DNA of 64,000 nucleotides from Candidatus Spongiisociaceae bacterium. Lineage in GTDB: Bacteria; Actinomycetota; Acidimicrobiia; Spongiisociales; Spongiisociaceae. The DNA is taken from assembly GCA_965243835.1 (NCBI GenBank), contig OZ251578.1, positions 732,854 to 796,853 of the forward strand. The letters run 5' to 3'. This document shows, one piece after another, positions 1 to 64,000 of the stretch. The position numbers and the translations under genes are program-made. Numbering within the stretch: position 1 is the first letter of the stretch; each line of letters opens with the position of its first letter. The notes under the pieces were generated by a model that worked only from the letters and a program-made list of their open reading frames with translations, made no database searches and was not told the origin of the DNA.

Positions 1-65
1 TACCCCTCTCTGTAATCTGCCGAAGCCCCGGTTCCGGTCACTCAAGCCCGAATCAGGAAGGCGGT

Positions 66-554
66 ATGCTTGCCGTTATGAAAAGCCGCGAGCAACGGGT
101 GGAGGAGGTGCATGCCCTCCTGCGGGAACTGGGCCGGGAGGAAGGGTCCGAGCGCGCCGCGAAGGTACTGGAAAATGTCAAGGCCTTCGATTTTACGGCC
201 GCCCGCTACGCGGCCGAGCGTTTCGACTTGGACGGCGTTCGCCGGGCGGCGGAGGATTTTGACCTGCTCCGGGAATCACAGGCCGACCGGGCCGGGTGCG
301 AAATCTACGACTTCGTGCCCCTTCGCAAGGCCTTGGCGAAGTATGACGAAGTGGCCGAAACCATAGGGGACCCGAAGCTGGTCTTCCAAGCCGTCTTGGC
401 GTTCAAGGACATAGTTGACAAGTTGGCGGATTTGTGGGAGGAGCAATTTGATTACCAAGGGACGGCGGGATACGCTATGGAATTGCGAGAACCTTGGGTT
501 GAAGACCCCGACGAATGGAAAGACTTGGTAGCCGAAGTGCTTGCTCGCGGTTAG
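66..554 (+). CDS. hypothetical protein (acidic, predicted helical)
   Basis: 162 aa ORF with composition like the neighbouring genes. Contains an internal FDF/FDL..AAE repeat. No family motif recognised. Confidence 0.45.
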   Translation: MLAVMKSREQRVEEVHALLRELGREEGSERAAKVLENVKAFDFTAARYAAERFDLDGVRRAAEDFDLLRESQADRAGCEIYDFVPLRKALAKYDEVAETIGDPKLVFQAVLAFKDIVDKLADLWEEQFDYQGTAGYAMELREPWVEDPDEWKDLVAEVLARG

Positions 555-568
555 CGGTGTCTTCTTTG

Positions 569-949
569 CTAGTTCTTTTTGGTAGCGCGTAGTAAAGCTT
601 CTTTACACTGGGCGCGTGACGCTACGCCCTCAGAAATAAGGGACATACTGAAGGTCGCCTCGTCTAACGTCATGCCAAGATCCTGCCAGTTTTGCCCATA
701 CCATTCCAATGCCTCAGCCAACTCCGGGGACATTCTGGCCTGCACGGCGGGGGGCCATCGCAACGGTCGGACGCTACCGATTTTTGTTTGGGGACTGCAG
801 TTATGTTTGGGCCAAGGCGGGCCTAGTTCATCAAAGAACACCTTCGATCCACAGGCGCAAGAATAATAAAACACCTCCTTCCCGCATATCTTGCATTGGG
901 TGGGGAAGGATTTGGAAACGCAAGTACCGTAGTCGTGGTAGGGGTTCAT
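569..949 (-). CDS. small Cys-rich zinc-ribbon-like protein (paralog 1)
   Basis: The N-terminal segment FPTQCKICGKEVFYYSCACGSKVFFDELGPPWPKHNC (CxxC...CxC...HxC) is shared with the adjacent ORF 965..1201. The C-terminal half is unique. Confidence 0.55.
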   Translation of the reverse strand: MNPYHDYGTCVSKSFPTQCKICGKEVFYYSCACGSKVFFDELGPPWPKHNCSPQTKIGSVRPLRWPPAVQARMSPELAEALEWYGQNWQDLGMTLDEATFSMSLISEGVASRAQCKEALLRATKKN

Positions 950-964
950 TGCCGGTTCTGTTTT

Positions 965-1201
965 CTATCGGCGCGAAGTCCTTCGCATAAATTCTTTGGC
1001 GGACCACGATGTCGGTTGGGAGTACCTAGTTTGGCCTTGCGTAGTGCAGTTATGCGCTGGCCATGGTTTGCCAAGGTCGTCAAAGAACACTTTTACCCCG
1101 TGAGCGCAAGAGTAATAAAAAACCTTTCTCCGGCACATTTTGCATTGGCTGGGAAACGCTCTACCTCCGCACCAAGGGCCGTGGGAAGGGTAGGGGTTCA
1201 T
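965..1201 (-). CDS. small Cys-rich zinc-ribbon-like protein (paralog 2)
   Basis: FPSQCKMCRRKVFYYSCAHGVKVFFDDLGKPWPAHNC has the same Cys/His spacing as 569..949. Its ATG overlaps the rpiB stop codon (ATGA). Confidence 0.55.
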   Translation of the reverse strand: MNPYPSHGPWCGGRAFPSQCKMCRRKVFYYSCAHGVKVFFDDLGKPWPAHNCTTQGQTRYSQPTSWSAKEFMRRTSRR

Positions 1202-1659
1202 TGCCTGGTCTCCGAGGGCGGGGTTTCCAGGGCTTGGATTTTTTGTAGGCGGCGCCGGTGGCGTTCCTCGCCGGTGAAGGTTGCGGTCAGGAAAGTTTCC
1301 GCTACTTCAGCCGCCAGGCTTCGGCCTACCACCCTGGCTCCCAGGCAGAGCACGTTTACGTTGTCGTGTTCCACCATCTGGTGGGCGGTGTAGTGGTCGT
1401 GGGCCACCGCCGCCCGGATTCCCCGCAGTTTGTTGGCGGCGATGGCCGCCCCCGCGCCCGATCCGCACACCGCGATGCCCCGCTCCGCCTCCCCGGCCCG
1501 CACCGCCTCGCCTACCGCCGCCGCCAGGTCCGGGTAGTCGACCGGTTCCTCGGAGTGGGTTCCCAGGTCGGTCACCCGGTAGCCCAGCCCGGACAGATGA
1601 TCCACCAGGAATTCTTTGAGCGCAAAACCGGCATGGTCTGCGCCGACGGCTACTGGCAC
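1198..1659 (-). CDS. rpiB: ribose-5-phosphate isomerase B (RpiB/LacA family)
   Basis: VGADHAGFALKE..., GIAVCGSGAGAAIAANK and NVLCLGARVVG are typical RpiB motifs. Length is 153 aa. Confidence 0.9.
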   Translation of the reverse strand: MPVAVGADHAGFALKEFLVDHLSGLGYRVTDLGTHSEEPVDYPDLAAAVGEAVRAGEAERGIAVCGSGAGAAIAANKLRGIRAAVAHDHYTAHQMVEHDNVNVLCLGARVVGRSLAAEVAETFLTATFTGEERHRRRLQKIQALETPPSETRQ

Positions 1660-1733
1660 GGGTTATACCTCCACGGGGTCTTTGCCGATGAGGGTAGCGG
1701 GGCGGGGGCCGCCATGCACTGGACATCCGGGGA

Positions 1734-2699
1734 TTGGTTACCCTGTTACCCGTGGACGAAAACACCCGATGGAATGATCTGGCCGAACGTTTGCGGTTCG
1801 ACCCGACGGAGGGGCGCGTCATCCGCAGGCCCCCCGGGGTCGGTTACGGCTACTGGACGGGCGGGCACAAAGTCACGTACGACCCCGTTTCCGGCCGGTT
1901 CGTGCTCTTCTACCGGGAACGCAGCCCCTTGGAGGCGGGGAGGGGCGGGCGGTGCCGGGTGGCGGTGGGGGAGGACGGCGTCTGCTTCACCGACGTGTGG
2001 GGCGCGGACCGCCGGCGCTTGGCCGCCGGTTCCATCGAAGTCGGGCATGCGGTGCGGCACGACGCCCGAGAATGGCGCCTGTACGTTTCCTACGAGATGG
2101 CCGGAACCTCCACTTGGCGCATCGATATGATGTCCGCCCCCGACCCGTCCCGCTTCATCGCCCAGTCCCGCCGCACGGTGATCCAGCCCGGCCATTTCGG
2201 TTTGCGGTTCATCAAAGACCCGTGGATCATCCGTCAGCCGGACGGCGGCTACCACCTGTACGCGGCGGTCCCCGCCCGCACCGGTCTCACCATCGCCGAC
2301 GGCCGCATTGCCATCGGGGCCGAGGACGCCACCGTGCGGGCCGTCTCCGCCGACGGCGTATATTTTGAAACCCTGGAATACGTGTACGAGGCGGCGGGGG
2401 ACGGCTCTTGGCACGGACACCGCGGCCGCCTGGACGGCCTGTTCCCGTACCGGGGGGGCTGGGTGGGGACGTTTTCCGGCGGGCGCACGATGTTCGACAA
2501 CTACGAGGAGCCGTGCGGCCTGATGGCCGGCCCCTCCCCGGACGAAATGCGCCGCCTGGAAACCGGCGGCCCCTGGATTGAAAGCCCCTACGGGTGCGTG
2601 CGCTACGTGTTCGGGGTTCCGGTGGACGGGAGCGTCTTCTTCTACTACGAGTACGCCCGGGAGGACGGTTCCCACGACTTGCGGGTGTCGCAGGTCTGA
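1734..2699 (+). CDS. hypothetical protein, possibly a beta-propeller glycosidase-like fold
   Basis: 321 aa ORF with plausible composition and repeated strand-like segments (WRLYVSYE, YHLYAAV, VFFYYEYA). Family not recognised with certainty. The long antisense ORF 1746..2714 looks like an artefact. Confidence 0.5.
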   Translation: MVTLLPVDENTRWNDLAERLRFDPTEGRVIRRPPGVGYGYWTGGHKVTYDPVSGRFVLFYRERSPLEAGRGGRCRVAVGEDGVCFTDVWGADRRRLAAGSIEVGHAVRHDAREWRLYVSYEMAGTSTWRIDMMSAPDPSRFIAQSRRTVIQPGHFGLRFIKDPWIIRQPDGGYHLYAAVPARTGLTIADGRIAIGAEDATVRAVSADGVYFETLEYVYEAAGDGSWHGHRGRLDGLFPYRGGWVGTFSGGRTMFDNYEEPCGLMAGPSPDEMRRLETGGPWIESPYGCVRYVFGVPVDGSVFFYYEYAREDGSHDLRVSQV

Positions 2700-2751
2700 T
2701 ACCCAAGGTCCCAAGGCGGCCCCCGCCCGTTGCCGGTCCGGGCGGAAAGAC

Positions 2752-3138
2752 CTAGTACTCCACTTTCAGGGAAGTTACGGCTTCGGCCAGGCTCAGCACC
2801 GCGTTGCGGTCCTTGATCAGTTTGGCCAGGTTGCCCGCTACGTCGATTTTGCCCGAGAAATAGGCGTTTTGGATGTTCAACTCCCCTTTGGAGACGGCCA
2901 CCGCGGTGTCGTAGTCGCTGACCAGGGTCACGTCGGCGTCCGGCCGCTTGCCCAGCGACAGTTCCGCCCGTCCCCCCTCCGCCAGGATGTAATAGTCCAC
3001 CGTCCCCTCCGCCGCTTCGGTGACCGAAAACTGGATGAGCAGGTCCGCCCCCGCCAAGGCCTCCTCCAGACCGGGGTGGTCCGCAAAGGCGGCGGTGGCG
3101 TTCAACGCCCATTCTTCGCTGAGAAATCTGGTGGCCAT
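2752..3138 (-). CDS. SCP2 sterol-carrier-like domain protein
   Basis: 128 aa. The pattern FLSEEW...ATAAF... and C-terminal GKIDVAGNLAKLIK match SCP2 / alkyl-sulfatase C-terminal-like domains. Confidence 0.7.
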   Translation of the reverse strand: MATRFLSEEWALNATAAFADHPGLEEALAGADLLIQFSVTEAAEGTVDYYILAEGGRAELSLGKRPDADVTLVSDYDTAVAVSKGELNIQNAYFSGKIDVAGNLAKLIKDRNAVLSLAEAVTSLKVEY

Positions 3139-3162
3139 AACCGCAGGCTACTACCGGGACGC

Positions 3163-3924
3163 CTACCGTTGGCCTGTCAGTTTGCGGTTGCGGAGTTTGG
3201 CCGACAGGTAATCCCGGTTCATCAAGGCGATGTTGTCCAGGGAGATTTCCTTCGGGCAGGCCGCCTCGCATTCCCCGTGATTGGTGCAGGAGCCGAAAAA
3301 CTCCTCCATTTTTTCCACCATCCCCTCCACCCGCTCCCATCGTTGCGGTTGCCCCTGGGGGAGCAGGTTCAGGTGGGCTACTTTGGCGGCGGTGAACAGT
3401 TGGGCGGCCCCGTTGGGGCAGGCGGCCACGCAGGCCGCGCACCCGATGCAGGCCGCCGCGTCCATAGCCGCGTCCGAAGCGGCTTTGGGGACCGGGACGG
3501 TGTTGGCTTCCGGAGCGGAACCGGCCGCCGCCGAAATGTATCCGCCCGCTTCGATGATCCGGTCCAGGGCGGTGCGGTCCACCACCAGGTCCCGGATTAC
3601 CGGCAGGGCGGTGGCCCGCCACGGCTCCACCGCGATGACGTCCCCGTCCCGGAATTGGCGCATATGCAGTTGGCAGGTGGCGGTCCCGGCCTGCGGGCCG
3701 TGCGCCTGCCCGTCGATCATCAGGCCGCACGAACCGCAGATGCCCTCCCGGCAGTCGTGGTCGAAGGCCACCGGTTCCCTCCCGGCCGCCTGCAGCCGTT
3801 CGTTCACTACGTCCAGCATTTCCAGAAACGACATGTCGGGGCTGACGTCGGGGGCCGGGTAGGTCTCGAACCGGCCCTCCGCCTCCGGTCCCGCCTGCCT
3901 CCAGATTCGCAAGGTGAGTTCCAT
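3163..3924 (-). CDS. sdhB: succinate dehydrogenase/fumarate reductase iron-sulfur subunit
   Basis: Cys clusters [22 protein letters not shown] and [12 protein letters not shown]. Start placed at [10 protein letters not shown] (ATG at 3924) rather than the longer track ORF. Confidence 0.9.
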
Positions 3925-3938
3925 CGTCGCTCCCGCCC

Positions 3939-5899
<1,961 letters not shown>

Positions 5900-5903
<4 letters not shown>

Positions 5904-6628
5904 CTTACCACCCCGAAGGCGATTCCCAACGGCACGGCCAGGAAACCGGCCACCACCGCCGCCGAGAACAGGTTGGCGAAGGTCCGCCGATACCGGTTGA
6001 AGCGGGGGTTGTTGACCCCCAGGCTTTGGAACAGGCTCCACGCCCCGTGCCAGATGTGGAAGGCCAAGGCGATCTGGGCGGCGACGTAAAACACCCACAC
6101 CGGCCACCGGGACAGGCTGGCCACCAGGTTCTCGTACACCGCCCCCCGTTGGAAGTCGGGGTTGACCGCCTCCACCCCGATGGTGAAATCGGCCAGGTGC
6201 CAGAGCAGGAACAGCAACACGATGATCCCGCTCCAGCGCATGGTGCGGCTGGCGTAGTTGGCGGCGGAGTACGTGCGGGGGGACTGGTATTTAACGGTGC
6301 GGGCCGCCCGGTTGCTGCGGGTCAGGGCCCAGGCGGCGTGGATGTGCACCAGGAAAGCCGCCGCCAGCGGAATGCGGATCATCCACAGGGCCAGGGTGCG
6401 GGGGAGCAGGGGCGTTCCGATGTCGCGCAGTGCCTCCCCGTATTCGTCGATCCGGTAGGTTCCGTCGTGCGCCCCCTCGAACACATGCAGGTTTCCCACC
6501 ATGTGGACGAACACGAATATCAGCAGGATTATCCCGCTGACGGCCATGGCGTATTTTTTGCCGGTGTCGGTGCGGTAGAGGCCGACGAGCGGTGGCAGGC
6601 GCCGGGTTTTTTGCTTGGCGTCGGTCAT
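5900..6628 (-). CDS. sdhC: succinate dehydrogenase cytochrome b subunit (b558-type, multi-TM)
   Basis: 242 aa hydrophobic protein with conserved His residues in TM segments, located directly upstream of sdhA/sdhB. Confidence 0.8.
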
Positions 6629-6676
6629 TTCCCCCCTACTTTAGCCTTGAGCCGGTCGGTCGGAGCGATTTCCGAT

Positions 6677-6706
6677 TTGACAACCCGGAGCGGTTGCGGC
6701 AATATT
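6677..6706 (+). promoter_or_regulatory. candidate sigma-70-type promoter upstream of whiB (TTGACA-18-AATATT)
   Basis: TTGACA at 6677-6682, an 18 nt spacer, then AATATT at 6701-6706, about 45 nt before the whiB ATG. By-eye prediction only. Confidence 0.25.
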
Positions 6707-6749
6707 ACAGTAGTGTAGTTACAGCACTGTTCCTAGGAGGGCCGCCAAA

Positions 6750-7031
6750 ATGCAACGTTCATTAATAGAAGCTTTGGGGTTGGAGGCCCCGGCTTGGCAG
6801 GACTTCGCCAACTGTCGCGGGGCGGATGTGGATATTTTCTTCCCCGACCGGGGGGCGTCCACCCGGGGGGCGAAGGAGATTTGCGCCGCCTGCGGGGTGC
6901 AGGAGGAGTGCCTGGAGTATGCGGTGACCCGGGGGGAGAAATTCGGCATTTGGGGCGGTCTGTCGGAACGGGAGCGCCGCAAGATTCGCAAACAGCGGGC
7001 GTTGGAGGCGCAGGGGATCGCCACCCTGTGA
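6750..7031 (+). CDS. WhiB-family transcriptional regulator
   Basis: Four-Cys pattern C..C..C....C (FANCRG...EICAACGVQEECLEYA) followed by GIWGG and a basic tail. AGGAGG Shine-Dalgarno upstream. Confidence 0.9.
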   Translation: MQRSLIEALGLEAPAWQDFANCRGADVDIFFPDRGASTRGAKEICAACGVQEECLEYAVTRGEKFGIWGGLSERERRKIRKQRALEAQGIATL

Positions 7032-7122
7032 CCGGATGGGGATCCGGCGGGGGCGGGGCGGCGGTTGATTTCCCGTACCGGCGGTGGTAGCATATGCGGA
7101 CCAACCCAAAGGAGATGTAGCA

Positions 7123-7347
7123 ATGGGAAGAATCGGCGGCGGTGAAATCGCCATCATCCTGGTAGTGCTGGTGTTGCTGTTCGGGGCCAAGAAGCTCCCC
7201 GAACTGGCCCGTTCCCTGGGCAGCTCGGCCCGCGAGTTCCGCAAGGGAAGCGAGGAGGGTCGCAAGGAGGAGGCCAAGGCCGAAATCGCCTCCCCTCCCG
7301 CCGGCGATGCCGCCCCGCCCCCCCCGGCCTCCTCCAACACCACCTGA
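7123..7347 (+). CDS. tatA: twin-arginine translocase subunit TatA/E
   Basis: MGRIGGGEIAIILVVLVLLFGAKKLPELARSLGSSAREFRKG is the canonical TatA N-terminus. AAAGGAGA Shine-Dalgarno upstream of the ATG at 7123. Confidence 0.85.
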   Translation: MGRIGGGEIAIILVVLVLLFGAKKLPELARSLGSSAREFRKGSEEGRKEEAKAEIASPPAGDAAPPPPASSNTT

Positions 7348-7357
7348 CCCCTCCTTG

Positions 7358-8086
7358 ATGCGGAGGGACCGGCTGGCCGCTGTTGTGGGTGCAACAGCCT
7401 TGGTGTTCGCGGTTGCTACGGTGGTTGTGGCCCAGGGACGTTTTACTGATACCGATGGTCATTCACTGGAGGGGGATATCGACTATGCCGCGAACAGAGG
7501 CTGGTTTGCCGGGTACGATGACGGATCATTTCGCCCCGATCAGAGTATCACCCACCGGCAAATTGCGACTGTGGTCGGTAGGGCATTTCCCGATGGAGCG
7601 ACCCGGGCGGAGATGGCATCATTCATGCGCGGTGGCCGAGAACGAGTGGAGGCCCAAACATCGCTTGTCTACGCCGGTGCGGGGACAGGGTTGACTGCCG
7701 GGTTGCGCTTTCCTGGTTCGATAGGCTTACCAGACGGCTCATTAACGTCAGATTGGGGCTGTTGTTATGATTTTCGTCCAGCGGAAAAGTCTGCCCCTTG
7801 GTTGGCACAAATCAGGGTGACAGACACTGGCGAATACGACTCGTCACGCTTTAGTTTGTATGAAGCGGAGAACAAATCAAGCAGTAAGATCTTAATATCG
7901 GAGGATACCTTCCCGTTTTGCGGGCCAGAGTCTTGGAGAGATCCGTGTCCGTCTGCTCGTTCCTATTACACCATATTTATCCCGTTTAACGATAGGGAAT
8001 ATGTACTTAATGTAGAGAACGCTGGTTTGGGTGACACCTGGCAGATAAGATTCACACCATTACTAACAACGGCTACCCGAGATTAG
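7358..8086 (+). CDS. secreted protein with one SLH-like domain and a unique C-terminal domain
   Basis: Signal peptide MRRDRLAAVVGATALVFAVATVVVAQG, then FTDTDGHSLEGDIDYAANRGWFAGYDDGSFRPDQSITHRQIATVV (SLH-type pattern). The 3' half is visibly AT-richer. Confidence 0.6.
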   Translation: MRRDRLAAVVGATALVFAVATVVVAQGRFTDTDGHSLEGDIDYAANRGWFAGYDDGSFRPDQSITHRQIATVVGRAFPDGATRAEMASFMRGGRERVEAQTSLVYAGAGTGLTAGLRFPGSIGLPDGSLTSDWGCCYDFRPAEKSAPWLAQIRVTDTGEYDSSRFSLYEAENKSSSKILISEDTFPFCGPESWRDPCPSARSYYTIFIPFNDREYVLNVENAGLGDTWQIRFTPLLTTATRD

Positions 8087-8096
8087 GAAGATCAGC

Positions 8097-8297
8097 ATGT
8101 TGTCCACACATAGTTATAGATGCCTTCACGAGCAGGTCGTAGCCCGCCCCGGCGCCGAGGAGCGGCTAGCGGCCCTACGCGAGGCGACCTTGGAGGAGAT
8201 CGGCCGGTACGAACTGCGGCAAGCCTTGGGACAGTCGCAGATGGAAGTTGCCGCCGCCAGGTTTACGCAGGACGGGGGTAGTCGCCCTTCCCAATAA
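8097..8297 (+). pseudogene. possible truncated XRE-type HTH (antitoxin-like) remnant
   Basis: LREATLEEIGRYELRQALGQSQMEVAAA resembles the first helices of an XRE HTH, but the ORF ends right after it. Weak call. Confidence 0.25.
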
Positions 8298-8335
8298 GGC
8301 GCGTTCTCCCAATGCGGGATCGCGACCGGCGGGGT

Positions 8336-8899
8336 TCACGGTGCGTAGTTGCGAACCCAGTCCCACCATACGGCCGTCTCGGTCACTTGACGAGGAGAAA
8401 GCCCGTATTCCCGCTCCAGTTCACATCGCTCTCCGGCGGCGGCGGCGCGACCCACGAAGACGGCGGGGATGCGGGTGCCCGACACCACCGGTTGGCCGCT
8501 CATCACCTCCGGGCGTACGGAGACCCCGCCCTGATAGACATCCTCTCCCAAGGCGCGGCGGGCCCACCCTCCCTCCGATAGGTACTGCGCTCCAATCTCC
8601 AGGTAACCGGGGGGAAGGGGGAGCAACGGCGGAGATTTAGCGCGCATTGGGCGCCCATTCCCGGAATCGCGCGTACGCGCCGTATCGGGTTGGCGCCCTG
8701 ACTCCTGAAGTCGCAAACGCCCGGCGATGGCCTCGGCCAAGTTCATCCAGGAATACGCCCGGCCGCGGCCGACGGAGGTGGACCTGACGCGTTCGTAGCG
8801 CGCCCACTGCCCAAGACTGCGCGGCGAAACGCCTACCAAGCGGGCCGCCTCCTTTGGCGAATAACGGGGGATGTGTTCCGGGCGGGGATGGGGGGTCAT
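8336..8899 (-). CDS. DUF433-domain protein with N-terminal MerR-like HTH
   Basis: N-terminus YSPKEAARLVGVSPRSLGQWAR. C-terminus PEVMSGQPVVSGTRIPAVFV...GLSPRQVTETAVWW is DUF433-like. Start set at the ATG at 8899 (MTPHPRP); the track ORF extends further upstream. Confidence 0.6.
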   Translation of the reverse strand: MTPHPRPEHIPRYSPKEAARLVGVSPRSLGQWARYERVRSTSVGRGRAYSWMNLAEAIAGRLRLQESGRQPDTARTRDSGNGRPMRAKSPPLLPLPPGYLEIGAQYLSEGGWARRALGEDVYQGGVSVRPEVMSGQPVVSGTRIPAVFVGRAAAAGERCELEREYGLSPRQVTETAVWWDWVRNYAP

Positions 8900-8913
8900 C
8901 TCCGGTTGGACGG

Positions 8914-9366
8914 TTAGCCGAGGGCGGTTATTTGGTCTTCCAGGTTGCGGGGGGTCAGGATGTGGTCGGTAGTGAAAATGTCGGTCACCACCCCGTCCGC
9001 GTCCAGCGCGTAGGTAGCCCGGTCGGCGATGCCCAGTTGCTCGTTGAAGCACCCGTAGGCGGCGGCCGTCGCCCCGTGCGGCCAGAAGTCGCTCAGGATG
9101 GGAAACTCCAACCCCTCCAGTTCCGCCCATTTGCCGTTGCTGAACGGCGTGTCGCAGGTGATGACCACCGCGCCGGCGTCCAACTCCCGCAACCGGGACA
9201 GATTGTTCTGCAGGTCGCACACCTCCCCCGTGCACACCCCGGTGAACGGAAACGGGACGAACGTCACCAGCGTCTTCCGTCCCCGAAGCGAATCCAGCGT
9301 CACCGGATCCCGGTTGACGTCGGGAAGCGAAAAGTCGGGGGCGGGCTTGCCAATCTCTGCGGCCAT
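8914..9366 (-). CDS. peroxiredoxin (AhpE/Bcp-like thiol peroxidase)
   Basis: KPAPDFSLPD...LVTFVPFPFTGVCTGE active-site context. 150 aa. Confidence 0.85.
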   Translation of the reverse strand: MAAEIGKPAPDFSLPDVNRDPVTLDSLRGRKTLVTFVPFPFTGVCTGEVCDLQNNLSRLRELDAGAVVITCDTPFSNGKWAELEGLEFPILSDFWPHGATAAAYGCFNEQLGIADRATYALDADGVVTDIFTTDHILTPRNLEDQITALG

Positions 9367-9380
9367 TAATTTCTCCTTTG

Positions 9381-9935
9381 CTAGGGGTCAGAAGGTTTGG
9401 AGCAAAGTTCTAGCAGAACTTCGTGCATTTTGGCAAGCCTACCACCCCAATGCTTCAGCCATCCGGGTTCGGACCCCGGCGTAACGGTAAACCAATAGGT
9501 GTCTGAACCCTCCGCTCCTTTGTGCTGGGGCGTTGCATGCTTAAGTGCCTCGCTTTTGGGTATAGCCCATCCAGAGGCGTCAAAAGGGCTGATGCCTAGA
9601 CATATAACGATAGAGTAATCTTGATCTTTTATTTGTTGGAACTTATAAAAATTGCCGTCCCATAATGTTGACAATTTGATAACAACTCGTTTCCCTTCTA
9701 TTATTCTCTGCGCACCTTTACTGGCGTTTTTAACTGACAGTCCCTTCCCAATTGCCCATTCGGATATGAGGCCTCTTGCGACTTTGCCCTTTGTCCCTGG
9801 GGGAATACACCGTATCCATTCAAATTTGCTATTCTCCCAAATGATATGGTTACTAGCCTCCGTAGACTCTTGCAACCTGCTACTAATTGTTGCTATCTTT
9901 TCCACATCAGGGTCTGTAATTCGTTTTTGGGTCAT
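9381..9935 (-). CDS. putative type II restriction endonuclease (assigned by context)
   Basis: 184 aa ORF in the same AT-rich block as the methyltransferase. Its ATG overlaps the methyltransferase stop by 1 nt (TAATG). No nuclease motif identified with confidence. Confidence 0.45.
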   Translation of the reverse strand: MTQKRITDPDVEKIATISSRLQESTEASNHIIWENSKFEWIRCIPPGTKGKVARGLISEWAIGKGLSVKNASKGAQRIIEGKRVVIKLSTLWDGNFYKFQQIKDQDYSIVICLGISPFDASGWAIPKSEALKHATPQHKGAEGSDTYWFTVTPGSEPGWLKHWGGRLAKMHEVLLELCSKPSDP

Positions 9936-10819
9936 TAGATCATTACCTCCTGTACAGGCTTAGTTAAATCAGGTTCAAAGCCCGTATATTCGGGTGAATA
10001 AATAGCCAAACGTTTGACCATTATTTCTACCGCTTCCGGATTATTGTCAACCAAAGTAAATATTCTATTATGTTTCGCTGCCGCTTCGCCTGTTGTACCA
10101 GAACCAGCAAAAAAATCCAGTACTTGGTTACCTTCAAAGGTATGCACCCTTATTATACGATTCAAGATACCGAGCGGTTTCTGGGTAGGATATCCATTTC
10201 GTTCTGAACCATTGGTTGGTACTATAGTATGCCACCAAACGTCGGTTGGTGTTTTACCATTGGCGGCTTTTTCTTTAGTAACAAGCCCAGGAGCCATATA
10301 GGGTATGCGATCCATTTCATCGTAGTTAAAGGTGTAATTATTGGGATCTGATACATACCAGAATATGGTATCGTGTTTTGTCGGCCAGCGGGTTTTTTGA
10401 CGAGCACCATAGTCGTAAGCCCATATGATTTCATTCATAAAGCACTCCCGGCCAAAAATAGAATCAAGTGCCACTTTAGCATAGTGTGCCTCTCTATAGT
10501 CAATGTGAAGAAAAAAGGAACCATTATTGCGTAGTACTCGTTTGGCTTCTAGCAAGCGAGGAATAAGAAATCCCATATAGTCGTCGAATTGATCTTCGTA
10601 TGAATATAGTATCCCTTTTTCGCTTAGGTAATTTTTGCCTTGAAAACCTACCCTGTCGCCTTTGGGGTCAAACTTAGTTTTAAGGCGAGCATGCTGTTGT
10701 TGCTTACCGGTATTAAAGGGCGGGTCAATGTAGATAAGGTCAAAGAAACCGTCGGGGACAGTTTCCAGGAATTCCAGGTTATCACCTAGAATTATTCTTG
10801 ACGCGTATGTGTCTAGCAT
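9935..10819 (-). CDS. DNA methyltransferase, beta-class amino-MTase (N6-adenine or N4-cytosine)
   Basis: Motif IV LIYIDPPFNTG precedes motif I VLDFFAGSGTTGEAA, which is the beta-class order. ATG at 10819 (MLDTYASRIILGDN); an alternative GTG lies at 10900. Confidence 0.85.
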   Translation of the reverse strand: MLDTYASRIILGDNLEFLETVPDGFFDLIYIDPPFNTGKQQQHARLKTKFDPKGDRVGFQGKNYLSEKGILYSYEDQFDDYMGFLIPRLLEAKRVLRNNGSFFLHIDYREAHYAKVALDSIFGRECFMNEIIWAYDYGARQKTRWPTKHDTIFWYVSDPNNYTFNYDEMDRIPYMAPGLVTKEKAANGKTPTDVWWHTIVPTNGSERNGYPTQKPLGILNRIIRVHTFEGNQVLDFFAGSGTTGEAAAKHNRIFTLVDNNPEAVEIMVKRLAIYSPEYTGFEPDLTKPVQEVMI

Positions 10820-10920
10820 TCCCTGCAGTATAAGGTCACGAATTATAGATATACGCTGTAGGTCTATATTATTTTCCCAACCTAAGAATTTTTTTCCCAC
10901 TCTGGCGCGGGCGCTCCGGG

Positions 10921-12024
10921 TTAGGAGGCGAAGGAGTCGTCGAGGAGGACGCGGGCCGCCCAGCCGGTGGCGTCGGTGATTTCGCCGGGGGCGGGCAGGC
11001 GTTCCGGGCCCTCCCATATTTTGATTACCGCATCCGCTCCCCAGCGCCGTTCCACCTCGGCGCAGAACTCCGCCCCGGGTCCCCATTGTCCGGCCCGGGT
11101 CTCCGTTCCGGGTCCGCGGGCGATCCGTCCCGTCGTCAAATCGTCCCGTCCCGGACCCGCCTTCTCCCGCATCGCCTGCTGGATGGCCTCCAAGTCGGGG
11201 ATCATTTCCCCCGACAGGGACGACAGCGCGTAATCAGCGAAGCCCTCCAAAACCGTTATGAAACCGTTCACCGCCTCCAAAGCCGGGCCCTCGGCGGTGA
11301 CCGCCATGTTGCCCGGCGACAATTCGGCCCCCCCGGTCAGGGCAGCCCGCAACATCTCCGGGTCGCCCATCTCCTCCGGTCCGATTCCCAGGGTTTCCGG
11401 GTCCAACCGCAGGTCCTCCTGCATGTCCTCGACCAACCGCAGAAAATGGGGGCGCACCCACTCCCGGCCCAAAATCCCCTCCCGGAGGGTTTCCTGCACG
11501 GCGACCCACAATCGCACTTGCCGCCGGTCCAGATCGTATTCCCCGGCGAACGCCTCGATGGTGGGAACCACGAACCCCATCGGGCCGGGGGAGGCGGTGG
11601 GCAGGCCCGCGTCGAACTGCCCCAACGTGGTCCCCGCCAGCAAACCGGCCGCGGTTCCCATCTGCATGCCCAGCAGGGCCGGGGCCAGGGATTGCAACAT
11701 CGCCCCCATTCCCGCGGGGGCGGAGTCGGCGAACCGTTCCGCGATCCCCTCCACCAGATAGCGGTAGGAGCGGATGTTGAGCGCCGCCCAACCGGCCGGG
11801 TCCAGCGGGATGGGCTCGTTGACCGGGCTGAGGCGGAAAGGGGTGGCCTCCTCCACCCGGTAGGCGGCCAAGCGGAACAGTTCCACGTATTCGTCGGCCA
11901 ACCAGGGGTCCACCGGCGTCCGGGGGCCGGTGATGTGCCCCGCCACCTGTTCGGCCAAAGCCCAGTTCACCGGCCCCGGCTCTTTGAGCAGGTTCATCAA
12001 CTCGTCGAGAATGTTGCGGTCCAC
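10921..12024 (-). CDS. DUF2342-like putative zinc-metalloprotease family protein
   Basis: 367 aa. Overall resemblance to the actinobacterial DUF2342 family (N-terminal LDELMNLLKEPGPVNWALAEQVA). I could not see a canonical HExxH. Confidence 0.5.
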   Translation of the reverse strand: MDRNILDELMNLLKEPGPVNWALAEQVAGHITGPRTPVDPWLADEYVELFRLAAYRVEEATPFRLSPVNEPIPLDPAGWAALNIRSYRYLVEGIAERFADSAPAGMGAMLQSLAPALLGMQMGTAAGLLAGTTLGQFDAGLPTASPGPMGFVVPTIEAFAGEYDLDRRQVRLWVAVQETLREGILGREWVRPHFLRLVEDMQEDLRLDPETLGIGPEEMGDPEMLRAALTGGAELSPGNMAVTAEGPALEAVNGFITVLEGFADYALSSLSGEMIPDLEAIQQAMREKAGPGRDDLTTGRIARGPGTETRAGQWGPGAEFCAEVERRWGADAVIKIWEGPERLPAPGEITDATGWAARVLLDDSFAS

Positions 12025-12075
12025 AATCCGCCCCTCCCTATCGGTTGTCCGCCCGCCGTCGGCGCCGACCCGAAA

Positions 12076-13797
12076 TTACGAGTCGTCCGATTGCGGGTAC
12101 TGTCCGAGGGTAACCGACAAATCCATGGTTTCGCCGTCGCGAAGCACGCTGACCTTTATCTCCCCCTCCGCCCGGTAGCCGCGCAACCGGGCCACCAGCA
12201 ACGTCATGGAACGCACCGATTGGTCGTCCAAGGCGGTGATCACATCCTCGGCTTGCCCTCCGGCCGCCCCGAATCCGGAGCCGTCCAGCAGACGGTTCAC
12301 CTTCACCCCGATCGGGGTCATCACCCCGTTGTCGTCCTCGTCGAAGGCCGGGCTGCCCTCGATTCCCAGAAAGGCGTGCCGCACCTCGCCGTCGGCCAGC
12401 AAGTCGTCGATGATGCCGGTGACCAGGTTGATGGGAACCGCAAACCCGATGCCTTCCGCTCCCACGTCGCTCACGCCGATGGCGGCGGTGATGCCCAGCA
12501 GTTGGCCGTCCCGGTTGAGCAGGGCCCCGCCGCTGGAGCCGCGGGTGATGGGAGTGTCGGTTTGCAACAGGCCGTACAGTTGCGCGCCCGTGAAAGGGTC
12601 CACCTGCAGGGTGCGGTCAAAAGCGGAAATCACCCCGGCGGTCACGGACGGTCCCCCGTCCAGACCCAGCGGGTTGCCGATGGCCACCGTCGGATCGCCG
12701 ATGCGGGCGGTGTTGATGTCGGCGAACTCCACCGGGTGCAGGTCGGGCCAGTCCACCCGCAGGACCGCAATGTCCATCAGCGGGTCGGAGCCGATCACCT
12801 CGGCGGGAAGGCTGCGTCCGTTGTGCAGGATGACCCGCAGGGCGGCCGCTTCGTCAATTACATGATGGTTGGTGAGCAGGTAACCGTCGGTGTTGAAAAT
12901 CACGCCGCTCCCGGAAGAGGAGGGGTCGACATCCTCTTCGGCGGCGTAGTTGTAGACGGACGTGATGGACGGGATGACCTGCTCGGCCACCTCCGCCACC
13001 GTGTTCACCGGCGCCGCGGCGACGATGGGCGGCGTCGGGGCGGTGGACGGGGAACGGTCCGGGGGGCCGTCCGTTTCCGACTGGTCCTCCTCGTCCAAGG
13101 GCAGGTCCAGCAACTCGCCGGAGGCGGCGCCGTCGCTGTCTTGCGCCGCCGGCGCCGGAGGGGAGGCGATTATGTAGTTGGCGGTGGATCTTTCCGCCGG
13201 GGGCGGCCGGTCGAACGCGCCGATTCTCCACAGGAGGGCCGTTCCGGCGGCGGCGGTCAGCAGGGCGGTCAGCAAAGCCACTGCGGTGATAACCCGCCAC
13301 GGCGTCCGGGAGCGCGGCGCGCCGGTCGGCCGGGGGTCATCGGCCAGTTGCTCGATGAGGTCCCAGTCGAAGCGGAGCCCGGCGTCGAACGGCGGTCCCG
13401 GCGGTGAGGAAAGGCCGGTGTGGTCGCCGGCGCCGGTCTCCGCTCGCCAGTCATCGGGATCGTCCGGCGGGGCGGACGCCGCGGCCCGGTGGTCGCTTTC
13501 GGACGGGAACGTCGGGTTTGGCGGTGGTTGGCGCGGCGGGTATTCGGCACCGGGGTCGTCCGGCGGGGCGGGGGGCTCGGTCCGGTGGTCGGGTGCGGGC
13601 GGGGATGCCGGGTCCGTTGGAAGGCGGGATTCCCCTAGCGGGTCTTCGGCGCGGAGCGGGGCGGGGGGCTCGGTCCGGCGGTCGGGTTCGGGTTGCGAAT
13701 GCGCGGGGGCCGGGCGGGGTTCATCCCCTTCGTCGCGGCGGTCCGGCGCAGGGGGCGGGTCGGCGGGCTGATAAGGTTGGTGTTCCATTGCCCCCAT
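12076..13797 (-). CDS. HtrA/DegP-family trypsin-like serine protease with PDZ domain and Pro-rich N-terminal region
   Basis: Catalytic contexts LLTNHHVI, DIAVLRV and GSSGGALLN, with a PDZ-like C-terminus. The N-terminus has PAPD(R/H)RTEPPAP repeats followed by a TM segment. Confidence 0.9.
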   Translation of the reverse strand: MGAMEHQPYQPADPPPAPDRRDEGDEPRPAPAHSQPEPDRRTEPPAPLRAEDPLGESRLPTDPASPPAPDHRTEPPAPPDDPGAEYPPRQPPPNPTFPSESDHRAAASAPPDDPDDWRAETGAGDHTGLSSPPGPPFDAGLRFDWDLIEQLADDPRPTGAPRSRTPWRVITAVALLTALLTAAAGTALLWRIGAFDRPPPAERSTANYIIASPPAPAAQDSDGAASGELLDLPLDEEDQSETDGPPDRSPSTAPTPPIVAAAPVNTVAEVAEQVIPSITSVYNYAAEEDVDPSSSGSGVIFNTDGYLLTNHHVIDEAAALRVILHNGRSLPAEVIGSDPLMDIAVLRVDWPDLHPVEFADINTARIGDPTVAIGNPLGLDGGPSVTAGVISAFDRTLQVDPFTGAQLYGLLQTDTPITRGSSGGALLNRDGQLLGITAAIGVSDVGAEGIGFAVPINLVTGIIDDLLADGEVRHAFLGIEGSPAFDEDDNGVMTPIGVKVNRLLDGSGFGAAGGQAEDVITALDDQSVRSMTLLVARLRGYRAEGEIKVSVLRDGETMDLSVTLGQYPQSDDS

Positions 13798-13817
13798 TTT
13801 ACAAGGAACTGAAATCT

Positions 13818-14264
13818 ATGTCGTCCGCCGCCCCCCCGCCCCCCGCCGTACGCCGCTTGCGGGTGTCCGCGGCCCCCATCGATCCCGGGGTGTTGCTCGC
13901 CGAGGTGACCCATCCCTCCAGCGGGGCCATCGCCCTGTTCCTGGGGACGGCCCGCGACCATTCGCCCGGTCAGGCCGGAATCACCCACTTGGAATACGAG
14001 GCCTACGAGGGGGCGGTGCAGGACAAGATCAACGAAGTGATAGACGAGGCGGCGGCCCGCTGGCCGTTGCGGGCGACGGCGGTGGAGCACCGCACCGGGG
14101 TGGTGCGGGTGACCGAAGCGTCGGTGGCGGTGGCCGTATCCGCCTCCCACCGGGCGGACGCCTTCGCCGCCGCCCGTTACATCATCGACCAACTAAAGGA
14201 AAGAGCCCCCATCTGGAAAAAAGAATTCTGGCCGGGCGGGGAAAAATGGTCGCCCGGTTCCTAG
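13818..14264 (+). CDS. moaE: molybdopterin synthase catalytic subunit
   Basis: GAIALFLGTARDHS...LEYEAYEGA...HRTGVV...VAVSASHRADAF...LKERAPIWKKE is a typical MoaE pattern. ATG at 13818. Confidence 0.85.
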   Translation: MSSAAPPPPAVRRLRVSAAPIDPGVLLAEVTHPSSGAIALFLGTARDHSPGQAGITHLEYEAYEGAVQDKINEVIDEAAARWPLRATAVEHRTGVVRVTEASVAVAVSASHRADAFAAARYIIDQLKERAPIWKKEFWPGGEKWSPGS

Positions 14265-14382
14265 AAACGCCGGGGCCGCCCGTCAGCCCGACGATGCTCC
14301 GAAATTTAAGACGGCGGGGCGAGAATCGTATAGGCTGTACGGGGCGATAACCGGCGGGAGGCGGGAGACGGGAGACATCCTT

Positions 14383-16260
14383 ATGACAGCCTTATTGGAA
14401 CGTCCGGAGACGGAAGCGCCCGAAACCGGGTCCGACTATCCCACCGTGGCCGCCCGGGTGCGGAGCTGGGCCGAGGAACACCCGGGACGGGTGGCCATGC
14501 GGGAAAAGGACTTCGGCATTTGGGTGGAGATCACCTGGTCCGACCTGTGGCAGGAGGCGCTGATCGCCGCGCACGGCCTGCTCGCCTTGGGGGTGGGGAG
14601 GGGGGAGGTGGTTTCCATCCATTCCGAAGACCGCCCCGAATGGGTGATCCTGGATTTGGCGGCGGTGGCCATTCGGGGGATCAGCACCGGCCTCTATCCC
14701 ACCAACCCCACCGCCGAAGTGGAGTACCTGGTCAACGACTCGCAGGCCTCGGTTCATATGGCCGAAGACCAGGAACAGGTGGACAAGGTGCTGGAGTTGC
14801 CCCGGGAACGGTTCCCGCTGGTGAAAACCATCATCTACGTGGAGCCGCGGGGGGTGCGCCGTTACCGGGACGACCGGCTTCTCTACTGGGATGATTTCAT
14901 GGAAATGGGCCGTCGCCACCGGGCCGACCACCCGGGGGCGGTGGAAGCCCTGATGAGCGAGGCCGAAGCCGGGGATGTGATGACCCTGGTTTACACCTCG
15001 GGCACCACCGGCCCCCCCAAGGGGGCCATGCTGACCAACGCCAACGCCTCCTACTGCATTGACAAGGTGGTCAATGTGGACGGCCGCCTGCCCGGCGACC
15101 AGAAGCCGGTCCCGGACGATGAAATCCTCACCTACCTGCCCCTCTGCCATGTGGCCGAGCGGATTTTTTCAACCTGGACGATGGCGGGCAACGGGGTGAC
15201 GCTCAACTTCGCCGAATCCATCGAGACCGTCCAGCAGAACCTGCGGGAGATACAACCCACCCTGTTCTTCGCCGTTCCCCGCATCTGGGAGCGGATTCAC
15301 GCCACCGTCCAGATCAAACTGAGCGACGCCACCCTGTTCAAGCGGATAATGAACAAACTGGGCGTGGCCCTGGCGACCTACGTGGGGCGCAACCGGGTGC
15401 GCAACGACGGCGATTTTACACTGGCTTCCCGGTTGGCGTACCTGCTCGGCAACCCGCTTTTCTTCCGCTCCCTCAAAGAGCGGGTCGGGTTGCGCCGTTG
15501 CCGCTGGGCCGGGTCCGGGGCGGCCCCCATCGCCCCCGAAGTGCTGGAGTTCTTCATGGGCCTGGGAGTTCCGGTGTTCGAGTTGTACGGGATGACGGAG
15601 AACTCGGCCATCGCCACCGTCAACTTCGCCGGACGGGTCAAACTGGGCACGGTGGGCGAGCCCTACCCGGGCATCGGCCTGCGCATCGACGAGGAAACCG
15701 GGGAGATACAGACCAAGCATCCGGGGGTGTTCGTCGGCTACTGGAACAAGCCGGAGAAAACCGCCGAAACTTTCACCGGGGACGGATGGTTGAAAACGGG
15801 GGATGTGGGGGAGTGGGTGGACGGGACCCATGTAAAAATCGTGGACCGCATCAAGCACATCATCATCACCTCCGGCGGCAAAAACATTTCCCCCTCCGAA
15901 ATTGAGAACTCCCTCAAAGCCTCCCCGTTCGTCAAGGAGGCGATGGTGATCGGCGACCGGCGCAAATACGTCACCTGCCTGGTCGGGATCGAGTTCGATA
16001 CGGTGGGGGACTGGGCCACCCGCCGGGACATCCCCTACACCACCTACCGCGACCTGTCGGAAAAACCGGAGGTGCTGGAATTGATACAGGGGGTGGTGAA
16101 CGACGTCAATCGCAAGTTCGCCCGGGTGGAGCAGATCAAAAAGTTCCGCATGATCCCCAAGGAACTGGACCACGAAGACGGGGAGTTGACCGCCACCCAG
16201 AAGCTGAAGCGGGAGGCGATGGAGAGCATGTTCACCGAGTTGGTGGAGTCGATGTACTGA
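14383..16260 (+). CDS. long-chain acyl-CoA synthetase (AMP-forming, FadD-like)
   Basis: AMP-binding motif LVYTSGTTGPPKGAML, plus GWLKTGD and a C-terminal ...TATQKLKR. Confidence 0.85.
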   Translation: MTALLERPETEAPETGSDYPTVAARVRSWAEEHPGRVAMREKDFGIWVEITWSDLWQEALIAAHGLLALGVGRGEVVSIHSEDRPEWVILDLAAVAIRGISTGLYPTNPTAEVEYLVNDSQASVHMAEDQEQVDKVLELPRERFPLVKTIIYVEPRGVRRYRDDRLLYWDDFMEMGRRHRADHPGAVEALMSEAEAGDVMTLVYTSGTTGPPKGAMLTNANASYCIDKVVNVDGRLPGDQKPVPDDEILTYLPLCHVAERIFSTWTMAGNGVTLNFAESIETVQQNLREIQPTLFFAVPRIWERIHATVQIKLSDATLFKRIMNKLGVALATYVGRNRVRNDGDFTLASRLAYLLGNPLFFRSLKERVGLRRCRWAGSGAAPIAPEVLEFFMGLGVPVFELYGMTENSAIATVNFAGRVKLGTVGEPYPGIGLRIDEETGEIQTKHPGVFVGYWNKPEKTAETFTGDGWLKTGDVGEWVDGTHVKIVDRIKHIIITSGGKNISPSEIENSLKASPFVKEAMVIGDRRKYVTCLVGIEFDTVGDWATRRDIPYTTYRDLSEKPEVLELIQGVVNDVNRKFARVEQIKKFRMIPKELDHEDGELTATQKLKREAMESMFTELVESMY

Positions 16261-16261
16261 A

Positions 16262-17341
16262 ATGTCGGAGCGGCCTGCGGGCGACGGCGGCGGCCGTTCG
16301 GCGATATCCCGGATTGCGGGATGGGCGGCGGCGCGCCGGGGACTGATGTGGGGGGCGGGGACGGTCCTGTTGGTTTTGGCGATTTGGCGGGCGGCCGCCG
16401 ACCACGACCCGGCCGCCTCCGCCGGGGGGATGCTGGCGGGCGGCCTTTCCCTGGGGGCCATCTACGCCCTTTTGGCTCTGGGGTTTGTGATCATCTTCAA
16501 AGCCACCCAGGTGATCAACTTCGCCCACGGGGCGATCGCCGCCTTGGGGGCTTACGTGGTGGCCTATCTGATCACGCGGCTGGAAATCCCCAGTCGCTGG
16601 TGGCCGGGGGTCCCCGGCTGGCTGGACTGGATCGCCGGACTGACGTTGGCCATGTTGATCACGGCCGGGGTGGGGTTGGTGTTGGAGCGGCTGGCCATTC
16701 GCCCCATGGTGGGGGAGCCGCTGTTCGCCATCGCCATGGTGACCATCGGCTTGGACATCGTGATCCGCACCATCACCAACGACCTGATCCTGCCCGACCC
16801 GGACCCGTTGGGGGATCCGTGGGGGGCGAGCGTGGTGACGATCGGCCCCACCAACATCGCCGCCACCGAGATCGTCACCATCGGGGCGGCGGTGGTCCTG
16901 GTGGTGTTGGTGGCACTGTTTTTCCGCTCCCGCACCGGGGTGGCCATGCGGGCCACCGCCTTTGACCAGGAGGCGGCCATGGCGCAGGGGATTTCGGTGG
17001 GGCGGATTTTCGCCTTGGCGTGGGCCATCGGGGCCGGGTTGGCGGCCATCGCCGGGGTGTTCGCCTCGGTGTTTCCCCGTTCGGTGGGGGTGGACACCGC
17101 CACCGCCTTCGTGGCCTTCCGGGCTTTTCCGGCCATCATTTTGGGCGGATTGGATTCGGTGACCGGGGCGGTAATCGGCGGGTTCATCATCGGGTTGGCC
17201 GAAAGCTACGCCGGGGCCTACTTCACCTGGAGCGGGTTCGGCACCGGGTTCCCGGGGATCGTCCCCTACCTGGTGATGATGCTGGTGTTGCTCATCCGCC
17301 CCTATGGGCTTTTGGGAACCGAGGAGATCCGCCGGGTATGA
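16262..17341 (+). CDS. livH: branched-chain amino-acid-type ABC transporter permease (LivH family)
   Basis: Multi-TM protein with GAIYALLALGFVIIFKATQVINFAHG, typical of LivH. An N-terminal extension is present, so the start is uncertain. Confidence 0.8.
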   Translation: MSERPAGDGGGRSAISRIAGWAAARRGLMWGAGTVLLVLAIWRAAADHDPAASAGGMLAGGLSLGAIYALLALGFVIIFKATQVINFAHGAIAALGAYVVAYLITRLEIPSRWWPGVPGWLDWIAGLTLAMLITAGVGLVLERLAIRPMVGEPLFAIAMVTIGLDIVIRTITNDLILPDPDPLGDPWGASVVTIGPTNIAATEIVTIGAAVVLVVLVALFFRSRTGVAMRATAFDQEAAMAQGISVGRIFALAWAIGAGLAAIAGVFASVFPRSVGVDTATAFVAFRAFPAIILGGLDSVTGAVIGGFIIGLAESYAGAYFTWSGFGTGFPGIVPYLVMMLVLLIRPYGLLGTEEIRRV

Positions 17342-18663
17342 GGGGCCGCCCGCACCTGTTCGTATCCTACGAGGCGGAGCAGTCGCTGTTCCCGACATGG
17401 ACGCAACGGATCCTGTTGGCGCTGTTCGCCTTGGGATTGTTGCTGGTGACGATGGGGACCAGCCTGGAGGCGGGGGATTGGTCTTGGAGTCCGCTGGGTT
17501 TTCTGGCCGACTCCGACTGGCAGAAAATCCTGTCCCGGTCGGCCATCTTCGCCATCGGGGCCTTGGGCATCAACATCCTCACCGGCCTGGCCGGCCAGAT
17601 TTCGGTAGGTCATTCTTTTTTCGTGGGGATCGGGGCCTACACGGCTACCGTGTTGGGATCCGCCCCCGGCTCGGAGGGGATTTTCGGGCCGCGCTGGGGA
17701 ATGGGGCTTCCCATCTGGATCTGGTTGCCCGCGGCCGGGATCGTGGCCGCCATGGTGGGGATATTGGTGGCCCCCACCGCGGTGCGGGTGCGGGGACTGT
17801 ATTTGGGCTTTGTGACCTTGGGGTTGGTGTTCATCGGGCAGTGGGCCTTTCGCAACTTCTCGTCGATAACCGGCGGTTCGCAGACCGGTCGCAAATGGCC
17901 CGGTTTTGAAATCCGGCTGTGGCGGGAGGAGAGCCCGCTGTTGGACTTGACCGCGGACGGGCCCGCCTGGTTCTGGCTGGACTGGCTGGACTGGCTGTTG
18001 GGGCCGTGGATCAATCTGGCCGACGAAATGTCCGAGGAGGCCAAAGTGTGGCTGTTCGTGGCCGTGTTGGCCGCGGTGTTCGTGTTGACCGCCAAGAACC
18101 TGCAGCGCACCCGCATCGGCCGCTCCTTTATGGCCCTGCGCGACCGCGACATCGCCGCCGAGGTGATGGGAGTGCCGGACGCCCGCACCAAACTGATCGC
18201 GTTCGCCATCTCCTCCTTCTACGCCGGGGTGGCCGGGGGGCTGTTCGGGGCCTTCGTCGGCCGCCTCATCCCGGAAGGTTTCGACCTGTTCATGTCGGTG
18301 CAGTTCCTGGCCATAATCCTCATCGGCGGGGCGGGAACCGTGGCCGGGACTTTGATGGGCACCGCCTTCGTGGTGATGCTGCCCCGTCTGGTGCAGGACT
18401 TCTCCGAGTGGTTGAACCGGATCGCCGAGAGCGGTTCGGGGTTTTTGGCCGCTATTTCCGATTGGGCGATTTCCACCGGCCAGGACGACGGCGGGTTGGT
18501 GTCGGTGCAGTCCGGGTTCACCCCCGGCCTGAGCGTGGATCAACTGAACCTGGTGATTTACGGACTGCTGATTGTCCTGTTCCTGATTTTCGAACCGCTG
18601 GGCTTGTACGGGATTTGGATAAGAATTCGCAACTATTGGAAAGGATGGCCATTTACTTATTAG
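17338..18663 (+). CDS. livM: branched-chain amino-acid-type ABC transporter permease (LivM family)
   Basis: ATG at 17338 overlaps the livH stop (ATGA). Contains GALGINILTGLAGQISVGHSFFVGIGAY, typical of LivM. Confidence 0.8.
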   Translation: MRGRPHLFVSYEAEQSLFPTWTQRILLALFALGLLLVTMGTSLEAGDWSWSPLGFLADSDWQKILSRSAIFAIGALGINILTGLAGQISVGHSFFVGIGAYTATVLGSAPGSEGIFGPRWGMGLPIWIWLPAAGIVAAMVGILVAPTAVRVRGLYLGFVTLGLVFIGQWAFRNFSSITGGSQTGRKWPGFEIRLWREESPLLDLTADGPAWFWLDWLDWLLGPWINLADEMSEEAKVWLFVAVLAAVFVLTAKNLQRTRIGRSFMALRDRDIAAEVMGVPDARTKLIAFAISSFYAGVAGGLFGAFVGRLIPEGFDLFMSVQFLAIILIGGAGTVAGTLMGTAFVVMLPRLVQDFSEWLNRIAESGSGFLAAISDWAISTGQDDGGLVSVQSGFTPGLSVDQLNLVIYGLLIVLFLIFEPLGLYGIWIRIRNYWKGWPFTY

Positions 18664-18749
18664 AGTATCGGGAAAGGTTTTAGGCCGGCGCCCCGGCGCC
18701 CGGTCGACATAAGAGGCCCCCGAGGCCCCCGGAGAGAAGGGACGAACCA

Positions 18750-20210
18750 ATGATCAAGAACAGAACCCTATGGGCGGTATTGTTGACAATGGCGCTGGTC
18801 GCCATCGCCTGCGGAGGCGACGACTCTGCGCCCACCACTACCGAGGCCCCCGCTACCACGCAGGCCCCCGTTGCCACCGAGGCCCCCACCACCATGGCCG
18901 CCACCACCATGGCCGACGACGAGCCGGAGGCGACCACCACCATGGCGACCACCACCATGGCCCCTACCACCATGGCGGAGGACGATGACATGATGGACGA
19001 TGACATGATGGGCATGGTCGAAACCGACGTGGGGGTGGACCTGGAGGCCGGGGTGATCAAGGTCGGAATGCTGTCCGACCTGACCGGCCCCTTCGGGGCG
19101 TTGGTGACCCCCATCGTCACCGGTCATGAGGCCTACTGGAAAAACGTCAACGACAACGGCGGCATCAACGGGCTGACCGTGGAGTTGGTGGTGCGCGACA
19201 CCGAGTACACGATCGACAACCATGTCCAGATGTATTCGGAACTGAAAGACGAGGTGGTGGCTTTCGGCCACTCCACCGGCTCCCCGCACACTGTGGCCAT
19301 CAACGAGTCCCTGCAAGAGGACGGCATCCTGGCCATTCCCCTCACCTGGTATTCCGGGTGGAGCGACCCGGCCTTGAACGCCAACCTGGTGCCGCATGGC
19401 GTTCCCTATTGCATCGAGGCGATGAACTCCATCGACTGGATCGTCAACAACCGGGGCGGCTCCACCATCGCCATCGTTTCCCTGCCCGGCGACTACGGGC
19501 TGGATTCCACGGCCGGGGCCTTGTTGGCCGCCGAGGCCCTGGGACTGGAGGTGGTGTACGACGGGCGCGGATCCATCATCCCCGGCGAGGACCTGAAGCC
19601 GATCGCCGACGAGATCGTAGGAAGCGGGGCCGACATCGCCTTCGTCACCGCCACCCCCGGCACCTTCTCTGGAATCTACGGGCAGGCCATCGCCCAAGGT
19701 TACGAGGCCACCTGGTCCGGGGCTCTGCCGTCCTGGAACCCGGCTTACATCGCCGAAGATTCGGCCATCAAGGACGCCATCGAGCGGGACTGGGTGAGCT
19801 CCGGCTACATTTCCCTGTGGTCGTCGCCCCGGGCCGCGGATATGCGCGCCCTGATTTTGGCCTACGACCCGGACGCCGTTCCCCACGACTACTACGGCGA
19901 GGGGATAGTGGAGGCCACAATCCTCCATCAGGCGCTGTTGCGGGCCTACGAAAACGGGGATATGACCCAGAAAGGCGTGCTGGACGCGGCCAAGAGTTTG
20001 GAGAGCGTGGACTTCGGCGAATTCGCCCCCTCCGAGAACTATGCGGCCGCCGACGCCAACGAAGGCTTGCAGCGCACTTCGGCGGTTATCTTCAAGCCGT
20101 CGCAAGCGGACCTGGCGGCGGGCGGAACCGGCACTGAAGTCCTGGCGGAGGACTTCGTTTCGGACACGGCCCGCAACTACGACTTCCAAGCCGCCTGCTA
20201 CTCGCTGTAG
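18750..20210 (+). CDS. ABC transporter substrate-binding lipoprotein (type I periplasmic binding fold, Liv-like)
   Basis: Lipobox LVAIAC, a Thr/Met/Ala/Asp low-complexity linker, then a body similar to Leu/Ile/Val-binding proteins. Confidence 0.75.
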   Translation: MIKNRTLWAVLLTMALVAIACGGDDSAPTTTEAPATTQAPVATEAPTTMAATTMADDEPEATTTMATTTMAPTTMAEDDDMMDDDMMGMVETDVGVDLEAGVIKVGMLSDLTGPFGALVTPIVTGHEAYWKNVNDNGGINGLTVELVVRDTEYTIDNHVQMYSELKDEVVAFGHSTGSPHTVAINESLQEDGILAIPLTWYSGWSDPALNANLVPHGVPYCIEAMNSIDWIVNNRGGSTIAIVSLPGDYGLDSTAGALLAAEALGLEVVYDGRGSIIPGEDLKPIADEIVGSGADIAFVTATPGTFSGIYGQAIAQGYEATWSGALPSWNPAYIAEDSAIKDAIERDWVSSGYISLWSSPRAADMRALILAYDPDAVPHDYYGEGIVEATILHQALLRAYENGDMTQKGVLDAAKSLESVDFGEFAPSENYAAADANEGLQRTSAVIFKPSQADLAAGGTGTEVLAEDFVSDTARNYDFQAACYSL

Positions 20211-20267
20211 GACGGACCGGTCGGGGGGCGGGGCTTCGGTCCCGCTCCCCCCGGCCATGGTTGCCCG

Positions 20268-21077
20268 GTGTCGGATCAAACCAACCGCTTGGAAGTAGCC
20301 AACCTGGAGGTCGTGTACAACGACGTGGTGTTGGTGTTGCGCGGCATTTCCCTGGAAGTGCCCGCCGGGCGGGTGGTGGCCCTGCTGGGGGCCAACGGGG
20401 CGGGCAAAACCACCACCCTGCGGGCCATCGGCGGCCTGTTGGACATTCACGAGGGGGAGATCACCAAAGGTTCCGTCACCTGGAACGGGGAAACCCTCAA
20501 CCACAAGGACCCCTCCTACATCGTGCGTTCCGGCATCACCCAGGTGATGGAGGGGCGGCGGGTGTTCGTGGAGTTGACCGTGGAGGAGAACCTGCGCACC
20601 GGGGCCTACACCAACCGCAGCCGCGACTCGGTGCGGGACTCCTTTGACCGGGTGATGACCCTGTTCCCGGTGCTGGCCGAACGACGGGGGTCGGTGGCCG
20701 GTTACCTGTCGGGCGGGGAGCAGCAGATGCTGGCCATCGGCCGGGCGTTGATGGCCGACCCCAAGTTGCTGGTGCTGGATGAGCCGTCGCTGGGGCTGGC
20801 CCCGCAACTGGTGCAGCAGATCCGGGACATCATCGTGGAGATCAACCGGCAGGGGGTGGGGGTGTTGCTGATCGAACAGAACGCGGTGATGGCCCTGTCC
20901 ATCGCCTCCCACGGTTACATAATGGAAACCGGCAAGATGGTAATGGACGGCAAACCGGACAAACTGCTCAAGGACGAAGACGTGCAGGAGTTTTACCTGG
21001 GTCTGCATGGGGAGGGGGAGCGCAAATCGTTCCGGGAGGTGAAACATTACAAGCGCCGCAAGCGGTGGTTGAGCTGA
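20268..21077 (+). CDS. livF: ABC transporter ATP-binding protein (LivF-like)
   Basis: Walker A GANGAGKTT, signature LSGGEQQML, Walker B LLVLDEPS. Confidence 0.85.
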   Translation: MSDQTNRLEVANLEVVYNDVVLVLRGISLEVPAGRVVALLGANGAGKTTTLRAIGGLLDIHEGEITKGSVTWNGETLNHKDPSYIVRSGITQVMEGRRVFVELTVEENLRTGAYTNRSRDSVRDSFDRVMTLFPVLAERRGSVAGYLSGGEQQMLAIGRALMADPKLLVLDEPSLGLAPQLVQQIRDIIVEINRQGVGVLLIEQNAVMALSIASHGYIMETGKMVMDGKPDKLLKDEDVQEFYLGLHGEGERKSFREVKHYKRRKRWLS

Positions 21078-21916
21078 TGTCCGCCGGACGCCGCGCCGCC
21101 ATCCGCACCCTGGAATCTTGGGCGCGCCGCGCCGAGGAGGCCGCCGACTACGACCATTTGGTGGAGGTGGAGGACATCAGCCTGTCCTTTAAGGGATTGC
21201 AGGCTTTGAGCGAGGTGGGATTTTACGTGGACCAGGGGGAGTTGTTCGCCATCATCGGGCCCAACGGGGCCGGCAAAACATCTATTTTCAACTGCCTGAA
21301 CGGCGTGTACCGCCCCCAAAAGGGCGATATCCGCTGGGCGGGCGAGTCCCTCATCGGGGTGCGTCCCGACCGGATCGCCCGGCTGGGAATCGCCCGCACC
21401 TTTCAGAACATTGAGCTGTTCGCCCATATGACTGTGCTGGAAAACCTGGGTTTGGGCAGGCATGTGCGCACCAACGTGGGCTGGATCGCGGGCAGCGTGT
21501 GGTGGGGGAAAGCCAAGCGGGAGGAAATGGCCAACCGGGAGTTGGTGGAGGCCATCATCGACCTGTTGGAAATCAAACAGTGGCGCAAATATCCGGTGGC
21601 GTTGCTTCCTTACGGGGTGCAGAAACGGGTGGAGTTGGGACGGGCGCTGGCCATGGAACCGCGCTTGCTTCTGCTGGACGAGCCGGTGGCGGGGATGAAC
21701 CTGGAGGAAACCGAGGACATGGCCCGCTTCATTTTGGATGTGCGGGAGGAGTTGGGCATCAGCATCATCCTGGTGGAGCACGACATGGGACTGGTAATGG
21801 ACATCGCCGACCGGGTGATGGTGCTGGACTTCGGCCGCAAAATAGCCGAAGGCGCCCCCTCCGAAGTACAGACCAACCCCGACGTAATCAAAGCCTACCT
21901 AGGCGAAGCCTCCTAA
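21065..21916 (+). CDS. livG: ABC transporter ATP-binding protein (LivG-like)
   Basis: Walker A GPNGAGKTS, a degenerate signature LPYGVQKRV, Walker B LLLLDEPVAGM. The C-terminal KAYLG is typical of LivG. Confidence 0.85.
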   Translation: MVELMSAGRRAAIRTLESWARRAEEAADYDHLVEVEDISLSFKGLQALSEVGFYVDQGELFAIIGPNGAGKTSIFNCLNGVYRPQKGDIRWAGESLIGVRPDRIARLGIARTFQNIELFAHMTVLENLGLGRHVRTNVGWIAGSVWWGKAKREEMANRELVEAIIDLLEIKQWRKYPVALLPYGVQKRVELGRALAMEPRLLLLDEPVAGMNLEETEDMARFILDVREELGISIILVEHDMGLVMDIADRVMVLDFGRKIAEGAPSEVQTNPDVIKAYLGEAS

Positions 21917-21964
21917 CCATCTACCGGTCTACAGAGGCAAGATTTCAGATTCAAGGGGATGTGA

Positions 21965-22225
21965 TCACCCTCGCATTTCACTGATCAGCGGCGACACCGG
22001 CTCCTTCACCTTGAAACGGCGCGGCGGCAGGTACCTTTTGGTCGTTTTAGGCGGGGTGGAGGTTAACGGCCCATAATCGGCCATTACCGCTTCCATCGTG
22101 AGCAGGCCGTCTGAGGTTCTCTCGCCGGCAACGGACGTTGCCGGGCCGTTTTTGACCTGTTCCGCGTAGCGACGCAACCTGGAGCGCCGTTCCCTCCGAA
22201 ATGCTTTCGATTTGTCTTGCGTCAT
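21965..22225 (-). CDS. hypothetical small basic protein downstream of the Fic gene
   Basis: 86 aa ORF in the same AT-richer block as the Fic gene, 15 nt after its stop. Weak Shine-Dalgarno and no recognisable motif. Confidence 0.35.
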   Translation of the reverse strand: MTQDKSKAFRRERRSRLRRYAEQVKNGPATSVAGERTSDGLLTMEAVMADYGPLTSTPPKTTKRYLPPRRFKVKEPVSPLISEMRG

Positions 22226-22239
22226 TTTCGGAGATTCCT

Positions 22240-23745
22240 TTAGGGAGCGGTAAGCCCGTTTCCTCTTCCTACTACCCGGTGGCTTAACTCCTGCACCGCT
22301 ACCGCCAGCGAATGGTCGAGCCAGTCATACAGTTCGACTGAGCGGTTGTCCACTTCCTCGTCGTGGGAGAAGGTGAAGGCGTCCCACGAGGTTTCCACAA
22401 ATTCTTCGGCGGTGCTGTGGCCTTCGCCCCGCGCCCGCGGCTTGCGATGTTGGATAAGGCCGAAGGAAGTGATAGCCATTACGCCGGTGCGGAGGCTGCC
22501 CACGTGATGAATGGAAACGACCAACTGCATTCGGAAACCGTCGATGTCCACCTGTAGCATCTGCCACCATTTGTCCAATGTCAGATCGGCGTAATATTCG
22601 GCGCGTTGGGCGGTTCGAATAATTTCACGACGCCACTTGTGAGATCGGTCTTTTTGCGCCCCATCGATATCAGTTTTTACTCTTCGTTTTTGTTCTTTGA
22701 AAATTTCCTCCAGGTCGCGGACAGCTCCTTTCAGCCAGTCTTCGATCCGGGCATGCATTTCCTCTGCTCTTATATGAACTGCCACCGCTTTTTGTTCAGA
22801 AAGTTGCCTTTCTTTCAGCTCCCATGACCTCGCAAAAGCCCGGGCGACTTCTTTGGCGGTTTGCGGCTCCGGAGAAGAAACAGGCGCCGGTTCTTGTAGT
22901 TCGTTGCGGATAGATCGCATGGCCAACTTGGTGAACAGTTGACCAAAATGGGTTAGATCTCCATTGTTGGCTATATCCAGAGCCCTTAAATACCGATCCC
23001 GATCGTTTCTGCTGACGACAATAGGCGGATAGTGGTCTCTTTCTAGGGATAGCAACACTAGGACGCGGGCTACGCGGCCGTTCCCGTCTTCAAAAGGATG
23101 GATTTGCACAAACCGGTGGTGCAACCAAGCCGCCGAGACAATGGGATGAACATGATCTATCATGTCGTTATAAAGTTTGACAAGGTGTTCCATCTCCCCA
23201 TCTACTTGTTCAGGAGGCGCAAACTCCAACAGTGAACCGTCGCTACGTATCACATTATTGGGCGTTTTTTTGAAATCGCCATGCCGTAGAGGAGGTTGTA
23301 CTGGATTCCCCAGCGTATCGGTGGCATCATAGGTTTGCTGGGTTTGGGTGATAAGTTGATGCAGTTCTTTAATGAAAAAGGGAGACAGGGCTCGGTCTTT
23401 TTTTACGAAGTCGATTGCTAATTCCAGTCCTTGCATTTGCGCTCGCAGGGTGGATAAAACTCCGTCCGGAACGTCTCCTCCCGCTCGGAAAACCGTTTCC
23501 TTGGTTAAACCTTCCACTACTAAAGCCCTGGTTAAACCCCAATCGAGGTCGTACAACCTTTCCAGAATTCCGGTTTCAATGGCTTGCTTGCGGAGGGTGC
23601 GCCGGCGCAACTCCCTTTTGTCGGCCTCGTCCAAAACGGCGGTGAAATCACGCCATTGGCGGTGCAGGGCTTCGGCCGCGGCCAAATCGCCGCGTAGCTT
23701 TTCCTCCACCGCGGGGTCAAGCGGCTGAATGGGACGCCAGCTCAT
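22240..23745 (-). CDS. Fic/DOC-family protein with ~200 aa C-terminal extension of unknown function
   Basis: Canonical Fic motif IHPFEDGNGRVARVL (HxFx[D/E]GNGRxxR) in mid-protein. The C-terminal region shows no family I recognise. Confidence 0.85.
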   Translation of the reverse strand: MSWRPIQPLDPAVEEKLRGDLAAAEALHRQWRDFTAVLDEADKRELRRRTLRKQAIETGILERLYDLDWGLTRALVVEGLTKETVFRAGGDVPDGVLSTLRAQMQGLELAIDFVKKDRALSPFFIKELHQLITQTQQTYDATDTLGNPVQPPLRHGDFKKTPNNVIRSDGSLLEFAPPEQVDGEMEHLVKLYNDMIDHVHPIVSAAWLHHRFVQIHPFEDGNGRVARVLVLLSLERDHYPPIVVSRNDRDRYLRALDIANNGDLTHFGQLFTKLAMRSIRNELQEPAPVSSPEPQTAKEVARAFARSWELKERQLSEQKAVAVHIRAEEMHARIEDWLKGAVRDLEEIFKEQKRRVKTDIDGAQKDRSHKWRREIIRTAQRAEYYADLTLDKWWQMLQVDIDGFRMQLVVSIHHVGSLRTGVMAITSFGLIQHRKPRARGEGHSTAEEFVETSWDAFTFSHDEEVDNRSVELYDWLDHSLAVAVQELSHRVVGRGNGLTAP

Positions 23746-23769
23746 AATTTAATATGCTGTTGGGCCGGG

Positions 23770-24612
23770 TTAGGGGGACACCAAGGATTGGTAGGCGTCG
23801 GGGCGGCGGTCCCGGTAGAAGGCCCACACTTTGCGCACTTCGTCGATCATGTCCATGTCCAGGTCCCGTACCAGCACCTCCTCGTCGACATCGGAGGCGG
23901 GGTCGCCCACCAGTTGCCCGCGCGGGTCTACGAAATAGGACGAACCGTAGAAGTCATTATCACCGTACGGTTCGGAGCCGACTCGGTTGATGGCCCCGAT
24001 GAAGTACTCGTTGGCTACCGCCGAGGCGGGTTGCTCCAGGTTCCACAAGTACATCGACAAGCCCCGGCTGGTGGCCGACGGGTTGAACACCAGTTTCGCC
24101 CCCGCCAGACCCAGGGCCCGCCACCCCTCCGGGAAATGCCGGTCGTAGCAGATGTACACCCCCACCCGTCCCACCGCCGTGTCGAACACCGGATAGCCCA
24201 GGTTGCCGGGACGGAAGTAAAACTTCTCCCAGAACCCGGGTAGATGCGGAATGTGGGTCTTGCGGTATTTGCCCAGATAAGTCCCGTCGGCGTCGATCAC
24301 CGCCGCCGTGTTGTACAGAAACCCGTCGTCCTCCTTCTCGTATACGGGGACCACCAGCACCATCTCCGTCTCCCGGGCGGTTTGGAGCATGCGTTGCACG
24401 GTGGGTCCCTCCGGTACCCGCTCCGCGGCGTCCTTGTGGACATCGTCCTGCACCTGGCAGAAGTAGGGGCCGTTGCACAGCTCCTGGAAGCACAGCACCC
24501 GGGCCCCCCGCTCGGCCGCCTGCCGGGCGTAGCCGACGCTCTTTTCCACCATGGACTCGAGGTCCCCGGTCCACGCCGTCTGGACGATGGCCGCCCGAAT
24601 GATGTTAGCCAT
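23770..24612 (-). CDS. carbon-nitrogen hydrolase (nitrilase superfamily; beta-ureidopropionase / N-carbamoyl-amidohydrolase-like)
   Basis: Catalytic contexts CFQELC (Glu), YRKTHIP (Lys) and GVYICYDRHFPE (Cys). 280 aa. Confidence 0.85.
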   Translation of the reverse strand: MANIIRAAIVQTAWTGDLESMVEKSVGYARQAAERGARVLCFQELCNGPYFCQVQDDVHKDAAERVPEGPTVQRMLQTARETEMVLVVPVYEKEDDGFLYNTAAVIDADGTYLGKYRKTHIPHLPGFWEKFYFRPGNLGYPVFDTAVGRVGVYICYDRHFPEGWRALGLAGAKLVFNPSATSRGLSMYLWNLEQPASAVANEYFIGAINRVGSEPYGDNDFYGSSYFVDPRGQLVGDPASDVDEEVLVRDLDMDMIDEVRKVWAFYRDRRPDAYQSLVSP

Positions 24613-24623
24613 TATCTTCCTCC
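24575..24623. repeat. direct repeat copy A (hydrolase RBS plus first 12 codons)
   Basis: gccgtctggacgatggccgcccgAatgatgttAgCcatt..cttcctcc aligns with 26287-26336. The first 23 nt are identical; beyond that I count 3 substitutions and one 2/3 nt difference by eye. Confidence 0.85.
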
Positions 24624-24934
24624 GTTTTTTCCTGCATAGTATCTTTTATTTGCAACGAAACAATATTGGATACGGGGGTCATAATATTCCCGGTGAGTAG
24701 TAGCCACTGATAGATACCCTCTACCCCTTCCCATGCCGACAGCACCTTCCTTAGTCCGCTAGGATCGAGACTAATCTGTTGGTGAGACTTGCCGTCTCTC
24801 ACGATGGGATCTCTAAGAGAAGCGAGCGCCGTCAACGGATCTTTCCGTATCCTCTCCCTTAGGTCTCTACTGTCAGAAAGGGACATCGTTTTTAGTATGT
24901 CGGCTTGCCTGTCAATCAGGTTATCTTCTGTCAT
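24605..24934 (-). CDS. hypothetical protein (cassette gene 2)
   Basis: 109 aa ORF with a strong GAGGAG Shine-Dalgarno 6-7 nt upstream, in an AT-richer region. Its last codons run into direct repeat A. No motif recognised. Confidence 0.5.
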   Translation of the reverse strand: MTEDNLIDRQADILKTMSLSDSRDLRERIRKDPLTALASLRDPIVRDGKSHQQISLDPSGLRKVLSAWEGVEGIYQWLLLTGNIMTPVSNIVSLQIKDTMQEKTEEDNG

Positions 24935-24960
24935 ACTTTGTTCTCCTCTTAAGTGTTAAG

Positions 24961-26262
24961 CTAATGGTTTCGGGCAGATAGATGTTGTGTACCTTCCTTT
25001 ACTTCTATTGTCCGACCGGGAAAGATCTCATGCAATCTTGCTAAAGGAAGGATCGGTATTCCCATTTCGCGGGCTTTGGAGGCTTTTCCCGATTCGGACT
25101 GCGCGTCCAACGCTAAAACGAGTCGCGTATACTTTTTGGCCAAGCCGCCAGTGATTAAGCCGCGGTCTGCCAACTTTTTACCTATCTCGGTTCTTGTCAG
25201 GGTGGGGTGTTGGCCGGTGAGGGTAATACGATCTCCCTCCGTCAAGATGACCGTCTCCGGCAATTCTGTTGTTTCTTCGTAACCCCGGGTGCGTCGATTA
25301 ACCGTAGACTCTTCAGATACAGCACCAACTTCGGTGATCAGATTATCGATATATTTCCGTTCGGTTGCCGTAACTACCCCATCAGATAATGCTTTGTCTA
25401 CTTCTCGGTTGATAAATTCTCGTTCCGCCGCTTTCTGGGTTTGCTCACACCAACCCAGAGATTTTGCTAGCTCGTCCAGCTCGGCACGTTCCTCTTTGGT
25501 TAGCACCTCGTCTTCCAACGCTTCCTGTAGCAAGTCGAAATAAGACTCGGTGATGCTCGATTCCTCGATTTGCGGGAACTTATTCCCATCGCGTAATAGA
25601 ACTCTGCCCGAGACTGGAGCGGATACGGTGACGGTGGCGGGTCGGGCGAAAATCCGATCCGAGAGGATCGCGTCCTCGCAAAGGGAGAACAGGCCAGCCG
25701 TTGCCTCGGCGTCCCCCATTGCCGAATGCCAGCGGGAAGTGCGCACTCCGGCCGATTGGCAAACGTCTGATAGTTTCCCGGGCCACATTGACGAAGTATC
25801 GAACCAGGAGCCCTCCGCGAATAGATGGCCGCCTATTCGTCCAAATTCGTTTTTAAGCATACGTAAGTCGAAGAGAATGTTGTGTCCTACTAGTAATCGC
25901 CCGTTCAGTCGATCCCGAATGTCCCCTGCTATTTCCAAGAAGCGAGGGGCTTGTTGAACCATTGTGGCGGAGATGCCATGTATGTGTTGCACCTCCAGCG
26001 ATATATCCCGCTCAGGTTGCACCATGGTTTGCCACCGGTCGGTTATTTGGCAGGTTGCGTTTATTTGAAGGATTGCTATCTCCACCACCCGGTCCTTATT
26101 GTAGACCCCGGTGGTTTCCACATCAACCACGGCATATTCGGCTCCTATAGTGTCCGACCATTTCCGCCATAATGAGGTCCCGTCAGATTTTGGAGCAGGA
26201 ACGCCCTGCGCAGGGTTCAACGCGGACCGGCGGGTTGCGCGACGCCTCCCGTATTTCAACAT
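24961..26262 (-). CDS. DEDDh 3'-5' exonuclease (DnaQ/epsilon-like) with helical middle region and C-terminal BRCT-like domain
   Basis: ExoI VVDVETTG, ExoII LVGHNILFDLRML, ExoIII HSAMGDAEATAGLF. The C-terminus GDRITLTGQHPTLTRTEIGKKLADRGLITGGLAKKYTRLVLA...KASKAREMGIPIL is BRCT-like. The middle LTKEERAELDELAKSLG repeats are TerB-like (inference). Confidence 0.8.
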   Translation of the reverse strand: MLKYGRRRATRRSALNPAQGVPAPKSDGTSLWRKWSDTIGAEYAVVDVETTGVYNKDRVVEIAILQINATCQITDRWQTMVQPERDISLEVQHIHGISATMVQQAPRFLEIAGDIRDRLNGRLLVGHNILFDLRMLKNEFGRIGGHLFAEGSWFDTSSMWPGKLSDVCQSAGVRTSRWHSAMGDAEATAGLFSLCEDAILSDRIFARPATVTVSAPVSGRVLLRDGNKFPQIEESSITESYFDLLQEALEDEVLTKEERAELDELAKSLGWCEQTQKAAEREFINREVDKALSDGVVTATERKYIDNLITEVGAVSEESTVNRRTRGYEETTELPETVILTEGDRITLTGQHPTLTRTEIGKKLADRGLITGGLAKKYTRLVLALDAQSESGKASKAREMGIPILPLARLHEIFPGRTIEVKEGTQHLSARNH

Positions 26263-26324
26263 GGCGCCTCCCAGGAGGAAGAAACGGCCGTCTGGACGAT
26301 GGCCGCCCGGATGATGTTCGACAT
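26256..26324 (-). pseudogene. remnant 5' end of the carbon-nitrogen hydrolase gene (22-codon ORF MSNIIRAAIVQTAVSSSWEAPC)
   Basis: MSNIIRAAIVQT matches MANIIRAAIVQT at the start of 23770..24612. The ORF's TGA lies 4 nt after the exonuclease ATG (CCATGTTGA). Confidence 0.7.
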
Positions 26325-26336
26325 TGGTCTTCCTCC
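26287..26336. repeat. direct repeat copy B
   Basis: Partner of 24575-24623, offset by 1712 bp. It sits immediately after the stop of the upstream substrate-binding-protein gene. Confidence 0.85.
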
Positions 26337-26361
26337 TGGTTGGCCGGGCCCGCCGGCGGGT

Positions 26362-27492
26362 TTATTCGCCGCCGGGGTTGAGGGCGACGGTGGTGCGGCT
26401 CCAGTTGGAGCCGACCGTGTCCAATCCTTCCCCGTTGAGGGCGTTGACTGCGTCTTGGGCGAAGTCGGTGCGGTAGGCCCCCGAGCCCGGAGCGGACTCG
26501 ATCACTCCCTGGCTGGTGGCCACGTTCACCGTCTGCGCCCACAGGTCGGAGTTCATAACCCCGATCCCGCCCGGGGAGGGCCAGATCAGACCGTTTATTT
26601 CGTTCATCTGCCAGGTCTGATGGCTGCGCCCCAGAGTGGGCCCGGCGTCGAGAACGATGTCCACGCACGAATCCGGGTTGTCCCGGCAGTAGATCCAACC
26701 CCGGAAACTGGCCCGCAGGAAAGCCCCTACGGTGTCCGGGTTATTCCTCGCGTAATCCTCGGTCACCCAGATGGCGTCCTGCAACATGGCGGTGGCGATG
26801 TCGGGATCGTTGAAGTCGATCACGTTCAGGTCCTCCGGTTGGTAGAGCTGACCCGTGTCCGGGTTGGTAGCCTCCAGCACCTGGGCGTACTCGTTGTAGA
26901 TCATCGCCTCCGCGGCGTCGATCTCCCGGTTGAGCAGGGCCTCCATGTCGAAGCTCTGACCGACCAGTTCCACATCCGGCACATTGAATTTTTCGATGGC
27001 GGCGGTCAACTCGAACTCGTTGCCGAACCCCCAGTTGCCGACCGTGCGGCCCGCCCAATCGGCGGGGGAGGTGATGCCCGAGTCGGCCCAGGACACCATC
27101 AACGTGCCCGACCGTTGGAACACCTGTCCCACATTGACCAGCCCGGCCCCTTCCTGGTTGGAGACCAACGCCTTGGGAACCCAGGCCAGACCGAACTGGG
27201 CCCCGCCGGTGGCCACCACCTGCTGGGGAACGATTTCCACCGCCCCCTCCAGGATGGTCACGTCCAAGCCCTCGTCGGCGTAAAACCCTTGGTCGACGGC
27301 GGCGTAGTAACCGGCGAACTGCGCTTGGGCCACCCACTGCAACTGCAGGTTGACGGGGGTCATGGGCATAACCGTGGTGGTGGTCGCCGCGGTGGTGGCT
27401 GGCGTTTCCTCATTTCCTCCGCAGGCGGAGGCCAGCAAAGCAAAAGCGGTTGCCGCCGCTCCCAACCGGGCAAAAGTTTTTCCGTGCGACAT
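26362..27492 (-). CDS. ABC transporter substrate-binding lipoprotein (NMT1/THI5-SsuA-like)
   Basis: Lipobox LLASAC and LQLQWVAQAQFAGYYAAVDQGFYADEGLDV, typical of NMT1/SsuA-like binding proteins. ATG at 27492 is preceded by AAGGAGGA. Confidence 0.8.
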   Translation of the reverse strand: MSHGKTFARLGAAATAFALLASACGGNEETPATTAATTTTVMPMTPVNLQLQWVAQAQFAGYYAAVDQGFYADEGLDVTILEGAVEIVPQQVVATGGAQFGLAWVPKALVSNQEGAGLVNVGQVFQRSGTLMVSWADSGITSPADWAGRTVGNWGFGNEFELTAAIEKFNVPDVELVGQSFDMEALLNREIDAAEAMIYNEYAQVLEATNPDTGQLYQPEDLNVIDFNDPDIATAMLQDAIWVTEDYARNNPDTVGAFLRASFRGWIYCRDNPDSCVDIVLDAGPTLGRSHQTWQMNEINGLIWPSPGGIGVMNSDLWAQTVNVATSQGVIESAPGSGAYRTDFAQDAVNALNGEGLDTVGSNWSRTTVALNPGGE

Positions 27493-27582
27493 GGAACTTT
27501 CCTCCTTCAATCCGTCCCCCTCTGATGGCGCAAGTATAGCCGGTGCGCGCGTCGGGGTAGCCGGAAACGGAGAATTGAATTT

Positions 27583-28353
27583 TTAGGAAACGCGCACGGA
27601 CACATGCCAGGGAATGGCCCGGCGCTCCGCCCACGAAACCAGCAGATACAGCAGTATCCCGAAGGCGGAAGCCAGCACGATGGCCGCCCAAGCCTCATCG
27701 AATTGGAACAGGCCCGCCTTGGTGGTGATGTACTGGCCGAGCCGGGCTTGGGGGCCGCCGAAAAATTCTTTGACGATGGCCCCGATCAAGCTGAGGGCGG
27801 TGGCCACCTTCAGGGCCGAAAACAGATAGGGCCCGGAGGTGGGAACCCGCAGTTTCCACAGCACCGTCCGGCGGCGGGCGGCGTAGGAGTCCATCAGCTC
27901 CAACTCCCGGGCCGCGGCCGACAGCAAACCCCGCACCATGTTGATCATCACCGGGAAGAACACCAGGACGGCCACTACGAAAATACCCCCCGCCGGGCTG
28001 AGAATTCCGAACCAGGCGTTGGCGATGGGGGCCAGCACGATGATGGGGGTGGAGTTGGCGGCGATGGCGAACGGCACCGCCCCCTCCCGCACCAGGGGCC
28101 AGCGGGCGGCGGCCAGGGAAACCAGCACGGCCGCCCCCGTCCCCAGCGCCAAGCCGGCCACGGCCGTGGAAAAAGTGCCCCATCCGGCGGCGAACAGTTC
28201 GGCCCCTTCCGCTCCGAAGGCGGCCACGATGGCGGTGGGGGCGGGCAGGATGAAACCTTCTATGTTCCAGATGCGCACCATCGCCTCCCAAGCCGCCAGC
28301 CCTCCCGCGAACAGGGCGATGGCCGGAGCCGCGGACCGCAACCGTTCCCTCAT
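27583..28353 (-). CDS. ABC transporter permease (NitT/TauT family)
   Basis: 256 aa multi-TM protein within the operon. Its start overlaps the stop of the ATPase gene. Confidence 0.8.
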   Translation of the reverse strand: MRERLRSAAPAIALFAGGLAAWEAMVRIWNIEGFILPAPTAIVAAFGAEGAELFAAGWGTFSTAVAGLALGTGAAVLVSLAAARWPLVREGAVPFAIAANSTPIIVLAPIANAWFGILSPAGGIFVVAVLVFFPVMINMVRGLLSAAARELELMDSYAARRRTVLWKLRVPTSGPYLFSALKVATALSLIGAIVKEFFGGPQARLGQYITTKAGLFQFDEAWAAIVLASAFGILLYLLVSWAERRAIPWHVSVRVS

Positions 28354-29123
28354 ACCGCCTCCACCGCCCGCAGGCCCTCCCGCACCTCGGTCAACAGCCG
28401 GTAGAAACGTTGCTCCTCGCGGGTTTTAGAGGTGCGGGGCTGGGGCAGGTCGATGTCCGTTACCCGGGTGATGCGGCCCGGGCGGGGGGACATGATGACG
28501 GCGCGGGTGGACAAAAAAACCGCCTCCGGGATGGAATGGGTGACGAAAATCACCGTGGTGCGCGTCTCCGACCAGATGCGCAACAACTCGGCCTGCATGC
28601 GCTCCCTGGTCATCTCGTCCAGCGCCCCGAACGGCTCGTCCATCAGCAACAAGGACGGTTCAAAGGCCAAGGCCCGGGCGATGGACACCCGTTGCTGCAT
28701 CCCCCCCGACAACTGCCGCGGATAATGGTCGGCGAACTCCTCCAAACCGACCAGTTCCAGCATGGCGTCCGCCCTTTCCCGGCGGCGCTCCCCGTCCATG
28801 GCCATAATCTCCAACGGCAGTTCCACGTTGGCCCTGATTTTCCGCCACTCCAGCAGGGTGGCCGACTGGAAAACCATTCCGTAATCGCGGTCCCGGCGGG
28901 CCTGCGCGGGGGGCTTGCCGTTTACGATCACTTCCCCGCCGGTGGGGGAAAGCAGATCCCCGATCAGGCGCAACAGGGTGGACTTGCCGCACCCGGAGGG
29001 GCCGATCAGCGAAATGAACTCCCCCTCTTCCACTTGCAGGTCGATGCCGGTCAAGGCGGACACCTCCCGGTCGGAGCCGGGATTGAACACCATGTCCACC
29101 CCCCGCAGTTGCAAAGCGGTCAT
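28350..29123 (-). CDS. ABC transporter ATP-binding protein (NitT/TauT family)
   Basis: Walker A GPSGCGKST, signature LSGGMQQRV, Walker B LLLMDEPFGALD. ATG at 29123 overlaps the stop of the upstream permease (ATGA). Confidence 0.9.
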   Translation of the reverse strand: MTALQLRGVDMVFNPGSDREVSALTGIDLQVEEGEFISLIGPSGCGKSTLLRLIGDLLSPTGGEVIVNGKPPAQARRDRDYGMVFQSATLLEWRKIRANVELPLEIMAMDGERRRERADAMLELVGLEEFADHYPRQLSGGMQQRVSIARALAFEPSLLLMDEPFGALDEMTRERMQAELLRIWSETRTTVIFVTHSIPEAVFLSTRAVIMSPRPGRITRVTDIDLPQPRTSKTREEQRFYRLLTEVREGLRAVEAV

Positions 29124-30019
29124 ATCCCTTCCTTCCCGCCCGCGGCGGCCATCCGGGCGCCGCCCGCATCTTCCACCCGCAACGAGGCGGGCACCACCCT
29201 CCGTTCGATTAACGCCACGACGGCGACGAAGGTTATTCCCAAAAGGGATGCGATCAGAATGGAGGCGAACAGTTTGGCGGGGGCGGCGGAGAAGGCGGAG
29301 GCGAAGTTGAGGATGGCCCGCCCCAGGCCGTCCGGCATGCTGGCGGGCAACTCGCCCACGATGGCCCCGATGATGGAGGCGGTGGCCGCGATCTTCAACG
29401 CCGGGAACAGGTAGGGGAGGGCGGCCGGGGCTTGCAGTTTCCACAGTACCTGCCGGGGGGCGGCCGCGTAGGAGAGCATCAGTTCCGAGGCGGCGGCCGG
29501 GGGGGAGCGCAGGCCGCGCAGGGTGTTGATGGCCACCGGGAAAAAGGCCAGGTAGGCGGAAATTACGGCCACCACCAGCCAGCGGGGGACGCTGATCCGC
29601 CCCGCCCACACCACCAGGATGGGGGCGATGGCCAGGATGGGGATGGTCTGGGAGGCCACCACGTACGGCATCAGGCCCCGCTCCGCCAAAGAGGAACGGA
29701 CGAAGAGCGCTCCCAAGCCGAACCCCACCAGGGCGCCGGTCAGAAAACCGACCAGGGCCGAGCGCCAAGTGAACAGGGCGGCCCGCAACAACACCATCAG
29801 CAACATTTCCCCTCCCCGGCGGGCGGGACGGAACAGGGCGAACACCACATCCCAGACATGGGGCATGGACCGTTCGTTGGTGCGCACCGGCAGGTTGACG
29901 GAGGTCCCCGGCCACACCCCCCCGGTGGCGTTCCCCATCCATTTGTAGCCTTCCCAGAGCAGAACGAATACCGCCAACAGGCCCAAAAAGGCCGCGGTTC
30001 GCCGGGCGGCGGCGGTCAC
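29120..30019 (-). CDS. ABC transporter permease (NitT/TauT family)
   Basis: 299 aa multi-TM protein. First gene of the minus-strand operon. Confidence 0.8.
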   Translation of the reverse strand: MTAAARRTAAFLGLLAVFVLLWEGYKWMGNATGGVWPGTSVNLPVRTNERSMPHVWDVVFALFRPARRGGEMLLMVLLRAALFTWRSALVGFLTGALVGFGLGALFVRSSLAERGLMPYVVASQTIPILAIAPILVVWAGRISVPRWLVVAVISAYLAFFPVAINTLRGLRSPPAAASELMLSYAAAPRQVLWKLQAPAALPYLFPALKIAATASIIGAIVGELPASMPDGLGRAILNFASAFSAAPAKLFASILIASLLGITFVAVVALIERRVVPASLRVEDAGGARMAAAGGKEGI

Positions 30020-30122
30020 CGCGTCCCGCCTTGGGCGACGGGGGGCCGCAACCGGCGGCGCGGGAGGGGAGCGGGGGACATGGCTTTATCTTATAGCCCG
30101 CAACCCGGGCCGGGGGGCGCGA

Positions 30123-30947
30123 TCAGGAGAGGCGGCGGCGCGCCATCGCCCACCACAGGGCCGCCCCTCCCACCGCGGCCGCGGCCGCCGCGGCCGCGGC
30201 CCCGGAGGCGGCCGGGGTCGGTTTGGGCAGGGAGGCCAGCCGCGCCCGCAGGTTCACCGGACGGGAAAACTCCTCCACCGGCCATTCCCCCTCCTCGGCC
30301 CGGCGGCGCAGTTCCTTGTCCGGGTTGACCGCCACCGGACGTCCCACCGTTTCCAGCAGGGGCAGGTCGGAGGCGCTGTCCGAATAGGCGAAGCACTCCC
30401 GCAACTCCAACCCCCACTGCGCGGCCAAGTCGCGTACCGCCTCCGCCTTGCCGGGCCCGTCCGCATAGAAGGCCAACTCGCCCGTGTAGCGGCCTGCGGA
30501 GTCCACCAGGGAGCGGGTGGCGATCACGTGATCCACCCCCAGGTAATCGGCCAGCGGCTCCACCACTTCTTCGGGGGAGGCGGAGACCAGCACCACCCGT
30601 CGTCCCCGGCGGCGATGTTCGTCGAGCAGGGCCAGGGCCTCGGCGTAAACCAGGGGGGCGATCACATCGTCCACGGTTTCCCGCACCAGGCGGCGCACCG
30701 CCTGCGCATCCCACCCTTTGGTGAGGGCCAGCAACCGGTCCCGCACCCGGTCCAGCCGGCGCTGGTCGGCCCCCAGCAACAGATAAACGGCTTGGGCGGC
30801 CGCCGCCCGCACCAGGGTGCGCCGGCGCAGGTAGCCGGCCCGCCGAAAAGGCCTGCTGTACACCAGGGTGGAGGACTTGGCGATGACCGTTTTGTCCAGA
30901 TCGAAGAAGGCCGCCGCTGGCGGATCGGAAAAATTTTTCCCGTTCAT
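30123..30947 (-). CDS. HAD-IB family hydrolase (SerB-like) with C-terminal hydrophobic tail
   Basis: Motif I AAFFDLDKTV, motif II VVLVSASP, motif IV AYSDSASDLPLL. It occupies the position of the HAD gene in the actinobacterial helicase/secretion neighbourhood. Confidence 0.8.
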   Translation of the reverse strand: MNGKNFSDPPAAAFFDLDKTVIAKSSTLVYSRPFRRAGYLRRRTLVRAAAAQAVYLLLGADQRRLDRVRDRLLALTKGWDAQAVRRLVRETVDDVIAPLVYAEALALLDEHRRRGRRVVLVSASPEEVVEPLADYLGVDHVIATRSLVDSAGRYTGELAFYADGPGKAEAVRDLAAQWGLELRECFAYSDSASDLPLLETVGRPVAVNPDKELRRRAEEGEWPVEEFSRPVNLRARLASLPKPTPAASGAAAAAAAAAVGGAALWWAMARRRLS

Positions 30948-31085
30948 GTCGTCATTTTACCGCGCCCCGCACAGGGCTGTTCCGGAGGCGTTTCGCCTGG
31001 TCAGAGCGGCTTTTGCGCGGGTCGGCTCCGGGCCGGAGGGGCGGGCGAGGCCGGTATGTCAGGCCAGGTCGCGAAAAAAGGGGGT

Positions 31086-31114
31086 TGTCTATTTTCAAAA
31101 AGTACCTTATGTTG
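31086..31114 (+). promoter_or_regulatory. candidate promoter of the Tad operon (TTGTCT-17-TATGTT)
   Basis: Sits in an AT-rich stretch about 35 nt upstream of the ATG at 31149. By-eye prediction. Confidence 0.3.
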
Positions 31115-31148
31115 AATATCGCAAGCAAGCATTTCCAAATAAGAAAGG

Positions 31149-31685
31149 TTGGCGGAGATGCCTTTGGCCGTTCACACCCGGCACGATGACGTGCTCGGTT
31201 TGGTGGCGCCGGTGTTGATAGCGGGCGCCCATCCTACGGCTCTGGTGGTGGACCTGGACCCGGAGGGGATACCCTATCCGGGGCGGCGCACCCTGGCCGA
31301 CCTGATCGAGGACGGGCCCACCTTGGGGGAGTTGCGTCCCGCCCGCTCCGGGGTGGCGGTGATGCCGTCCGGCGGGGCGGAGGCGGAAGCGGCCCGTCCC
31401 GTTCTGACGGCGCTGTCGGAAGCCTGGCCGCAGGTGGTGATCCGGGTGCGGGAGCGGTTGCCGGGGATTCCGTTGGCCGAAGTAGCCCCCCTGTTGCCCG
31501 GGGTGGAATCCTCCGGCCGTCCCCGGGTATGGGTGAAAACCGGCGTGGGGCGAACGGAGCCGGGGCCCGGTCCGGTGGTGGAGGGGCCGGGGCGGGCGGC
31601 GGCCGCGGCCGTGCTGGCCGGCCGGGCGCCGGGCGGATGGCGCCTGCGCTCCTGGCGCCGGGTGTGGGAGTGGCCATGGGAGTAG
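31149..31685 (+). CDS. short CpaE/TadZ-like (Ssd-like) protein, degenerate
   Basis: First gene of the Tad cluster. LIAGAHPTALVVDLDPEG resembles the ParA/CpaE P-loop region but has no intact Walker A. At 178 aa it is shorter than typical family members. Confidence 0.4.
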   Translation: MAEMPLAVHTRHDDVLGLVAPVLIAGAHPTALVVDLDPEGIPYPGRRTLADLIEDGPTLGELRPARSGVAVMPSGGAEAEAARPVLTALSEAWPQVVIRVRERLPGIPLAEVAPLLPGVESSGRPRVWVKTGVGRTEPGPGPVVEGPGRAAAAAVLAGRAPGGWRLRSWRRVWEWPWE

Positions 31686-32731
31686 CCGACCGCCTCCTGC
31701 GCCGGGTGCTGGAATCCGATGTGGAGTTGACCCGGGAGAAAGCCCGGGCCGAAACGCGGCGCATCCTGGCGGAGGAATCGCCCCTGGCCCCGCCCGGGAT
31801 TGTGGAAACGGTAGTGGACAACCTGGTCGGCTTGGGGCCGCTGGAGCCCCTGTTGCGCGACCCGTCCGTATCCGACGTGCTGGTGAACGGCCCGGACGAA
31901 GTGTGGGTGGAGAGGTCGGGGGAGGTGGAACGCACCGGGGTGCAGTTCGCCGACCGGGAGGCGGTGTTGGCGGCCGTGGAACGCACCATCGCCCCGCTGG
32001 GGTTGCGCCTGGATCAGTCCAGCCCCCTGTTGAGCGCCCGGTTGCCCGACGGCAGCCGCCTGCATGCGGTCATCCCGCCGGTGGCCATCGACGGGCCGGT
32101 GGTGGCCATTCGCCGGTTCACCGCCTCCGCCCCCGACCTGGACACGTTCGTGGAATGGGGCGCGGTCACCCCCGGCCAGCGGGAGTTTTTGGCGGCCGCC
32201 GTCCGGGAACGACGCAACATCGTGGTCAGCGGCGGCACCGGGGCGGGCAAGACCACCCTGCTCAACGCGCTGGGGGCCATGGTGGACCCGGCGGAACGTC
32301 TGGTCACCATCGAGGACGCGGCCGAACTCCATTTTCCCGGGCATGTGGTGCGGCTGGAGGCACGGCCCGCCAACGCCGAAGGACGGGGGGAGATTACCCT
32401 GGCCGATTTGCTGCGCACCGCCCTCCGCCTGCGGCCGGACCGGATCATCGTGGGCGAAGTGCGGGGACCCGAGGCCCTGGAAATGATCTCGGCGATGAAC
32501 ACCGGTCACGATGGAAGCCTGTCCACCGTGCACGCCAACGGCCCCGAAGACGCCCTGTGGCGCATCGAAACCCTGGCCCTGTCCGCGGACCGGGCCGGGG
32601 AGACCGCGGTTCGGCGCCAACTCCGGTCCGCCATCCACCTGGTGGCGCACCTGTCCCGCCGGGGAAGCCGTCGTCGTTTGCAAGTAATCGCCGAAGTGGG
32701 TCCCGACGGGTGCCGGGAGGTTGCGGTCTGA
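31676..32731 (+). CDS. tadA: Tad/type IV secretion ATPase (CpaF/TadA family)
   Basis: SDVLVNGPDEVWVE, Walker A SGGTGAGKTTLLNAL, TIEDAAEL, and GHDGSLSTVHAN. Confidence 0.9.
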   Translation: MGVADRLLRRVLESDVELTREKARAETRRILAEESPLAPPGIVETVVDNLVGLGPLEPLLRDPSVSDVLVNGPDEVWVERSGEVERTGVQFADREAVLAAVERTIAPLGLRLDQSSPLLSARLPDGSRLHAVIPPVAIDGPVVAIRRFTASAPDLDTFVEWGAVTPGQREFLAAAVRERRNIVVSGGTGAGKTTLLNALGAMVDPAERLVTIEDAAELHFPGHVVRLEARPANAEGRGEITLADLLRTALRLRPDRIIVGEVRGPEALEMISAMNTGHDGSLSTVHANGPEDALWRIETLALSADRAGETAVRRQLRSAIHLVAHLSRRGSRRRLQVIAEVGPDGCREVAV

Positions 32732-33408
32732 TGACCGGTCCCGCGCTGTTGCTATTGGCGGTCGGCCTGGTTTGGGAACCCCGGCGGTGGGCGGAGGCGG
32801 CCGGGCTGGCGGCGACGGTGATCGTTCCGTGGTGGATAGTCCTGCCCGTTCTGGCCGGGTTGGCGGCCCGCCGCTTGATGCGCAGGCCGCGCCTGCAAGA
32901 GGAAGCGGCTTTTCTGCAGGCGGTGGCGGCCGAGTTGCGGGCCGGACGCAGCCTGCGGCACGCCCTGGTGCGGGGGTGGGAGCGGGCCCCGGATTTGGAC
33001 CTGGGGCGGATGACGCGCATGGCCGAAGCGGGCCGGCCGATGGAGGAAGTGGCCGCCGCCGCGGCCCGGGGGTTGCCCGGGACCGGCCGGTTGGCGGAGG
33101 CGGCGGTGCGCATCGGGGCCGAAAGCGGAGGAGGGGTGGCCCCGGTGTTCACCACCCTGGCCGGGATCGTGGCCGACCGGATCGAGCTGGGCCGGGAGAC
33201 GGCTTCCGCCACCGCCGCCGCCCGGGCCTCCATGTTCATTTTGGCGGTCATTCCGCTGGGCGGGTTGGCGGTTGCGGGACTCACCGGCCGGTGGGGGGCC
33301 CTGCTGGAAATGGGGGGTCCGGGTTTGGCGATGGTGGGTTTGGGGACGATATTGCTGCTGGGAGGGGCGGGGTGCGTGTTCTGGTTGGGAAGGGGGGCTG
33401 CCCGATGA
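32731..33408 (+). CDS. tadB: TadB-like pilus assembly membrane protein
   Basis: Assigned from position plus membrane topology (T2SSF-like). Its ATG overlaps the tadA stop. Confidence 0.6.
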   Translation: MTGPALLLLAVGLVWEPRRWAEAAGLAATVIVPWWIVLPVLAGLAARRLMRRPRLQEEAAFLQAVAAELRAGRSLRHALVRGWERAPDLDLGRMTRMAEAGRPMEEVAAAAARGLPGTGRLAEAAVRIGAESGGGVAPVFTTLAGIVADRIELGRETASATAAARASMFILAVIPLGGLAVAGLTGRWGALLEMGGPGLAMVGLGTILLLGGAGCVFWLGRGAAR

Positions 33409-34049
33409 CGTTTACGTTGTTTACGGCGGTTGCCTGCGGTTGGGCGGTGCGGTTGGCGTTGCCGACCCGCCCCCGCGAACGGCGGTGGGCGACGGCGGCG
33501 GCCGTAGTGTTGGCCGTCCATCCCGGGGCGGGATTGTGCCTGGGTTTCTCATGGGCGGCTTGGAGATGGGCGCGCTCCCGGCGCCGGAGCCGGGAAGCGG
33601 CCGCGGCCGCGGAACGGGAAGTGGAGTTGCTGGCCCGGGCGTTGCTGGTGGCCCTGTCCGGGGGGTTGTCCCCGGCCGCCGCCCTCCGCACCGCCCGTCG
33701 CTCGCTCAGCTCCGGATTGGGCGGGGAAGTGGATCGCATCCTGCGCGATTCGGCCCGCTCCGGATTGGCGGCCGCCCTCCTCTCCGCCGAAGGGACGGGC
33801 GGGCGCCTGTTCCGGCAGTTGGGGGCCTCCCACCTGTCCGGGGCTCCGATGATTTTGACCCTCACCGCCCTGGCCAAGGATCTGCACGAGTCGGCCCGGG
33901 CCGAAGCGGTGCAACGGGCCCGGAAACTTCCGGTGAAGATGGTGATACCGCTCTCGTTGCTGATGTTGCCCGGTTTTTTGCTGTTGATGGCGGGCCCCGC
34001 GGTTCTGCCCTCTTTCGAGAGGCTGATCGGCCCGATGGTGGGTTCCTGA
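33405..34049 (+). CDS. tadC: TadC-like pilus assembly membrane protein
   Basis: Assigned from position and T2SSF-like topology. ATGA overlap with tadB. Confidence 0.6.
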   Translation: MTFTLFTAVACGWAVRLALPTRPRERRWATAAAVVLAVHPGAGLCLGFSWAAWRWARSRRRSREAAAAAEREVELLARALLVALSGGLSPAAALRTARRSLSSGLGGEVDRILRDSARSGLAAALLSAEGTGGRLFRQLGASHLSGAPMILTLTALAKDLHESARAEAVQRARKLPVKMVIPLSLLMLPGFLLLMAGPAVLPSFERLIGPMVGS

Positions 34050-34112
34050 TGTCACTTCCCCCCGCACCGGCCGGCCGCCGGCGTCCCGCACGACGGGAGA
34101 AAGGAGAAAACA

Positions 34113-34289
34113 ATGGCCCGTTTGTCGGCCCTGATGCGCAACGAGGAGGGTCAGGTGACCCTGGAGTACGTTCTGGTCGCCTTGGCGGCGGCCGGACTGG
34201 CCACGGTTCTGATCACCTGGATCGGACGGTCCAAGCTGGTCACGGGGTTTTTCGGCTCCGTGTTCAAGACCGTCACCGGCATGTTCTAA
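34113..34289 (+). CDS. Flp-type pilin-like small protein (DUF4244-like)
   Basis: 58 aa ORF, too short to appear in the supplied track: MARLSALMRNEEGQVTLEYVLVALAAAGLATVLITWIGRSKLVTGFFGSVFKTVTGMF. AAGGAG Shine-Dalgarno 7 nt upstream. The G/xxxEY hydrophobic core is typical of Flp prepilins. It occupies the position of Rv3656c-type genes. Confidence 0.6.
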   Translation: MARLSALMRNEEGQVTLEYVLVALAAAGLATVLITWIGRSKLVTGFFGSVFKTVTGMF

Positions 34290-34312
34290 GAGCCGAGCGA
34301 GGCTCTGCGACC

Positions 34313-34648
34313 ATGGAATTCGCCTTCATTATTCCCCTAGTGGCGTTGTTGCTGGTGGGGGTGGTGGAGACGGCGGTGGCGGCCCGCACGTCGCTGCACC
34401 TGATTTCCGCAGCCCGGGAAGGGGCGCGGGCGGCGGCGGTCGCCCCGGATCCGGCCCGGGCCATCGCGGCCACCCGCCGCGCCTTGGGCGAGGAGTTGGG
34501 AAGCCGGGTGCGGATAACGGTGGAGCGTCCGTCGGTGACGGGTCGTCCCGCCAAGGTGACGGTGCGGCTGGACCATCAAGTCCTGTCCCTATTGGGCGGC
34601 TTCACGACGCCCCTGGAATTCTCCTCCACCATGCGGGTGGAGAGGTGA
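34313..34648 (+). CDS. TadE-like pseudopilin
   Basis: ...ERGSATMEFAFIIPLVALLLVGVVE is a TadE N-terminal motif. Start is uncertain: the ATG at 34313 falls inside the motif and I found no upstream in-frame start codon. Confidence 0.55.
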   Translation: MEFAFIIPLVALLLVGVVETAVAARTSLHLISAAREGARAAAVAPDPARAIAATRRALGEELGSRVRITVERPSVTGRPAKVTVRLDHQVLSLLGGFTTPLEFSSTMRVER

Positions 34649-35031
34649 GATCGGAACGCGGTTCGGTAACGGCGGCCATCCTAGGGGTGGCCGCCGTAAC
34701 CATGGCGGTCGCGGCCGGGTTGGCGGGAACGGGGCAGATTCTGGCCGCCCGGGGGACGGCCCTGGCCGCCGCCGAAGCGGCCGCCCTGGCTGCCGCTCCG
34801 GTGACATTTCGCCCTTTCGGGGCCGCGGGAAGCCCCCGGGAGGAGGCGGCCCGTTACGCCCGCAACAACGGGGCGGAGCTGGTGGAATGCCTGTGTCCGC
34901 CGGAGCCCGGTTACGAGGACCGCACGGCCGCGGTGAAAGTGCGGGTGCGGGGGTCGGTGTTGGGGTTGTTTCCGATTACGGTGGAGGCGGCCGCCGCCGC
35001 CGAGTTCCGTCCGGCGGCCCTGTTGCGTTAG
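34645..35031 (+). CDS. TadE-like protein of the helicase/secretion neighbourhood (Rv3654c-like)
   Basis: MRSERGSVTAAILGVAAVTMAVAAGL N-terminus and the conserved AAEAAALAAA...NGAELV pattern. ATGA-type overlap with the previous gene. Confidence 0.6.
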   Translation: MRSERGSVTAAILGVAAVTMAVAAGLAGTGQILAARGTALAAAEAAALAAAPVTFRPFGAAGSPREEAARYARNNGAELVECLCPPEPGYEDRTAAVKVRVRGSVLGLFPITVEAAAAAEFRPAALLR

Positions 35032-35497
35032 CCGGGGCGCCGTCGGCCGCGACCGGGGCGCATGTCCGGCACCGCCCCTCCACTTCCAAGGTGTGTCCGG
35101 TAAGGTCGTAACCTCCGGCCCCGGCGATCCGGTCCGCCGCCTCTTCTATCAAGGATTCCACTTCGGCGGACAACGAAATGTCGTCCACCGCTCCGCAGTC
35201 GACGCACACCAAATGATGATGGTGGCCGATTAGCCATTCGGCCATCTCGAAGCGGGTCCGGCCTCCCGGCCCATGGTGGGGGGACAGGACTCCCGCCCCG
35301 GTCAAGATCGCCAAGGAGCGGTACAGGGAGGACAGGGGGAGCGCGGCCCGAATCTCCCGGTGCAACTCCACCGGCGAGCGGGGTCCGCCGGCCCGGATCA
35401 GGGCCACCGCCACCTGCCGGCGGCCGGGGGTGTAGCGCAGGCCCCGTTCCCCGAGACGGGCGCGCACCAATTGTTCAATCTGGGCGACGGTGGTCAT
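34976..35497 (-). CDS. zur: Fur-family metalloregulator, probably Zur
   Basis: DNA-binding winged helix (RYTPGRRQVAVAL..., SLYRSLAIL), HHHHLVCVDCG and CRTC metal sites. Divergent from znuA. The 3' end overlaps the convergent TadE-like gene. Confidence 0.8.
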   Translation of the reverse strand: MTTVAQIEQLVRARLGERGLRYTPGRRQVAVALIRAGGPRSPVELHREIRAALPLSSLYRSLAILTGAGVLSPHHGPGGRTRFEMAEWLIGHHHHLVCVDCGAVDDISLSAEVESLIEEAADRIAGAGGYDLTGHTLEVEGRCRTCAPVAADGAPANATGPPDGTRRRRPPPP

Positions 35498-35526
35498 GGC
35501 CGACGGTCATTTGTAATTTGACCTCC

Positions 35527-35547
35527 TAATGATATTGGTTATCATTA
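35527..35547. promoter_or_regulatory. 21 bp palindrome TAATGATAttggtTATCATTA, candidate Zur/Fur box
   Basis: Perfect 8 bp inverted arms in the zur-znuA divergent intergenic region, about 45 nt upstream of the znuA ATG. Confidence 0.55.
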
Positions 35548-35590
35548 TAGAAAACCGACGACAGGTTGGCAAGCAGGGAAGGAAAGGCAA

Positions 35591-36805
35591 ATGAAAGAAA
35601 AGCAAATGAAAGTATGGCGGCGCAGTTGGGCGGCGCTGGCGGCGACCCTTCTGCTGGCAACGGCTTGCGGAGGCGGGGAACCGGCGGAAGGACCGGTGTA
35701 CGAGGAGGACGTTCCGCCCCCCATCTCCTCCGAGACCGTAATCTTGACCACCACTTCCATTTTTGGCGACATTGCGCGCAATGTGGCGGGAGACCGGGCC
35801 CGGGTGGACGTTATGATGCCGGTCGGGACCGACCCGCATGATTATGTTCCGTCCGCGGAGTTGGTGAACTCCATTTACCGGGCGAACCTGGTGATTTCGG
35901 GAGGATTCGCGTTGGAAGAGCGGATGACGGATGTGCTGGAGATTGCCATGCAAGAGGGGGTGAACCTGTTTGAGATAGGAGAGGAGGTGTTAGCGGACCA
36001 CGAAGCGGCGATCGGCGGAGATGATTCTCATGATGAGGAGGCCGGGGGGGATGATCACGATCATGAGGGGGACGCTGATCATGATGAGGAGGCTGGGGAG
36101 GATTCTCACGATCATGAGGGGGAGGCCGAGGGCGATCACGATGAGGACGCTGATCATGATGAGGAGGCTGGGGAGGATTCTCACGATCATGAGGGGGAGG
36201 CCGAGGGCGATCACGACCATGATGAAGAGGGCGCCGGTGAGGATTCTCACGAGGGTCACGCTCACGCTCACGGGACCGACCCGCATTTTTGGATGGATCC
36301 CATCCTGGTAGCGGAGGGGGCGTTGGCCTTAGGCGAGAAGCTGACCCCGTTCGACGGGTCGGAGGAATGGATGGCCGCGGCGCGGGCCTACGCCGACCAA
36401 CTGACCGCCCTGGATATGGAGATCAGGGAGATTCTGGCGGTCGTTACCCCCGAGCGGCGAAAACTGATTACCGGCCATGACGCATTCGGTTACTTCGCGC
36501 AACGGTACGGGTTTGAGGTGGTGAGCACGATCATCCCCTCGACGCACACCCTGGCCGAACCGGGGTCGGCGCATTTGGCGGAGTTGGTGGGGCTGATGAT
36601 TGAGCATGACATCCCGGCCATTTTCGTGGATATCATCGACACAGACTCCCCGGATTTAGGTGAAGCCTTGGCGGCCGAAGTGGGATCCGGAGTGCGGGTG
36701 GTGGAGTTGTACACCGGTTCGTTGGGCGGACCCGGGTCGGGGGCGGAAACCTTGATCTCCATGTTGCGCGTCAACGCCCAAAGAATCGCGGAGGCTCTCG
36801 GATAG
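35591..36805 (+). CDS. znuA: metal ABC transporter substrate-binding lipoprotein (ZnuA/TroA family) with His/Asp/Glu-rich loop
   Basis: Lipobox LLLATAC, DPHDYVPS, DPHFWMDP and a long HDEEAGEDSHDHEGEAEGDHD loop. Zinc specificity is inferred from the loop and the adjacent Zur. Confidence 0.85.
   Translation: MKEKQMKVWRRSWAALAATLLLATACGGGEPAEGPVYEEDVPPPISSETVILTTTSIFGDIARNVAGDRARVDVMMPVGTDPHDYVPSAELVNSIYRANLVISGGFALEERMTDVLEIAMQEGVNLFEIGEEVLADHEAAIGGDDSHDEEAGGDDHDHEGDADHDEEAGEDSHDHEGEAEGDHDEDADHDEEAGEDSHDHEGEAEGDHDHDEEGAGEDSHEGHAHAHGTDPHFWMDPILVAEGALALGEKLTPFDGSEEWMAAARAYADQLTALDMEIREILAVVTPERRKLITGHDAFGYFAQRYGFEVVSTIIPSTHTLAEPGSAHLAELVGLMIEHDIPAIFVDIIDTDSPDLGEALAAEVGSGVRVVELYTGSLGGPGSGAETLISMLRVNAQRIAEALG
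36071..36216 (+). repeat. 75 bp in-frame tandem duplication inside the znuA His-rich loop
   Basis: 36071-36145 and 36146-36216 are identical over 71 nt (DADHDEEAGEDSHDHEGEAEGDHD x2). A more diverged partial copy lies just upstream. Confidence 0.85.
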
Positions 36806-36839
36806 CCCCTCCGTCGTGCGTTCGCCGGCGGGGTGAGTA

Positions 36840-37682
36840 ATGGACTGGTTGACCGAGCCCTTTGAGTTGGGGTTCCAGCAACGGGCGCTGATCGGAGGGT
36901 CGTTGGCGGCCGTGTTGAGTTCGGTGGTGGGCACCTGGGTGGTCATTCGGGGAATGGCTTTCCTGGGCGACGCCTTGGTGCACGGGGTGATTCCGGGAAT
37001 CGCCTTGGCCATTCTGCTGGACTGGAATGTCCTGTTGGGGGCGGCGGTGGCCGCCTTGGTGATGATCGGGGGGGTGAACTTGGCGCACCGCCAGACCGTT
37101 TTCTCCGAGGACACCGGAATAGGTTTGCTGTTCGCGGGGATGCTGGGACTGGGGGTGATACTCATCTCCCGCACGCCTTCTTACGCATCGCAACTAACCG
37201 GGGTGCTGTTCGGCGATGTGCTGGGGGTGAGCGACGGCGACATTAGGGCCCTGACCGTGGTATTGGCGACGGCGGTCCTCGCTTCGGCGCTGTTTTACCG
37301 GGCTTTTCTGGTGTTGGCTTTCAACGAACGCATGGCCCGGTTGCTGGGAATGCGGCCCGCGCTGGCCAACGCGGTGTTGCTGGGATTGATCACCATGTCC
37401 ATTGTGGGGGCCTTCCGGACGGTGGGGACGTTGCTGGTATTCGGCTTGTTGGTCGGCCCGCCCGCCACCGCCGCCCTGTTGGCGCGGCGGGTTCCGGCGA
37501 TGATGGCCGCCGGGGCCCTGATCGGGATTTTCAGCGTAACGACGGGCCTCGTCATCTCCTACCATGCCGACACGGCCGGCTCGGCCACCATGGCCGTCAT
37601 CCCGGTGGTTTTGTTTTTCATAACGTTGACCGTCGTCAACCTGCGCGCCCAACGCAACCTGCGCGCCCAACGCGCTCGTTGA
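36840..37682 (+). CDS. znuB: metal ABC transporter permease (ABC-3/ZnuB family)
   Basis: FQQRALIGGSLAAVLSSVVGTWVVIRGMAFLGDALVHGVIPGIA is typical of ZnuB/MntB permeases. Confidence 0.85.
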   Translation: MDWLTEPFELGFQQRALIGGSLAAVLSSVVGTWVVIRGMAFLGDALVHGVIPGIALAILLDWNVLLGAAVAALVMIGGVNLAHRQTVFSEDTGIGLLFAGMLGLGVILISRTPSYASQLTGVLFGDVLGVSDGDIRALTVVLATAVLASALFYRAFLVLAFNERMARLLGMRPALANAVLLGLITMSIVGAFRTVGTLLVFGLLVGPPATAALLARRVPAMMAAGALIGIFSVTTGLVISYHADTAGSATMAVIPVVLFFITLTVVNLRAQRNLRAQRAR

Positions 37683-37709
37683 CCCGCCCCCGTCCCGCGC
37701 ACCGGAGGG

Positions 37710-40013
37710 TCAGGCGGCGCCCAGGGCGGCTTGGAGGAGCCGTCTCGCCCCCGGCTTGGAAAGGGGCTCGTTCCAGTTTCCGCATTTGGGGGACTGCACG
37801 CATGACGGGCAACCGGAGGCGCACGGACAGCGGAGCAGGGCGGCCCAAGCCGCCTCCATCAGTTCTTGCCGGGCCCGGTAGGCGACCGGGGCGATTCCCG
37901 CCCCGCCCGGATAACCGTCGTAGATGAAGATGGAGCCGCATCCGGTGTCGGGGTGGAGCGGGGTGGACAGTCCGCCGATGTCGGAGCGGTCGCAGATGGC
38001 GAACAGGGGCATCATTGCGATCAGGGTATGTTCGGCGGCGTGCAACGCCCCGGGCGCATCCTTGCCCACGCCCGCCCTTTCCAGCAACTGGTAGGGGAAC
38101 GTGAACCAGAAAGCGGAGGTCTCCAACCGGCTCTCCGGCAGGTCCAAAGGAACGTATTCCGTGCGCGGTCCCCGCGCCCGGTTGCGGCGCCGGTATTGCC
38201 GCCGAAACCCTTTTACCTGTCTGCTGACCACCACTTTGCCCAGGTGAAAGCCCGTCTCCCCCAACCGGACGGGGGCGGACTCCTCCACCACCTCCAAGTA
38301 CTCATCCACTTTGGGTTCGGTGTGATAGTCGACCTGCGCCCACCGCACCCCGATCTCCCCCCGGTCCAGGTCCAGTTTCTCCACCAGGTAGTCGTCCCCC
38401 TGGTGGAGGTAAATCGCCCCCTCGTGGGCGTCCTGCAAGGCCCGCTCCCGCTCCATGCTCCCCATGGGCCGGGACCCGTCCCGATCGTAAATGGTGAAAA
38501 CGCGGTCCCCGGCGGTGCGCAGGCTCATGGAGTGGGCGGGGGATTTCCCGCCCGCCCAGCGGATGCGGTCCCCGGTCTGCCGCAGTTTGCCTTCCCCGGC
38601 CAGCTCCCGCACCGACTCTTCCAACCCTTCCCCCAGATATCGGCGGTCGGACAAGCTCAGGGGGAACTCATAGGCGGCGCAACCGATGTGGGCGCGCAGG
38701 ACCGTGGGGTTGTCGGGATTGACCACCGCCGTTTCCGGAGGACGGGTGAACAGTTCCTGCGGATTATGCATAAAATACTGGTCCAGGGCGTCGTTTCCCC
38801 CCACCAGGGTCACCAGGGACGTTTTCCGGTTGCGCCCCGCCCGGCCCGCCTGTTGGCGGAAGGAGGAGAGCGTGCCCGGAAAAGAGCTGATCAGGGCCGC
38901 GTCCAGTCCGCCCACGTCAATGCCCAGCTCCAAAGCGTTGGTGGCGGCGATTCCCAGTAGATTTCCGGAGAACAGGTTTTTCTCGATACGGCGCCGGTCG
39001 GCCGCCGTATACCCGGCCCGGTAGGAGGCGATGCGGCGCCCCGCCTCGCCCAGCCGACGCGCCGCCCACCGGTAAACAAGTTCCGCTCCTTTGCGGCTGC
39101 GGGTGAAGGCGATGGTGTGTATCCGTCGGGAAACCAGATCCACCAACAGGTCGGTGGTTTCCGCCTGCGCCGACCGGCGCTCCCCCGTTTCCCGGTTTTC
39201 CCACGGGGGATTCCACAGGGCGACCACCCGCGCCCCGGCCGGAGAGTCGTCCTCCTGCAGGGCGTCGACTTGCAGGCCGGACAGCCGGTGGGCCAACTCC
39301 TCCGGGTTGCCGATGGTGGCCGAAGTGAAAACGAAAGTGGGTTCCGCCCGGTACCGGTCGGCCATCCGGCGCAGACGGCGCAGGATTAACGCGGTGTGGC
39401 TGCCGAACATCCCTTTCAGATAATGCATTTCGTCCACCACCACATAGGTCAGACGGGACAGGAAGCGGCTCCATTTCCCGTGGTGGGGCAGGATGCCGTA
39501 GTGCAGCATATCGGGATTGGTCAGGATCACGTTGGCCCGGTTGCGCACCCGGGGGCGCTCCGGGGCGGGCAAGTCCCCGTCGTAGGCGGCGACCGCCAAG
39601 CCGGGAACGTTCCACTCCCGCAGGGCCCGGGCTTGATCCTGGGCCAGGGCCTTGGTCGGAAACAGAAGCAGGGCGGTACGGGACGGATCCTCCAGGACGG
39701 CCTCGGCGATGGGCAGTTGATAGCACAGGCTTTTGCCGGAGGCGGTGCCCGAAACCACCACCAGATGCTCGCCGCGGCGGATACGGTTGACGGCCCGGGC
39801 CTGATGACGGTAAAGCCTTTCAATGCCCCGGGCGGCCAGCAACTCCCGCAACGCAACTCCGGGGGCGGGATCCAGATCGCCGAAGCTGGCCGGCCGCTCC
39901 GGTACCACCCGGTGATACACCAACTCCCCCGCCAAGTCGGGGTTCTCCTCCCAATCCCGGAGGACGGCTTGAAAGTCGGTGCCGGCGGCGGTCATAGCTA
40001 CATTATCGACCAC
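37710..40013 (-). CDS. DEAD/DEAH-box helicase with C-terminal DUF1998 zinc-binding domain (helicase/secretion neighbourhood 'DECH' type)
   Basis: Motif I SGTASGKSLCYQLP, motif II VVDEMHYL, motif VI QQAGRAGR, and C-terminal CPCASGCPSCVQSPKCGNWN. Start is either the GTG at 40013 or the ATG at 39995. Confidence 0.9.
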   Translation of the reverse strand: MVDNVAMTAAGTDFQAVLRDWEENPDLAGELVYHRVVPERPASFGDLDPAPGVALRELLAARGIERLYRHQARAVNRIRRGEHLVVVSGTASGKSLCYQLPIAEAVLEDPSRTALLLFPTKALAQDQARALREWNVPGLAVAAYDGDLPAPERPRVRNRANVILTNPDMLHYGILPHHGKWSRFLSRLTYVVVDEMHYLKGMFGSHTALILRRLRRMADRYRAEPTFVFTSATIGNPEELAHRLSGLQVDALQEDDSPAGARVVALWNPPWENRETGERRSAQAETTDLLVDLVSRRIHTIAFTRSRKGAELVYRWAARRLGEAGRRIASYRAGYTAADRRRIEKNLFSGNLLGIAATNALELGIDVGGLDAALISSFPGTLSSFRQQAGRAGRNRKTSLVTLVGGNDALDQYFMHNPQELFTRPPETAVVNPDNPTVLRAHIGCAAYEFPLSLSDRRYLGEGLEESVRELAGEGKLRQTGDRIRWAGGKSPAHSMSLRTAGDRVFTIYDRDGSRPMGSMERERALQDAHEGAIYLHQGDDYLVEKLDLDRGEIGVRWAQVDYHTEPKVDEYLEVVEESAPVRLGETGFHLGKVVVSRQVKGFRRQYRRRNRARGPRTEYVPLDLPESRLETSAFWFTFPYQLLERAGVGKDAPGALHAAEHTLIAMMPLFAICDRSDIGGLSTPLHPDTGCGSIFIYDGYPGGAGIAPVAYRARQELMEAAWAALLRCPCASGCPSCVQSPKCGNWNEPLSKPGARRLLQAALGAA

Positions 40014-40146
40014 TTGCGGGACATTCCCGGCCCAACCCCGGGTCCGCCCCTATTCTGGGGACGATGTTGATCGGCCGCCGCCCGGACGCCCGGCCCCTGC
40101 GGAGAAGGCCCGCCCCGTGAGAGCGGCGGGGAGGGCGGCGGAGGGA

Positions 40147-40854
40147 ATGGCGGCGGCCGCGGCCGGGGCCGGGTTGGCCGCTCTCCTCTTCTACGGGCTC
40201 TCCCGGCTCTTCGGGCCCGGACCGTTTCTCCCGACGGCGGCGGCCGGGGCGGCGGTCGCCGGATTGAACGGCGCCGTTTCGGGGGCATTGGGGATCTACG
40301 AATGGCGGCGGGCGCGGGGATGGGCCGGGTTCATCGCCGACTCCACCTGGGGCCTGTTGGGAACGGCTTCCGGGTTGCTCCTGCACGGGGCGGCCCTCCT
40401 CTCTTCCCGCCCCGGATGGTCGGCGGACCTCAGCCAGCGCCGCAACCGGCACGTCTACGAGCGGGGATGGACGGTGCGGCGCGGGTTCGCCCTGTGCCTG
40501 GGCAACGTGGTGACGGGCGGGGGAGGGAAGGCGGGCCTGTCCGGGGAAACGGAGCGTTCGGCGCGCCGCCGCCGGTTGGTGGAGGTACACGAGCAAACCC
40601 ATATTTTCCAGAATCGGCTTCTCGGCCCTTTGTATGCGCTCGGTTACGGCCTGTGGATGGCGGCGGGGGCTGCGGCCGGTTTGGCGACGGCCCTGCTGAC
40701 GGACCGGGGCCGGGTGTGGACGGTGGTGGAAACCTTCGCCTACTACGACAACCCCTTTGAGTACTGGGCCTACCGCAAAGACCGGAACTGGCCTCCGCCC
40801 GGCGCCTATCCCCGCTTCACCTGGCCTCCCCGCCGCACTGAAACCCCCAATTAG
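40147..40854 (+). CDS. hypothetical membrane protein carrying an HExxH motif
   Basis: Several hydrophobic segments plus LVEVHEQTHIFQNRLLGP (HExxH). Start chosen at the ATG at 40147 and is uncertain. Confidence 0.45.
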   Translation: MAAAAAGAGLAALLFYGLSRLFGPGPFLPTAAAGAAVAGLNGAVSGALGIYEWRRARGWAGFIADSTWGLLGTASGLLLHGAALLSSRPGWSADLSQRRNRHVYERGWTVRRGFALCLGNVVTGGGGKAGLSGETERSARRRRLVEVHEQTHIFQNRLLGPLYALGYGLWMAAGAAAGLATALLTDRGRVWTVVETFAYYDNPFEYWAYRKDRNWPPPGAYPRFTWPPRRTETPN

Positions 40855-40879
40855 CCGTTTGTCGCCGGCGGGTGGTAAA

Positions 40880-42103
40880 ATGTCGGATATGAGACGCACC
40901 ATCACCCTTGTTTTGGCGGTCAGCCTGCTTTCGCTGGGCGGGGCCGCTTCCGCGCAAACTCCCCCCGCGGAGTTTTCCGACGTCCCCGCCGACCATGCCC
41001 GCAAGGCGGACATCGAGTACGCGGTAGCCCGGGGATGGCTGACCGGCTTCGACGACGGCACTTTCCAACCGGAGCGGGTCCTCACCCTCGCCGAAATAGT
41101 CGACTTGGTGAACCGGATTTTCGACGATGTGTCCGCAGCGTCCGAGGAGGGCGTCAGCCGGTTGGATATGGCCTTGTTCCTGCAACATGGCAACCAGGCT
41201 TTGACCGACCCGGCGGCCCCCTCCGCAACCGCTCCCGAATTCAGCGATTGGCCCCCCGCCGCCCATGAGGGACATGAGGATGCGGACGCGTCGGTGGCTT
41301 ACGTTGCCGCCCGCGGCTGGTTCCGCGGCTACCCCGACGGGACTTTCCGAGCGGAGCGCGCCATCACCGACCGTCAGACGGCGGCCGTGCTGGAGAGGGC
41401 TTTCCCGCAGGGTTTGAGTCGGGCGGAAATGGCCGCCTACGTCCTGCATGGCAACCGGGCGGTGATCGCGCACGAGGCCTCCCGCGCCTGGGACTTAGTA
41501 AGCGAGGCCGGCACGATCGCGCAAGACGCCTGGGCCGCGGTGTGCGATGACCTGTCGGGCCCGAATCCCATGTTCAACTTTCCTCATATAATCGCCGGCT
41601 ATACCCTCGAGGCCGCCGCCGAAGATGCTTTGGCCGATGCCTGGAGGGCGGATGTCGACTTCTGGGAAACCGCCGCCGACCCCACCCCGGAAGAGGAGGA
41701 GGCCCTGCTAACCGCCCAGGCGGCCGCCGTTGCCTGGGATGCGTCCGCGGATGCGGAACGGGGGTTGGCTGCCTCCGTGGTGGAGGATTTGACCACCGAG
41801 GAGGGCCGCCAAGCCGCAACCGAGGCGGCGTGGGCGGCCCGGGCGGCGGAGAAAACGGCTTGGGATGCGGCCCGGGATGCCACGGCCGCGGGCGCGGCCG
41901 CCGAGGCCAGGGCCGAGCCGTCGGTGCGGGAGGCGTGGGAGACCGCGGCGGAGAAAGCGGAGGAGGCGGTGGCCGCTTGGGATGAGTTTACGATCCTCAA
42001 TTTGGCCGCCGCCTGCCAAAACTGGGTCGACGCCTGGACCATTTGGAAAGACTGGGCGGCGGCGATGTCGATCGCCAACGACGCCTTGGCCGCCGTCGCC
42101 TGA
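40880..42103 (+). CDS. secreted protein: two SLH-like domains plus an Ala/Glu/Trp-rich helical region with recurrent AW(D/E/A) motif
   Basis: Signal peptide ...GGAASAQ. SLH patterns FSDVPADHARKADIEYAVARGWLTGFDDGTFQPE and ASVAYVAARGWFRGYPDGTFRAE. C-terminus ...NWVDAWTIWKDWAAAMSIANDALAAVA. Confidence 0.7.
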   Translation: MSDMRRTITLVLAVSLLSLGGAASAQTPPAEFSDVPADHARKADIEYAVARGWLTGFDDGTFQPERVLTLAEIVDLVNRIFDDVSAASEEGVSRLDMALFLQHGNQALTDPAAPSATAPEFSDWPPAAHEGHEDADASVAYVAARGWFRGYPDGTFRAERAITDRQTAAVLERAFPQGLSRAEMAAYVLHGNRAVIAHEASRAWDLVSEAGTIAQDAWAAVCDDLSGPNPMFNFPHIIAGYTLEAAAEDALADAWRADVDFWETAADPTPEEEEALLTAQAAAVAWDASADAERGLAASVVEDLTTEEGRQAATEAAWAARAAEKTAWDAARDATAAGAAAEARAEPSVREAWETAAEKAEEAVAAWDEFTILNLAAACQNWVDAWTIWKDWAAAMSIANDALAAVA

Positions 42104-42213
42104 TATTTTCCCTCCTCCGAATTCCCGCTCTCCCGGGGGTTCCGGACAACCGGGCGGTTTTGGGGAAGGATGGAATTCCCGCGTTTTGAGGCGGGGAGGT
42201 GTAAGATAAGAAT

Positions 42214-43464
42214 ATGAGACGTACGCTCGTCGCTGTCATTGTGTTCGGCTTGGCGTCGCTGGGCGCGCCCGCTTCCGCGCAAACCGCCGCTACCGATTTC
42301 ACTACGGATTTTCCCGACGTCCCCGACGATCATCCGCGGAAGGCGGATATTGAACACGCGGCATCCCGCGGCTGGTTCCGGGGATACGGGGATGGGACTT
42401 TCAGGCCCAACCAGATCATCACTTCCTCCGAAATAGTCATCGTGGTAAGCCGGGTGTTCGCGGCCGCGTCCGGGGGGGAAGTCACCCGGTTGGATGCGGC
42501 CTTGTTCATGCAACACGGAAACCGGGCGTTGGATGATCCCGCCTTGCCGATCGTCTTCGCTCCCGACTTCAGCGACTGGCCTCCCTCCGAGGAACGCCGG
42601 GTAAATGAAGAAGTGGCTCAATCGGTCGCGTACGGCGCCGTCCGGGGGTGGTTTAAGGGTTATGTCGATGGAACTTTTCGCCCCGATGAGGCCATAACCG
42701 CCGGCCAAGTGGCCAAGGTCGTCACCCGGGCTTTCCCGAACGGTTTCAGCCGGGCGGCGATGACGACCTTCCTCCGCCATGCAAACCAGGCGATGATCTC
42801 CCATCAGGCTTCCCGCGCTTGGGACCGGGTGGAAAGTTCCTATGTGGCCACCCAGACCGCGTGGCGCGACACCTGCACCGCCTGGACCTCCTATCGGCCG
42901 GACGACAATTTGGCGGAGCAGGCTTGGAACGCCGAAACCGCCGCCTTCGTCGACACCGCCGACGCTTGGAGGGCGGAGGCGGCCTTTTGGGAAACCATAG
43001 ACGACCGCAGTCGGCTGGAGAGGGAGGCCCTAAGCACGGCGCTGGCCGCCGCCGCCGCTTGGGACGCCGCGGCGGAAGCCAAACCGTCCTGGGACCAAAC
43101 CGAGTACGACGGTTACGAGGCCATAGGCGAGGTTTTGGACGACGCCTTGGCCGTGGCCACCGCCGACCGGGAGGCGGAAATGACGGCCTGGAACGCATCC
43201 CGGGACGCGGTGCGCGCCTCTGATTTGGCCGAACAAGCCCGCGCTTCGATAGTGCTGACCGAAGTCGAGCAAGCCGCGGCCCAGGCTTGGGACAGTGCGG
43301 TGGGGGCGGTGGAAGAGGCGGTTCGGGTCTGGAATTCCTTCGCCGTGGTGGAGGAACGCACCCGCCGGGAATCCTGTCAGGACTGGGATGAGGCGTGGGT
43401 CGCCTGGGAGGACTGGGCGAGGGCGATGGCGGAGGCCAACGACGCCTTGGCCGTAGGCGCCTGA
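42214..43464 (+). CDS. secreted protein, paralog of 40880..42103 (two SLH-like domains plus AW-motif helical region)
   Basis: Same architecture as its paralog. C-terminus ...DWDEAWVAWEDWARAMAEANDALAVGA. Confidence 0.7.
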   Translation: MRRTLVAVIVFGLASLGAPASAQTAATDFTTDFPDVPDDHPRKADIEHAASRGWFRGYGDGTFRPNQIITSSEIVIVVSRVFAAASGGEVTRLDAALFMQHGNRALDDPALPIVFAPDFSDWPPSEERRVNEEVAQSVAYGAVRGWFKGYVDGTFRPDEAITAGQVAKVVTRAFPNGFSRAAMTTFLRHANQAMISHQASRAWDRVESSYVATQTAWRDTCTAWTSYRPDDNLAEQAWNAETAAFVDTADAWRAEAAFWETIDDRSRLEREALSTALAAAAAWDAAAEAKPSWDQTEYDGYEAIGEVLDDALAVATADREAEMTAWNASRDAVRASDLAEQARASIVLTEVEQAAAQAWDSAVGAVEEAVRVWNSFAVVEERTRRESCQDWDEAWVAWEDWARAMAEANDALAVGA

Positions 43465-43492
43465 TAATCCCCTACCCCTGAACTGACCGGTT

Positions 43493-44710
43493 ATGGCAAT
43501 GTGGCGCACCCTTCGCTCGGTGGCGCAATTCCGCGCCCGGGAGCGGGACCCCGACCTGCGCCGTTTGCGGGCGGCGGCCAACCTGGACGACCTGCGGGCC
43601 ATCGCCCGGCGGCGCCTGCCGGGCGGGGTGTTCGACTACGTGGACGGCGGGGCCGAAGACGAAATAACCTACCGTCGCAATCAAACCGACCTGGCCCGCT
43701 GGGAGTTCGTCCCCTCCGTGTTGCGGGATGTGACCGCCGTGGACACTTCCACCACCTTGCTGGGCCGGCCCGCTCCCCTGCCGTTGGTTTTGGCCCCCAC
43801 CGGCTTCACCCGCATCGTGCACCCGTCGGGGGAGTTGGCCGCGGCCCGGGCCGCGGCCCGCAAAAACATTCCCTACGCCCTGTCCACTCTCAGCACCCGT
43901 TCCATCGAGGAAGTGGCCGGGGTTTCCGAGGGGCGGAAATGGTTCCAGGTGTACGTGTGGAAGGACCGGGGGTTGGTGAAGAATATGATCGAGCGCGCCG
44001 GGGAAAGCGGTTACGAGGCCCTGTGCATCACCGTGGACCTGGCCGTGCCCGGCCGCCGGGAGCGGGATGTGCGGCGCGGTTTTACCCTGCCTCCCCAGCT
44101 CGGTTGGGAGATGTTGCTGGAGGGGATGGCCCGTCCCTCCTGGACCTGGCGTTTCCTGCGTTCGGAGCCCATCACCTTCGCCAACGTGACCGGGTTGCGC
44201 GACTACGACGGGAGCACCGCGGTGCAACTGTCGGATCTGGTCAACGAGCAGTTCGACGCTTCCCTGTCCTGGGCGGACATCGAGTGGTTGCGGGCCCTCT
44301 GGTCCGGCCCGGTGGTCATCAAAGGCATCCAGTCGGCGGCCGACGCCCGGTTGGCGGCGGAGCATGGGGCGGACGCCATCGCCGTTTCCAACCACGGCGG
44401 ACGGCAACTGGACTACGCCCCCACCCCGGCCAATCTGATGGAGGAGATCGCGGAGGCGGCGGGAGACTCCCTGGAGATTATTTTCGACGGCGGGGTGCGA
44501 CGGGGAGCGGACATCGTCAAAGCCTGCGCCTTGGGGGCGCGGGCGGTGATGGTGGGCCGACCCTACCTGTACGGGTTGGGGGCGGGGGGCGAGCGTGGGG
44601 TGGAGTGGGTGATCGACTTCTTCGCCGACGGGATGGCCCGCTCCATGGCCCTGGCCGGGGTGCGCTCCCTGGAGGAAGTGGACCGGGGGTTGGTGCGCAG
44701 GCGTTCCTGA
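43493..44710 (+). CDS. FMN-dependent alpha-hydroxy-acid dehydrogenase/oxidase (L-lactate dehydrogenase LldD-like)
   Basis: FDYVDGGAEDE, ...LSTLS..., WFQVY, ITVD, VSNHGGRQLD and GRPYLYGL are family hallmarks. Confidence 0.85.
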   Translation: MAMWRTLRSVAQFRARERDPDLRRLRAAANLDDLRAIARRRLPGGVFDYVDGGAEDEITYRRNQTDLARWEFVPSVLRDVTAVDTSTTLLGRPAPLPLVLAPTGFTRIVHPSGELAAARAAARKNIPYALSTLSTRSIEEVAGVSEGRKWFQVYVWKDRGLVKNMIERAGESGYEALCITVDLAVPGRRERDVRRGFTLPPQLGWEMLLEGMARPSWTWRFLRSEPITFANVTGLRDYDGSTAVQLSDLVNEQFDASLSWADIEWLRALWSGPVVIKGIQSAADARLAAEHGADAIAVSNHGGRQLDYAPTPANLMEEIAEAAGDSLEIIFDGGVRRGADIVKACALGARAVMVGRPYLYGLGAGGERGVEWVIDFFADGMARSMALAGVRSLEEVDRGLVRRRS

Positions 44711-44805
44711 CCTGCCGCAAGCGGCGCGCTGGCGGCGGGTTTCGCGTCCGGGGCGCAGTCGGCATATAATTCAATCGTTTCCAAAAAGGGAGAGGTTCCC
44801 AACCT

Positions 44806-46866
44806 ATGTCAGCAAACGCGGTACTAATCATCGCCCTCTTGGCGGGGGCTGCGGCTTTGGCGCTGGCCGTAATCTACGCCCGGGCGGTGCTGGCCGCCCC
44901 GGCCGGCAACCAGCGCATGCGGGAAATTTCCGCGGCCATCCGGGAAGGGGCCGACGCTTTCATGCGGCGGGAGTACACCTGGGTGGCGGTGTTCGTGGCC
45001 GCCTTGGCGATCCTGATCGCGGTGGTCCTTCCCTGGGGGGCGCCATGGGGCGCCGTGGCCTACATTTTCGGGGCGGCCCTGTCGGCGGGGGCCGGTTTCG
45101 CCGGGATGAGGATCGCCACCGCCGCCAACTCCCGCACCGCCGAGGCGGCCCGGTCCGGGGGGGTGGCGTCCGCCCTGCCGGTGGCTTTCCGGGGCGGGGC
45201 GGTAATGGGTTTTGCGGTGGCCGGCCTGGGGTTGTTGGGGGTGGCCTTGGGTTATCTGGTGTTCGTCCGTTGGCTGGGCCTGGATGAGGGGTTCGACATC
45301 ATCGCCGCCATCGGCTTGGGCGGCTCCTCCATCGCCCTGTTCGCCCGGGTGGGGGGAGGCATCTATACCAAGGCGGCGGATGTGGGGGCCGACCTGGTGG
45401 GCAAGGTGGAGGCGGGAATCCCCGAGGACGACCCCCGCAACCCGGCGGTGATCGCCGACAACGTGGGGGACAACGTGGGGGATGTGGCCGGAATGGGAGC
45501 GGACCTGTTCGAATCCTACGTGGGGTCGCTGGTGGCCCCCCTCGCCTATGCGGCCATCGTCTTCGCCGGGCGCGACTTCGCCGTGGAGTCGCTCATCTAC
45601 CCGCTGGCGGTGGCCGCCATCGGAATGTTCTCCGCCATCATCGGCTCCTTTTTCGTGCGGGTCCGGGAGGGGGGGAAGTTGGCTTCCGCCCTGCATCGGG
45701 GCAACAACATCGCGGCCGCGCTGACCACCATCGGGACGCTGATCATCACCCTGGTCATCTTCGGTTCCGGCAGCGGGGTGGAAAATCCCCTAGGGGTGTT
45801 CTTGGCGGTGTTGGCGGGTTTGGCGGTGGGGCTGGTAGTGGGGAAACTGTCGGAAATTTTCACCTCCGACCATTACCGGACCGTCAAGGAGATCGCCCGC
45901 CAGTCCGAGACCGGCCCGGCCACGGTGATCCTGGCCGGGGTGTCGGAGGGCATGCGCTCGGCCGCCTTCTCGGTGATAGCGGTGGCGGCCGGCATCGGCG
46001 GGGCCTATGCGGCCGGGAACTGGGCGATGGGGGATGGGGGCGGAATTTACGGGGTGGCCATCGCCGCTATCGGGGTGCTGTCCACCCTGGGGATCACAGT
46101 GGCGGTGGACGCCTACGGTCCCATCGCCGACAACGCGGGCGGGATCGCCGAGATGGCCGGCCTCCCCCCCGAAGTACGGGAAGCTACCGATGAACTGGAC
46201 GCGCTGGGCAACACCACCGCCGCCCTCGGCAAAGGCTTCGCCATCGGCTCGGCGGCGGTGACCGCTCTGGCCCTGTTCTCCGCTTTCACCCAGGCGGTGG
46301 GGTTGGAGTCGATCGACATCACCAAGGTGGGAACCACCATCGGCCTGTTCCTGGGCGGGATGTTCCCCTTCTTGTTCGCCGCCCTTACCATCAAGGCGGT
46401 GGGCCGGGCCGCGTTCCGGATGATCGAAGAGGTGCGCCGTCAGTTCCGGGACATTCCCGGCCTGCTGGACGGCGACCCGGACGCCCAGCCCGAATATTCC
46501 AAGGCGGTGAGCATCGCCACCGGGGCCGCCCTGCGGGAAATGGTAATCCCGGGAGCGTTGGCGGTGGCCCTGCCGCTGGTGGTCGGTTTCATTAACGTGG
46601 AGGCCTTGGGCGGGTTGCTGGCCGGGGCGCTGGTGACCGGGTTCCTGCTGGCTATTTTCATGGCCAACGCCGGGGGGGCCTGGGACAACGCCAAGAAGTT
46701 GATCGAAGCGGGGGCTTTCGGCGGCAAAGGCTCCGAACGCCACAAGGCGGCGGTGATCGGCGACACGGTGGGGGACCCGTTCAAGGACACTTCCGGCCCG
46801 GCGATGAACATCGTCATCAAGGTGATGACCATTGTCTCCCTCATTTTCGCCGCTGCCTTTGTCTAG
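44806..46866 (+). CDS. hppA: membrane-bound H+/Na+-translocating pyrophosphatase
   Basis: GGGIYTKAADVGADLVGKVE, DNVGDNVGDVAGMGADLFESY, DNAGGIAEM and GDTVGDP motifs. 686 aa, multi-TM. Confidence 0.95.
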   Translation: MSANAVLIIALLAGAAALALAVIYARAVLAAPAGNQRMREISAAIREGADAFMRREYTWVAVFVAALAILIAVVLPWGAPWGAVAYIFGAALSAGAGFAGMRIATAANSRTAEAARSGGVASALPVAFRGGAVMGFAVAGLGLLGVALGYLVFVRWLGLDEGFDIIAAIGLGGSSIALFARVGGGIYTKAADVGADLVGKVEAGIPEDDPRNPAVIADNVGDNVGDVAGMGADLFESYVGSLVAPLAYAAIVFAGRDFAVESLIYPLAVAAIGMFSAIIGSFFVRVREGGKLASALHRGNNIAAALTTIGTLIITLVIFGSGSGVENPLGVFLAVLAGLAVGLVVGKLSEIFTSDHYRTVKEIARQSETGPATVILAGVSEGMRSAAFSVIAVAAGIGGAYAAGNWAMGDGGGIYGVAIAAIGVLSTLGITVAVDAYGPIADNAGGIAEMAGLPPEVREATDELDALGNTTAALGKGFAIGSAAVTALALFSAFTQAVGLESIDITKVGTTIGLFLGGMFPFLFAALTIKAVGRAAFRMIEEVRRQFRDIPGLLDGDPDAQPEYSKAVSIATGAALREMVIPGALAVALPLVVGFINVEALGGLLAGALVTGFLLAIFMANAGGAWDNAKKLIEAGAFGGKGSERHKAAVIGDTVGDPFKDTSGPAMNIVIKVMTIVSLIFAAAFV

Positions 46867-46887
46867 GCGGCGCCCTCCGGTCGCGGA

Positions 46888-48180
46888 ATGACCGGTGTCC
46901 GGCCGGGTTGGGCGTCCGTCCTGCCCAAAGAGGCCGCGGGCGGCGCGCCGTCCTCCGCCCGGCGCATCACCTTTGTCCGCCACGGCCAGTCCCAAGCCAA
47001 CCGGGACGGACTCTGGCAGGGGGCCGGTTCCAGCCCCCTCACCGAGCGGGGCCGGTCCCAGGCGGAGCGGGCCGGGACGCGCCTGTCCCGGCGGCAGTTC
47101 GACATCGTGCAGTCCTCCGACCTGGAACGTTGCCGGGAGACGGCCGCCGCGGCCGGTTTCGCCCCCGAGCTGGACCCCCGCTGGCGGGAAGGCGACCTGG
47201 GAGAATGGGAGGGCCTTCCTTTCGGCGAGGTGTGGAGTCGGCATGGGGAATACTTGGAGAGGGTTTATGCCGGCGAGGACCTGCCCCTGGGTTTCACCGG
47301 GGAGCGCACCTCGGAGGTGGCCGGGCGGGGGTCGGCGGCCATCGGCTCCCTCCTGTCCCGGTTGGACGAGGGCGGCCATGCCCTGGTGTTCGCGCATGGG
47401 GGGCTCATCACCGGGGTAGTGGAGAAACAGTTGGGGATCCCCATTGGCGGACGCAACCTGGGCGTGCCCGCCAACACCGCTTTCTGCCAGCTGGCCTTCA
47501 CCGGGTCCGGCGCCTCCCTGACCGTGTACAACGACGCCTCCCACCTGGGCCCGCTGGGCCCCTGGGTGGAATGGGCCCGGGAGGAGGGAGCGGCCGTTTT
47601 GGAGCTGGTGCGGCACGGGGTGACCGTGGCCAACCTGGCGCGGCGGGTGCAAGGGCAGAGCGACTGGGGGCTGGCCCCCGCCGGGCGCCGTCAGGCGGAG
47701 GCCCTGGGTCGGTGGATCGGCCAAGTGGACAAGGTGTACGCCTCGCCCCTGCCGCGGGCCCGGGATACGGCGGCTTTGGCTTTCCGCCATCCGGCGGAGA
47801 CGGCGGACGGACTGATGGAAATCAACATGGGGGAGTGGGAGGGGGAGATGTGGGAGGAGTTGGCGGAGCGGGGGCTGTTGGACGAGCACCGGGCGGGGAG
47901 CGACCTGCCCCGGGGCGGAACCGGGGAAACCTGGGCCGAGTTGCAACGGCGGGCGGTCAAGACCATCGACGGCTTGGCGGACGCCCACCCCGGATGGCGG
48001 GTGGCGGTGACCTCCCATGGGGGAACCATCCGCGCCTACCTGGCGGGCGTGCTGGGGTTCGGATACGGCGAGCTGGGCAGGCTGGGGCATTTGGCCAACA
48101 CCTCGGTCAGCCAGGTGGTGGCGGGCCCCGACGGGCCCACGGTCACCTCCTACAACGTGGCCGGCCATTTGGAGGAATGA
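46888..48180 (+). CDS. tandem two-domain histidine phosphatase (phosphoglycerate-mutase-like x2)
   Basis: Two RHG motifs (ITFVRHGQSQAN and LELVRHGVTVAN), each followed by its own distal His (FAHGGLI and TSHGGTI). Confidence 0.8.
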   Translation: MTGVRPGWASVLPKEAAGGAPSSARRITFVRHGQSQANRDGLWQGAGSSPLTERGRSQAERAGTRLSRRQFDIVQSSDLERCRETAAAAGFAPELDPRWREGDLGEWEGLPFGEVWSRHGEYLERVYAGEDLPLGFTGERTSEVAGRGSAAIGSLLSRLDEGGHALVFAHGGLITGVVEKQLGIPIGGRNLGVPANTAFCQLAFTGSGASLTVYNDASHLGPLGPWVEWAREEGAAVLELVRHGVTVANLARRVQGQSDWGLAPAGRRQAEALGRWIGQVDKVYASPLPRARDTAALAFRHPAETADGLMEINMGEWEGEMWEELAERGLLDEHRAGSDLPRGGTGETWAELQRRAVKTIDGLADAHPGWRVAVTSHGGTIRAYLAGVLGFGYGELGRLGHLANTSVSQVVAGPDGPTVTSYNVAGHLEE

Positions 48181-48200
48181 CCCCGCCCGGCGGAGGGACG

Positions 48201-49286
48201 ATGCGGGTTTTGTTGGTTACCAATGATTATCCGCCCCGCCCGGGGGGGATTCAGCAGTATTTGGCCAACCTGGTAGCCCATTCCCGGGCTGAGTTTCGGG
48301 TGCTGGCCCCCGCCGGGGAGGGGACGGCGCCGGAGCCGGGTGTAGTGCGGGACGGTCGGCGGTTTATGTGGCCCACCCGCCGCATCCGCCGCTGGGTGGA
48401 GGAGCATGTGCGGGATTTCGCCCCGGCGGTGATTCTTTTCGGCGCCCCCCACCCGCTGGCGGCGTTGGGGCCGGGTCTGACCGACCGCCGGGGAATTCCC
48501 TACGCGGTGATCGCCCATGGGGGGGAGATAACCCTGCCCGCCGCCCTCCCCGGAGCGCGGCAGGCGTTGCGCCGAATCCTGCGGGGTGCGGCCCTGGTAT
48601 TAACCGTGTCCGAGTTCACCGCCCGCCGCGTCCGAAAAATAGCCGATGCAGAAGTCGAGGTATTGGGGGCCGGCGTGGACCTGGAGGCGTTCCGACCGGA
48701 GCAACCGGAGCGGGGCGAGTCCCCCACCGGAGAAGAAGACCCCCTGACTTTGGGATGCATTTCCCGTTTCGTCCCCCGCAAAGGCCACAGACGGGTCATC
48801 CGGGCCGCCGAACGGCTAGCGGCCGCAGGCCGCCCGGTGCAGGTTCTGCTAGCCGGAGAAGGACGCCTGGAATCCAGACTCCGCCGCCAAGCCGCCCGGG
48901 CTGCGGTTCCGGTGCGGGTGGAGATGGGAGTAAGTTGGGAGCAGTTGCCCGCCCTCTACCGGCAGTGCGACATTTTCGCAATGCCCTCCCGCTCCCGCTG
49001 GCTGGGCCTGGAAACGGAGGGTCTGGGAATTGTTTACCTGGAGGCCGCCGCCTGCGGCCGCCCGGTAATAGCCGGAACCTCCGGCGGCGCCCCCGAGACG
49101 GTGGTCCCCGGCGTAACCGGTTTAGTAGCCTCCTCCCCCCGCCGCCTAGCCGAAGCGGTAGAGATAATCGCCCCCCAACGAAAGAAAATAGGCCAAGCCG
49201 CCCGCCGCCGCGCCGAGGAGCGTTACTCCTGGCAACAAACCGCCCACCGCCTAGACACCGCCCTAAAAAAGATAACCACCCCCTGA
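48201..49286 (+). CDS. GT4-family glycosyltransferase
   Basis: MRVLLVTNDYPPRPGGIQ N-terminus and the E-x7-E region EGLGIVYLEAAACGRPVIAGTSGGAPE. ATG at 48201 within a longer track ORF. Confidence 0.85.
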   Translation: MRVLLVTNDYPPRPGGIQQYLANLVAHSRAEFRVLAPAGEGTAPEPGVVRDGRRFMWPTRRIRRWVEEHVRDFAPAVILFGAPHPLAALGPGLTDRRGIPYAVIAHGGEITLPAALPGARQALRRILRGAALVLTVSEFTARRVRKIADAEVEVLGAGVDLEAFRPEQPERGESPTGEEDPLTLGCISRFVPRKGHRRVIRAAERLAAAGRPVQVLLAGEGRLESRLRRQAARAAVPVRVEMGVSWEQLPALYRQCDIFAMPSRSRWLGLETEGLGIVYLEAAACGRPVIAGTSGGAPETVVPGVTGLVASSPRRLAEAVEIIAPQRKKIGQAARRRAEERYSWQQTAHRLDTALKKITTP

Positions 49287-49423
49287 GCCGAGATTTGCTG
49301 TAACCAACCAAATCCGTGTCCCGCCCGCCCACTGCTCGTCCATCCCAGATCGATATCAACGACCGCCCCATAGAAACCCGCCGTTGTCCATTGATGAACG
49401 GAAACCCGGTAGCATAATAACCT

Positions 49424-50560
49424 ATGACTAGAAAGAACCTGATTCGTTGGATTATAGGGGCGGTAGCGTTCGCCGTTCTAGTAGCCGTCCCGGTCTTCGC
49501 CCAAATTCAATTTAGCGATGTCCCCGAAGATGAAGACAATATCCGCCGGGCGGATATTCAGTTTGTAGCCGAAGAAGGTTGGTTTGCGGGCTACCCGGAC
49601 GGTACCTTCAAGCCCGACCGGAATATTTCCCCCGACCAGATGACAACGGTGCTAACTCGCGCCTTCGGCGAAGGGATAACGCGGGAGGAATTCGCCTCGT
49701 TCCTAAGATGGGGGAATATAGGCAAAGAACGGATAGCCCCTGCTATCTCCGCCGCTGACGCCGCCCGCGCCGCCGCCGAAGCCGCCTTCGAAGCCTACGG
49801 CGAATTGTTCTTCATACCCGGAGCAGACGAAGCCGAATACGCTAACACCGCCGAAGCCGCCCGCGCCGCTGCCCAAGCCGCCCACGCCGCTATCAACGCC
49901 TCCGCCGCCGCCCTCTCCGCCAAAGCCGCCGCGGAAGCCGCCGCCGCCGATGCCTGCCAAGACCGTCGGGACGGTGCCTCCGCTGAAGTGGTTTCCGCCG
50001 CCGCTCTCGCTACCGCCTCCGCCGCAGAAGCCGCCCTTGCCGCCGCTTCCGCCGAGGCCGCCCGCGCCGCCGCTTCCACCGCCCGCGCCGCCGCCCCCTA
50101 CGCCCTCTTTCTCCCTAGCAGAGATGCTGGCGTCGCTCACCGTGTCTTTAACCCCGACGCTTATATCGCCCTCTCCTATTACTCCGATGCCCTCGATGCC
50201 GTTGAGGCCGCCCGCGCTGTCCGCGATGCCGCCGACGACCTTCTCGAAGCCCACGGCTCTCAAGGTGCCCTTGCCGTCGCCCGTAGCGTCGCCTATGAAA
50301 CGCTTGACGAATACAGAGAATTATCCACCAAAGCCGAAATCGCCGATTCCTATGCCCGTAGCGCTAGCACCGTCGAAGCCTACTACTCCGGCGGTGCTCG
50401 CTCCTACGCAGAAGCCGCCCACCAAGCCGCCCGCGCTGATGCCCAAGCCGCTTGGGCTGCCGCCCGTCTAGCCAAAGACACCGCCGTCGCCTACGCCGAC
50501 ATTGCCGAAGTCGCCGCCGATGATGCCGCCGTTTGGGTTCGCGATGTCTGCTATTTATAA
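49424..50560 (+). CDS. secreted protein: one SLH-like domain plus a long Ala-rich helical region
   Basis: Signal peptide ...VAVPVFAQ then IQFSDVPEDEDNIRRADIQFVAEEGWFAGYPDGTFKPDRNISPDQMTTVLTRAF. The N-terminal module closely resembles 56311..56943 and 56967..57671. Confidence 0.7.
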   Translation: MTRKNLIRWIIGAVAFAVLVAVPVFAQIQFSDVPEDEDNIRRADIQFVAEEGWFAGYPDGTFKPDRNISPDQMTTVLTRAFGEGITREEFASFLRWGNIGKERIAPAISAADAARAAAEAAFEAYGELFFIPGADEAEYANTAEAARAAAQAAHAAINASAAALSAKAAAEAAAADACQDRRDGASAEVVSAAALATASAAEAALAAASAEAARAAASTARAAAPYALFLPSRDAGVAHRVFNPDAYIALSYYSDALDAVEAARAVRDAADDLLEAHGSQGALAVARSVAYETLDEYRELSTKAEIADSYARSASTVEAYYSGGARSYAEAAHQAARADAQAAWAAARLAKDTAVAYADIAEVAADDAAVWVRDVCYL

Positions 50561-50899
50561 GTCGTTCTTACGATAGTGTAGGTTGCCCCGCTTCCAGTTC
50601 CCGTCAGGCGGTGACGCATCTGGCTTTCGATGACTACTCACCTGTTGCAAAGCGAAGAAGCGGAAAGGGAGGCATAGGCGACCTTCGTAGAAGCGATCTA
50701 CATTGTCACACCTGACGATCATTTACCCGCTGGTGAAGTTGGCGGGGGCGGAACAAAGCAGGTCGTCGGGCCGGAGCGCCACGGCGTTGGTTGCCCGGAT
50801 TCTCCCGGCGATGCGGGGAAGTAACACTCTGAACCGGAGACGGCCCGCCGCGCCGCCGCTCTCCCTTGGCGTCGCTCGCTTCCCCTCCGAGAGAGGCGG

Positions 50900-52213
50900 T
50901 CAGGGGGCGGTGGCGCGCACCCCCCACCATGTCGACCATTCGGAGGGATGGCATTCGGTGATGAAATGGAGATCGCCCAAAGCCGGGTTCCGCCAGGGGA
51001 TGATGCACCTGGCCTCCGAGGGCGGCTCTACCTGTTGGAAGGTGAGGGAGCGGAAGGGATGCATGGGCACATTCTCCCTGTAGCCGTTTTCGCGACTGGG
51101 TGGTTCATTACGGACGGTCACTTGTCCACTGCTGAAGTCGTCGGGGGCGGTCCTGGTCAGGATGGGAAAGGCCGCTCTCGGCGACCTGGCCTCGAAACTT
51201 CTGCCGCGGTAGGGACTTTCTCCTTTATACATATGAAGCGTTTGAGGGATTTGCAACCATTCGTTCTCCCCAGAGATGGTGTGCAGGTCTACGCTGATAC
51301 CTATATCGATGGGTTTGGGCTTGACCGGGACGGGACCATCGGGATCGGCGATATAAGCGGCGAAGAGCGGAGTGTCGCCTTCTTCATCGGAGCCGGGATG
51401 AACAAACCAGTGGACCACCACATCCCGTTCATCGTAGGGCACCTCCGGCACCGGTTGCGGTGGGATGGTGACCGTCGGGCCGCGGGTGGTGGTAGTGGTC
51501 GGCGCGGTGGTGGTCGTGGTGGTAGTGGTCGGGACGGGGGGTCGCTCCGCAACCGACTGCCAGGGTATTTTCACCTCCGCCAATAGTCTTCCGTTCGCCG
51601 GGCCGCCGGGGCGGTATTCCGTTACCCGCACCGTTCCCATGGTCAGCTCGGCGAACCAGGCCAGCGGCGTGGTGTAGCGGGAGGCGGCGGTGGGGAAGGG
51701 GAGGTTGAGCGTCTGCCCGCCGTTGAACTCGATCCGGTAGGTCACCGGCGGGGAGCATGGAGTTACCAGGAAACGGATCTGCGCGGGAGGCTGGGCGGCG
51801 GCCGAGGTGCGTTCCGCCGCTCCGAGCGGCCAGCCGCACTGGGAGGCGCCGGCCGGGGCGGTGGTGAGGGGGATGGTGGCGGGGGCGGCCGTGGTTGCCG
51901 GGGGCGGCGTATCGGTCAGGGAAGGGAGGCCTCCGTACATTACTTGCGCCCAGTCGGCCCGCGTCCAAACATCGTATCGGTCATACAGCCGCTCCGCCAC
52001 CTTGATGAACTGCCCCTCCGAGAGTTCGTCATCGGGGCGCATATTGCCGTCCGGGAAGCCTTGGAACAGGCCCTCCGTTTTGGCGTAGCGGATGGCGTCT
52101 ATCCGCCGGTGGTCGTCCGGGACGTCGGGGAACCATCCTTCGGCGGCCCAGGCGCCCCCTCCGGCGAGTACGGCGGCGGTGAGTATCAGGGCGGCGGCGG
52201 TGCGGAGTTTCAT
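50900..52213 (-). CDS. secreted envelope protein A (SLH-like module, poly-Thr linker, variable C-terminal domain)
   Basis: Signal peptide MKLRTAAALILTAAVLAGGGAWA, then EGWFPDVPDDHRRIDAIRYAKTEGLFQGFPDGNMRPDD and T8/T5 runs. ATG at 52213 is preceded by GGAAGGAAAA and upstream module copy 1. Confidence 0.7.
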   Translation of the reverse strand: MKLRTAAALILTAAVLAGGGAWAAEGWFPDVPDDHRRIDAIRYAKTEGLFQGFPDGNMRPDDELSEGQFIKVAERLYDRYDVWTRADWAQVMYGGLPSLTDTPPPATTAAPATIPLTTAPAGASQCGWPLGAAERTSAAAQPPAQIRFLVTPCSPPVTYRIEFNGGQTLNLPFPTAASRYTTPLAWFAELTMGTVRVTEYRPGGPANGRLLAEVKIPWQSVAERPPVPTTTTTTTTAPTTTTTRGPTVTIPPQPVPEVPYDERDVVVHWFVHPGSDEEGDTPLFAAYIADPDGPVPVKPKPIDIGISVDLHTISGENEWLQIPQTLHMYKGESPYRGRSFEARSPRAAFPILTRTAPDDFSSGQVTVRNEPPSRENGYRENVPMHPFRSLTFQQVEPPSEARCIIPWRNPALGDLHFITECHPSEWSTWWGVRATAP

Positions 52214-52232
52214 AGTTGTGTTTTCCTTCCGG

Positions 52233-52349
52233 GTAGATGTTGGCAAAAACGCTACCCCCCCCCCCGTTTTGTCAAATTGAGATCGTTCACGTCGAGGTTC
52301 CGAGGGCGGGCGGGGGACCAAATTGGGCTTTGCGCTGGGATTATGCGGG
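52233..52349 (-). promoter_or_regulatory. conserved upstream module copy 1 (TTGACA at 52270-52275, G11 at 52255-52265, TAGCGT at 52249-52254)
   Basis: Minus-strand reading: CAATTTGACAAAAC-G11-TAGCGTTTTTGCCAACATCTAC. Shared with the copies at 54081, 58486 and 59828. Confidence 0.5.
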
Positions 52350-52592
52350 CGAGGCTGGGCGACGGCCGAGGTGCGTTCCGCCGCTCCGAGCGGCTAGCCG
52401 CACCGAGAGACGCCGGCCGGGGCGGTGGTGAGGGGGATGGTGGCGGGGGCGGCCGTGGTCGCCGGGGGCGGCGTATCGGTCAGGGAAGGGAGGCCTCCGT
52501 ACATTACTTGCGCCCAGTCGGCCCGCGTCCAAACATCGTATCGGTCATACAGCCGCTCCGCCACCTTGATGAACTGCCCCTCCGAGAGTTCG
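52345..52592 (-). pseudogene. truncated internal copy of envelope protein gene A (about codons 62-143)
   Basis: Aligns with 51783-52028 with about 8 mismatches and a 2 nt indel (by eye). An in-frame stop replaces GASQCGW (GVSRCG*). It has no signal peptide or start of its own family type. Confidence 0.75.
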
Positions 52593-52750
52593 ACGGGGGG
52601 AAGCGGGGAAGCGAGAGGGGCGGACATCCGGGGAGGAGGGGGGACGGGCCGGACGCGGGAGGGCGGGGGGGATGGGGTTTTTGCGGGGGCGGCGAGACGG
52701 CGGGGCACCGGTTCTTTCCGGGTTTCCCCCTCCCCGCCGCCTCCCAGGTT

Positions 52751-54061
52751 TTATTCGGCGGCGGGGGCGTTGGCCCGCACTCCCCACCAGGCGGCCCACT
52801 CGGAGGGGCGGCATTCGGGGCGGTACCGCAAACTCCAGGTTTTTCGCAAACCGGATGTGGACGAAGACCAGGGGTTGAGGAACGCCGCGACGCATTCGGC
52901 GGCGGGGGGTTGCGCTTCGACGAACGTGACGCTGCGGAAGGGATGCGGCGGCACTTCCCGCCCGCCTTTTATTTTGGGTTCGGCGAGACGCAACCGTATG
53001 CTCTCCCAGTCGGCGGGCACCGTCCAGGTGCGTATAGGGAAAGCGGCGGTCGACGAACTCGATCCGTACAACGAGAACCCGGTGTCCTCCCGCCTCTCCC
53101 CCACTTCACTGCTGGTAAATACCTCCAGACGGAAGAACAAACTGGCGTAGGGCATGTCGAGGGGGATGGGCCCGTCGGGGTCGGCCACATAGACCGAAAC
53201 GAACGAGAAGTCGCCCGGTTCCGCCCTGTGCCCGAAGTAGTGGATTATCACATCCCGCTGATCGTAGGGCACTTCCGGCACCGGTAGGGGCGGGATGGTG
53301 ACCGTCGGCGGCCTGGTGGTGGTCGTGGTCGGTGCCGGCAAGGTCGTAGTCGTGGTCGTGGTTGTGGTCGTGGTGGGTGCGGGGGGACGGGAAGCGGCCG
53401 ACTGCCAGGGTATCTTCGTCTCGCCCAGGAGCTCCCCGTCCGCCGGGCCGCCGGGGCGGTATTCCGTCACCCGCACCGTTCCCATCGTGAGGTCGGCGAA
53501 CCAGGCCAGCGGCGTCGTGTGCCGGGCGGCGGAGGTGGGGAAGGGGAGGTTGAGGGTTTGCCCGCCGTTGAACTCGATCCGGTAGGTAACTGGAGGGGAA
53601 CAGGGGGTTACCAGGAAACGGATTTGCGCCGGGGGGCTGGGGGCGGCGGTGATGCGTTCCGCCGCTCCGAGCGGCCACCCGCACGAACCGCTCGCCGGAA
53701 CCGGGGGAACGGTAGCGGCCGGCGGGCCCGGGGGGGCTGGCGGGGGCGGGGGCGGTGATCCGCTCAGGGAGGGGAGGCCGCCGTACATTACTTGCGCCCA
53801 GTCGGCCCGCGTCCAAACATCGTATCGGTCATACAGCCGCTCCGCCACCTTGATGAACTGCCCCTCCGAGAGTTCGTCATCGGGGCGCAGATTGCCGTCC
53901 GGGAAGCCTTGGAACAGGCCCTCCGTTTTGGCGTAGCGGATGGCGTCTATCCGCCGGTGGTCGTCCGGGACGTCGGGGAACCATCCTTCGGCGGCCCAGG
54001 CGCCGCCTCCGGCGAGTACGGCGGCGGTGAGTATCAGGGCGGCGGCGGTGCGGAGTTTCAT
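52751..54061 (-). CDS. secreted envelope protein B (paralog of A with divergent C-terminal third)
   Basis: The first ~95 aa are virtually identical to protein A. Middle region is collinear, the poly-Thr run is longer (T11), and the C-terminal ~170 aa are strongly diverged but end in the shared C(H/R)PSEW..WWGVRA motif. Confidence 0.7.
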   Translation of the reverse strand: MKLRTAAALILTAAVLAGGGAWAAEGWFPDVPDDHRRIDAIRYAKTEGLFQGFPDGNLRPDDELSEGQFIKVAERLYDRYDVWTRADWAQVMYGGLPSLSGSPPPPPPAPPGPPAATVPPVPASGSCGWPLGAAERITAAPSPPAQIRFLVTPCSPPVTYRIEFNGGQTLNLPFPTSAARHTTPLAWFADLTMGTVRVTEYRPGGPADGELLGETKIPWQSAASRPPAPTTTTTTTTTTTLPAPTTTTTRPPTVTIPPLPVPEVPYDQRDVIIHYFGHRAEPGDFSFVSVYVADPDGPIPLDMPYASLFFRLEVFTSSEVGERREDTGFSLYGSSSSTAAFPIRTWTVPADWESIRLRLAEPKIKGGREVPPHPFRSVTFVEAQPPAAECVAAFLNPWSSSTSGLRKTWSLRYRPECRPSEWAAWWGVRANAPAAE

Positions 54062-54080
54062 CGTTGTGTTTTCCTTCCGG

Positions 54081-54157
54081 GTGGATGTTGGCAAAAACGC
54101 TACCCCCCCCCCCGTTTTGTCAAATTGAGATCGTTCGCGATGGGGGTCCGACGGCGG
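54081..54157 (-). promoter_or_regulatory. conserved upstream module copy 2 (TTGACA at 54118-54123, G11 at 54103-54113, TAGCGT at 54097-54102)
   Basis: Identical in core to copy 1. The distal part of the module is replaced by unrelated sequence. Confidence 0.5.
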
Positions 54158-54190
54158 GAAGGTTGCCAGCGGGGGCCCGACGGTTTTGAT

Positions 54191-54219
54191 TTGACATCCT
54201 TTTTTAAATAATGTAGAAT
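54191..54219 (+). promoter_or_regulatory. near-consensus promoter TTGACA-17-TAGAAT in an AT-rich tract upstream of the HNH/DUF222 gene
   Basis: TTGACA at 54191-54196, a 17 nt spacer, TAGAAT at 54214-54219, about 45 nt before the ATG at 54265. Confidence 0.4.
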
Positions 54220-54264
54220 ATAGGAATAAATAATAATCAATCCGGGTTATACCCTATACAAGAA

Positions 54265-55581
54265 ATGTCACACCCCCCCGGTAAGGTGAACACCATGCAA
54301 CACAACCGCCAAACCCCGCCCGCAAACCCGGAGCAAACCTGCGCCCGGTCCGTAACGGCCACCGCCGTTGCGGTAGCCGATCTGCGCCAATTGCTGGGAG
54401 CGGGTTCTTCCCGCACCCGGCTGGGTCAAGTGGCGGAGGCGGTGAAGCAGATGGAAGCCTTGGTGTCTTCCCTGAAATGCGACTTGGCGGGACAGCTCAA
54501 CCGCACCGACGGCGGATCCGGGACGGGCGAGGTGTTACGGGATCAGTTGGGGGTTACCAACCATCAGGCCAAGCACCTGTCGCAGGTGGCCCGCCGCCTG
54601 GAGGAGATGCCCAACACCCGCGCCAAACTAGAGGCGGGGGAGATCACTTTGCAGAACGCCTCGGCGCTGGCCGCGGCCGCAAGCGAGTGCGGATCCCGGA
54701 AGGTGGATCAAAACGAAGGGTTGCTGAACGAGGCGGCGGCCGCCAACCCGGATGATTTCCGCAAGCGGTCCCGCCGGTGGGCCAACGCCCACAGTCCCGA
54801 TCGGGGCGAAGAGTTGTTGGAGCGGCAACGCCGGCGGCGCAAAGCGCACCTGTTTTGGAGCCGGGAATTGGAGATGGGGGTTCTGCGCGCCGAGTTGGAT
54901 TCCATAAGCTTCGGGCAAGTGCAACAAGCCCTCGATCAACACACCGACTTGCTGCGGAGGGACGACTCCGGCGGGGAAGTTCACCCCGATGATGTCCGCA
55001 CCGGCGACCAACGACGCGCCGATGCCTTGGTGGAGTTGTTAACCGGCCGCCGCGCCCACACCCTGGAGCCCCTTCCCGACGCCGGAGGCGCGGGTAAAGA
55101 CCCCACGCAGTTGGTGGTAGTAGCCGACTCGGGAGTGATAGACGGCTCCCGCCCGGACGGAAACTGCGAAATCCTGGGAACCGGACCCGTCCCGCCCTCG
55201 GTGCTGAGCAACCTGTCTCCCGACACTTCCGTGTGCGGGATCATCTTCAGCGGCAAAGGCCGAGTGTTGTGGCTGGGACGCAACCAACGCTTAGGCAACC
55301 AGGCCCAACGCTTGGCCGCGGCGGTACGGGACAAAGGATGCGTCAGGTGCGACGCCCCTGTTCACCGCACCGAGTTGCATCACCTGCGGGACTGGTACGA
55401 CGGCGGCCCCACCGACATCGACAACCTGGTCTCCCTATGCGGCCCCCACCACCGCGAACTCCAAGAACACAACCGGGAGTTGGTAAAAATTGGAAACAAG
55501 TGGCAAACCCGCCCCCGCACCGGCCCACCACTCCCCAAGCGCCGACCGGCCCGACCCCCCACCCGCGCCGCACCCCCCTGA
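54265..55581 (+). CDS. HNH endonuclease with DUF222 N-terminal domain (REP13E12-type)
   Basis: C-terminal CVRCDAPVHRTELHHLRDWYDGGPTDIDNLVSLCGPHH is an HNH motif. The N-terminal helical region is typical of actinobacterial DUF222 proteins. Confidence 0.85.
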   Translation: MSHPPGKVNTMQHNRQTPPANPEQTCARSVTATAVAVADLRQLLGAGSSRTRLGQVAEAVKQMEALVSSLKCDLAGQLNRTDGGSGTGEVLRDQLGVTNHQAKHLSQVARRLEEMPNTRAKLEAGEITLQNASALAAAASECGSRKVDQNEGLLNEAAAANPDDFRKRSRRWANAHSPDRGEELLERQRRRRKAHLFWSRELEMGVLRAELDSISFGQVQQALDQHTDLLRRDDSGGEVHPDDVRTGDQRRADALVELLTGRRAHTLEPLPDAGGAGKDPTQLVVVADSGVIDGSRPDGNCEILGTGPVPPSVLSNLSPDTSVCGIIFSGKGRVLWLGRNQRLGNQAQRLAAAVRDKGCVRCDAPVHRTELHHLRDWYDGGPTDIDNLVSLCGPHHRELQEHNRELVKIGNKWQTRPRTGPPLPKRRPARPPTRAAPP

Positions 55582-55775
55582 CAAACCAACCTCCCCACCC
55601 ATGGGTGTGGTGGTTGAGTATCCGTTTAGGCCACCGGAGAATCGTTTTTACCATCTTACGTTACTGGGAGGTATGGCCGGTTTGGTAGAGGACGGAGAAC
55701 TGGCTAGGTGTACACAGTCAGTAGGTTGGTTACAGTCTGGTACCAACCTAATTACCGCTTACGCCTTGAAGCCGC

Positions 55776-56294
55776 TTACCGGGTAGCGGTCTCGGCGACG
55801 CGTGCTTTGGCTTCTTCGGCAGATTTGGCTTCTTCAGAGGCTTTTTTAACGGTGTAGGCGACGGTGCCATAGGGGTCGTCGGCGTAGGCGGCGTAGGCGG
55901 CGCAAATGAAGGCGGCGGCTTGGGCGCAGGCGGCGGCGGCGAAGGCAACGGCTTTGTAGGTGGCTTTGACGCGGTCGGCGGCTTCATGGGCTTCGTAGGC
56001 GCGGGTGGCTATAGCGTCGGCGCGGTCGGCGGCACAACGGGCGGCTTTGGCGGCTTCGTAGGCGGCTTCGATGGCGCGATCGTATGTGCCAGCGGCGGCG
56101 TAGGTAGCGGCTTCGGAGACGCGGTCCTCGGCTTTTTTGGCGGCTTCGGCGGCTTCGGCGTAGGCGGCTTTGGCGTGGTCGGCAGCGAAGCTACCCTTGG
56201 TGTAGTCGGTTTGGATGGCGTCGCGGCCAGCTTTGGCGGCTTTGGCGGCGCGGCGGGCCATTTCTTTGGCGGTGGCTATAGCGTTGGCGGTCAT
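55776..56294 (-). CDS. Ala-rich helical protein, no signal peptide
   Basis: 172 aa ORF with a strong AAGGAGGA Shine-Dalgarno. Low-complexity A/E/K/Y composition (AAYAEAAEAAKKAE...). Last gene of a minus-strand cluster. Confidence 0.55.
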   Translation of the reverse strand: MTANAIATAKEMARRAAKAAKAGRDAIQTDYTKGSFAADHAKAAYAEAAEAAKKAEDRVSEAATYAAAGTYDRAIEAAYEAAKAARCAADRADAIATRAYEAHEAADRVKATYKAVAFAAAACAQAAAFICAAYAAYADDPYGTVAYTVKKASEEAKSAEEAKARVAETATR

Positions 56295-56310
56295 GGCGTT
56301 CCTCCTTTTT

Positions 56311-56943
56311 CTAGCAGTCTGTCATGAAGGCGAAGTCGGTTATAGATATTTCCATGACGAACGGTTCGGTGGTTTTTTCAAGTTGAATGTATCCGGCTAG
56401 GGGAGCGTCCGTAGCGGCTATCGCATCAAAGGTCTGTAGCCCGTCGGGTATATTCCCTAGCCGCATCCAACGGCATCCCGCCGGTAGTCGGTAGTGTCCG
56501 GGTTCAATATAACTATAATCATTATCGGTCCATGTGGTATTGTTGGGGTTATATCCGATAAAATATATATTATCCCCCGGAGACTCCAGTTCGCGGTAGC
56601 CTAGTGGATTTTCCCGTGATGGTCTTAGTCTTTCTTCGTTACCGGCTACTAGGAACGAGGCGAATTCGGCTCGGGTTATTCCTTCGTCAAACGCCCGCCA
56701 TAGCACACGGGTCATTTCGGAAGGGCTTATGTTCTGGTCGGGTTTATAGGTACCGTCCCCGTAGCCTATGAACCATCTTTGTTCAGCTACATAGTTGATG
56801 TTATCCAGATGGGGATTGTTAGCGGGGACATCGGAAAATTGTATCTGGGCGACTACCGGAACGGCCAGCAGTACGGCGGCGGCTACCGCTATAATCGTCC
56901 AACTAACGGCGGGTCTTCCCGGTCGGAGGCTAGGTCGTTTCAT
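56311..56943 (-). CDS. secreted protein: SLH-like module plus small C-terminal domain ending in Cys
   Basis: Signal peptide ...LAVPVVAQ then IQFSDVPANNPHLDNINYVAEQRWFIGYGDGTYKPDQNISPSEMTRVLWRAF. C-terminus ...CRWMRLGNIPDG...FDAIAATDAPLAGYIQLE...FMTDC. ATG at 56943 is preceded by GAAGGGAAA. Confidence 0.7.
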   Translation of the reverse strand: MKRPSLRPGRPAVSWTIIAVAAAVLLAVPVVAQIQFSDVPANNPHLDNINYVAEQRWFIGYGDGTYKPDQNISPSEMTRVLWRAFDEGITRAEFASFLVAGNEERLRPSRENPLGYRELESPGDNIYFIGYNPNNTTWTDNDYSYIEPGHYRLPAGCRWMRLGNIPDGLQTFDAIAATDAPLAGYIQLEKTTEPFVMEISITDFAFMTDC

Positions 56944-56966
56944 CGTATTTCCCTTCTTCGGTTCGT

Positions 56967-57671
56967 CTAACATTGTACCATGAAGGCGGTGTCGGTTGGT
57001 TCTATTCTAATAATATATGGTTGCCACGTGCTTTCAAGTTGAATGTGTCCGGCTAGGGGAGCGTCCGTAGCGGCTATCGTATCAAAGTTCTGTCCCCCTT
57101 CGGGTATATAACCTAACCGCATCCAACGACAGGCCTTGTCTACAGTACGATACCCCCACCCTCTATTATACACATGACAGGGATACCCGGGGGTGGTGGC
57201 AGCGCAATATCTTTCCGGCCCCTCGCCCCTTATTCGGATGCGTCCGGGTGAAATATAGTTCAATCCTTCCCTTCTTTCTTCGCCGGGCTTTTCAACTATG
57301 TATAGACCCGTTCTGACTACGAGGTTTCGGTAATCGGGAGTTTCTTTTATTCTTTGTCGCCATTCGTTTCCGGCGGTCATAAACGACGCGAATTCCGCCC
57401 GTGTTATCCCTTCTTCAAACGCCCGCGTTAGCACATTAGTCATCTGGGCGGGGGTTATTTTCTGGTCGGGTTTATAGGTACCGTCCCGATAGCCCAAGAA
57501 CCATCTTTCACCGGCTACATAGTTGATATCATCCCGGTGGGGGTTATCGCCAGCGACATCGGAAAATTGTATCTGGGCGAAGACGGGGACGGCTAGCAAG
57601 ACAGCGGCGGCTACGGCTATGGCCGTCCAACGGACGGGTCTGCTCGCTCGGAAGGCTCGTTTAATCTTCAT
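56967..57671 (-). CDS. secreted protein, paralog of 56311..56943
   Basis: Same signal peptide and SLH module, same C-terminal CRWMRLGYIPEG...FDTIAATDAPLAGHIQLE...FMVQC. ATG at 57671 is preceded by GAAAGGGA. Confidence 0.7.
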   Translation of the reverse strand: MKIKRAFRASRPVRWTAIAVAAAVLLAVPVFAQIQFSDVAGDNPHRDDINYVAGERWFLGYRDGTYKPDQKITPAQMTNVLTRAFEEGITRAEFASFMTAGNEWRQRIKETPDYRNLVVRTGLYIVEKPGEERREGLNYISPGRIRIRGEGPERYCAATTPGYPCHVYNRGWGYRTVDKACRWMRLGYIPEGGQNFDTIAATDAPLAGHIQLESTWQPYIIRIEPTDTAFMVQC

Positions 57672-57715
57672 CAGGTTCCCTTTCAATGGTTAACCGTCAT
57701 ATGGTACGGGTCGGG

Positions 57716-57982
57716 CTATCCCCTCCATCGTGCCATGGCAGCACCAAAACACATAATCCCAAGCACTTCCACGACTCGGCTCAAGTTTGCCCATAAAGAG
57801 GGTGGAGCTTCGTCTACGGAGGTAAATAAATATAGGACGATCGATCCGATCACCAAAGAGAAACCCAACCAAGCAAACACCTTGTCAATGGGGGCTTCGC
57901 CCTTTCGCTCGTTGGTGCAACCACTGTCCGTGCTGCCTTGGCAGTTGCACGAGTCGGACTTTGCGTTAATTTTGATCTTCAT
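57716..57982 (-). CDS. small membrane protein with Cys-rich N-terminus
   Basis: 88 aa. AGGAGGA Shine-Dalgarno 6 nt upstream of the ATG at 57982. N-terminus SDSCNCQGSTDSGC followed by two hydrophobic segments. Confidence 0.5.
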   Translation of the reverse strand: MKIKINAKSDSCNCQGSTDSGCTNERKGEAPIDKVFAWLGFSLVIGSIVLYLFTSVDEAPPSLWANLSRVVEVLGIMCFGAAMARWRG

Positions 57983-58463
57983 TGTCGTCCTCCTTGGGGC
58001 GGCTTGATTGAATTGTCGATGGGAATATGCCAAATCTTGATAAGACCGTGTTCGTCTTGTCGCGGATTACTTGCCAGGCGGGTACCTGGCGGGTCCGGAG
58101 CTCGCTTGGTGCGAGGCGGCATCCGTTTGCGGCTTTTATGGAGGGGGGATGGTTATCCTCAAGATCGCCCTGCCGGGTGGTTGCGGGTACTGTGGCGATG
58201 TTTCGGGTGTCGCAGTGGGGGTGGGCGGGTTCTGAGGCGGCCCGGCGGCTAGCGCGCATAAGGGCGGACGCGTCGGTGCTTGTGGCACCGATCGGTAAGG
58301 CTCTGGAGGACGACGGCTTCTCGGTAGGGAACCATCCCTCGCTACCGCAACGGCGGTTTGGGGGTTGCCGGGTTGCGCGGGGGAGCCGGGTTTGGGCATC
58401 GGTCGCCATAACGCCTGCGACCGACGTTACGGTCGATGCTACGGCGGCGGGTGGCGGTTTCAT
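57966..58463 (-). CDS. hypothetical protein or degenerate family member downstream of module copy 3
   Basis: ATG at 58463 is preceded by GGAAAGGA and the module. The N-terminus MKPPPAAVAS...GSEGWFP echoes MKLRTAA...AEGWFP of proteins A and B, but the remainder has odd composition. It may be a decayed gene. Confidence 0.3.
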   Translation of the reverse strand: MKPPPAAVASTVTSVAGVMATDAQTRLPRATRQPPNRRCGSEGWFPTEKPSSSRALPIGATSTDASALMRASRRAASEPAHPHCDTRNIATVPATTRQGDLEDNHPPSIKAANGCRLAPSELRTRQVPAWQVIRDKTNTVLSRFGIFPSTIQSSRPKEDDNEDQN

Positions 58464-58485
58464 CGGTCCTTTCCTGTCGCTCTTA

Positions 58486-58644
58486 GTGGATGTTGGCGAT
58501 AACGCTACCCCCCCCCCCGTTTTGTCAAATTGAGATCGTCTGCGTCGGGGATCCGGGGGTGGGCAGGTGACCGAAATTGGGCTATATCCTGGGGTTATGC
58601 AGAATTTTGGGGGGGCGGGCGTCCTCTCTTTTTTCTTGTTCTGA
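58486..58644 (-). promoter_or_regulatory. conserved upstream module copy 3 (TTGACA at 58523-58528, G11 at 58508-58518, TAGCGT at 58502-58507)
   Basis: Full-length version of the module, collinear with copy 4 over about 155 bp. Confidence 0.5.
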
Positions 58645-58947
58645 TCCGGGCGGGAACCATTTTTTCTGAGGCCAAGCGGGGCGCTTCGCGCTGGGCGCGT
58701 CCTCCCGTTTGCGGACTGCTTGGTGGGTGCGGGTGGGTCGGGCGGCGGGGCCGGGGAGGGTGATTTACGGCTCTGTGCGAGGAGCGGTGCGGGTGAAGGA
58801 GGGGTAACAAATCGCGGGTGGCTGACAGAGGTAGAGGGGTCCCGGGTTGGTGCGTGCGGAAGCGGGAGAGCCGTTATAGCTATAGCGCGGAAGGGGAGGC
58901 CGGGTTGGTGGACAGGTCTTCCCATCCTGGTACTTCCCCGGGGCGGG

Positions 58948-59064
58948 TCACCCCGTAGGCGGAGTACACAAGCCCTCCACGACCGGCTCCACTGCTACCA
59001 CAACCTCCGAGCCCACATAGGCCTTGGAGGAAAACCACCAACCGGCAGACTGTCAACAACCTAG
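58948..59064 (+). pseudogene. C-terminal remnant of an IS481/IS3-type integrase (transposase)
   Basis: SPRRRSTQALHDRLHCYHNLRAHIGLGGKPPTGRLSTT* parallels the ...WLHHYNHHRPHTALGG(Q/K)PPISRL C-terminus of DDE integrases. No catalytic core is visible upstream. Confidence 0.45.
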
Positions 59065-59126
59065 TGGCCATTTACACCCAGACCACCATCAAATCGGTAC
59101 TGGCTGTAACGTTAGGCTTCCACCAG

Positions 59127-59795
59127 CTATCCTGAGAAGTGTTGATTATATAAGGTCATACCCCGCCATCCGCCGTAGAAGCCGATGCCGCCAACGATAA
59201 TCCAAATTATTATCCCGAATATCGGGAAGCCGCCGGGTACCGGGAAGCCGTCCCCCGCTATGAGAAGACGGGAAAGCATTCCGGTTAGCGGGGCTTCCGC
59301 CGCCGATACGGCCGCCGATGCCGCTACCGCTTCCGCTTCCGCCGCCGCCGCTACCTCCGATACTATTTCCGGGTTCGTCGCCGCCATCGCCGCCTGCATC
59401 GCCTTTTCCGCTTCCGTTATCGCCGCCGTTTTCGCTATCTCTTCCGCCGCTTCCGCCGATGCCGCTACCGCTTCCGCTACCGCCGCTTCCGCTACCGCCA
59501 CGATATTCGGGTTCGCCGCCGTTTCCCATGCGGCTTCTTCCGCTACCTCCTCCACTATTTCCGGTTGGGCTATCTCCATTGACGGCAGGCTTCTCCTCCG
59601 TTCCAGTGCTACCGCTTCCGCCGCCACTTCCGCTACCGCTTCCCCCACCGTCGCCGCTTCCGCTTCCGCCGCCGGGCTTAGCCACCATTCATCCGGTTGC
59701 AAAGGGGAAAATATTCCGTAAAGATAAATTACCAGTCCGGCAAAGAACAGCAGGCCGCCGCCCGCTATTCCCCCGGTTATCCACTTTCGTTCCAT
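59127..59795 (-). CDS. membrane protein with N- and C-terminal TM segments and an Ala/Glu-rich repeat core
   Basis: MERKWITGGIAGGGLLFFAGLVIYLY..., repeated (A/E)AVAE/AAEA units with NP(N/E)IV punctuation, and C-terminus FPIFGIIIWIIVGGIGFYGGW. The alternative ATG at 59819 adds 8 aa. Confidence 0.55.
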   Translation of the reverse strand: MERKWITGGIAGGGLLFFAGLVIYLYGIFSPLQPDEWWLSPAAEAEAATVGEAVAEVAAEAVALERRRSLPSMEIAQPEIVEEVAEEAAWETAANPNIVAVAEAAVAEAVAASAEAAEEIAKTAAITEAEKAMQAAMAATNPEIVSEVAAAAEAEAVAASAAVSAAEAPLTGMLSRLLIAGDGFPVPGGFPIFGIIIWIIVGGIGFYGGWRGMTLYNQHFSG

Positions 59796-59827
59796 TCGGA
59801 AATCCCTTTCTATCCGCATCCGTCTTA

Positions 59828-59979
59828 GTGGATGTTGGCGAAAACGCTACCCCCCCCGTTTTGTCAAATTGAGATCGTCCGCGACGGGGGTCCGGAGAGG
59901 GCGGGGGGACCGAAATTGGGCTATATGCTGGGATTATGCGGGATTTTGGGGGGCGGGCGCGCTCTCTTTTTCTTGTTCC
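59828..59979 (-). promoter_or_regulatory. conserved upstream module copy 4 (TTGACA at 59862-59867, G8 at 59850-59857, TAGCGT at 59844-59849)
   Basis: Same module with a shorter G run. It abuts the 3' end of topA. Confidence 0.5.
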
Positions 59980-59998
59980 GAGGCGGGGGTCGCTGGGG

Positions 59999-62632
59999 TT
60001 AGTTGGAGCTTCTCCGGCGGGGGGTGCGGGGTTTGGGGGGCCACTTGCCGTCGGCTTTCATTTTTTGGCGACGGGACTCCAATAGTTCCGCGGCTCGTTG
60101 TTGGGTCAGGCCCTCCACCGTGTCGTTTTTGCGCAGGCTGGCGTTTACTACCCCGTCGGTTACGTAGAGTCCGAAGCGGCCGTCTTTGACCAGCACCGTG
60201 CCGCCCGACTCGGGGTCGGGGCCCAACTCTTTCAGCGGGGGGGCGGCGCTTCGGCCCTGGCCGCGGGCCGGTTTGGGTTGTTTGAACAGGGCGACCGCCT
60301 CCTCCAGGGTTATGTCCAGGATTTGCCGTTCGGAAACCAGGTTGCGGGTTTCGGAACCCATCATTAAATAAGGGCCGTAGCGTCCGTTGTTGGCGATGAT
60401 CGCCTCCCCGGTGTCGGGGTGGGGGCCCACCTCCCGGGGGATGGACAGAAGGCGCAGGGCGTCGTCCAGGCTCAACGCGTCCAGTTCCATATCCTTGAAC
60501 AGGGAGGCCCGCCGGGGTTTGCTTTTGGCTCCTTTGGCGCCGGCGCCGCCCTCCCCCAGTTGCACGTAGGGTCCGTAGCGTCCGGTCAGGCCCAGCACCA
60601 CCTCGCCGGTGTCGGGGTCGGTGCCCAGGATTTTCTGGGAGGGGGCCTCCAGCAGTTCCGCCGCCCGCTCCAAGGTGAGTTCGTCCGGGGGCAGGTCGGG
60701 GGGGATGGAAGCCGAGGCGTCCCCCCGGGTCAGGAAAGGCCCGTAGCGTCCCACCCTGGCGTACACCGACCGCCCCATTTCGTCGTCGCCGATGTGGAGG
60801 TTCAGTTTCTCGTAGTCGATGCGGCCCGTGTTCTCCTCCGAAACCATCGTCCGCAACCCGGGGGCGCCGTTGCCGTAGAAGAAGCGGCGCAACCAGGGGG
60901 CCCGGCTCTCCTCGCCCCGGGCGATCCGGTCCAGGTCGTCTTCCATGCGGGCCGTGAAATCCAAATCCACCAACTCCTGGAAGTAATTTTCCAAAAGGGC
61001 CACGGTGGTGAAAGCCGTAAAAGAGGGGACCAGGGCCGCCTCCTTTTTCCAGACGTATTCGCGGTCGATGATGCGGCTGATGATGCTGGCGTAAGTGGAG
61101 GGGCGTCCGATGCCCCGCTCCTCCAGTTCTTTCACCAACGTGGCCTCCGTGAATCGGGCGGGGGGTTTGGTGCGATGGTGCTTGGCCGTAACTTCCCGGG
61201 CGGTGGTCGGATCTCCCTCCGCCAGGTCGGGCAACAGGCGCTCCCGATCCTCCAGTTCCGCCTCCGGGTCGTCGGCGCCCGCCACGTAGGCCCGCAGAAA
61301 ACCGGGGAAGGTGATGGTCTTTCCGGAAGCGGTGAACTCCAACTCCGTGCCCCGGGCGGTCGTCCCGGCCAGGACCATTTTGGTGGTGGAGCCGCGGGCG
61401 GAGGCCATCTGCGAGGCCAGGGTGCGGTTCCAAATCAGTTCGTACACCGCCTGCTGATCCTTGTCCCCGATGTCCGCCGCCGCTTGCCGGGGGTCGCGCC
61501 ACCTCTCCCCGGCGGGGCGGATCGCTTCGTGGGCCTCTTGGGCGTTTTTGGCCTTGGTCGCGTAGTTGCGGGGCTTGGCGGACAGGTATTCGGAACCGAA
61601 TCGTTCCCGGATGATGCTGCGGGCCTGCTCCACCGCCCCCGGGGCCAGGGTGGTGCTGTCGGTGCGCATATAGGTGATGAACCCTTTTTCGTACAAGCCC
61701 TGGGCGGCCCGCATGGTGCGGGCGGCGTTGAAGCGCCGTTTGCGCGAGGCCTCCTGTTGCAAGGTGGAGGTGCGGAAAGGGGGGTAGGGGTTGCGGGTGT
61801 AGGGTTTTCTTTCCACCGACCGCACCGGAAAGTCCCGCCCCTGCGCCTCCTCGGCCAAGGCCGCGGCCCGGTCGGCGTCCAACTGCGCCGCCCGGGGGTT
61901 GGTCATCTCCCCCTGCGCGTTGAAATCCTTGCCGCCGACGGGGGCGGCCCCGTCGATGGAGGACAGGCGGGCGGTCAGGGACTCATCGCTCGGGGCGGCG
62001 AACACCCCCTCCAAACTCCACCAGTCCGCCGACCGGTGCGCCATGCGCGCCCGCTCCCGTTGCACCACCATCCGCACCGCCACGCTCTGCACCCGCCCCG
62101 CCGACAGGCCGGACTTGACCTTGGCCCACAGCACCGGCGACACGCCCCACCCCACCAGCCGGTCCAGGGTGCGGCGGGCTTCCTGGGCGTCCACCAGGTC
62201 CTGGTCGATGGCGCGGGGGTTGGCCAGGGAGGCCCGGATGGCTTCCCTGGTTATCTCGTGAAACACCATCCGGCGCACCGGCACCTTGGGTTGCAAAACC
62301 TCCACCAGGTGCCAGGCTATGGCCTCCCCCTCCCGGTCCTCGTCGGTGGCCAGGTACAACTCCGAGGCCTCTTTGAGCAGGCCTTTCAGTTCCCTGATGG
62401 TTTTCCGGCTGTTTTCCGACACCACGTACAAGGGCTCGAAATCCCGCTCCACGTTGACGCCCCAGTCCTTGGCCCACGACTGGTCGCGGTAGCTTTCCGG
62501 GATGTCCTTTTTGGAGCCGGGCAGATCGCGCACATGCCCCACCGAGGACGCCACCCGGTAGTCCGGGCCCAGAAAGCGGCCGATGGTGCGGGCCTTGGTC
62601 GGCGACTCGACGATCAACAGTGGTTTGGACAT
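59999..62632 (-). CDS. topA: DNA topoisomerase I (type IA), actinobacterial type with basic repeat-containing C-terminal domain
   Basis: TOPRIM N-terminus LLIVESPTKARTIGRFLG and active-site region GFITYMRTDS. C-terminal repeats GRYGPY... end in a Lys/Arg tail. GAAGGAG Shine-Dalgarno upstream. Confidence 0.95.
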   Translation of the reverse strand: MSKPLLIVESPTKARTIGRFLGPDYRVASSVGHVRDLPGSKKDIPESYRDQSWAKDWGVNVERDFEPLYVVSENSRKTIRELKGLLKEASELYLATDEDREGEAIAWHLVEVLQPKVPVRRMVFHEITREAIRASLANPRAIDQDLVDAQEARRTLDRLVGWGVSPVLWAKVKSGLSAGRVQSVAVRMVVQRERARMAHRSADWWSLEGVFAAPSDESLTARLSSIDGAAPVGGKDFNAQGEMTNPRAAQLDADRAAALAEEAQGRDFPVRSVERKPYTRNPYPPFRTSTLQQEASRKRRFNAARTMRAAQGLYEKGFITYMRTDSTTLAPGAVEQARSIIRERFGSEYLSAKPRNYATKAKNAQEAHEAIRPAGERWRDPRQAAADIGDKDQQAVYELIWNRTLASQMASARGSTTKMVLAGTTARGTELEFTASGKTITFPGFLRAYVAGADDPEAELEDRERLLPDLAEGDPTTAREVTAKHHRTKPPARFTEATLVKELEERGIGRPSTYASIISRIIDREYVWKKEAALVPSFTAFTTVALLENYFQELVDLDFTARMEDDLDRIARGEESRAPWLRRFFYGNGAPGLRTMVSEENTGRIDYEKLNLHIGDDEMGRSVYARVGRYGPFLTRGDASASIPPDLPPDELTLERAAELLEAPSQKILGTDPDTGEVVLGLTGRYGPYVQLGEGGAGAKGAKSKPRRASLFKDMELDALSLDDALRLLSIPREVGPHPDTGEAIIANNGRYGPYLMMGSETRNLVSERQILDITLEEAVALFKQPKPARGQGRSAAPPLKELGPDPESGGTVLVKDGRFGLYVTDGVVNASLRKNDTVEGLTQQRAAELLESRRQKMKADGKWPPKPRTPRRRSSN

Positions 62633-62679
62633 TGTGACTCCTTCAACGCTTTTAATACTTTTTAATGCCCCTGGTGCTT

Positions 62680-62709
62680 TTAATACTCCCCCGGTGCGAC
62701 ATTTGTCAA
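62680..62709 (-). promoter_or_regulatory. candidate topA promoter (TTGACA-18-TATTAA) within a region of repeated TTTTAAT motifs
   Basis: On the minus strand, TTGACA at 62709-62704, an 18 nt spacer, then TATTAA at 62685-62680. GCTTTTAATACT is repeated at 62648-62659 and 62676-62687. Confidence 0.3.
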
Positions 62710-62886
62710 GAAAGGGAAAAACTATGTTACCCGTTTTGCGGGCGGCGCGCGAGCCCGCCGGGTCGTCCCGGCGGATGGCGGATGCGGATCGGCGGGGGCC
62801 GGGGGATGCGTTTCCCCGTTTCCTGGTAGTTTTACCCGGTTACCGACCCGGAGGCCGACCTGTTACGTCGTGGACCCTTCGCCCGC

Positions 62887-64000
62887 TTGTGGTGGGCGAG
62901 CGCCGCTTCATCCTGGGGGGATTGGATTACCTTTTTCGCCACCCTGGTGCTGGCCAATCGCATCGGCGGCAACAGCGCGGTGCTGGTGCCGCTGATCAGC
63001 CGCATCGTGCCCGGGTTGGCGCTGGGGTCGTTGGCCGGGGTGGTGGCCGACCGCTACGACCGCAAATTCCTGATGGTGTTTTCGGACCTGGGGCGGGGGG
63101 TGGTGGTGCTGCTGTTCCTGTTCGCGCAGAACCTGGTGATGATCGCGGTCATATCCGCCCTGCTGGAGGTGCTGACGATGATCCGCCAGCCGGCCCGGGA
63201 GGCGGCCATCCCCACCCTGGTGCCGAAAGAGAAGTTGGTGCAGGCCAACAGCCTGTCCCTGGCCGCCGCCTACGGAACCGCCCCGCTGGGGGCGGCCGCT
63301 TGGTCGGGGCTGGCCGCCCTGTTTGCGGTCCTCGGGGCGCTGGGGCCGATCGACCGGGGCCCGGATCTGGCTTTTGCGGTGGACTCCCTCACCTTTTTCG
63401 CCTCCGGGGCGCTGATGCTGACCATTTCCGTTCCCAAGCCGGAGTTGGCCGGGCGGGCCTCCGCCGCCCCCGCCCGCTTCGACTGGCGGCAACCCTTGCG
63501 GGACCTGGTGGACGGGTTCGCCTTCGTGGTGCGCACCGGGTCGGTGCGGCGGGTGGTGCTGGGGATGGCGGTGGCCCTGTTCGGCGGCGGGGCCCTGTTG
63601 CCGTTGGGACAGTCCTTCGCCCGGGACGTGCTGGGGGCGGGGGAGACCGGGTTCGGCTTTCTGGTCACCGCCCTGGGAGCGGGGGTGGGAGTGGGTATGC
63701 TGGGGGTGGCCCTGTTCGGCAACCGGGGTTCCCGGCATGATTTGGCCTACGCCTTGGGTTTGTGCGTGACCGGAATTGCTGTTGGTTTCATGGCCTTCGC
63801 CGAGACCATCTGGGGAGCGTCGGGGTGGAGCATCGTAGCGGGGGCGGGCACCGGGTTCGCCTACGTGATGGGGTTCACCCATCTGCATCACATTGTGGAC
63901 GACACCCTGCGGGGGCGGACCTTCGCCGCCCTGTTCACCCTGGTGCGCAGCGCCATGCTGGTGTCGTTCACGGTGGCGGTGTTGGTGGCCTCCGGCTTGG
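62887..64000 (+). CDS. MFS transporter (MFS_3/EntS-like), 3' end outside the window
   Basis: This frame is not in the supplied track because it runs off the window: ...FARLWWASAASSWGDWITFFATLVLANRIGG...VVADRYDRKFLMVFSDLGRG.... Start is unresolved. There is an in-frame stop at 62827-62829 and the only classical start after it is the TTG at 62887. An ATG at 62724 with a Shine-Dalgarno is in another frame, so a frameshift or assembly error is possible. Confidence 0.7.
   Translation, partial: MWWASAASSWGDWITFFATLVLANRIGGNSAVLVPLISRIVPGLALGSLAGVVADRYDRKFLMVFSDLGRGVVVLLFLFAQNLVMIAVISALLEVLTMIRQPAREAAIPTLVPKEKLVQANSLSLAAAYGTAPLGAAAWSGLAALFAVLGALGPIDRGPDLAFAVDSLTFFASGALMLTISVPKPELAGRASAAPARFDWRQPLRDLVDGFAFVVRTGSVRRVVLGMAVALFGGGALLPLGQSFARDVLGAGETGFGFLVTALGAGVGVGMLGVALFGNRGSRHDLAYALGLCVTGIAVGFMAFAETIWGASGWSIVAGAGTGFAYVMGFTHLHHIVDDTLRGRTFAALFTLVRSAMLVSFTVAVLVASGL

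Follow-up and report, generated by a model that had tools for sequence, protein, structure and literature searches.

The locus lies within a 64-kb window, the whole stretch of DNA that was analysed, and all features described here are on its minus strand. A substrate-binding protein gene of the NMT1/THI5-like type (26362..27510; Pfam NMT1, E 3e-41) is the last gene of an ABC-transporter block upstream of an insertion, and the target of this insertion is a carbon-nitrogen hydrolase gene (23770..24612; Pfam CN_hydrolase, E 4e-63). The hydrolase is intact and host-like in GC, with a dN/dS of 0.04-0.08, and its best NCBIfam match, which falls under the curated cutoff, is aguB-like. Between the two genes lie a leader, or remnant, ORF of 22 codons (26256..26324), a 433-aa exonuclease gene (24961..26262; Pfam RNase_T, E 8e-21, plus BRCT) and orf109 (24605..24934), a 109-aa orphan that is predicted to be helical and has no family. 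The adjacent position varies, and holds a second defence candidate (Fic, SoFic-like) and toxin-antitoxin genes.

The two-gene cassette is flanked by a direct repeat with an offset of 1712. The upstream copy, U (26287..26336, 50 nt), comprises the host RBS, the ATG and 11 further hydrolase codons plus 2 nt, and its RBS resembles that of L210, a relative with an empty site. The downstream copy, D (24575..24623, 49 nt), provides the functional RBS and start of the hydrolase. Automated repeat detection recovered 39 nt in register at 92% with a spacing of 1712, and extension by eye to GGAGGAAGA gave the full lengths of U and D. Even with up to 3 mismatches allowed, the window contains just two occurrences of the 23-nt identical core, CGGGCGGCCATCGTCCAGACGGC, and 100 shuffles gave no match; in relatives the identical core reaches 32 nt. 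D differs from U in all carriers by CC>T, which is a 1-nt deletion with a C>T change, and by GCG>GCT; in the window and in L083, D also carries ATT. The repeat coordinates, core and offset, as well as the AT-richer segment with its two genes, are as the original prediction had described them.

The inserted DNA proper (24624..26286, 1663 bp) interrupts the hydrolase reading frame 36 nt from its start, is low in GC and is absent from sister and outgroup genomes. GC content is 0.46-0.55 between the repeats, as against ~0.63-0.70 in the flanks, and the insert lies ~13 points under the genome. Its right end reads ...AAAAAAC and its left end CGTTTCTTCC.... In the window the left end, GTTTCTTCCTCC, matches the reverse-complemented right end at 10 of 12 positions, a possible terminal inverted repeat that is not conserved: the right end varies among carriers because it encodes the orf109 tail. 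The ends are ragged, cutting into the cassette's own genes, and the tail of orf109 is encoded by the repeat. The first 44 residues of the exonuclease, an extension that is absent from its family, disordered in the model and weakly constrained, may be counted as a ragged cassette end as well. No comparable flanking repeats were found around the other low-GC islets of the window (301-1300, 7501-8300, 9301-11000 and 56201-58200).

At both junctions the repeat has been built into the reading frames of the insert. As had been read from the sequence in the original prediction, U leaves a 22-codon ORF, MSNIIRAAIVQT followed by AVSSSWEAPC*, whose stop overlaps the start of the exonuclease: its TGA starts 4 nt past the A of the exonuclease ATG (overlap ATGTTGA). 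The frame and the stop of this leader are preserved in all five related contigs. The end of the exonuclease gene is followed by 26 nt and then by a strong RBS and orf109, whose last 6 codons and TAA lie inside D and overlap the hydrolase start (ATGGCTAA). This stop requires both of the fixed differences between D and U, neither of which gives a stop alone, and a perfect duplicate at D would yield a 212-codon read-through of orf109. The leader region also contains a potential hairpin (26271..26339), in which the 12-nt RBS tract CCAGGAGGAAGA (26328-26339, mRNA strand) pairs perfectly with TCTTCCTCCTGG (26271-26282). The latter arm consists of the first insert bases and lies just ahead of the exonuclease RBS, GGGAGG. 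The hairpin has an MFE of -56 kcal/mol (z -2.0), and in L208 it shows two transitions, both keeping G.U pairs; covariation gave it no support, the sequences being too similar. It is one of only two perfect 12-bp inverted repeats in the window, and with ~1.4 such repeats expected at random per 64 kb it is notable by its position rather than by statistical significance. A promoter scan gave hits at chance level, and the insert has no detectable promoter or terminator. From the binding-protein gene to the leader the coding strand likewise contains no terminator, and tRNA and Rfam scans returned no relevant element.

The exonuclease consists of a DEDDh domain (residues ~45-195), TerB-like helical repeats (~237-325) and a BRCT domain (~337-412), preceded by the lineage-specific N-terminal extension (residues 1-44). 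This extension is poorly constrained, the first 45 codons having a pN/pS of 0.5-1.0 in most pairs and 0.33 in one. Four of the catalytic residues, D47, E49, H179 and D184, show no variation in the alignment and D132 shows hardly any, and the DEDDh motif (Exo I-III) is present. The AlphaFold model (pLDDT 76) matched epsilon/DinG-type exonucleases in Foldseek, its fold agreeing with epsilon and DinG N-terminal domains. From these features we infer a catalytically intact DEDDh 3'-5' exonuclease carrying TerB-like and BRCT modules. The protein matches the PADLOC candidate defence family PDC-S48 over its full length (PDLC05027, E 7.4e-88, 293 bits) and also a second PDC-S48 HMM over residues 38-415 (PDLC05028, E 8.8e-46). 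Its most likely role, a predicted one, is to degrade nucleic acids as an accessory function in phage defence, and orf109 would be its partner or regulator. PDC genes in PADLOC are unvalidated predictions (PMC11514479), and a literature search on PDC-S48 found nothing. For orf109, Pfam, NCBIfam, PHROGs and PADLOC gave no family and no homologue was found outside the carrier clade; its AlphaFold model is helical and of low confidence. Two apparent remote homologues, P0169 and P0170, were spurious: their scores add up 0-6-bit matches to beta-rich surface repeats and are inflated by the repetition. Both the exonuclease (dN/dS 0.21-0.26) and orf109 (dN/dS 0.17-0.30) are under purifying selection.

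The same insertion occupies the same site in five independently assembled metagenome contigs from different samples in addition to the window, and its structure is not an assembly artefact. In a neighbour-joining tree built from the hydrolase, the carriers group together as a single clade; the sampling of close relatives comes from one metagenome project only. The comparison with relatives proposed in the original prediction did reveal empty sites, in which the binding-protein gene is followed directly by the hydrolase. They occur in the sister lineages L209, L215 and L216 (hydrolase 94% identical in amino acids, same synteny, 30-nt spacer), in L210-L214 and L217 (hydrolase 89-91%) and in other genera (L002 and L006-L010). 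In L005 the binding-protein gene and the hydrolase are 4 kb apart, and the intervening DNA, a normal-GC membrane protein and a two-component system, represents an unrelated rearrangement. The empty sites in sisters and outgroups, together with the monophyly of the carriers, bear out that the insertion split the hydrolase from the transporter operon. Outside this single clade the cassette was not found, phage and plasmid collections included; these collections contained no close or full-length relative, with the exception of a single gene of 29% identity carried by an Arthrobacter plasmid. Among 30 other full-length relatives of the exonuclease, flanking repeats were seen only in L102/L105 (26 nt). 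We rejected these as marks of a split gene: the supposed ORFs proved spurious, and a truncated methyltransferase-like frame is overlapped by no more than the right copy.

Taken together, these findings probably reflect a single, old, recombinase-less insertion of a foreign low-GC two-gene module in the ancestor of one Acidimicrobiia clade, which duplicated a ~50 bp target and was later built into the host operon. The duplicated target is the RBS plus 12 codons of the hydrolase; D became the working hydrolase start, as had been predicted, and U became the 22-codon leader ORF. Since the insertion the module has been inherited vertically. There is no sign that it is still mobile: no recombinase, second copy, reuse of the site or evidence of excision was found. 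The joining mechanism was most likely an illegitimate capture at a staggered break, whose fill-in left the long target duplication, with a Campbell-type crossover on ~50-bp homology as the alternative. The original prediction held that the imperfection of the repeats argues against a target duplication. This objection falls away when the ancestral copies are compared: they differ only by CC>T and GCG>GCT, and the imperfection can be ascribed to selection on the insert, as both changes are needed to create the orf109 stop over the hydrolase start. We therefore read the fixed differences between U and D as probable tuning after insertion, rather than as a foreign origin of D.

With this in mind, one may propose how the module is expressed. 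The module probably depends on the host operon for its transcription, because it has no detectable promoter or terminator of its own. Translation would probably proceed by coupling at each junction, from the leader stop to the exonuclease ATG, across the 26-nt gap and the strong RBS to orf109, and from the orf109 stop to the hydrolase ATG. The 12-bp pairing of the leader RBS with the first insert bases may damp translation of the leader; alternatively, it could be templated filler left by end joining.

Several features of the locus weigh against this explanation. The two or three separate mutations that it needs, none of which gives the stop alone, are less parsimonious than one nonsense change and leave room for D having arrived with the insert. 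The 32-nt identical core with its one-sided mismatches also resembles the attL/attR of a site-specific recombinase, and a 50-bp duplication far exceeds known transposase footprints. A rather unlikely reading takes the cassette for a present or former integrative element, small and lacking a recombinase of its own like cis-mobilisable elements, and integrated by site-specific or short-homology Campbell recombination; its att would mimic the hydrolase RBS and first 12 codons, and the 5' part of D would have come with the element. All fixed mismatches lie on one side of the core and run towards AT, as the insert does, the target gene is regenerated, and an orf109 stop that depends on both differences would be natural if it were the element's own sequence. 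Against this, no recombinase Pfam and no transposase gene was found in the cassette or within ~10 kb on either side in the carriers L081, L082 and L083, in agreement with the original prediction that no integrase or transposase is present. The cassette genes abut both repeats and leave no room for a decayed integrase, and the insertion was gained once and then descended vertically. Nothing in the wider survey points to a recurring integrating element: a duplicated hydrolase 5' end was found at none of the loci from 80 other species, and neither the cassette nor orf109 occurs outside the clade. Nor is it necessary to invoke an element bringing its own replacement 5' end, as originally proposed: D is a near-copy of the host RBS and start, and shares GGAGGAAGA with U, a sequence that the sister lineages do not have.

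Homology-facilitated illegitimate recombination is a further reading, which we regard as improbable. According to it, a linear donor fragment already had a homologous hydrolase downstream of the cassette; at its right end this fragment recombined with the 5' end of the recipient hydrolase, at its left end it was joined illegitimately 36 nt in, and the recipient's start was left behind as U. The hydrolase N-terminus, MANI(I/V)RAAIVQT, shows high conservation from genus to genus, which would allow pairing with a donor homologue, and GCT, together with ATT in the window and L083, makes the codons of D AT-richer. The left junction, with its 12-17-nt inverted copy of nearby host sequence, also looks like templated filler. 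Yet the crossover would have to fall no further than 15-20 nt into the gene, with almost no anchor, the remaining hydrolase is host-like in GC, the RBS of D is closer to that of U than the orthologous sites of the sisters are, and no donor-like arrangement is known. An ancestral arrangement, with the empty sites produced by repeated precise deletion, would also give clean sites through recombination between 50-bp direct repeats. This we consider very improbable: all carriers fall in a single terminal clade, the site is empty in no fewer than three successive outgroup lineages as well as in several other genera, the insert is far below the genome in GC, and the spacers and RBSs of the empty sites differ from both U and D, unlike what a recent deletion would leave.

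The preferred explanation, a single insertion with target duplication, makes this locus a clean and phylogenetically dated example of a foreign gene pair landing in a reading frame without killing the gene. The leftover copy would have turned into a leader ORF and two small changes into a stop/start overlap, placing the insert for translational coupling in the host operon. It also places a candidate defence gene (PDC-S48) in an operon of metabolic genes and not in a defence island, with the variable Fic/toxin-antitoxin position beside it. Should the 50-bp duplication stem from a repeatable mechanism and not from a repair accident, it would be a route by which high-GC actinobacteria gain genes without a recombinase; the findings at hand favour one historical event. 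One may go further and speculate that PDC-S48-type exonuclease genes travel as minimal cassettes, by recombinase-free insertion that duplicates tens of bp (50 bp here, possibly 26 bp at a distant relative in L102/L105), and that the duplicated start signals are reused as a leader-ORF and hairpin switch on the nuclease. We give this generalization little credence.

Among known systems, integrase-mediated islands and prophages share with this locus the flanking direct repeats, the restored target gene, the empty sites and the foreign composition. The present insert differs from them in having no recombinase and no recurrence of site or element, in its size of only 1.66 kb, and in ends that cut into its own genes. 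As in transposon target-site duplications, the duplicated target abuts both ends of the insert. Known transposase target duplications are 2-15 bp long, whereas here 50 bp are duplicated, there is no transposase, and the carriers do not share the partial terminal inverted match. The junctions, GTTTCTT and AAAAAAC, depart from the core consensus of integron cassettes, GTTRRRY/RYYYAAC, and no integrase is present. At the level of the exonuclease, the full-length HMM match and the succession of DEDDh, TerB-like helices and BRCT agree with the single-gene candidate PDC-S48 and its 30-37% identical relatives. The extra 44 N-terminal residues, the conserved orphan partner, which the 45-49% identical homologues L085 and L087 do not have, and its setting, a metabolic operon and not a defence island, set it apart. 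The actinobacterial DnaQ-like DEDDh-BRCT proteins (NCBIfam NF004719; mycobacterial DnaQ, PMC10634781) have the same order of DEDDh and BRCT domains, and NF004719 is the best NCBIfam hit (E 3e-37), but with 128 bits the exonuclease stays well below the curated cutoff, 389, and is not a member. Unlike that core replication factor, it has a TerB-like insert and is low in GC, clade-restricted and accessory. The recombinase-free defence hotspots described in a survey of E. coli defence islands (PMC10121019) resemble this locus in having a defence candidate lodged between conserved core genes; here, in contrast, the insertion lies within a reading frame, a long duplication rebuilds the gene start, and the arrangement is stable in the clade.

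Every gene of the locus under discussion lies on the minus strand. In the order of transcription, two ABC permeases and an ATPase (30019 down to 27583) are followed by an NMT1-type substrate-binding protein (26362-27510; Pfam NMT1), a 22-codon remnant or leader ORF (26256-26324), a 433-aa exonuclease (24961-26262; Pfam RNase_T and BRCT), a 109-aa ORF with no Pfam assignment (orf109; 24605-24934), a carbon-nitrogen hydrolase (23770-24612; Pfam CN_hydrolase), a Fic-domain gene (22240-23745; Pfam Fic) and an 86-aa ORF (21965-22225). The direct repeat that the original prediction placed around the exonuclease and orf109 was recovered over 39 nt, 92% in register, with a spacing of 1712; it reaches into the ribosome-binding site, giving an upstream copy (U) at 26287-26336 and a downstream copy (D) at 24575-24623. 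The identical 23-nt core occurs in the window only at U and D, with up to 3 mismatches allowed, and none of 100 shuffles gave a match. As predicted, the cassette between the copies is low in GC (0.46-0.55, against a window mean of 0.64), and U begins a remnant ORF whose TGA starts 4 nt past the A of the exonuclease ATG.

A search of the protein collection gave three close relatives of the exonuclease (99, 89 and 83% identity) and one of the 109-aa protein (85%). The contigs carrying the cassette (L081, L082, L083/L084 and L208) stem from different samples of one metagenome project. All share the gene order binding protein, remnant ORF, exonuclease, 109-aa gene, hydrolase, and both repeat copies are found in every one of them. 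As the same structure occurs in contigs from different samples, the insertion is not an assembly artefact. The next-closest lineages, located by a hydrolase protein search, provided the empty sites that had been anticipated. In L209, L215 and L216 (hydrolase 94% identical in amino acids, 91% in nucleotides) a 30-nt spacer separates the binding-protein gene from the hydrolase, and upstream of it L209 retains the same HAD/transporter order; L210-L214 and L217 (89-91% amino acid identity) are likewise empty, with spacers of 87-92 nt, and the two genes are also adjacent in other Acidimicrobiia genera (L002, L006-L010). A neighbour-joining tree built from hydrolase DNA groups the five carriers together at one tip; the empty-site contigs branch outside them, as their sister and as outgroups. 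By parsimony, the cassette would have been gained once, on the stem of the carrier clade; its repeated precise loss is not parsimonious, since the carriers form a single terminal clade. These comparisons show that foreign DNA was inserted once, 36 nt into the hydrolase frame, with a target duplication of ~50 bp, and has been inherited vertically. In more distant Acidimicrobiia (L003, L004, L006, L009, L010), a conserved CTAGGTTT / CTAGATTT motif that may be a -10-like promoter element lies ~40-70 nt upstream of the hydrolase start. The window's clade, whose spacer is short, lacks the motif there, and its hydrolase appears to rely on the transporter operon.

Comparison of carriers with empty sites gives GGAGGAAGACCAATGGCGAACATCATCCGGGCGGCCATCGTCCAGACGGC as the ancestral U and GGAGGAAGAT-AATGGCTAACATCATCCGGGCGGCCATCGTCCAGACGGC as the ancestral D. 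The insert begins 3' of U (CGTTTCTTCC...), while 3' of D the hydrolase continues GTGGACC..., identical to the empty sites. The ribosome-binding region of U is recognisably orthologous to that of the empty-site contig L210 (GAGGAGAACCTATG vs GAGGAAGACCAATG), and U is therefore host sequence. GGAGGAAGA is common to D and U, the sister lineages being less close to U here, which fits D having been copied from the host target and not being a sequence independent of it. Only two differences between U and D are fixed across all carriers, namely CC>T, with one base lost, and GCG>GCT. In silico, a perfect duplicate leaves orf109 reading 212 codons, out of frame through the hydrolase; the base loss alone leaves it reading 324 codons and the G>T change alone 212 codons, and only both changes jointly yield the orf109 TAA, which overlaps the hydrolase start (ATGGCTAA). 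Stop/start overlaps are present at both cassette ends. The earlier argument that imperfect repeats speak against a target-site duplication does not stand, because both changes are required for the stop and the imperfection is thus functionally explained. Other differences are lineage-specific (TCG in the window's U, ATCGCC in that of L081, ATT in D of the window and L083), which indicates that the copies are not undergoing homogenisation.

The insert opens, at the left junction, with TCTTCCTCCTGG, which runs directly into the exonuclease ribosome-binding site GGGAGG and is the exact reverse complement of CCAGGAGGAAGA, the ribosome-binding tract of the leader, located 45 nt upstream. The resulting stem dominates the predicted fold (z -2.0) and is found in all carriers, L208 showing two transitions that preserve G.U pairs; no compensatory changes were seen among the carriers. 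Since ~1.4 perfect 12-bp inverted repeats are expected at random per 64 kb and 2 were observed, the hairpin is notable by position only. Its role may be to regulate translation of the leader; alternatively, it may be templated filler left by end joining.

Both cassette genes are shown to be under purifying selection, with dN/dS values, against L081 and L082, of 0.21-0.26 for the exonuclease and 0.17-0.30 for the 109-aa gene. Their synonymous divergence is up to ~2x that of the flanking core genes, most clearly against L081 (0.41 vs 0.15-0.18), which fits foreign, AT-richer genes drifting under host mutation bias and does not require separate acquisitions. The exonuclease matches over its full length the PADLOC candidate defence family PDC-S48 (E 7e-88); PDC genes are unvalidated candidates (PMC11514479), and a literature search on PDC-S48 found no paper. 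In an alignment with 14 relatives, D47, E49, H179 and D184 are invariant and D132 near-invariant, so that at the sequence level the protein shows PDC-S48 membership and an intact predicted DEDDh catalytic set. The predicted structure (pLDDT 76) combines a confidently modelled exonuclease domain with a helical central part and, at the C-terminus, an alpha/beta domain; in one relative the corresponding regions give a marginal Pfam TerB match (E 0.003, short of the gathering cutoff) and a BRCT match. In its exonuclease domain the protein is similar to Pol III epsilon and to the N-terminal exonuclease of DinG, and identity with the actinobacterial DnaQ equivalog was ruled out (128 bits vs a cutoff of 389). 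Residues 1-44 have no family counterpart, are predicted to be disordered and evolve near-neutrally (pN/pS 0.5-1.0 in most pairs, vs 0.17-0.29 for the rest of the protein, excepting the near-identical window/L083 pair). Homologues of 598 aa and 45-49% identity are surrounded by HEPN, DUF433, DUF6036, PLD-like and Fic genes in a low-GC region, and no 109-aa partner stands beside them. One of these (47%), on contig L085 (1-21797), lies in a low-GC stretch rich in defence or toxin-antitoxin-type genes, its neighbours being HEPN, DUF433 (twice), DUF6036, PLD-like, DUF488 and a 1034-aa Fic protein. We infer a defence role for the exonuclease.

The 109-aa protein is an orphan. Four libraries gave no family for it, 5.8 billion clusters gave no match outside this clade, and an exhaustive search of 1.84 billion representatives returned only two matches, both spurious, their scores adding up many hits of 0-6 bits each to repetitive surface proteins. 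Its model is helical and of low confidence, and we infer that it is a partner of the exonuclease. In L208 (827-2152 and 2149-2481) the exonuclease has lost its stop, is 8 codons longer and overlaps the 109-aa gene start (ATGA), so that the two genes are directly coupled there.

Directly 3' of the hydrolase, the Fic gene (L081 12517-14022; L215 2033-3538; L210 7186-8703) forms a second low-GC islet (GC ~0.48) and matches the SoFic and PDC-S04 defence models. Sister contigs lacking the exonuclease have this gene, and the carriers L082 and L208 lack it, with toxin-antitoxin genes in its position; it is thus independent of the cassette, and this position varies between contigs. An 11-nt repeat of the hydrolase stop region, CCCTAACCGGC, flanks the Fic gene in L081. 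In L082 (12460-13136) the fast-evolving 86-aa ORF (dN/dS 0.26-0.40) is followed by a PIN-domain gene, and in L081 a PhdYeFM antitoxin gene precedes it; it has the look of one component of a toxin-antitoxin pair.

For the way in which the cassette was joined to the hydrolase, the main rival explanation is a Campbell-type integration of a circle bearing a ~50-bp target mimic, through a recombinase acting in trans or short-homology recombination. Because the two-step route to the orf109 stop is not the shortest, the D sequence that gives this stop may have come in together with the insert, as in the models with an attachment site or a donor hydrolase. The Campbell-type model predicts circles, other sites or a linked integrase, and none was found in the available data. 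In agreement with the original prediction, recombinase families were absent from the cassette and from ~10 kb around it in annotated relatives, and no tRNA or known RNA element was found near it. Scans of metagenome, viral, phage and plasmid sequences gave only distant family members (≤37% identity). A second hydrolase 5' end upstream was seen in 0 of 80 species-level hydrolase loci; Streptomyces matches in this survey were a downstream paralogue. Among 30 distant full-length exonuclease loci, only L102/L105 had a notable flanking repeat (26 nt, 96%; L102 5339-5364 and 7242-7267; L105 3633-3658 and 5536-5561). It encloses a 30% identical exonuclease/TerB/BRCT gene on a soil contig of 70% GC, with no GC contrast, and its right copy overlaps the end of a truncated methyltransferase-like frame. 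The window's other low-GC islets (301-1300, 7501-8300, 9301-11000, 56201-58200) showed no cassette-like flanking duplications; the first has internal diverged repeats of 120 nt (spacing 249) and the last of 287 and 166 nt (spacing ~700).

We favour illegitimate capture at a staggered break with fill-in, since the event is unique, the ends of the cassette cut into its own genes, inverted host sequence resembling filler is found at the left junction, and D is like host sequence. Sites resembling promoters or terminators are no more frequent than expected by chance, and from the binding-protein gene to the leader the coding strand has none; the cassette would be transcribed from the operon promoter and its genes translated by translational coupling, and the leader and hairpin could play a regulatory role. 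The insertion happened once in the history of an uncultured lineage, and there is no sign of a repeatable mechanism. Defence-type genes gained horizontally and lodged between core genes are known already, as are islands that restore the gene they target; the present case is an unusual variant of these, in which a recombinase-less 1.66-kb insert sits inside a reading frame, and a 50-bp duplication rebuilds the start and was afterwards tuned into overlapping stop/start signals.

Follow-up and report, generated by a model that had tools for sequence, protein, structure and literature searches.

Tandem genes for putative wall-anchored envelope proteins with a probably recombination-homogenised 5' module and divergent C-terminal domains in an uncultured actinomycetotal lineage

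The window analysed here, a stretch of 64,000 nucleotides, comes from an uncultured lineage of Actinomycetota without a close relative among the GTDB representative genomes. For the topoisomerase I gene (topA) of the window, identity to any such genome does not exceed 55%, with matches in Acidimicrobiia and other Actinomycetota. Two neighbouring genes on the minus strand, A and B, code for paralogous envelope proteins, and both of the ATG start codons proposed for them in an earlier note were borne out by the open reading frames. The genes and the features around them are as follows.

50900 to 52213, minus strand: gene A, 437 aa (open reading frame and translation)
51428 to 51538, minus strand: poly-Thr linker of A (aa 226-262)
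51933 to 52288, minus strand: putatively homogenised block, copy in A
52249 to 52275, minus strand: promoter-like module core of A (pattern search, alignment of four copies, homopolymer list)
52289 to 52343, minus strand: upstream element (GCATAATCCCAGCG.AAAGCCCAATTT...), from the alignment of module copies
52344 to 52592, minus strand: relic F, a partial copy of gene A positions 51780-52028
52593 to 52750, minus strand: C-rich spacer that separates relic F from the B stop codon
52751 to 54061, minus strand: gene B, 436 aa (open reading frame and translation)
53781 to 54136, minus strand: putatively homogenised block, copy in B, counterpart of 51933-52288
54097 to 54123, minus strand: promoter-like module core of B (G11 at 54103-54113)
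54265 to 55581, plus strand, divergent: gene with DUF222 and HNH endonuclease domains (Pfam DUF222, E 1.1e-15; HNH, E 3.4e-7)

Protein A is composed of a putative signal peptide, a single SLH module (aa 28-70), a Pro/Thr linker, a beta-sandwich domain with a Cys pair (aa 126-225), the poly-Thr linker and a C-terminal beta-sandwich domain of the A type with a helical tail. Protein B has the same architecture, except that its C-terminal domain is of the B type. By inspection, the N-terminus, MKLRTAAALILTAAVLAGGGAWA|AEG, has a basic start, a hydrophobic core and an AxA site. An SLH-like module had been proposed for both proteins, and Pfam PF00395 (SLH) indeed gave one match above its curated cut-off of 20.8 bits in each, at aa 28-70 (A, 28.8 bits, E 1.2e-6; B, 29.9 bits, E 5.6e-7). 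When the profile of the family was searched against the PDB, its SLH part alone was matched, by the SLH parts of Bacillus anthracis Sap (E 3.7e-6) and Deinococcus radiodurans SlpA (E 3.4e-4); the best sequence matches were the Sap SLH structures 9g93, 3pyw and 6bt4. Orthologues of A are 93% and 81% identical to it in amino acid sequence, and the orthologue of B on contig L090 (P0005) is 97% identical. The family profile found no relative in the GTDB representative genomes and no match in the JGI metagenome contigs, and the NCBIfam search of the family gave no meaningful match.

The AlphaFold2 model of A reached a pLDDT of 75-86 across both beta domains, and the model of B has its secondary-structure elements ordered as in A. 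A Foldseek search of the A model against the PDB returned generic FnIII, Ig and C2 beta-sandwich matches only, all with E > 0.001. The C-terminal domains of about 170 aa had earlier been described as barely alignable apart from a terminal motif. That description proved too strong, as the two domains have an identical order of strands and helices in the predicted models and align end to end via five common motifs (VPEVPYD.RDV, Y.ADPDGP.P, AAFPI, HPFRS.TF and EC.PSEW..WWGVRA). With one SLH motif each and about 410 aa in the mature form, including two small beta-sandwich domains, A and B fall outside the classical S-layer class, which has three tandem SLH motifs and a large self-assembling domain. 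No CsaB-type pyruvyl transferase, the enzyme expected where a pyruvylated secondary cell-wall polymer is the SLH ligand, was found among the called genes in the surroundings of the array at the related loci. Judged from these sequence features, A and B in all likelihood form a small tandem array encoding secreted, wall-anchored proteins with a putative Sec-type signal peptide, in which the first beta-sandwich domain is conserved and the C-terminal one variable. We infer that the SLH module mediates the anchoring; the signal peptide and the conserved Cys pairs point to an extracytoplasmic location.

The direct comparison of the two genes reproduced a block of 356 bp at an offset of 1848 bp, with four mismatches (52042, 52157, 52214 and 52235) and no indel. 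Within it lie the promoter-like module with the G11 run and the 5' UTR, followed by codons 1-94 for the signal peptide and the SLH module. As had been claimed from inspection by eye, identity along the genes is not uniform and drops steeply after the block. In a global alignment, 57-60 of every 60 bases are identical in the block and mostly 43-56 in the middle of the genes, where the count dips to 30-37 at both linkers, the first and the poly-Thr one; over the final ~500 bp it is 10-42. Overall, identity 3' of the block falls to 75-90% in mid-gene and ~50% at the 3' ends. The 133 bp directly 3' of the block contain 44 mismatches. A maximum chi-square scan gave an observed value of 258.7 against a largest permuted value of 18.5, and none of the 200 permutations reached the observed one. 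The stronger divergence of the middle region and the different lengths of the poly-Thr runs (T8 in A, T11 in B) were also upheld by the alignment and the translations. The synonymous divergence between A and B rises from 0.03 in codons 1-94 to 0.46 in the middle domain (dN 0.09) and ~1.3 in the C-terminal domain.

The core of the promoter-like module of A consists of TTGACA (52275-52270), AAAC, G11 (52265-52255) and TAGCGT (52254-52249). Its spacer of 15 nt does not fit the sigma-70 consensus spacing, and for this reason the modules of A and B were not called by a sigma-70 scan, whereas 54191-54219 was recognised as a promoter of the HNH gene. The upstream element at 52289-52343 is common to the other copies of the module and to all array copies in the related contigs L003-L005, and it is missing 5' of B in the window. 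The module is also located 5' of two unrelated genes of the window, at 58512 and 59851, and the alignment of four copies shows that its core is conserved even there; it is thus a shared regulatory element and not a feature specific to the array. All 11 copies of the family genes checked, which come from five genomes and include a frameshifted one, have a G11 run on their 5' side, as read from assembly consensus sequences, which hide variation of run length within a population. A run of G7 occurs only in one truncated family copy, and G8 at the module of an unrelated gene. A search of the JGI metagenome contigs for the module pattern with a variable G run gave no match, and Rfam, searched with 50500-60200 to a limit of E 1, yielded a single match at chance level and none for the module. 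The coupling of a surface-variation layout to the homopolymer promoter module, as drawn in the earlier note, finds no support in the constant G11 and in the presence of the module at unrelated genes.

The intergenic region holds a third, partial copy of the gene, which the earlier note had not recorded. Relic F (249 bp) follows the stop codon of B and precedes the upstream element of A. It corresponds to the SLH module from its midpoint on, to linker 1 and to the beginning of the beta domain. It differs from A at 6 positions in ~247 nt, 4 of them derived in F, and one difference is an in-frame TAG in place of the TGG of A (in CGWPLG). The junction of the B stop, the spacer and the first 96 bp of F recurs with 96.5% identity on the independent contig L090. 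The arrays of L003, L004 and L005 lack relic F between their genes, and the C-rich spacer, present in L090, is without a counterpart in the intergenic regions of the related arrays. A simple tandem duplication of an 1848-bp unit was considered and rejected, since 52289-52750 has no counterpart at 54137-54598 or 50441-50900.

Orthologous loci were compared on related contigs, all of which are short-read metagenome scaffolds; segment-wise identities were calculated for the window, L001, L003, L004 and L005. The HNH gene adjoins the first array member in every related contig (L001, L003, L004, L005 and L092). Between the contigs the array varies from one to three copies, truncated and frameshifted copies occur, and a third type of C-terminal domain exists (P0008). 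The 5' parts of the genes group by genome and the 3' parts by type. The 5' module is 99-100% identical within a genome versus 88-98% between genomes. In the 3' part, the A-type sequences are 85-94% identical to one another and the B-type sequences 66-91%, whereas A and B are only 52-56% identical, also within one genome. For the SLH module, dS stays at 0-0.03 inside each genome and reaches 0.33-0.41 when the window is compared with L003, L004 or L005, at a dN of ~0.01 between genomes. The synonymous sites of the module are therefore free to change.

This last result bears on the possibility that purifying selection alone keeps the block uniform, with a promoter, signal peptide and anchor that tolerate no change. 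The low dN does indicate a strong constraint on the SLH module at the protein level, and the core of the promoter module is kept even at unrelated genes, but the synonymous sites differ between genomes and not within them, and other adjacent pairs of SLH genes, used as controls, show just 69-78% nucleotide identity in their SLH parts. We consider this explanation extremely improbable.

The longest identical runs between paralogues measure 764 bp in L003, 789 bp between copies 1 and 2 of L005, and 502 bp between copy 3 of L005 and either of these. All of them begin 8-20 nt 5' of TTGACA and they end at different positions; L003 and L005 have ends in the poly-Thr linker, at alignment columns 912 and 930. 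The type of the C-terminal domain changes at the same linker, beyond which L091 and L004 are wholly diverged. Of the 4 block sites at which A and B differ, 2 bear the allele of the window's A copy in the B-type gene of L090, as does the nearest differing position 3' of the block. Thus paralogues are closer to each other inside the tract, genes group by orthology outside it, and the tracts end at different places in different lineages (lengths of 356, 502, 764 and 789 bp), which is the pattern of concerted evolution. The discordant grouping of the 5' and 3' parts, the dS contrast, the variable tract ends and the L090 alleles agree with the proposal of the earlier note that gene conversion or recombination acts over the 5' module. 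Taken together, these comparisons of sequence indicate that recombination within the array very probably keeps the promoter, signal peptide and SLH module uniform, without erasing the divergence of the C-terminal domains. The second half of the earlier proposal, that the exposed C-terminal domains diversify, finds no support for this array, as the A and B types are old (dS of 1.25 or more between them) and are kept as orthologues. The dN/dS among C-terminal orthologues (0.36-1.07) is raised and not clearly above 1.

A different history would start from a recent duplication, after which foreign 3' ends were imported by recombination at the linkers. The third C-terminal type speaks for such imports: in P0008 it follows 5' and middle portions that match the A-type copy of a near-identical strain at ~96% identity, with the poly-Thr linker as the point of junction and a transposase gene alongside, and conserved sequence lies on both sides of the variable core. 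However, the gene order HNH, B-type, A-type is the same in the window, L003, L004 and L005, with an anchor dS of 0.33-0.41, so that the pair is ancestral and not a recent duplicate; the alternative would require independent duplications followed by imports of the same types in the same order. The dS strata of 0.03, 0.46 and ~1.3 are also better matched by nested conversion events than by a single swap. As an account of the whole locus we regard this history as unlikely. Import of 3' ends may well operate alongside conversion, the two not being mutually exclusive.

The near-identity, the relic or the tandem layout could in principle come from collapsed repeats, or from reads of co-occurring strains mixed in a metagenome assembly. 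The short contigs L090 and L002 terminate precisely at the G run and within the common 96 bp, so assemblers evidently struggle at the array, and a collapsed graph node would yield just such 100% identical runs of 500-790 bp as L003 and L005 show. An assembler may merge identical repeats of that length, and the 100% values in these two contigs may therefore overstate the identity; in L001, where the array has a single copy, a repeat may have been skipped. However, the copies in the window retain the four differences in the block and have clearly distinct flanks, tandem arrays occur in four further samples without N runs, the B-spacer-F junction recurs in an independent sample with its own substitutions, and F carries 6 private differences from A. 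An artefact is therefore very unlikely.

The layout of the locus had been likened to known surface-variation systems. In such a reading, the array would be a contingency locus in which slippage of G11 switches promoters and partial copies such as F serve as silent donors; the G-rich element or the adjoining HNH nuclease might in addition start recombination. The conserved promoter and 5' module followed by a variable 3' domain resembles those systems, an 11-base homopolymer, a simple-sequence tract within the promoter of both A and B, separates TTGACA from TAGCGT, the identical tracts all begin just 5' of this module, a relic is present, the HNH gene is a constant neighbour, and shorter runs (G7, G8) exist. 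Against this, G11 is constant among the family copies as far as consensus sequences tell, and every full copy has its own promoter module, which leaves no single expression site. The sole promoterless piece, F, has a stop codon, is decaying, and copies the conserved SLH and linker part and not the variable domain. Both types, A and B, persist as orthologues from genome to genome, the module also precedes unrelated genes, and no recombinase gene was seen among the called genes adjoining the array. The likeness is thus one of layout, without an expression site and silent cassettes, and programmed variation is improbable here.

In the favoured reading, that of partial homogenisation by recombination, the A and B C-terminal types would be older than the split of the related genomes. 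Homologous recombination would then repeatedly overwrite the 5' part of an array member with the corresponding sequence from a second one, by events that would include non-reciprocal gene conversion and probably unequal crossing-over too; the pathway itself is deduced from the patterns described above. Such overwriting would leave the promoter, signal peptide and anchor near-identical within a genome and drifting between genomes. The tracts would begin just 5' of the promoter-like module and stop at variable points, mostly at the two low-complexity linkers, where length differences would break the homology. In the window, the last tract would have ended at linker 1, leaving the 356-bp block, and an older event probably spanned the middle domain, which has the intermediate dS of 0.46. 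The same recombination could account for the copy numbers of 1-3, the third C-terminal type, the truncated and frameshifted copies and relic F. It should be noted that the common upstream end of the tracts in all genomes could reflect selection on the shared regulatory module instead of the mechanics of conversion. An identical anchor would presumably be useful, as single-SLH proteins are thought to act as oligomers with one common wall ligand.

The same data can be arranged into a bolder scheme of modular surface display. Here the G11 module would be a fixed start of recombination, as a fragile homopolymer or through an HNH break, from which one-way tracts run and halt at the Thr/Pro linkers. 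One validated promoter-export-anchor unit would be kept, and the C-terminal types (A, B and C) would be swapped or re-sorted between array positions and strains; the G run might also switch expression. We think it unlikely that this scheme holds as a whole.

A literature search for SLH combined with gene conversion gave no directly relevant paper. The adjacent sap and eag genes of B. anthracis are likewise tandem genes of wall-anchored envelope proteins with a common signal peptide and SLH part and unrelated-looking C-terminal parts. Unlike A and B, with their one motif and ~410 mature residues, Sap and EA1 have three SLH motifs and form S-layers. The sap and eag genes are expressed in sequence under regulators, and we know of no report of near-identical nucleotide 5' parts in them. 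In tufA/tufB of Salmonella and in rRNA operons, duplicated genes that evolve in concert by gene conversion, paralogues within a genome are closer than orthologues, with a within-genome dS of about zero. Homogenisation there takes in the whole gene; in the array it is limited to the 5' module, whose sharp boundary shifts between genomes, and the copies are adjacent and variable in number. The sap homologues of Campylobacter fetus have a conserved 5' surface-binding region, a variable 3' part and recombination within the conserved part. However, one promoter on an invertible segment serves promoterless homologues in that system, whereas each copy here has its promoter module and no inversion system was seen at the array.

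The vlp genes of Mycoplasma hyorhinis are similar in being clustered and in having a conserved promoter, 5' UTR and signal peptide, a homopolymer in the promoter and divergent 3' ends. Their poly-A tract varies and switches expression, unlike the G11 run, constant 5' of the 11 family copies, and the Vlp products are lipoproteins with tandem repeats, whereas A and B are SLH proteins. The pilE/pilS and opa genes of Neisseria share with the array a non-reciprocal transfer between paralogous surface-protein genes. The process at pilE is triggered by a G-rich element 5' of the gene, comparable to the way in which the tracts here always begin beside G11; the latter is a single run and not a four-run quadruplex motif. 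Furthermore, the pilS copies are promoterless donors of the variable region, whereas the conserved region is transferred here.

Conceptually, the locus is an ordinary case of concerted evolution and adds no new mechanism. It would nevertheless be a clean natural case of partial concerted evolution in a bacterial envelope-protein array, in which each genome in effect has a single common unit for anchoring and expression and the exposed domains persist as distinct old types. As the array breaks or collapses short-read assemblies, its copy number and allele content are unreliable in metagenome-assembled genomes, which is a warning to annotators and assemblers. The array also marks envelope proteins of this lineage that are likely exposed and variable, and these are for that reason candidates for interaction with phages or a host.

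The tandem genes A and B, which are predicted to encode cell-wall-anchored proteins of 437 and 436 aa, were compared using a global alignment of both loci in gene orientation, and the identity was profiled in 60-nt windows. The features concerned are listed below.

50900-52213, minus strand: gene A, start MKLRTAAALILTAAVLAGGGAWAAEGWF
52751-54061, minus strand: gene B, same start
51933-52288 and 53781-54136: the A and B copies of the homogenised block (promoter-like module, G11 run, 5' UTR, putative signal peptide, SLH module)
52344-52592, minus strand: relic F, a partial copy of gene A
54265-55581, plus strand: divergent DUF222 and HNH endonuclease gene (HNH gene)

As the earlier note had described, the two copies of the block are 356 bp each, lie 1848 bp apart, and differ by four mismatches (52042, 52157, 52214, and 52235) and no indels. 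The block contained 57-60 identical bases per 60-nt window; the middle of the genes mostly contained 43-56, with 30-37 in linker 1 and the poly-Thr linker, and the last ~500 bp contained 10-42. The sharp identity boundary reported in that note was also apparent, as 44 mismatches fall within the 133 bp directly 3' of the block and a maximum chi-square scan gave 258.7, the highest of 200 permutations being 18.5. The poly-Thr lengths (T8 in A, T11 in B) were likewise as reported.

Homologues of A and B (35 matches) were confined to ENA metagenome assemblies labelled PANK22-1 and to Logan assemblies; profile scans of GTDB representative genomes and JGI metagenomes yielded no member of the family. 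As the window topA gene (topoisomerase I) is at most 55% identical to those of Acidimicrobiia and other Actinomycetota genomes, this uncultured actinomycetote has no close representative. The locus was syntenic across five contigs: topA comes first, then small genes, the divergent HNH gene, and the array. DUF222-HNH genes are typical of actinobacteria, and this one is the constant neighbour of the array on all related contigs (86-94% nucleotide identity); the idea that its product cuts the DNA beside the array is wholly speculative. The contents of the arrays are as follows.

Array content on the window and related metagenome contigs
L001 (closest, 93-96% nucleotide identity): A-type gene alone, immediately following the HNH gene
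Window: B, relic F, A
L003: B, A
L004: B, frameshifted A
L005: B, B', A
L091: B, a gene of a third C-terminal type (P0008), transposase gene
L092: B, then a copy cut off after 84 nt of coding sequence

The A-type copy of L004 (5477-6836) is frameshifted after about residue 330 (HMYRGE) with the remaining domain in another frame, which makes it a pseudogene unless the assembly is in error. The first array genes of L091 and L004 are 100% identical; in the second position of L091 (region 1180-3214), P0008 has 467 aa with a poly-Thr tail at the end, closely followed downstream by a DDE transposase gene on the opposite strand. The second copy of L092 (2512-2740) retains the promoter module (G7) and the 84 nt, after which unrelated AT-rich sequence follows.

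The earlier note had attributed the identity of the 5' module to repeated gene conversion or recombination. Comparison with the related loci supported and strengthened this reading: the copy number varied, and the 5' and 3' segments grouped discordantly. Over the last ~500 bp, genes of the same type were 85-94% (A-type) or 66-91% (B-type) identical across genomes, and A and B of one genome were 52-56% identical. Meanwhile, the promoter and SLH block was 99% identical between A and B in the window and 100% in L003 and among all three copies of L005, and 88-98% identical between genomes regardless of type. According to Nei-Gojobori estimates, the SLH module of the window differed from those of L003, L004, and L005 with a dS of 0.33-0.41 and a dN of about 0.01; within any genome, the dS was 0-0.03 and the dN about 0. 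The C-terminal domains of A and B showed a dS of 1.23-1.39 and a dN of 0.57-0.65. Purifying selection was rejected as the cause of the 5' identity, because synonymous sites change freely between genomes. A recent duplication was rejected as well, since both types and their order are older than the divergence of these genomes. Two other adjacent SLH gene pairs, taken as controls, were not homogenised, being 78% identical (window 56311-56973 and 56967-57686) and 69-73% identical in their SLH parts (contig L008, 5914-7884 and 8001-9356).

The longest identical runs between paralogues were 764 bp in L003, 789 bp between copies 1 and 2 of L005, and 502 bp between its copy 3 and either of these; the window tract comprises 356 bp with four differences. 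Every tract begins 8-20 nt upstream of TTGACA, the copies being 45-77% alike farther upstream. The 3' ends vary: the window tract stops at linker 1, that of L005 copy 3 within the middle domain, and those of L003 and of L005 copies 1 and 2 at the poly-Thr linker. Each of the two linkers consists of low-complexity DNA whose length differs between copies, and this heterology would plausibly stop the extension of heteroduplex. In the window, the middle domain has a dS of 0.46 between A and B, below that of the C-terminal domain, and A and B are 79% identical there, B being 70-72% identical to any copy from another genome. This suggests that an older, longer tract once covered the middle domain.

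Two further comparisons bear on exchange. The B-type gene of L090, a 1604-bp contig from an independent sample, carries the allele of the window A copy at two of the four sites separating A from B, and such polymorphism shared between paralogues is the expectation under exchange. The second genes of L091 and L004 match at ~96% as far as the poly-Thr linker, and their sequences are unrelated beyond it, so this linker may also be an exchange point of C-terminal types, or else the place of an assembler jump.

A third, partial copy that the earlier note had missed lies between B and A. Relic F corresponds to A 51780-52028, taking in the latter half of the SLH module together with linker 1 and the beginning of the domain that follows. 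It differs from A at 6 of ~247 positions, including a TAG in place of the TGG of A in CGWPLG. With the L001 orthologue as the outgroup, four of these changes were derived in F and two in A; this polarity indicates that F is decaying and postdates the divergence from the L001 lineage. In gene orientation, F is separated from the stop of B by a C-rich spacer of 158 bp (52750-52593), and an upstream element of 55 bp (52343-52289) lies between F and the homogenised block of A. The intergenic regions of the related arrays compared contained neither this spacer nor F. L090 is collinear with 54110-52497 at 96.5% identity; it covers the B orthologue and the spacer, continues for the first 96 bp of F, and stops where the sequence becomes three-fold repeated. 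An assembly artefact of the window was therefore rejected as the origin of F, the B-spacer-F junction recurring on this independent contig. A 104-aa ORF with a GTG start (52394-52708, minus strand) runs from the spacer in frame into F and stops at its TAG; it has neither a signal peptide nor a promoter module and is probably not a real gene, and a gene caller also predicted its equivalent on L090.

It should be added that all the comparison loci are short-read metagenome scaffolds (with no N runs), and that short contigs break at the G run and at the shared 96 bp. The identical stretches of 500-790 bp could be a collapsed consensus, and an assembler could have skipped a repeat in L001, which shows a single copy. 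In the window, the four differences, the distinct flanks, and the B-F junction confirmed by L090 make both the presence of two copies and their near-identity credible.

The architecture of the proteins was derived from the family alignment and AlphaFold2 models of A and B (the earlier note had proposed structure prediction of the C-terminal domains) and was the same for both. Each protein has a putative signal peptide, followed by a single SLH module, modelled as helical at low confidence, and by a Pro/Thr linker. Next comes a beta-sandwich domain (aa 126-225, pLDDT 74-83) with an invariant Cys pair; past the poly-Thr linker lies a C-terminal beta-sandwich with a helical tail and a second invariant Cys pair (aa 263-430, pLDDT mostly 60-86). 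Pfam gave a single above-threshold SLH match in each protein (aa 28-70); by this criterion they are SLH-domain proteins, not classical three-SLH S-layer proteins. The putative signal peptide and the Cys pairs point to an extracytoplasmic location. Foldseek against the PDB returned just generic FnIII, Ig, and C2 matches (all E > 0.001), and in the PDB and NCBIfam, profile searches picked up nothing beyond the SLH part. The variability of the C-terminal domain is clustered in two stretches (A residues 300-380 and 405-420) lying between conserved edges.

The homogenised block includes the motif TCAATTTGACAAAAC-G11-TAGCGTTTTTGCCAACATC. Four copies of this promoter module are present in the window, all of them on the minus strand (52259, 54107, 58512, and 59851). 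As two of these copies, one with G8, precede unrelated genes, the module is a regulatory element that several envelope genes share, rather than one peculiar to the array. The TTGACA-TAGCGT spacer is 15 nt when the run is G11, which is why a sigma-70 scan missed the module; an Rfam search gave no match for it. G11 was present upstream of all 11 family gene copies checked in five genomes (the preceding base is C or T), and G7 was confined within the array family to the truncated L092 copy. This argues against variation in the length of the run between strains, and bears on that level only. The module copies outside the array are ~100 nt long and consist of a GCATAA..CCCAG upstream element followed by TCAATTTGACAAAAC-Gn-TAGCGTT.

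58485-58614, minus strand: G11 at 58508-58518; upstream of small ORFs below 58457
59827-59953, minus strand: G8 at 59850-59857; upstream of the gene of a 230-aa Ala/Glu-rich membrane protein (59127-59819)

Gene B is without the ~100-bp upstream element found in every other array copy, including the first copies of L003, L004, and L005. The region between B and the HNH gene (54137-54260) is AT-rich and holds a near-consensus sigma-70 promoter, TTGACA-17-TAGAAT (54191-54219, plus strand), directed at the HNH gene.

The mechanism is best read as ordinary concerted evolution of a tandem array by partial gene conversion, probably with unequal crossing-over, in a poorly known lineage. The layout is like that of the tandem SLH-anchored proteins sap and eag of B. 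anthracis, the sap homologues of C. fetus, whose conserved 5' part encodes the surface-binding region, the vlp genes of M. hyorhinis with their conserved promoter and signal block containing a homopolymer, and pil and opa conversion in Neisseria. The earlier note had likened the layout to known surface-variation systems and coupled it to the homopolymer; both points remain a resemblance only. The array has no single expression site with silent cassettes, its sole promoterless piece spans a conserved region, and the G run did not vary in length among the 11 family gene copies checked.

As a whole, the window is an island of genes for SLH proteins. A 378-aa, mostly Ala-rich low-complexity SLH protein is encoded at 49424-50560 (plus strand), convergent with gene A; the segment 49291-50746 is missing entirely from L001 and L004 and is thus a presence/absence polymorphism. 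Neither of the two further tandem SLH-gene pairs contains a near-identical block: the minus-strand control pair at 56311-57686 keeps its identity level along long stretches, and the pair in 40887-43482 shows 70-73% along short repeats within the window, cross-matches via L001 giving 67% over ~620 bp.

Follow-up and report, generated by a model that had tools for sequence, protein, structure and literature searches.

Four copies of a promoter-like cassette, in which an unbroken run of G separates a TTGACA from a TAGCGT hexamer, lie on the minus strand of the 64-kb stretch of DNA analysed here (the window), and in 230 kb of the lineage every G/C run of at least 9 is found at loci of the SLH-domain protein family. 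Tentatively, and as the most likely of several readings, we take this element for a lineage-specific promoter cassette of the sigma-A type, with a pure G tract that is under selection and acts as a slippage-prone contingency promoter. Switching itself is plausible but unproven. As proposed, a cassette made up of a -35 box (TTGACA), AAA(C/T), the unbroken G tract, a -10 box (TAGCGT(T)) and some 30-45 nt of leader that includes a Shine-Dalgarno sequence (SD) would have been spread by duplication to positions before genes for secreted SLH-domain proteins and membrane proteins. The pure G tract would be a selected part of the promoter and G11 its prevailing, probably expressing, state; replication slippage by one to a few G would alter the -35/-10 geometry, so that some cells of the population would express a given envelope gene weakly or not at all. 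Copy c4, with its G8, could be such a shifted allele. We infer promoter use and the site of transcription start, slippage within populations and an effect of tract length on expression from the features described below.

Anatomy of the cassette

The four copies have the form GATCTCAATTTGACAAAAC-Gn-TAGCGTT with n = 11, 11, 11 and 8. All of them lie on the strand and at the places given in the earlier note, with the spacers it reported (15, 15, 15 and 12 nt), and the anatomy that it described, a homopolymer serving as the spacer of a promoter, is borne out: a perfect -35 TTGACA and a TANNNT-type -10, TAGCGT, flank the pure G tract, are invariant in all copies and precede an SD and an ATG. Chance does not account for the cassette: its 18-nt core and the 19-nt block downstream of that core each occur four times, against 0.04 occurrences expected from shuffled sequences. 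The parts are as follows.

52249..52275, minus strand: c1 core; TTGACA 52270-52275, AAAC 52266-52269, G11 52255-52265, TAGCGT 52249-52254; spacer 15 nt
52285..52349, minus strand: c1 upstream conserved part; GCATAATCCCAG...CCCAATTTGGTC
54097..54123, minus strand: c2 core; TTGACA 54118-54123, AAAC 54114-54117, G11 54103-54113, TAGCGT 54097-54102; spacer 15 nt
58502..58528, minus strand: c3 core; TTGACA 58523-58528, AAAC 58519-58522, G11 58508-58518, TAGCGT 58502-58507; spacer 15 nt
58538..58644, minus strand: c3 upstream conserved part; A-rich aaaaaagagag, C7 run, GCATAACCCCAGG...CCCAATTTCGGTC
59844..59867, minus strand: c4 core; TTGACA 59862-59867, AAAC 59858-59861, G8 59850-59857, TAGCGT 59844-59849; spacer 12 nt
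59877..59979, minus strand: c4 upstream conserved part; 87% identity to the c3 upstream part

In c1 to c4 the ATG follows the -10 by 35, 35, 38 and 48 nt, and the SD is purine-rich at all four. The upstream parts of c3 and c4 each hold a terminator-like hairpin on the plus strand (58609-58628 and 59948-59967). The module had been described as extending well upstream; the core is indeed present in all four copies, but c2 consists of the core alone, the place of the conserved upstream part being taken by the AT-rich promoter of a divergent DUF222/HNH gene. The presence of a DUF222/HNH gene in the window was seen with Pfam. Copy c4 is a sister of c3, and both c4 and its gene are missing from two of the related contigs (L024 and L026). 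Within the window, G/C runs of at least 8 occur only at the four cassette sites and at 7318-7325.

Genes behind the cassette

The genes and gene remnants associated with the four copies are listed here.

50900..52213, minus strand: SLH-domain secreted protein, 437 aa; c1 target, Pfam SLH match
52358..52590, minus strand: remnant of a third tandem SLH paralog; internal piece that is 96-100% identical to 51794-52030 and has a TGG>TAG change
52751..54061, minus strand: SLH-domain secreted protein, 436 aa, paralog; c2 target, Pfam SLH match
55776..58463, minus strand: gene string downstream of c3, five ORFs
57966-58463, minus strand: doubtful 165-aa ORF, first after c3
57716-57982, minus strand: 88-aa membrane protein, c3 string
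56967-57671, minus strand: SLH protein, c3 string, Pfam match
56311-56943, minus strand: SLH protein, c3 string, Pfam match
55776-56294, minus strand: Ala-rich 172-aa protein, c3 string
59127..59795, minus strand: 222-aa Ala/Glu-repeat membrane protein; c4 (G8) target

The genes served encode secreted or envelope proteins, as had been proposed: they carry SLH domains by Pfam or have secreted or membrane products. The SLH family (PF00395, gathering cut-off 20.8 bits) scores 28.8 bits in 50900-52213, 29.9 in 52751-54061, 21.7 in 56967-57671 and 24.1 in 56311-56943, with a single repeat detected by Pfam in each of these four products. The 'five-gene cluster' placed after c3 in the earlier note is uncertain, because ORF 57966-58463, its first member, has no family match and an odd composition.

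The SLH array adjoins topA, is tandem and evolves fast: its proteins share 62-81% amino-acid identity between relatives, compared with 96% for TopA, and its copy number ranges from 1 to 3 among relatives, the window holding the relic copy in addition. The window probably derives from an uncultured actinobacterium: TopA is closest to mycobacterial enzymes, a DUF222/HNH gene is present, and other genes have leaderless, -10-only promoters. In combining an SLH domain and a signal peptide, both carried by the SLH proteins served, with fast divergence and a variable number of array copies, the products have the features of the surface proteins made by phase-variable loci. The coding sequences behind the cassette copies are all intact, including the one headed by the G8 copy c4.

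Long G/C runs in the lineage

A census of G/C runs over the same 230 kb gave 311 runs of length 6, 87 of length 7 and 10 of length 8, none of length 9 or 10, then 14 of length 11 and one each of 12 and 13. The run of 13 belongs to an SLH ortholog in the related contig L031 that lacks the cassette and carries its G13 (936-948) inside the coding sequence, 23 nt after the ATG at 913, behind the SD AAGGGAG and with the frame open for 447 aa. A long homopolymer in the 5' coding sequence is the anatomy of an intragenic, translational simple sequence repeat (SSR), and the G13 would seem to be a second SSR in the SLH family, placed independently of the cassette. The confinement of long G runs to this family, with the L031 run included, looks like the signature expected of contingency loci.

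Conservation among relatives

The cassette recurs in relatives, in keeping with its earlier description as a conserved module: 13 further copies in six related metagenome contigs bring the total to 17 from seven assemblies. As read from consensus or assembled sequences, the tract is G11 in 15 copies, G12 in one and G8 in one, while the spacer between the hexamers is 15 nt in 13 copies, 14 in one, 16 in two and 12 in one. TTGACAAA, the G tract and TAGCGTT are invariant, whereas 84 of 90 columns upstream and 20 of 25 downstream are variable; further conserved blocks lie upstream (-105 to -70) and directly after the -10. In the close clade, with its 14 copies, the tract is uninterrupted, with 0 base substitutions, and is of a length (about 8 or more, unbroken) suited to slippage. 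The purity of the run itself therefore appears to be conserved, beyond what spacing or GC content alone would require.

Variation in tract length among related strains was the outcome that the switching interpretation called for, and the comparison answers it in two ways: G8 and G12 exist, but in consensus sequences 15 of 17 copies are G11 and such variation is largely absent. G11 is kept across 5% genome divergence and 15-50% divergence of the flanks, which argues for a selected or modal state and against an OFF state that drifts. One copy has lost an A and retained G11, leaving a spacer of 14, so that run length would seem to be held more tightly than spacing. The distant relative L027, with an ortholog 47% identical, keeps the core, its copies having G12 and G11+T and a spacer of 16; the position after AAA is C or T across the cassette. 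Changes in tract (G8, G12, G11+T) and in spacer (12, 14, 15, 16) have thus occurred during evolution.

Could the run be neutral, carried along in a recent duplication of the promoter and too young to have changed? Paralogous copies in one genome share 95-100% identity downstream of the -10 (40 nt, up to 100%), which fits recent duplication or gene conversion; copies within a genome appear partly homogenised, and the 17 copies may therefore amount to perhaps 7-8 independent observations. Passive inheritance is nevertheless very unlikely. The c1-type and c3-type flanks are 50-80% identical and both predate the split of the compared genomes, a divergence which suggests that the cassette was copied before the species separated, yet both types carry a pure G11. 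The core has also been kept in L027, and homopolymers this long change at a much higher rate than the bases beside them (PMC9187656).

A more serious alternative, although still an unlikely one, is that the tract is functional at a fixed length with no switch, G11 acting through DNA structure or as a recognition site within a co-regulated envelope regulon and slippage an unwanted side effect purged by selection. The G11 in the spacer could be the binding site of a regulator, or a rigid one-turn G.C segment with a short spacer could make the promoter dependent on an activator or on DNA supercoiling. The constancy of G11 in 15 of 17 copies despite the divergence around it, its retention in the copy with a 14-nt spacer, the conservation of a non-canonical 15-nt spacing, the extra conserved blocks and the uniformity of the tract beside the wide length range of the Bordetella fim promoters (PMC1891110) all speak for such a role. 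It leaves the G13 in the coding sequence of the L031 ortholog without an explanation, however, and a costly, hypermutable pure run would be needless if only binding or spacing counted. At none of the loci compared does a candidate regulator gene accompany the array, the L027 copies deviate from G11, and the G8 copy c4 heads an intact gene.

Still less probable is a cis-acting RNA, whether a 5' leader or a riboswitch-like structure, or else an assembly error at the homopolymer. The conserved bases after the -10 and a weak AAAAC/GTTTT symmetry about the tract point to the former, and sequencing is error-prone at homopolymers. The symmetry (TTGACAAAAC/GTTTTTGCCAA) is broken in c3, L024:4981 and L027, though, and RNAalifold gives -5.4 kcal/mol with 0 compensatory pairs; the cassette region had no Rfam match at the gathering threshold, and the sole match at a permissive threshold was irrelevant (E = 0.59). 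The additional RNA-level control suggested in the earlier note thus finds no support. The same G11 is found in independent ENA and Logan assemblies and in a closed genome, which speaks against an artefact. The ends of Logan contigs inside the cassette were considered as signs of heterogeneity and rejected, as k=31 branching on the repeat explains them.

Promoter geometry

Promoters of canonical form in the same genomes have spacers of 16-18 nt. Of the three promoters named for comparison in the earlier note, one was verified, and it is conserved in L022, L024, L025 and L026:

54191..54219, plus strand: canonical promoter TTGACA-17-TAGAAT of the divergent DUF222/HNH gene

The cassette has both hexamers, but its modal spacer of 15 nt falls outside the canonical sigma-70/sigma-A range, and at the prevailing tract length the hexamers do not stand at the near-optimal 17 +/- 1 nt; cassette sites were not called by a consensus promoter scanner. 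This casts doubt on G11 as an efficient sigma-A state using both hexamers and counts against a contingency promoter. Other genes of the organism have leaderless, -10-only promoters, so the -35 box, and hence the length of the spacer, may matter less than assumed.

The same geometry had led to the proposal that gains of two or three G bring the 15-nt copies into the optimal range. On this reading G11 would be an OFF or weak state, rare gains would take single loci to 17-18 nt and ON, and most members of the family would be silent at any time, as in Neisseria opa or Mycoplasma vlp. The 16-18 nt of the canonical promoters, the optimum at 17 nt of tp0126 and porA (PMC7864442, PMC3639595) and the several paralogous loci per genome are consistent with it. 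We consider both the OFF state and the general silence improbable. An unselected OFF state should drift, yet 15 of 17 copies from seven assemblies are exactly G11, with no G13 or G14; a spacer of 17-18 nt is absent from all 17 copies, one copy with G11 stands at 14, and the L027 lineage keeps 16 nt by two different routes. Every coding sequence, moreover, is still intact.

Comparison with known systems

Parallels with Neisseria meningitidis porA are instructive for a contingency promoter, for there too an unbroken tract of about 11 G takes up most of the spacer, in a sigma-70-type promoter that drives a major surface protein. Expression of porA is high at 11G, about 2-fold lower at 10G and about 13-fold lower at 9G (PMC3639595). 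G11 yields the optimal 17-nt spacing in porA but 15 nt in the cassette; porA is a single locus with a consensus length that differs among strains, whereas the cassette occupies 3-5 loci per genome at nearly invariant length; and the host of porA is a host-adapted proteobacterium, that of the cassette an uncultured high-GC actinobacterium. In Treponema pallidum, the promoters of tp0126, tprL and tprE/G/J, genes for putative outer-membrane proteins, likewise contain poly-G; the tp0126 tract lies between -35 and -10 and is optimal at 17-nt spacing (PMC7864442). These tracts do not belong to one duplicated cassette, unlike those described here, and fragment analysis and reporters were used to demonstrate their variation. 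In every strain the tprL tract is mostly 9 G, but lengths from 7 to 11 occur within isolates (PMC7864442), so phase variation can go together with a constant modal length.

The closest architecture is that of Bordetella fim2, fim3, fimX and fimN ('fim box' plus C-stretch), where, as here, a conserved cassette with a long C/G homopolymer recurs before several paralogous genes of the envelope (fimbrial ones in Bordetella). The fim promoters need the activator BvgA, whereas no activator is known for the cassette. Tract length affects transcription at fim, and ranges from 10-15 in fim2 and 13-18 in fim3 to 12, 20 and C9TC8 across species (PMC1891110). The fim tracts thus vary widely among strains and species while 15 of the 17 tracts compared here are identical, a uniformity at consensus level far beyond that of fim2, fim3 and porA among strains that counts against a contingency promoter (PMC1891110, PMC3639595).

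Uniformity of consensus sequences cannot settle the matter of switching, because the tprL and Bifidobacterium breve tracts vary within isolates or cultures. B. breve is an actinobacterium with G10/G11 tracts at surface-structure genes, those of sortase pili, and a single-colony culture contained 37% G11 and 60% G12, a strongly heterogeneous population, and a highly unstable G11 tract, despite one reference length (PMC9187656). Its tract lies in coding sequence and acts by frameshift, whereas those of the window lie in promoter spacers; the G13 of the L031 SLH ortholog is of the B. breve-like, translational type.

A repeated cassette with a pure G tract

It is clear from strand reading of 50800-60200, together with pattern searches, that this region holds four minus-strand copies of GATCTCAATTTGACAAAAC-Gn-TAGCGTT(T/A)T(T/C)GCCAACATC, designated c1 to c4, in which an uninterrupted G run separates a -35-like TTGACA and the following AAAC from a -10-like TAGCGT. 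An earlier note on this DNA had placed four such modules here, with n of 11, 11, 11 and 8 and spacers (the nucleotides between the two hexamers) of 15, 15, 15 and 12 nt, and the same sites and values were obtained on re-reading. The G runs are:

52255-52265, minus strand: c1, G11, spacer 15 nt, before the gene at 50900-52213
54103-54113, minus strand: c2, G11, spacer 15 nt, before the gene at 52751-54061
58508-58518, minus strand: c3, G11, spacer 15 nt, before the gene string at 55776-58463
59850-59857, minus strand: c4, G8, spacer 12 nt, before the gene at 59127-59795

There are four occurrences of the 18-nt left core and four of the 19-nt right block (0.04 expected each from dinucleotide shuffles), and in the alignment of c1-c4 the 21-nt block ACGATCTCAATTTGACAAAAC and TAGCGTT are invariant. 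The anatomy is promoter-like: the -35 is perfect, the -10 is of TANNNT form with a G before it, and after a short leader come, as had been claimed, a Shine-Dalgarno sequence and ATG, which lie 35-48 nt downstream of TAGCGT in all four copies, before genes for secreted proteins. Outside the cassettes the window has a single G or C run of at least 8, at 7318 (7318-7325), and such runs are rarer in it than in shuffled sequence.

Conservation upstream of the -35 had also been proposed, and this holds for c1, c3 and c4, which share GCATAATCCCAG...CCCAATTTCGGTC and an A-rich stretch before it, but not for c2, where this part is replaced by an AT-rich region with the divergent promoter of the DUF222/HNH endonuclease gene. 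That promoter, a near-consensus TTGACA-17-TAGAAT (54191-54219, plus strand, in an AT-rich island) which the earlier note had used for comparison, is present back to back with c2, and orthologous sites are kept in four related metagenome contigs or scaffolds (L022, L024, L025, L026). Terminator-like hairpins with a T run (GGGGGGGCGGGCGTCCTCTC-TTTTTT) are found on the plus strand, opposite the S-layer homology (SLH) genes, at 58609-58628 and 59948-59967, inside the conserved upstream parts of c3 and c4, whose A-rich/C-rich block is kept in relatives. These hairpins may serve to end antisense or read-in transcripts, or they may simply arise by chance from the sequence of that block.

By Pfam, the 436/437-aa paralogs served by c1 and c2 have SLH domains, as do two smaller proteins encoded in the gene string that follows c3; the first ORF of this string (57966-58463) is doubtful. 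The protein served by c4 is an Ala/Glu-repeat membrane protein with no family; Pfam places topoisomerase I upstream of c4, and DUF222 and HNH domains on the opposite strand. Where three SLH repeats are usual, Pfam detects one in each of the c1 and c2 proteins, at residues 28-70; Thr/Pro-rich linkers and two domains without a family come after it. Anchoring might need oligomerisation.

Conservation of the tract in relatives

A scan of the genome collection with the DNA pattern AATTTGACAAAAC-N4-24-TAGCGTT, which is too strict for copies of the L027 type (GACTTGACAAAAT), gave 21 single matches in unrelated taxa, judged to be chance, and scans of JGI metagenomes and of viral sequence with cassette DNA patterns gave no matches. 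When the c1 protein was used as query, 35 relatives (93-41% identity) came up, every one of them in an ENA or Logan metagenome assembly, and the surrounding DNA was fetched for eleven of them. L022, L024, L025 and L026 share the gene order of the window (topA, small genes, DUF222/HNH and one to three tandem SLH paralogs), and because their topA is 95% identical to that of the window at the nucleotide level they are regarded as close relatives near the species boundary; their SLH proteins are only 62-81% identical to those of the window.

The ten cassette copies in these four relatives are all exactly G11, as is the one copy in L037, a Logan assembly with 5 residue differences in the c1 protein. 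The more distant L027 (ortholog 47% identical) has no cassette at the c1 ortholog itself, and carries two tandem copies, 293 bp apart (19382-19707), before another gene, which encodes a 1247-aa SLH/FG-GAP protein. These read TTGACAAAAT-G11-T-TAGCGTT and TTGACAAAAT-G12-TAGCGTT, with a 16-nt spacer in both, and both copies carry a conserved GGGGCCGGGTTTGNGGATTGAC block of their own upstream, plus an overlapping TTGACTTGACA. The ortholog upstream regions of L029-L036 are unrelated in sequence, with only a decayed, interrupted version at L029:7914. That cassette-like site (L029:7730-7913, and the same in L030), before a 656-aa SLH protein, reads GGACAAAAAC-GGGG-aatgtgccatc-GGGGGG-cGAGCGT...CCACCCGGAAGG; 11 nt break up its tract, and neither hexamer is intact.

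Across the 17 copies the tract is G11 in 15, G12 in one and G8 in one, and the spacer is 15 nt in 13, 16 nt in two, 14 nt in one and 12 nt in one, the 14-nt case (L024:4972) having lost one A of AAAC with G11 kept. Variation in tract length among relatives, which the earlier note had proposed to look for, is thus mostly lacking at consensus level, and is seen in the G12 and G11+T of L027 and the G8 of c4. Among the 14 close-clade copies, 84 of 90 upstream and 20 of 25 downstream columns are variable while TAGCGTT is invariant, and the G columns have zero substitutions, their sole change being the 3-nt deletion in c4. Flanks of c1-type and c3-type copies are only 50-80% identical in pairwise comparison, which indicates that these paralog types predate the split of the compared genomes, and both have retained G11. 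Since copies that share a genome have been partly homogenised, the 17 amount to perhaps 7-8 independent observations.

The two copies c3 and c4 are sisters (87-97% identical). In a comparison of window 58645-59979 with L024:4821-4991 and L026:4668-4862, c4 with its G8, the gene at 59127-59795 and a non-coding stretch of ~480 nt (58645-59126) have no counterpart in L024 and L026, in which topA is followed directly by a c3-type cassette, and c4 is accordingly a duplication or insertion specific to its lineage. From the point at which Logan contig L023 breaks off, a second cassette copy sharing TAGCGTTTTCGCCAACATCCACT (c4-type), with at least 8 G, is implied for the L022 strain as well. Logan contigs that start within the cassette (L023 at G7, L037 at TGACAAAAC) were considered as length heterogeneity and rejected; in each, the distance from the contig start to the first copy-specific base is exactly one 31-mer, and these starts are attributed to de Bruijn branching on a repeat. 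An assembly artefact is unlikely, with agreement among ENA scaffolds, unitig-based Logan contigs and the closed genome to which the window belongs.

A census of G/C runs in 230 kb of non-redundant sequence of this lineage counted 311 runs of 6, 87 of 7, 10 of 8, none of 9 or 10, 14 of 11, one of 12 and one of 13, a distribution that ends at 8 and is followed by an isolated spike (11-13). All long G runs in the sample belong to this one SLH family, in two functional positions, promoter spacer and coding sequence. The latter is the sole G13 of the census, at 936-948 of L031 (a Logan SRR17504027 contig; site 913-960), inside the coding sequence of an SLH ortholog (68% identical) that has no promoter cassette. 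It starts 23 nt after the ATG, which is preceded by an AAGGGAG Shine-Dalgarno sequence, the frame is open, and it is a candidate site of translational phase variation on the same SLH family. The homologous stretch in L032 is interrupted (GAGGGGGCGGG) and its start codon is shifted downstream.

Function of the G tract

Several element types were tried and rejected. The additional RNA-level control suggested in the earlier note found no counterpart, with no Rfam match at gathering or permissive threshold and 0 compensatory pairs in the RNAalifold consensus (-5.4 kcal/mol). A dimeric operator or hairpin formed by the TTGACAAAAC / GTTTTTGCCAA symmetry has uncompensated changes in the right arm in c3, L024:4981, L026:4852 and L027. 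By inspection, an ECF-type promoter (AAC...CGT) disagrees in spacing (14-15 versus 16-17) and AAAAT variants exist, a SigB/SigF-type promoter (GGGTA) is broken in the L027 G11-T-TAGCGT copy, and the GCCGATAA of a FliA/WhiG-type promoter is absent. An extended -10 (TG-n-CAAAAT) with a start in the G run and reiterative transcription is unlikely; half of the copies have CAAAAC, without the essential final T.

Judged from these comparisons, the G tract appears clearly to be selected for purity and length, and under any reading G11 would be held by selection or mutational equilibrium. The explanation we rank first, and hold tentatively, is a contingency promoter, the pure run being kept since its slippage would give heritable, reversible variation in envelope-protein expression. 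Consistent with this, long runs are exclusive to a fast-evolving, copy-number-variable surface family, an independent intragenic G13 is present in L031, G8 and G12 alleles exist, and poly-G promoters have been published for porA, with 11G, 10G and 9G expression states (PMC3639595), and for tp0126, with the poly-G between -35 and -10 (PMC7864442). A constant consensus length is compatible with switching, because the tprL tract, mostly of 9 G in every strain, varies between 7 and 11 within isolates (PMC7864442), and the B. breve G11 tract, in a culture from one colony, was made up of 37% G11 and 60% G12 (PMC9187656). The earlier note's own version, in which G11 is OFF and gain of two or three G turns the promoter ON, is an improbable sub-case, since an unselected OFF state should drift, and with 15 of the copies at G11 there is none with 13 or 14 G. 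The occurrence of -10-only promoters elsewhere in the genome suggests that -35 contact is perhaps less critical here.

The explanation ranked second, which we think rather unlikely, is a fixed functional tract, which would act as a regulator site or as a structural spacer and whose slippage would be an unwanted side effect. The uniformity of the tract is striking when set against the Bordetella fim promoters (fim2 10-15 and fim3 13-18 among strains, with 74% of long tracts polymorphic among three close species; PMC1891110), L024:4972 keeps G11 at 14-nt spacing and the non-canonical 15-nt spacing is conserved, but neither the G13 in coding sequence nor the upkeep of a costly pure homopolymer is accounted for.

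A broader form of the contingency reading, possible though doubtful, is that a free-living, uncultured actinobacterial lineage runs a small 'phasome' for SLH-anchored envelope proteins, presumably under phage or predation pressure, with G-tract switches placed in the promoter spacers of the window clade and L027 and in the coding sequence of L031, and with pure G11 at 14-16-nt spacing as the selected state. If so, pure G11 at non-canonical spacing would imply a need of the polymerase, an activator or DNA structure for the homopolymer itself, a requirement of a kind not described for porA-type promoters.

Precedents and significance

To our knowledge, homopolymer-controlled promoters come almost solely from host-adapted pathogens (Neisseria, Bordetella, Treponema, Haemophilus, Mycoplasma). 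In architecture the cassette most resembles the 'fim box + C-stretch' unit of Bordetella, which stands in front of several fimbrial genes; the tracts there vary widely among strains, whereas those of the window lineage are largely uniform. Repeat-mediated switches are known in Actinobacteria within genes, in B. breve pili (PMC9187656) and M. tuberculosis glpK (bioRxiv 10.1101/717272), and a search for promoters of this type in Actinobacteria, at the level of titles and abstracts, gave only intragenic or tandem-repeat cases. A literature search found no paper joining S-layer homology, homopolymeric tracts and phase variation, nor any description of the arrangement for SLH or S-layer genes, in agreement with what the earlier note had said of an actinobacterial SLH family. 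Homopolymer-spacer promoters are already known, and the cassette is a candidate member whose unusual feature is a fixed G11 at 14-16-nt spacing. A duplicated poly-G promoter cassette ahead of SLH envelope genes in an environmental actinobacterium would carry the contingency-locus principle over to high-GC bacteria with a free-living habit and to proteins of S-layer type, likely receptors for phages. The near-invariant G11 at 15-nt spacing is a puzzle for promoter geometry in Actinobacteria and, in practical terms, such tracts are the least reliable sites in assemblies and annotations of these genomes.

Other SLH genes and the surrounding sequence

The remainder of the window consists of ordinary housekeeping genes, plus SLH genes at 40891 and 42215 that have no cassette. 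On the plus strand (40860-40893, 42190-42217) a TAAAAT or TAAGAT stands 6-7 nt before the ATG of each, preceded by a G-rich stretch, and from this layout both genes are predicted to be leaderless with -10-only promoters; leaderless genes beside cassette genes would give this genome two quite different promoter styles for its SLH genes. The window TopA is much closer to mycobacterial enzymes than to E. coli TopA, which makes an actinobacterial origin likely.

Intact tandem SLH copies number one in L022, two in L024 and L025 and three in L026, which indicates that the array expands and contracts. At 52358-52590 the window has a ~240-bp fragment from an SLH gene interior, 96-100% identical to 51794-52030 with a TGG>TAG change and joined directly to the upstream part of c1, a relic of a third tandem paralog. 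Two stretches, 22000-26000 with a Fic-domain protein (22240-23745) and 56000-58000 with both small SLH genes behind c3, have a G+C content of 54-55% against ~65% in the rest of the window, and may reflect foreign origin or different constraint.
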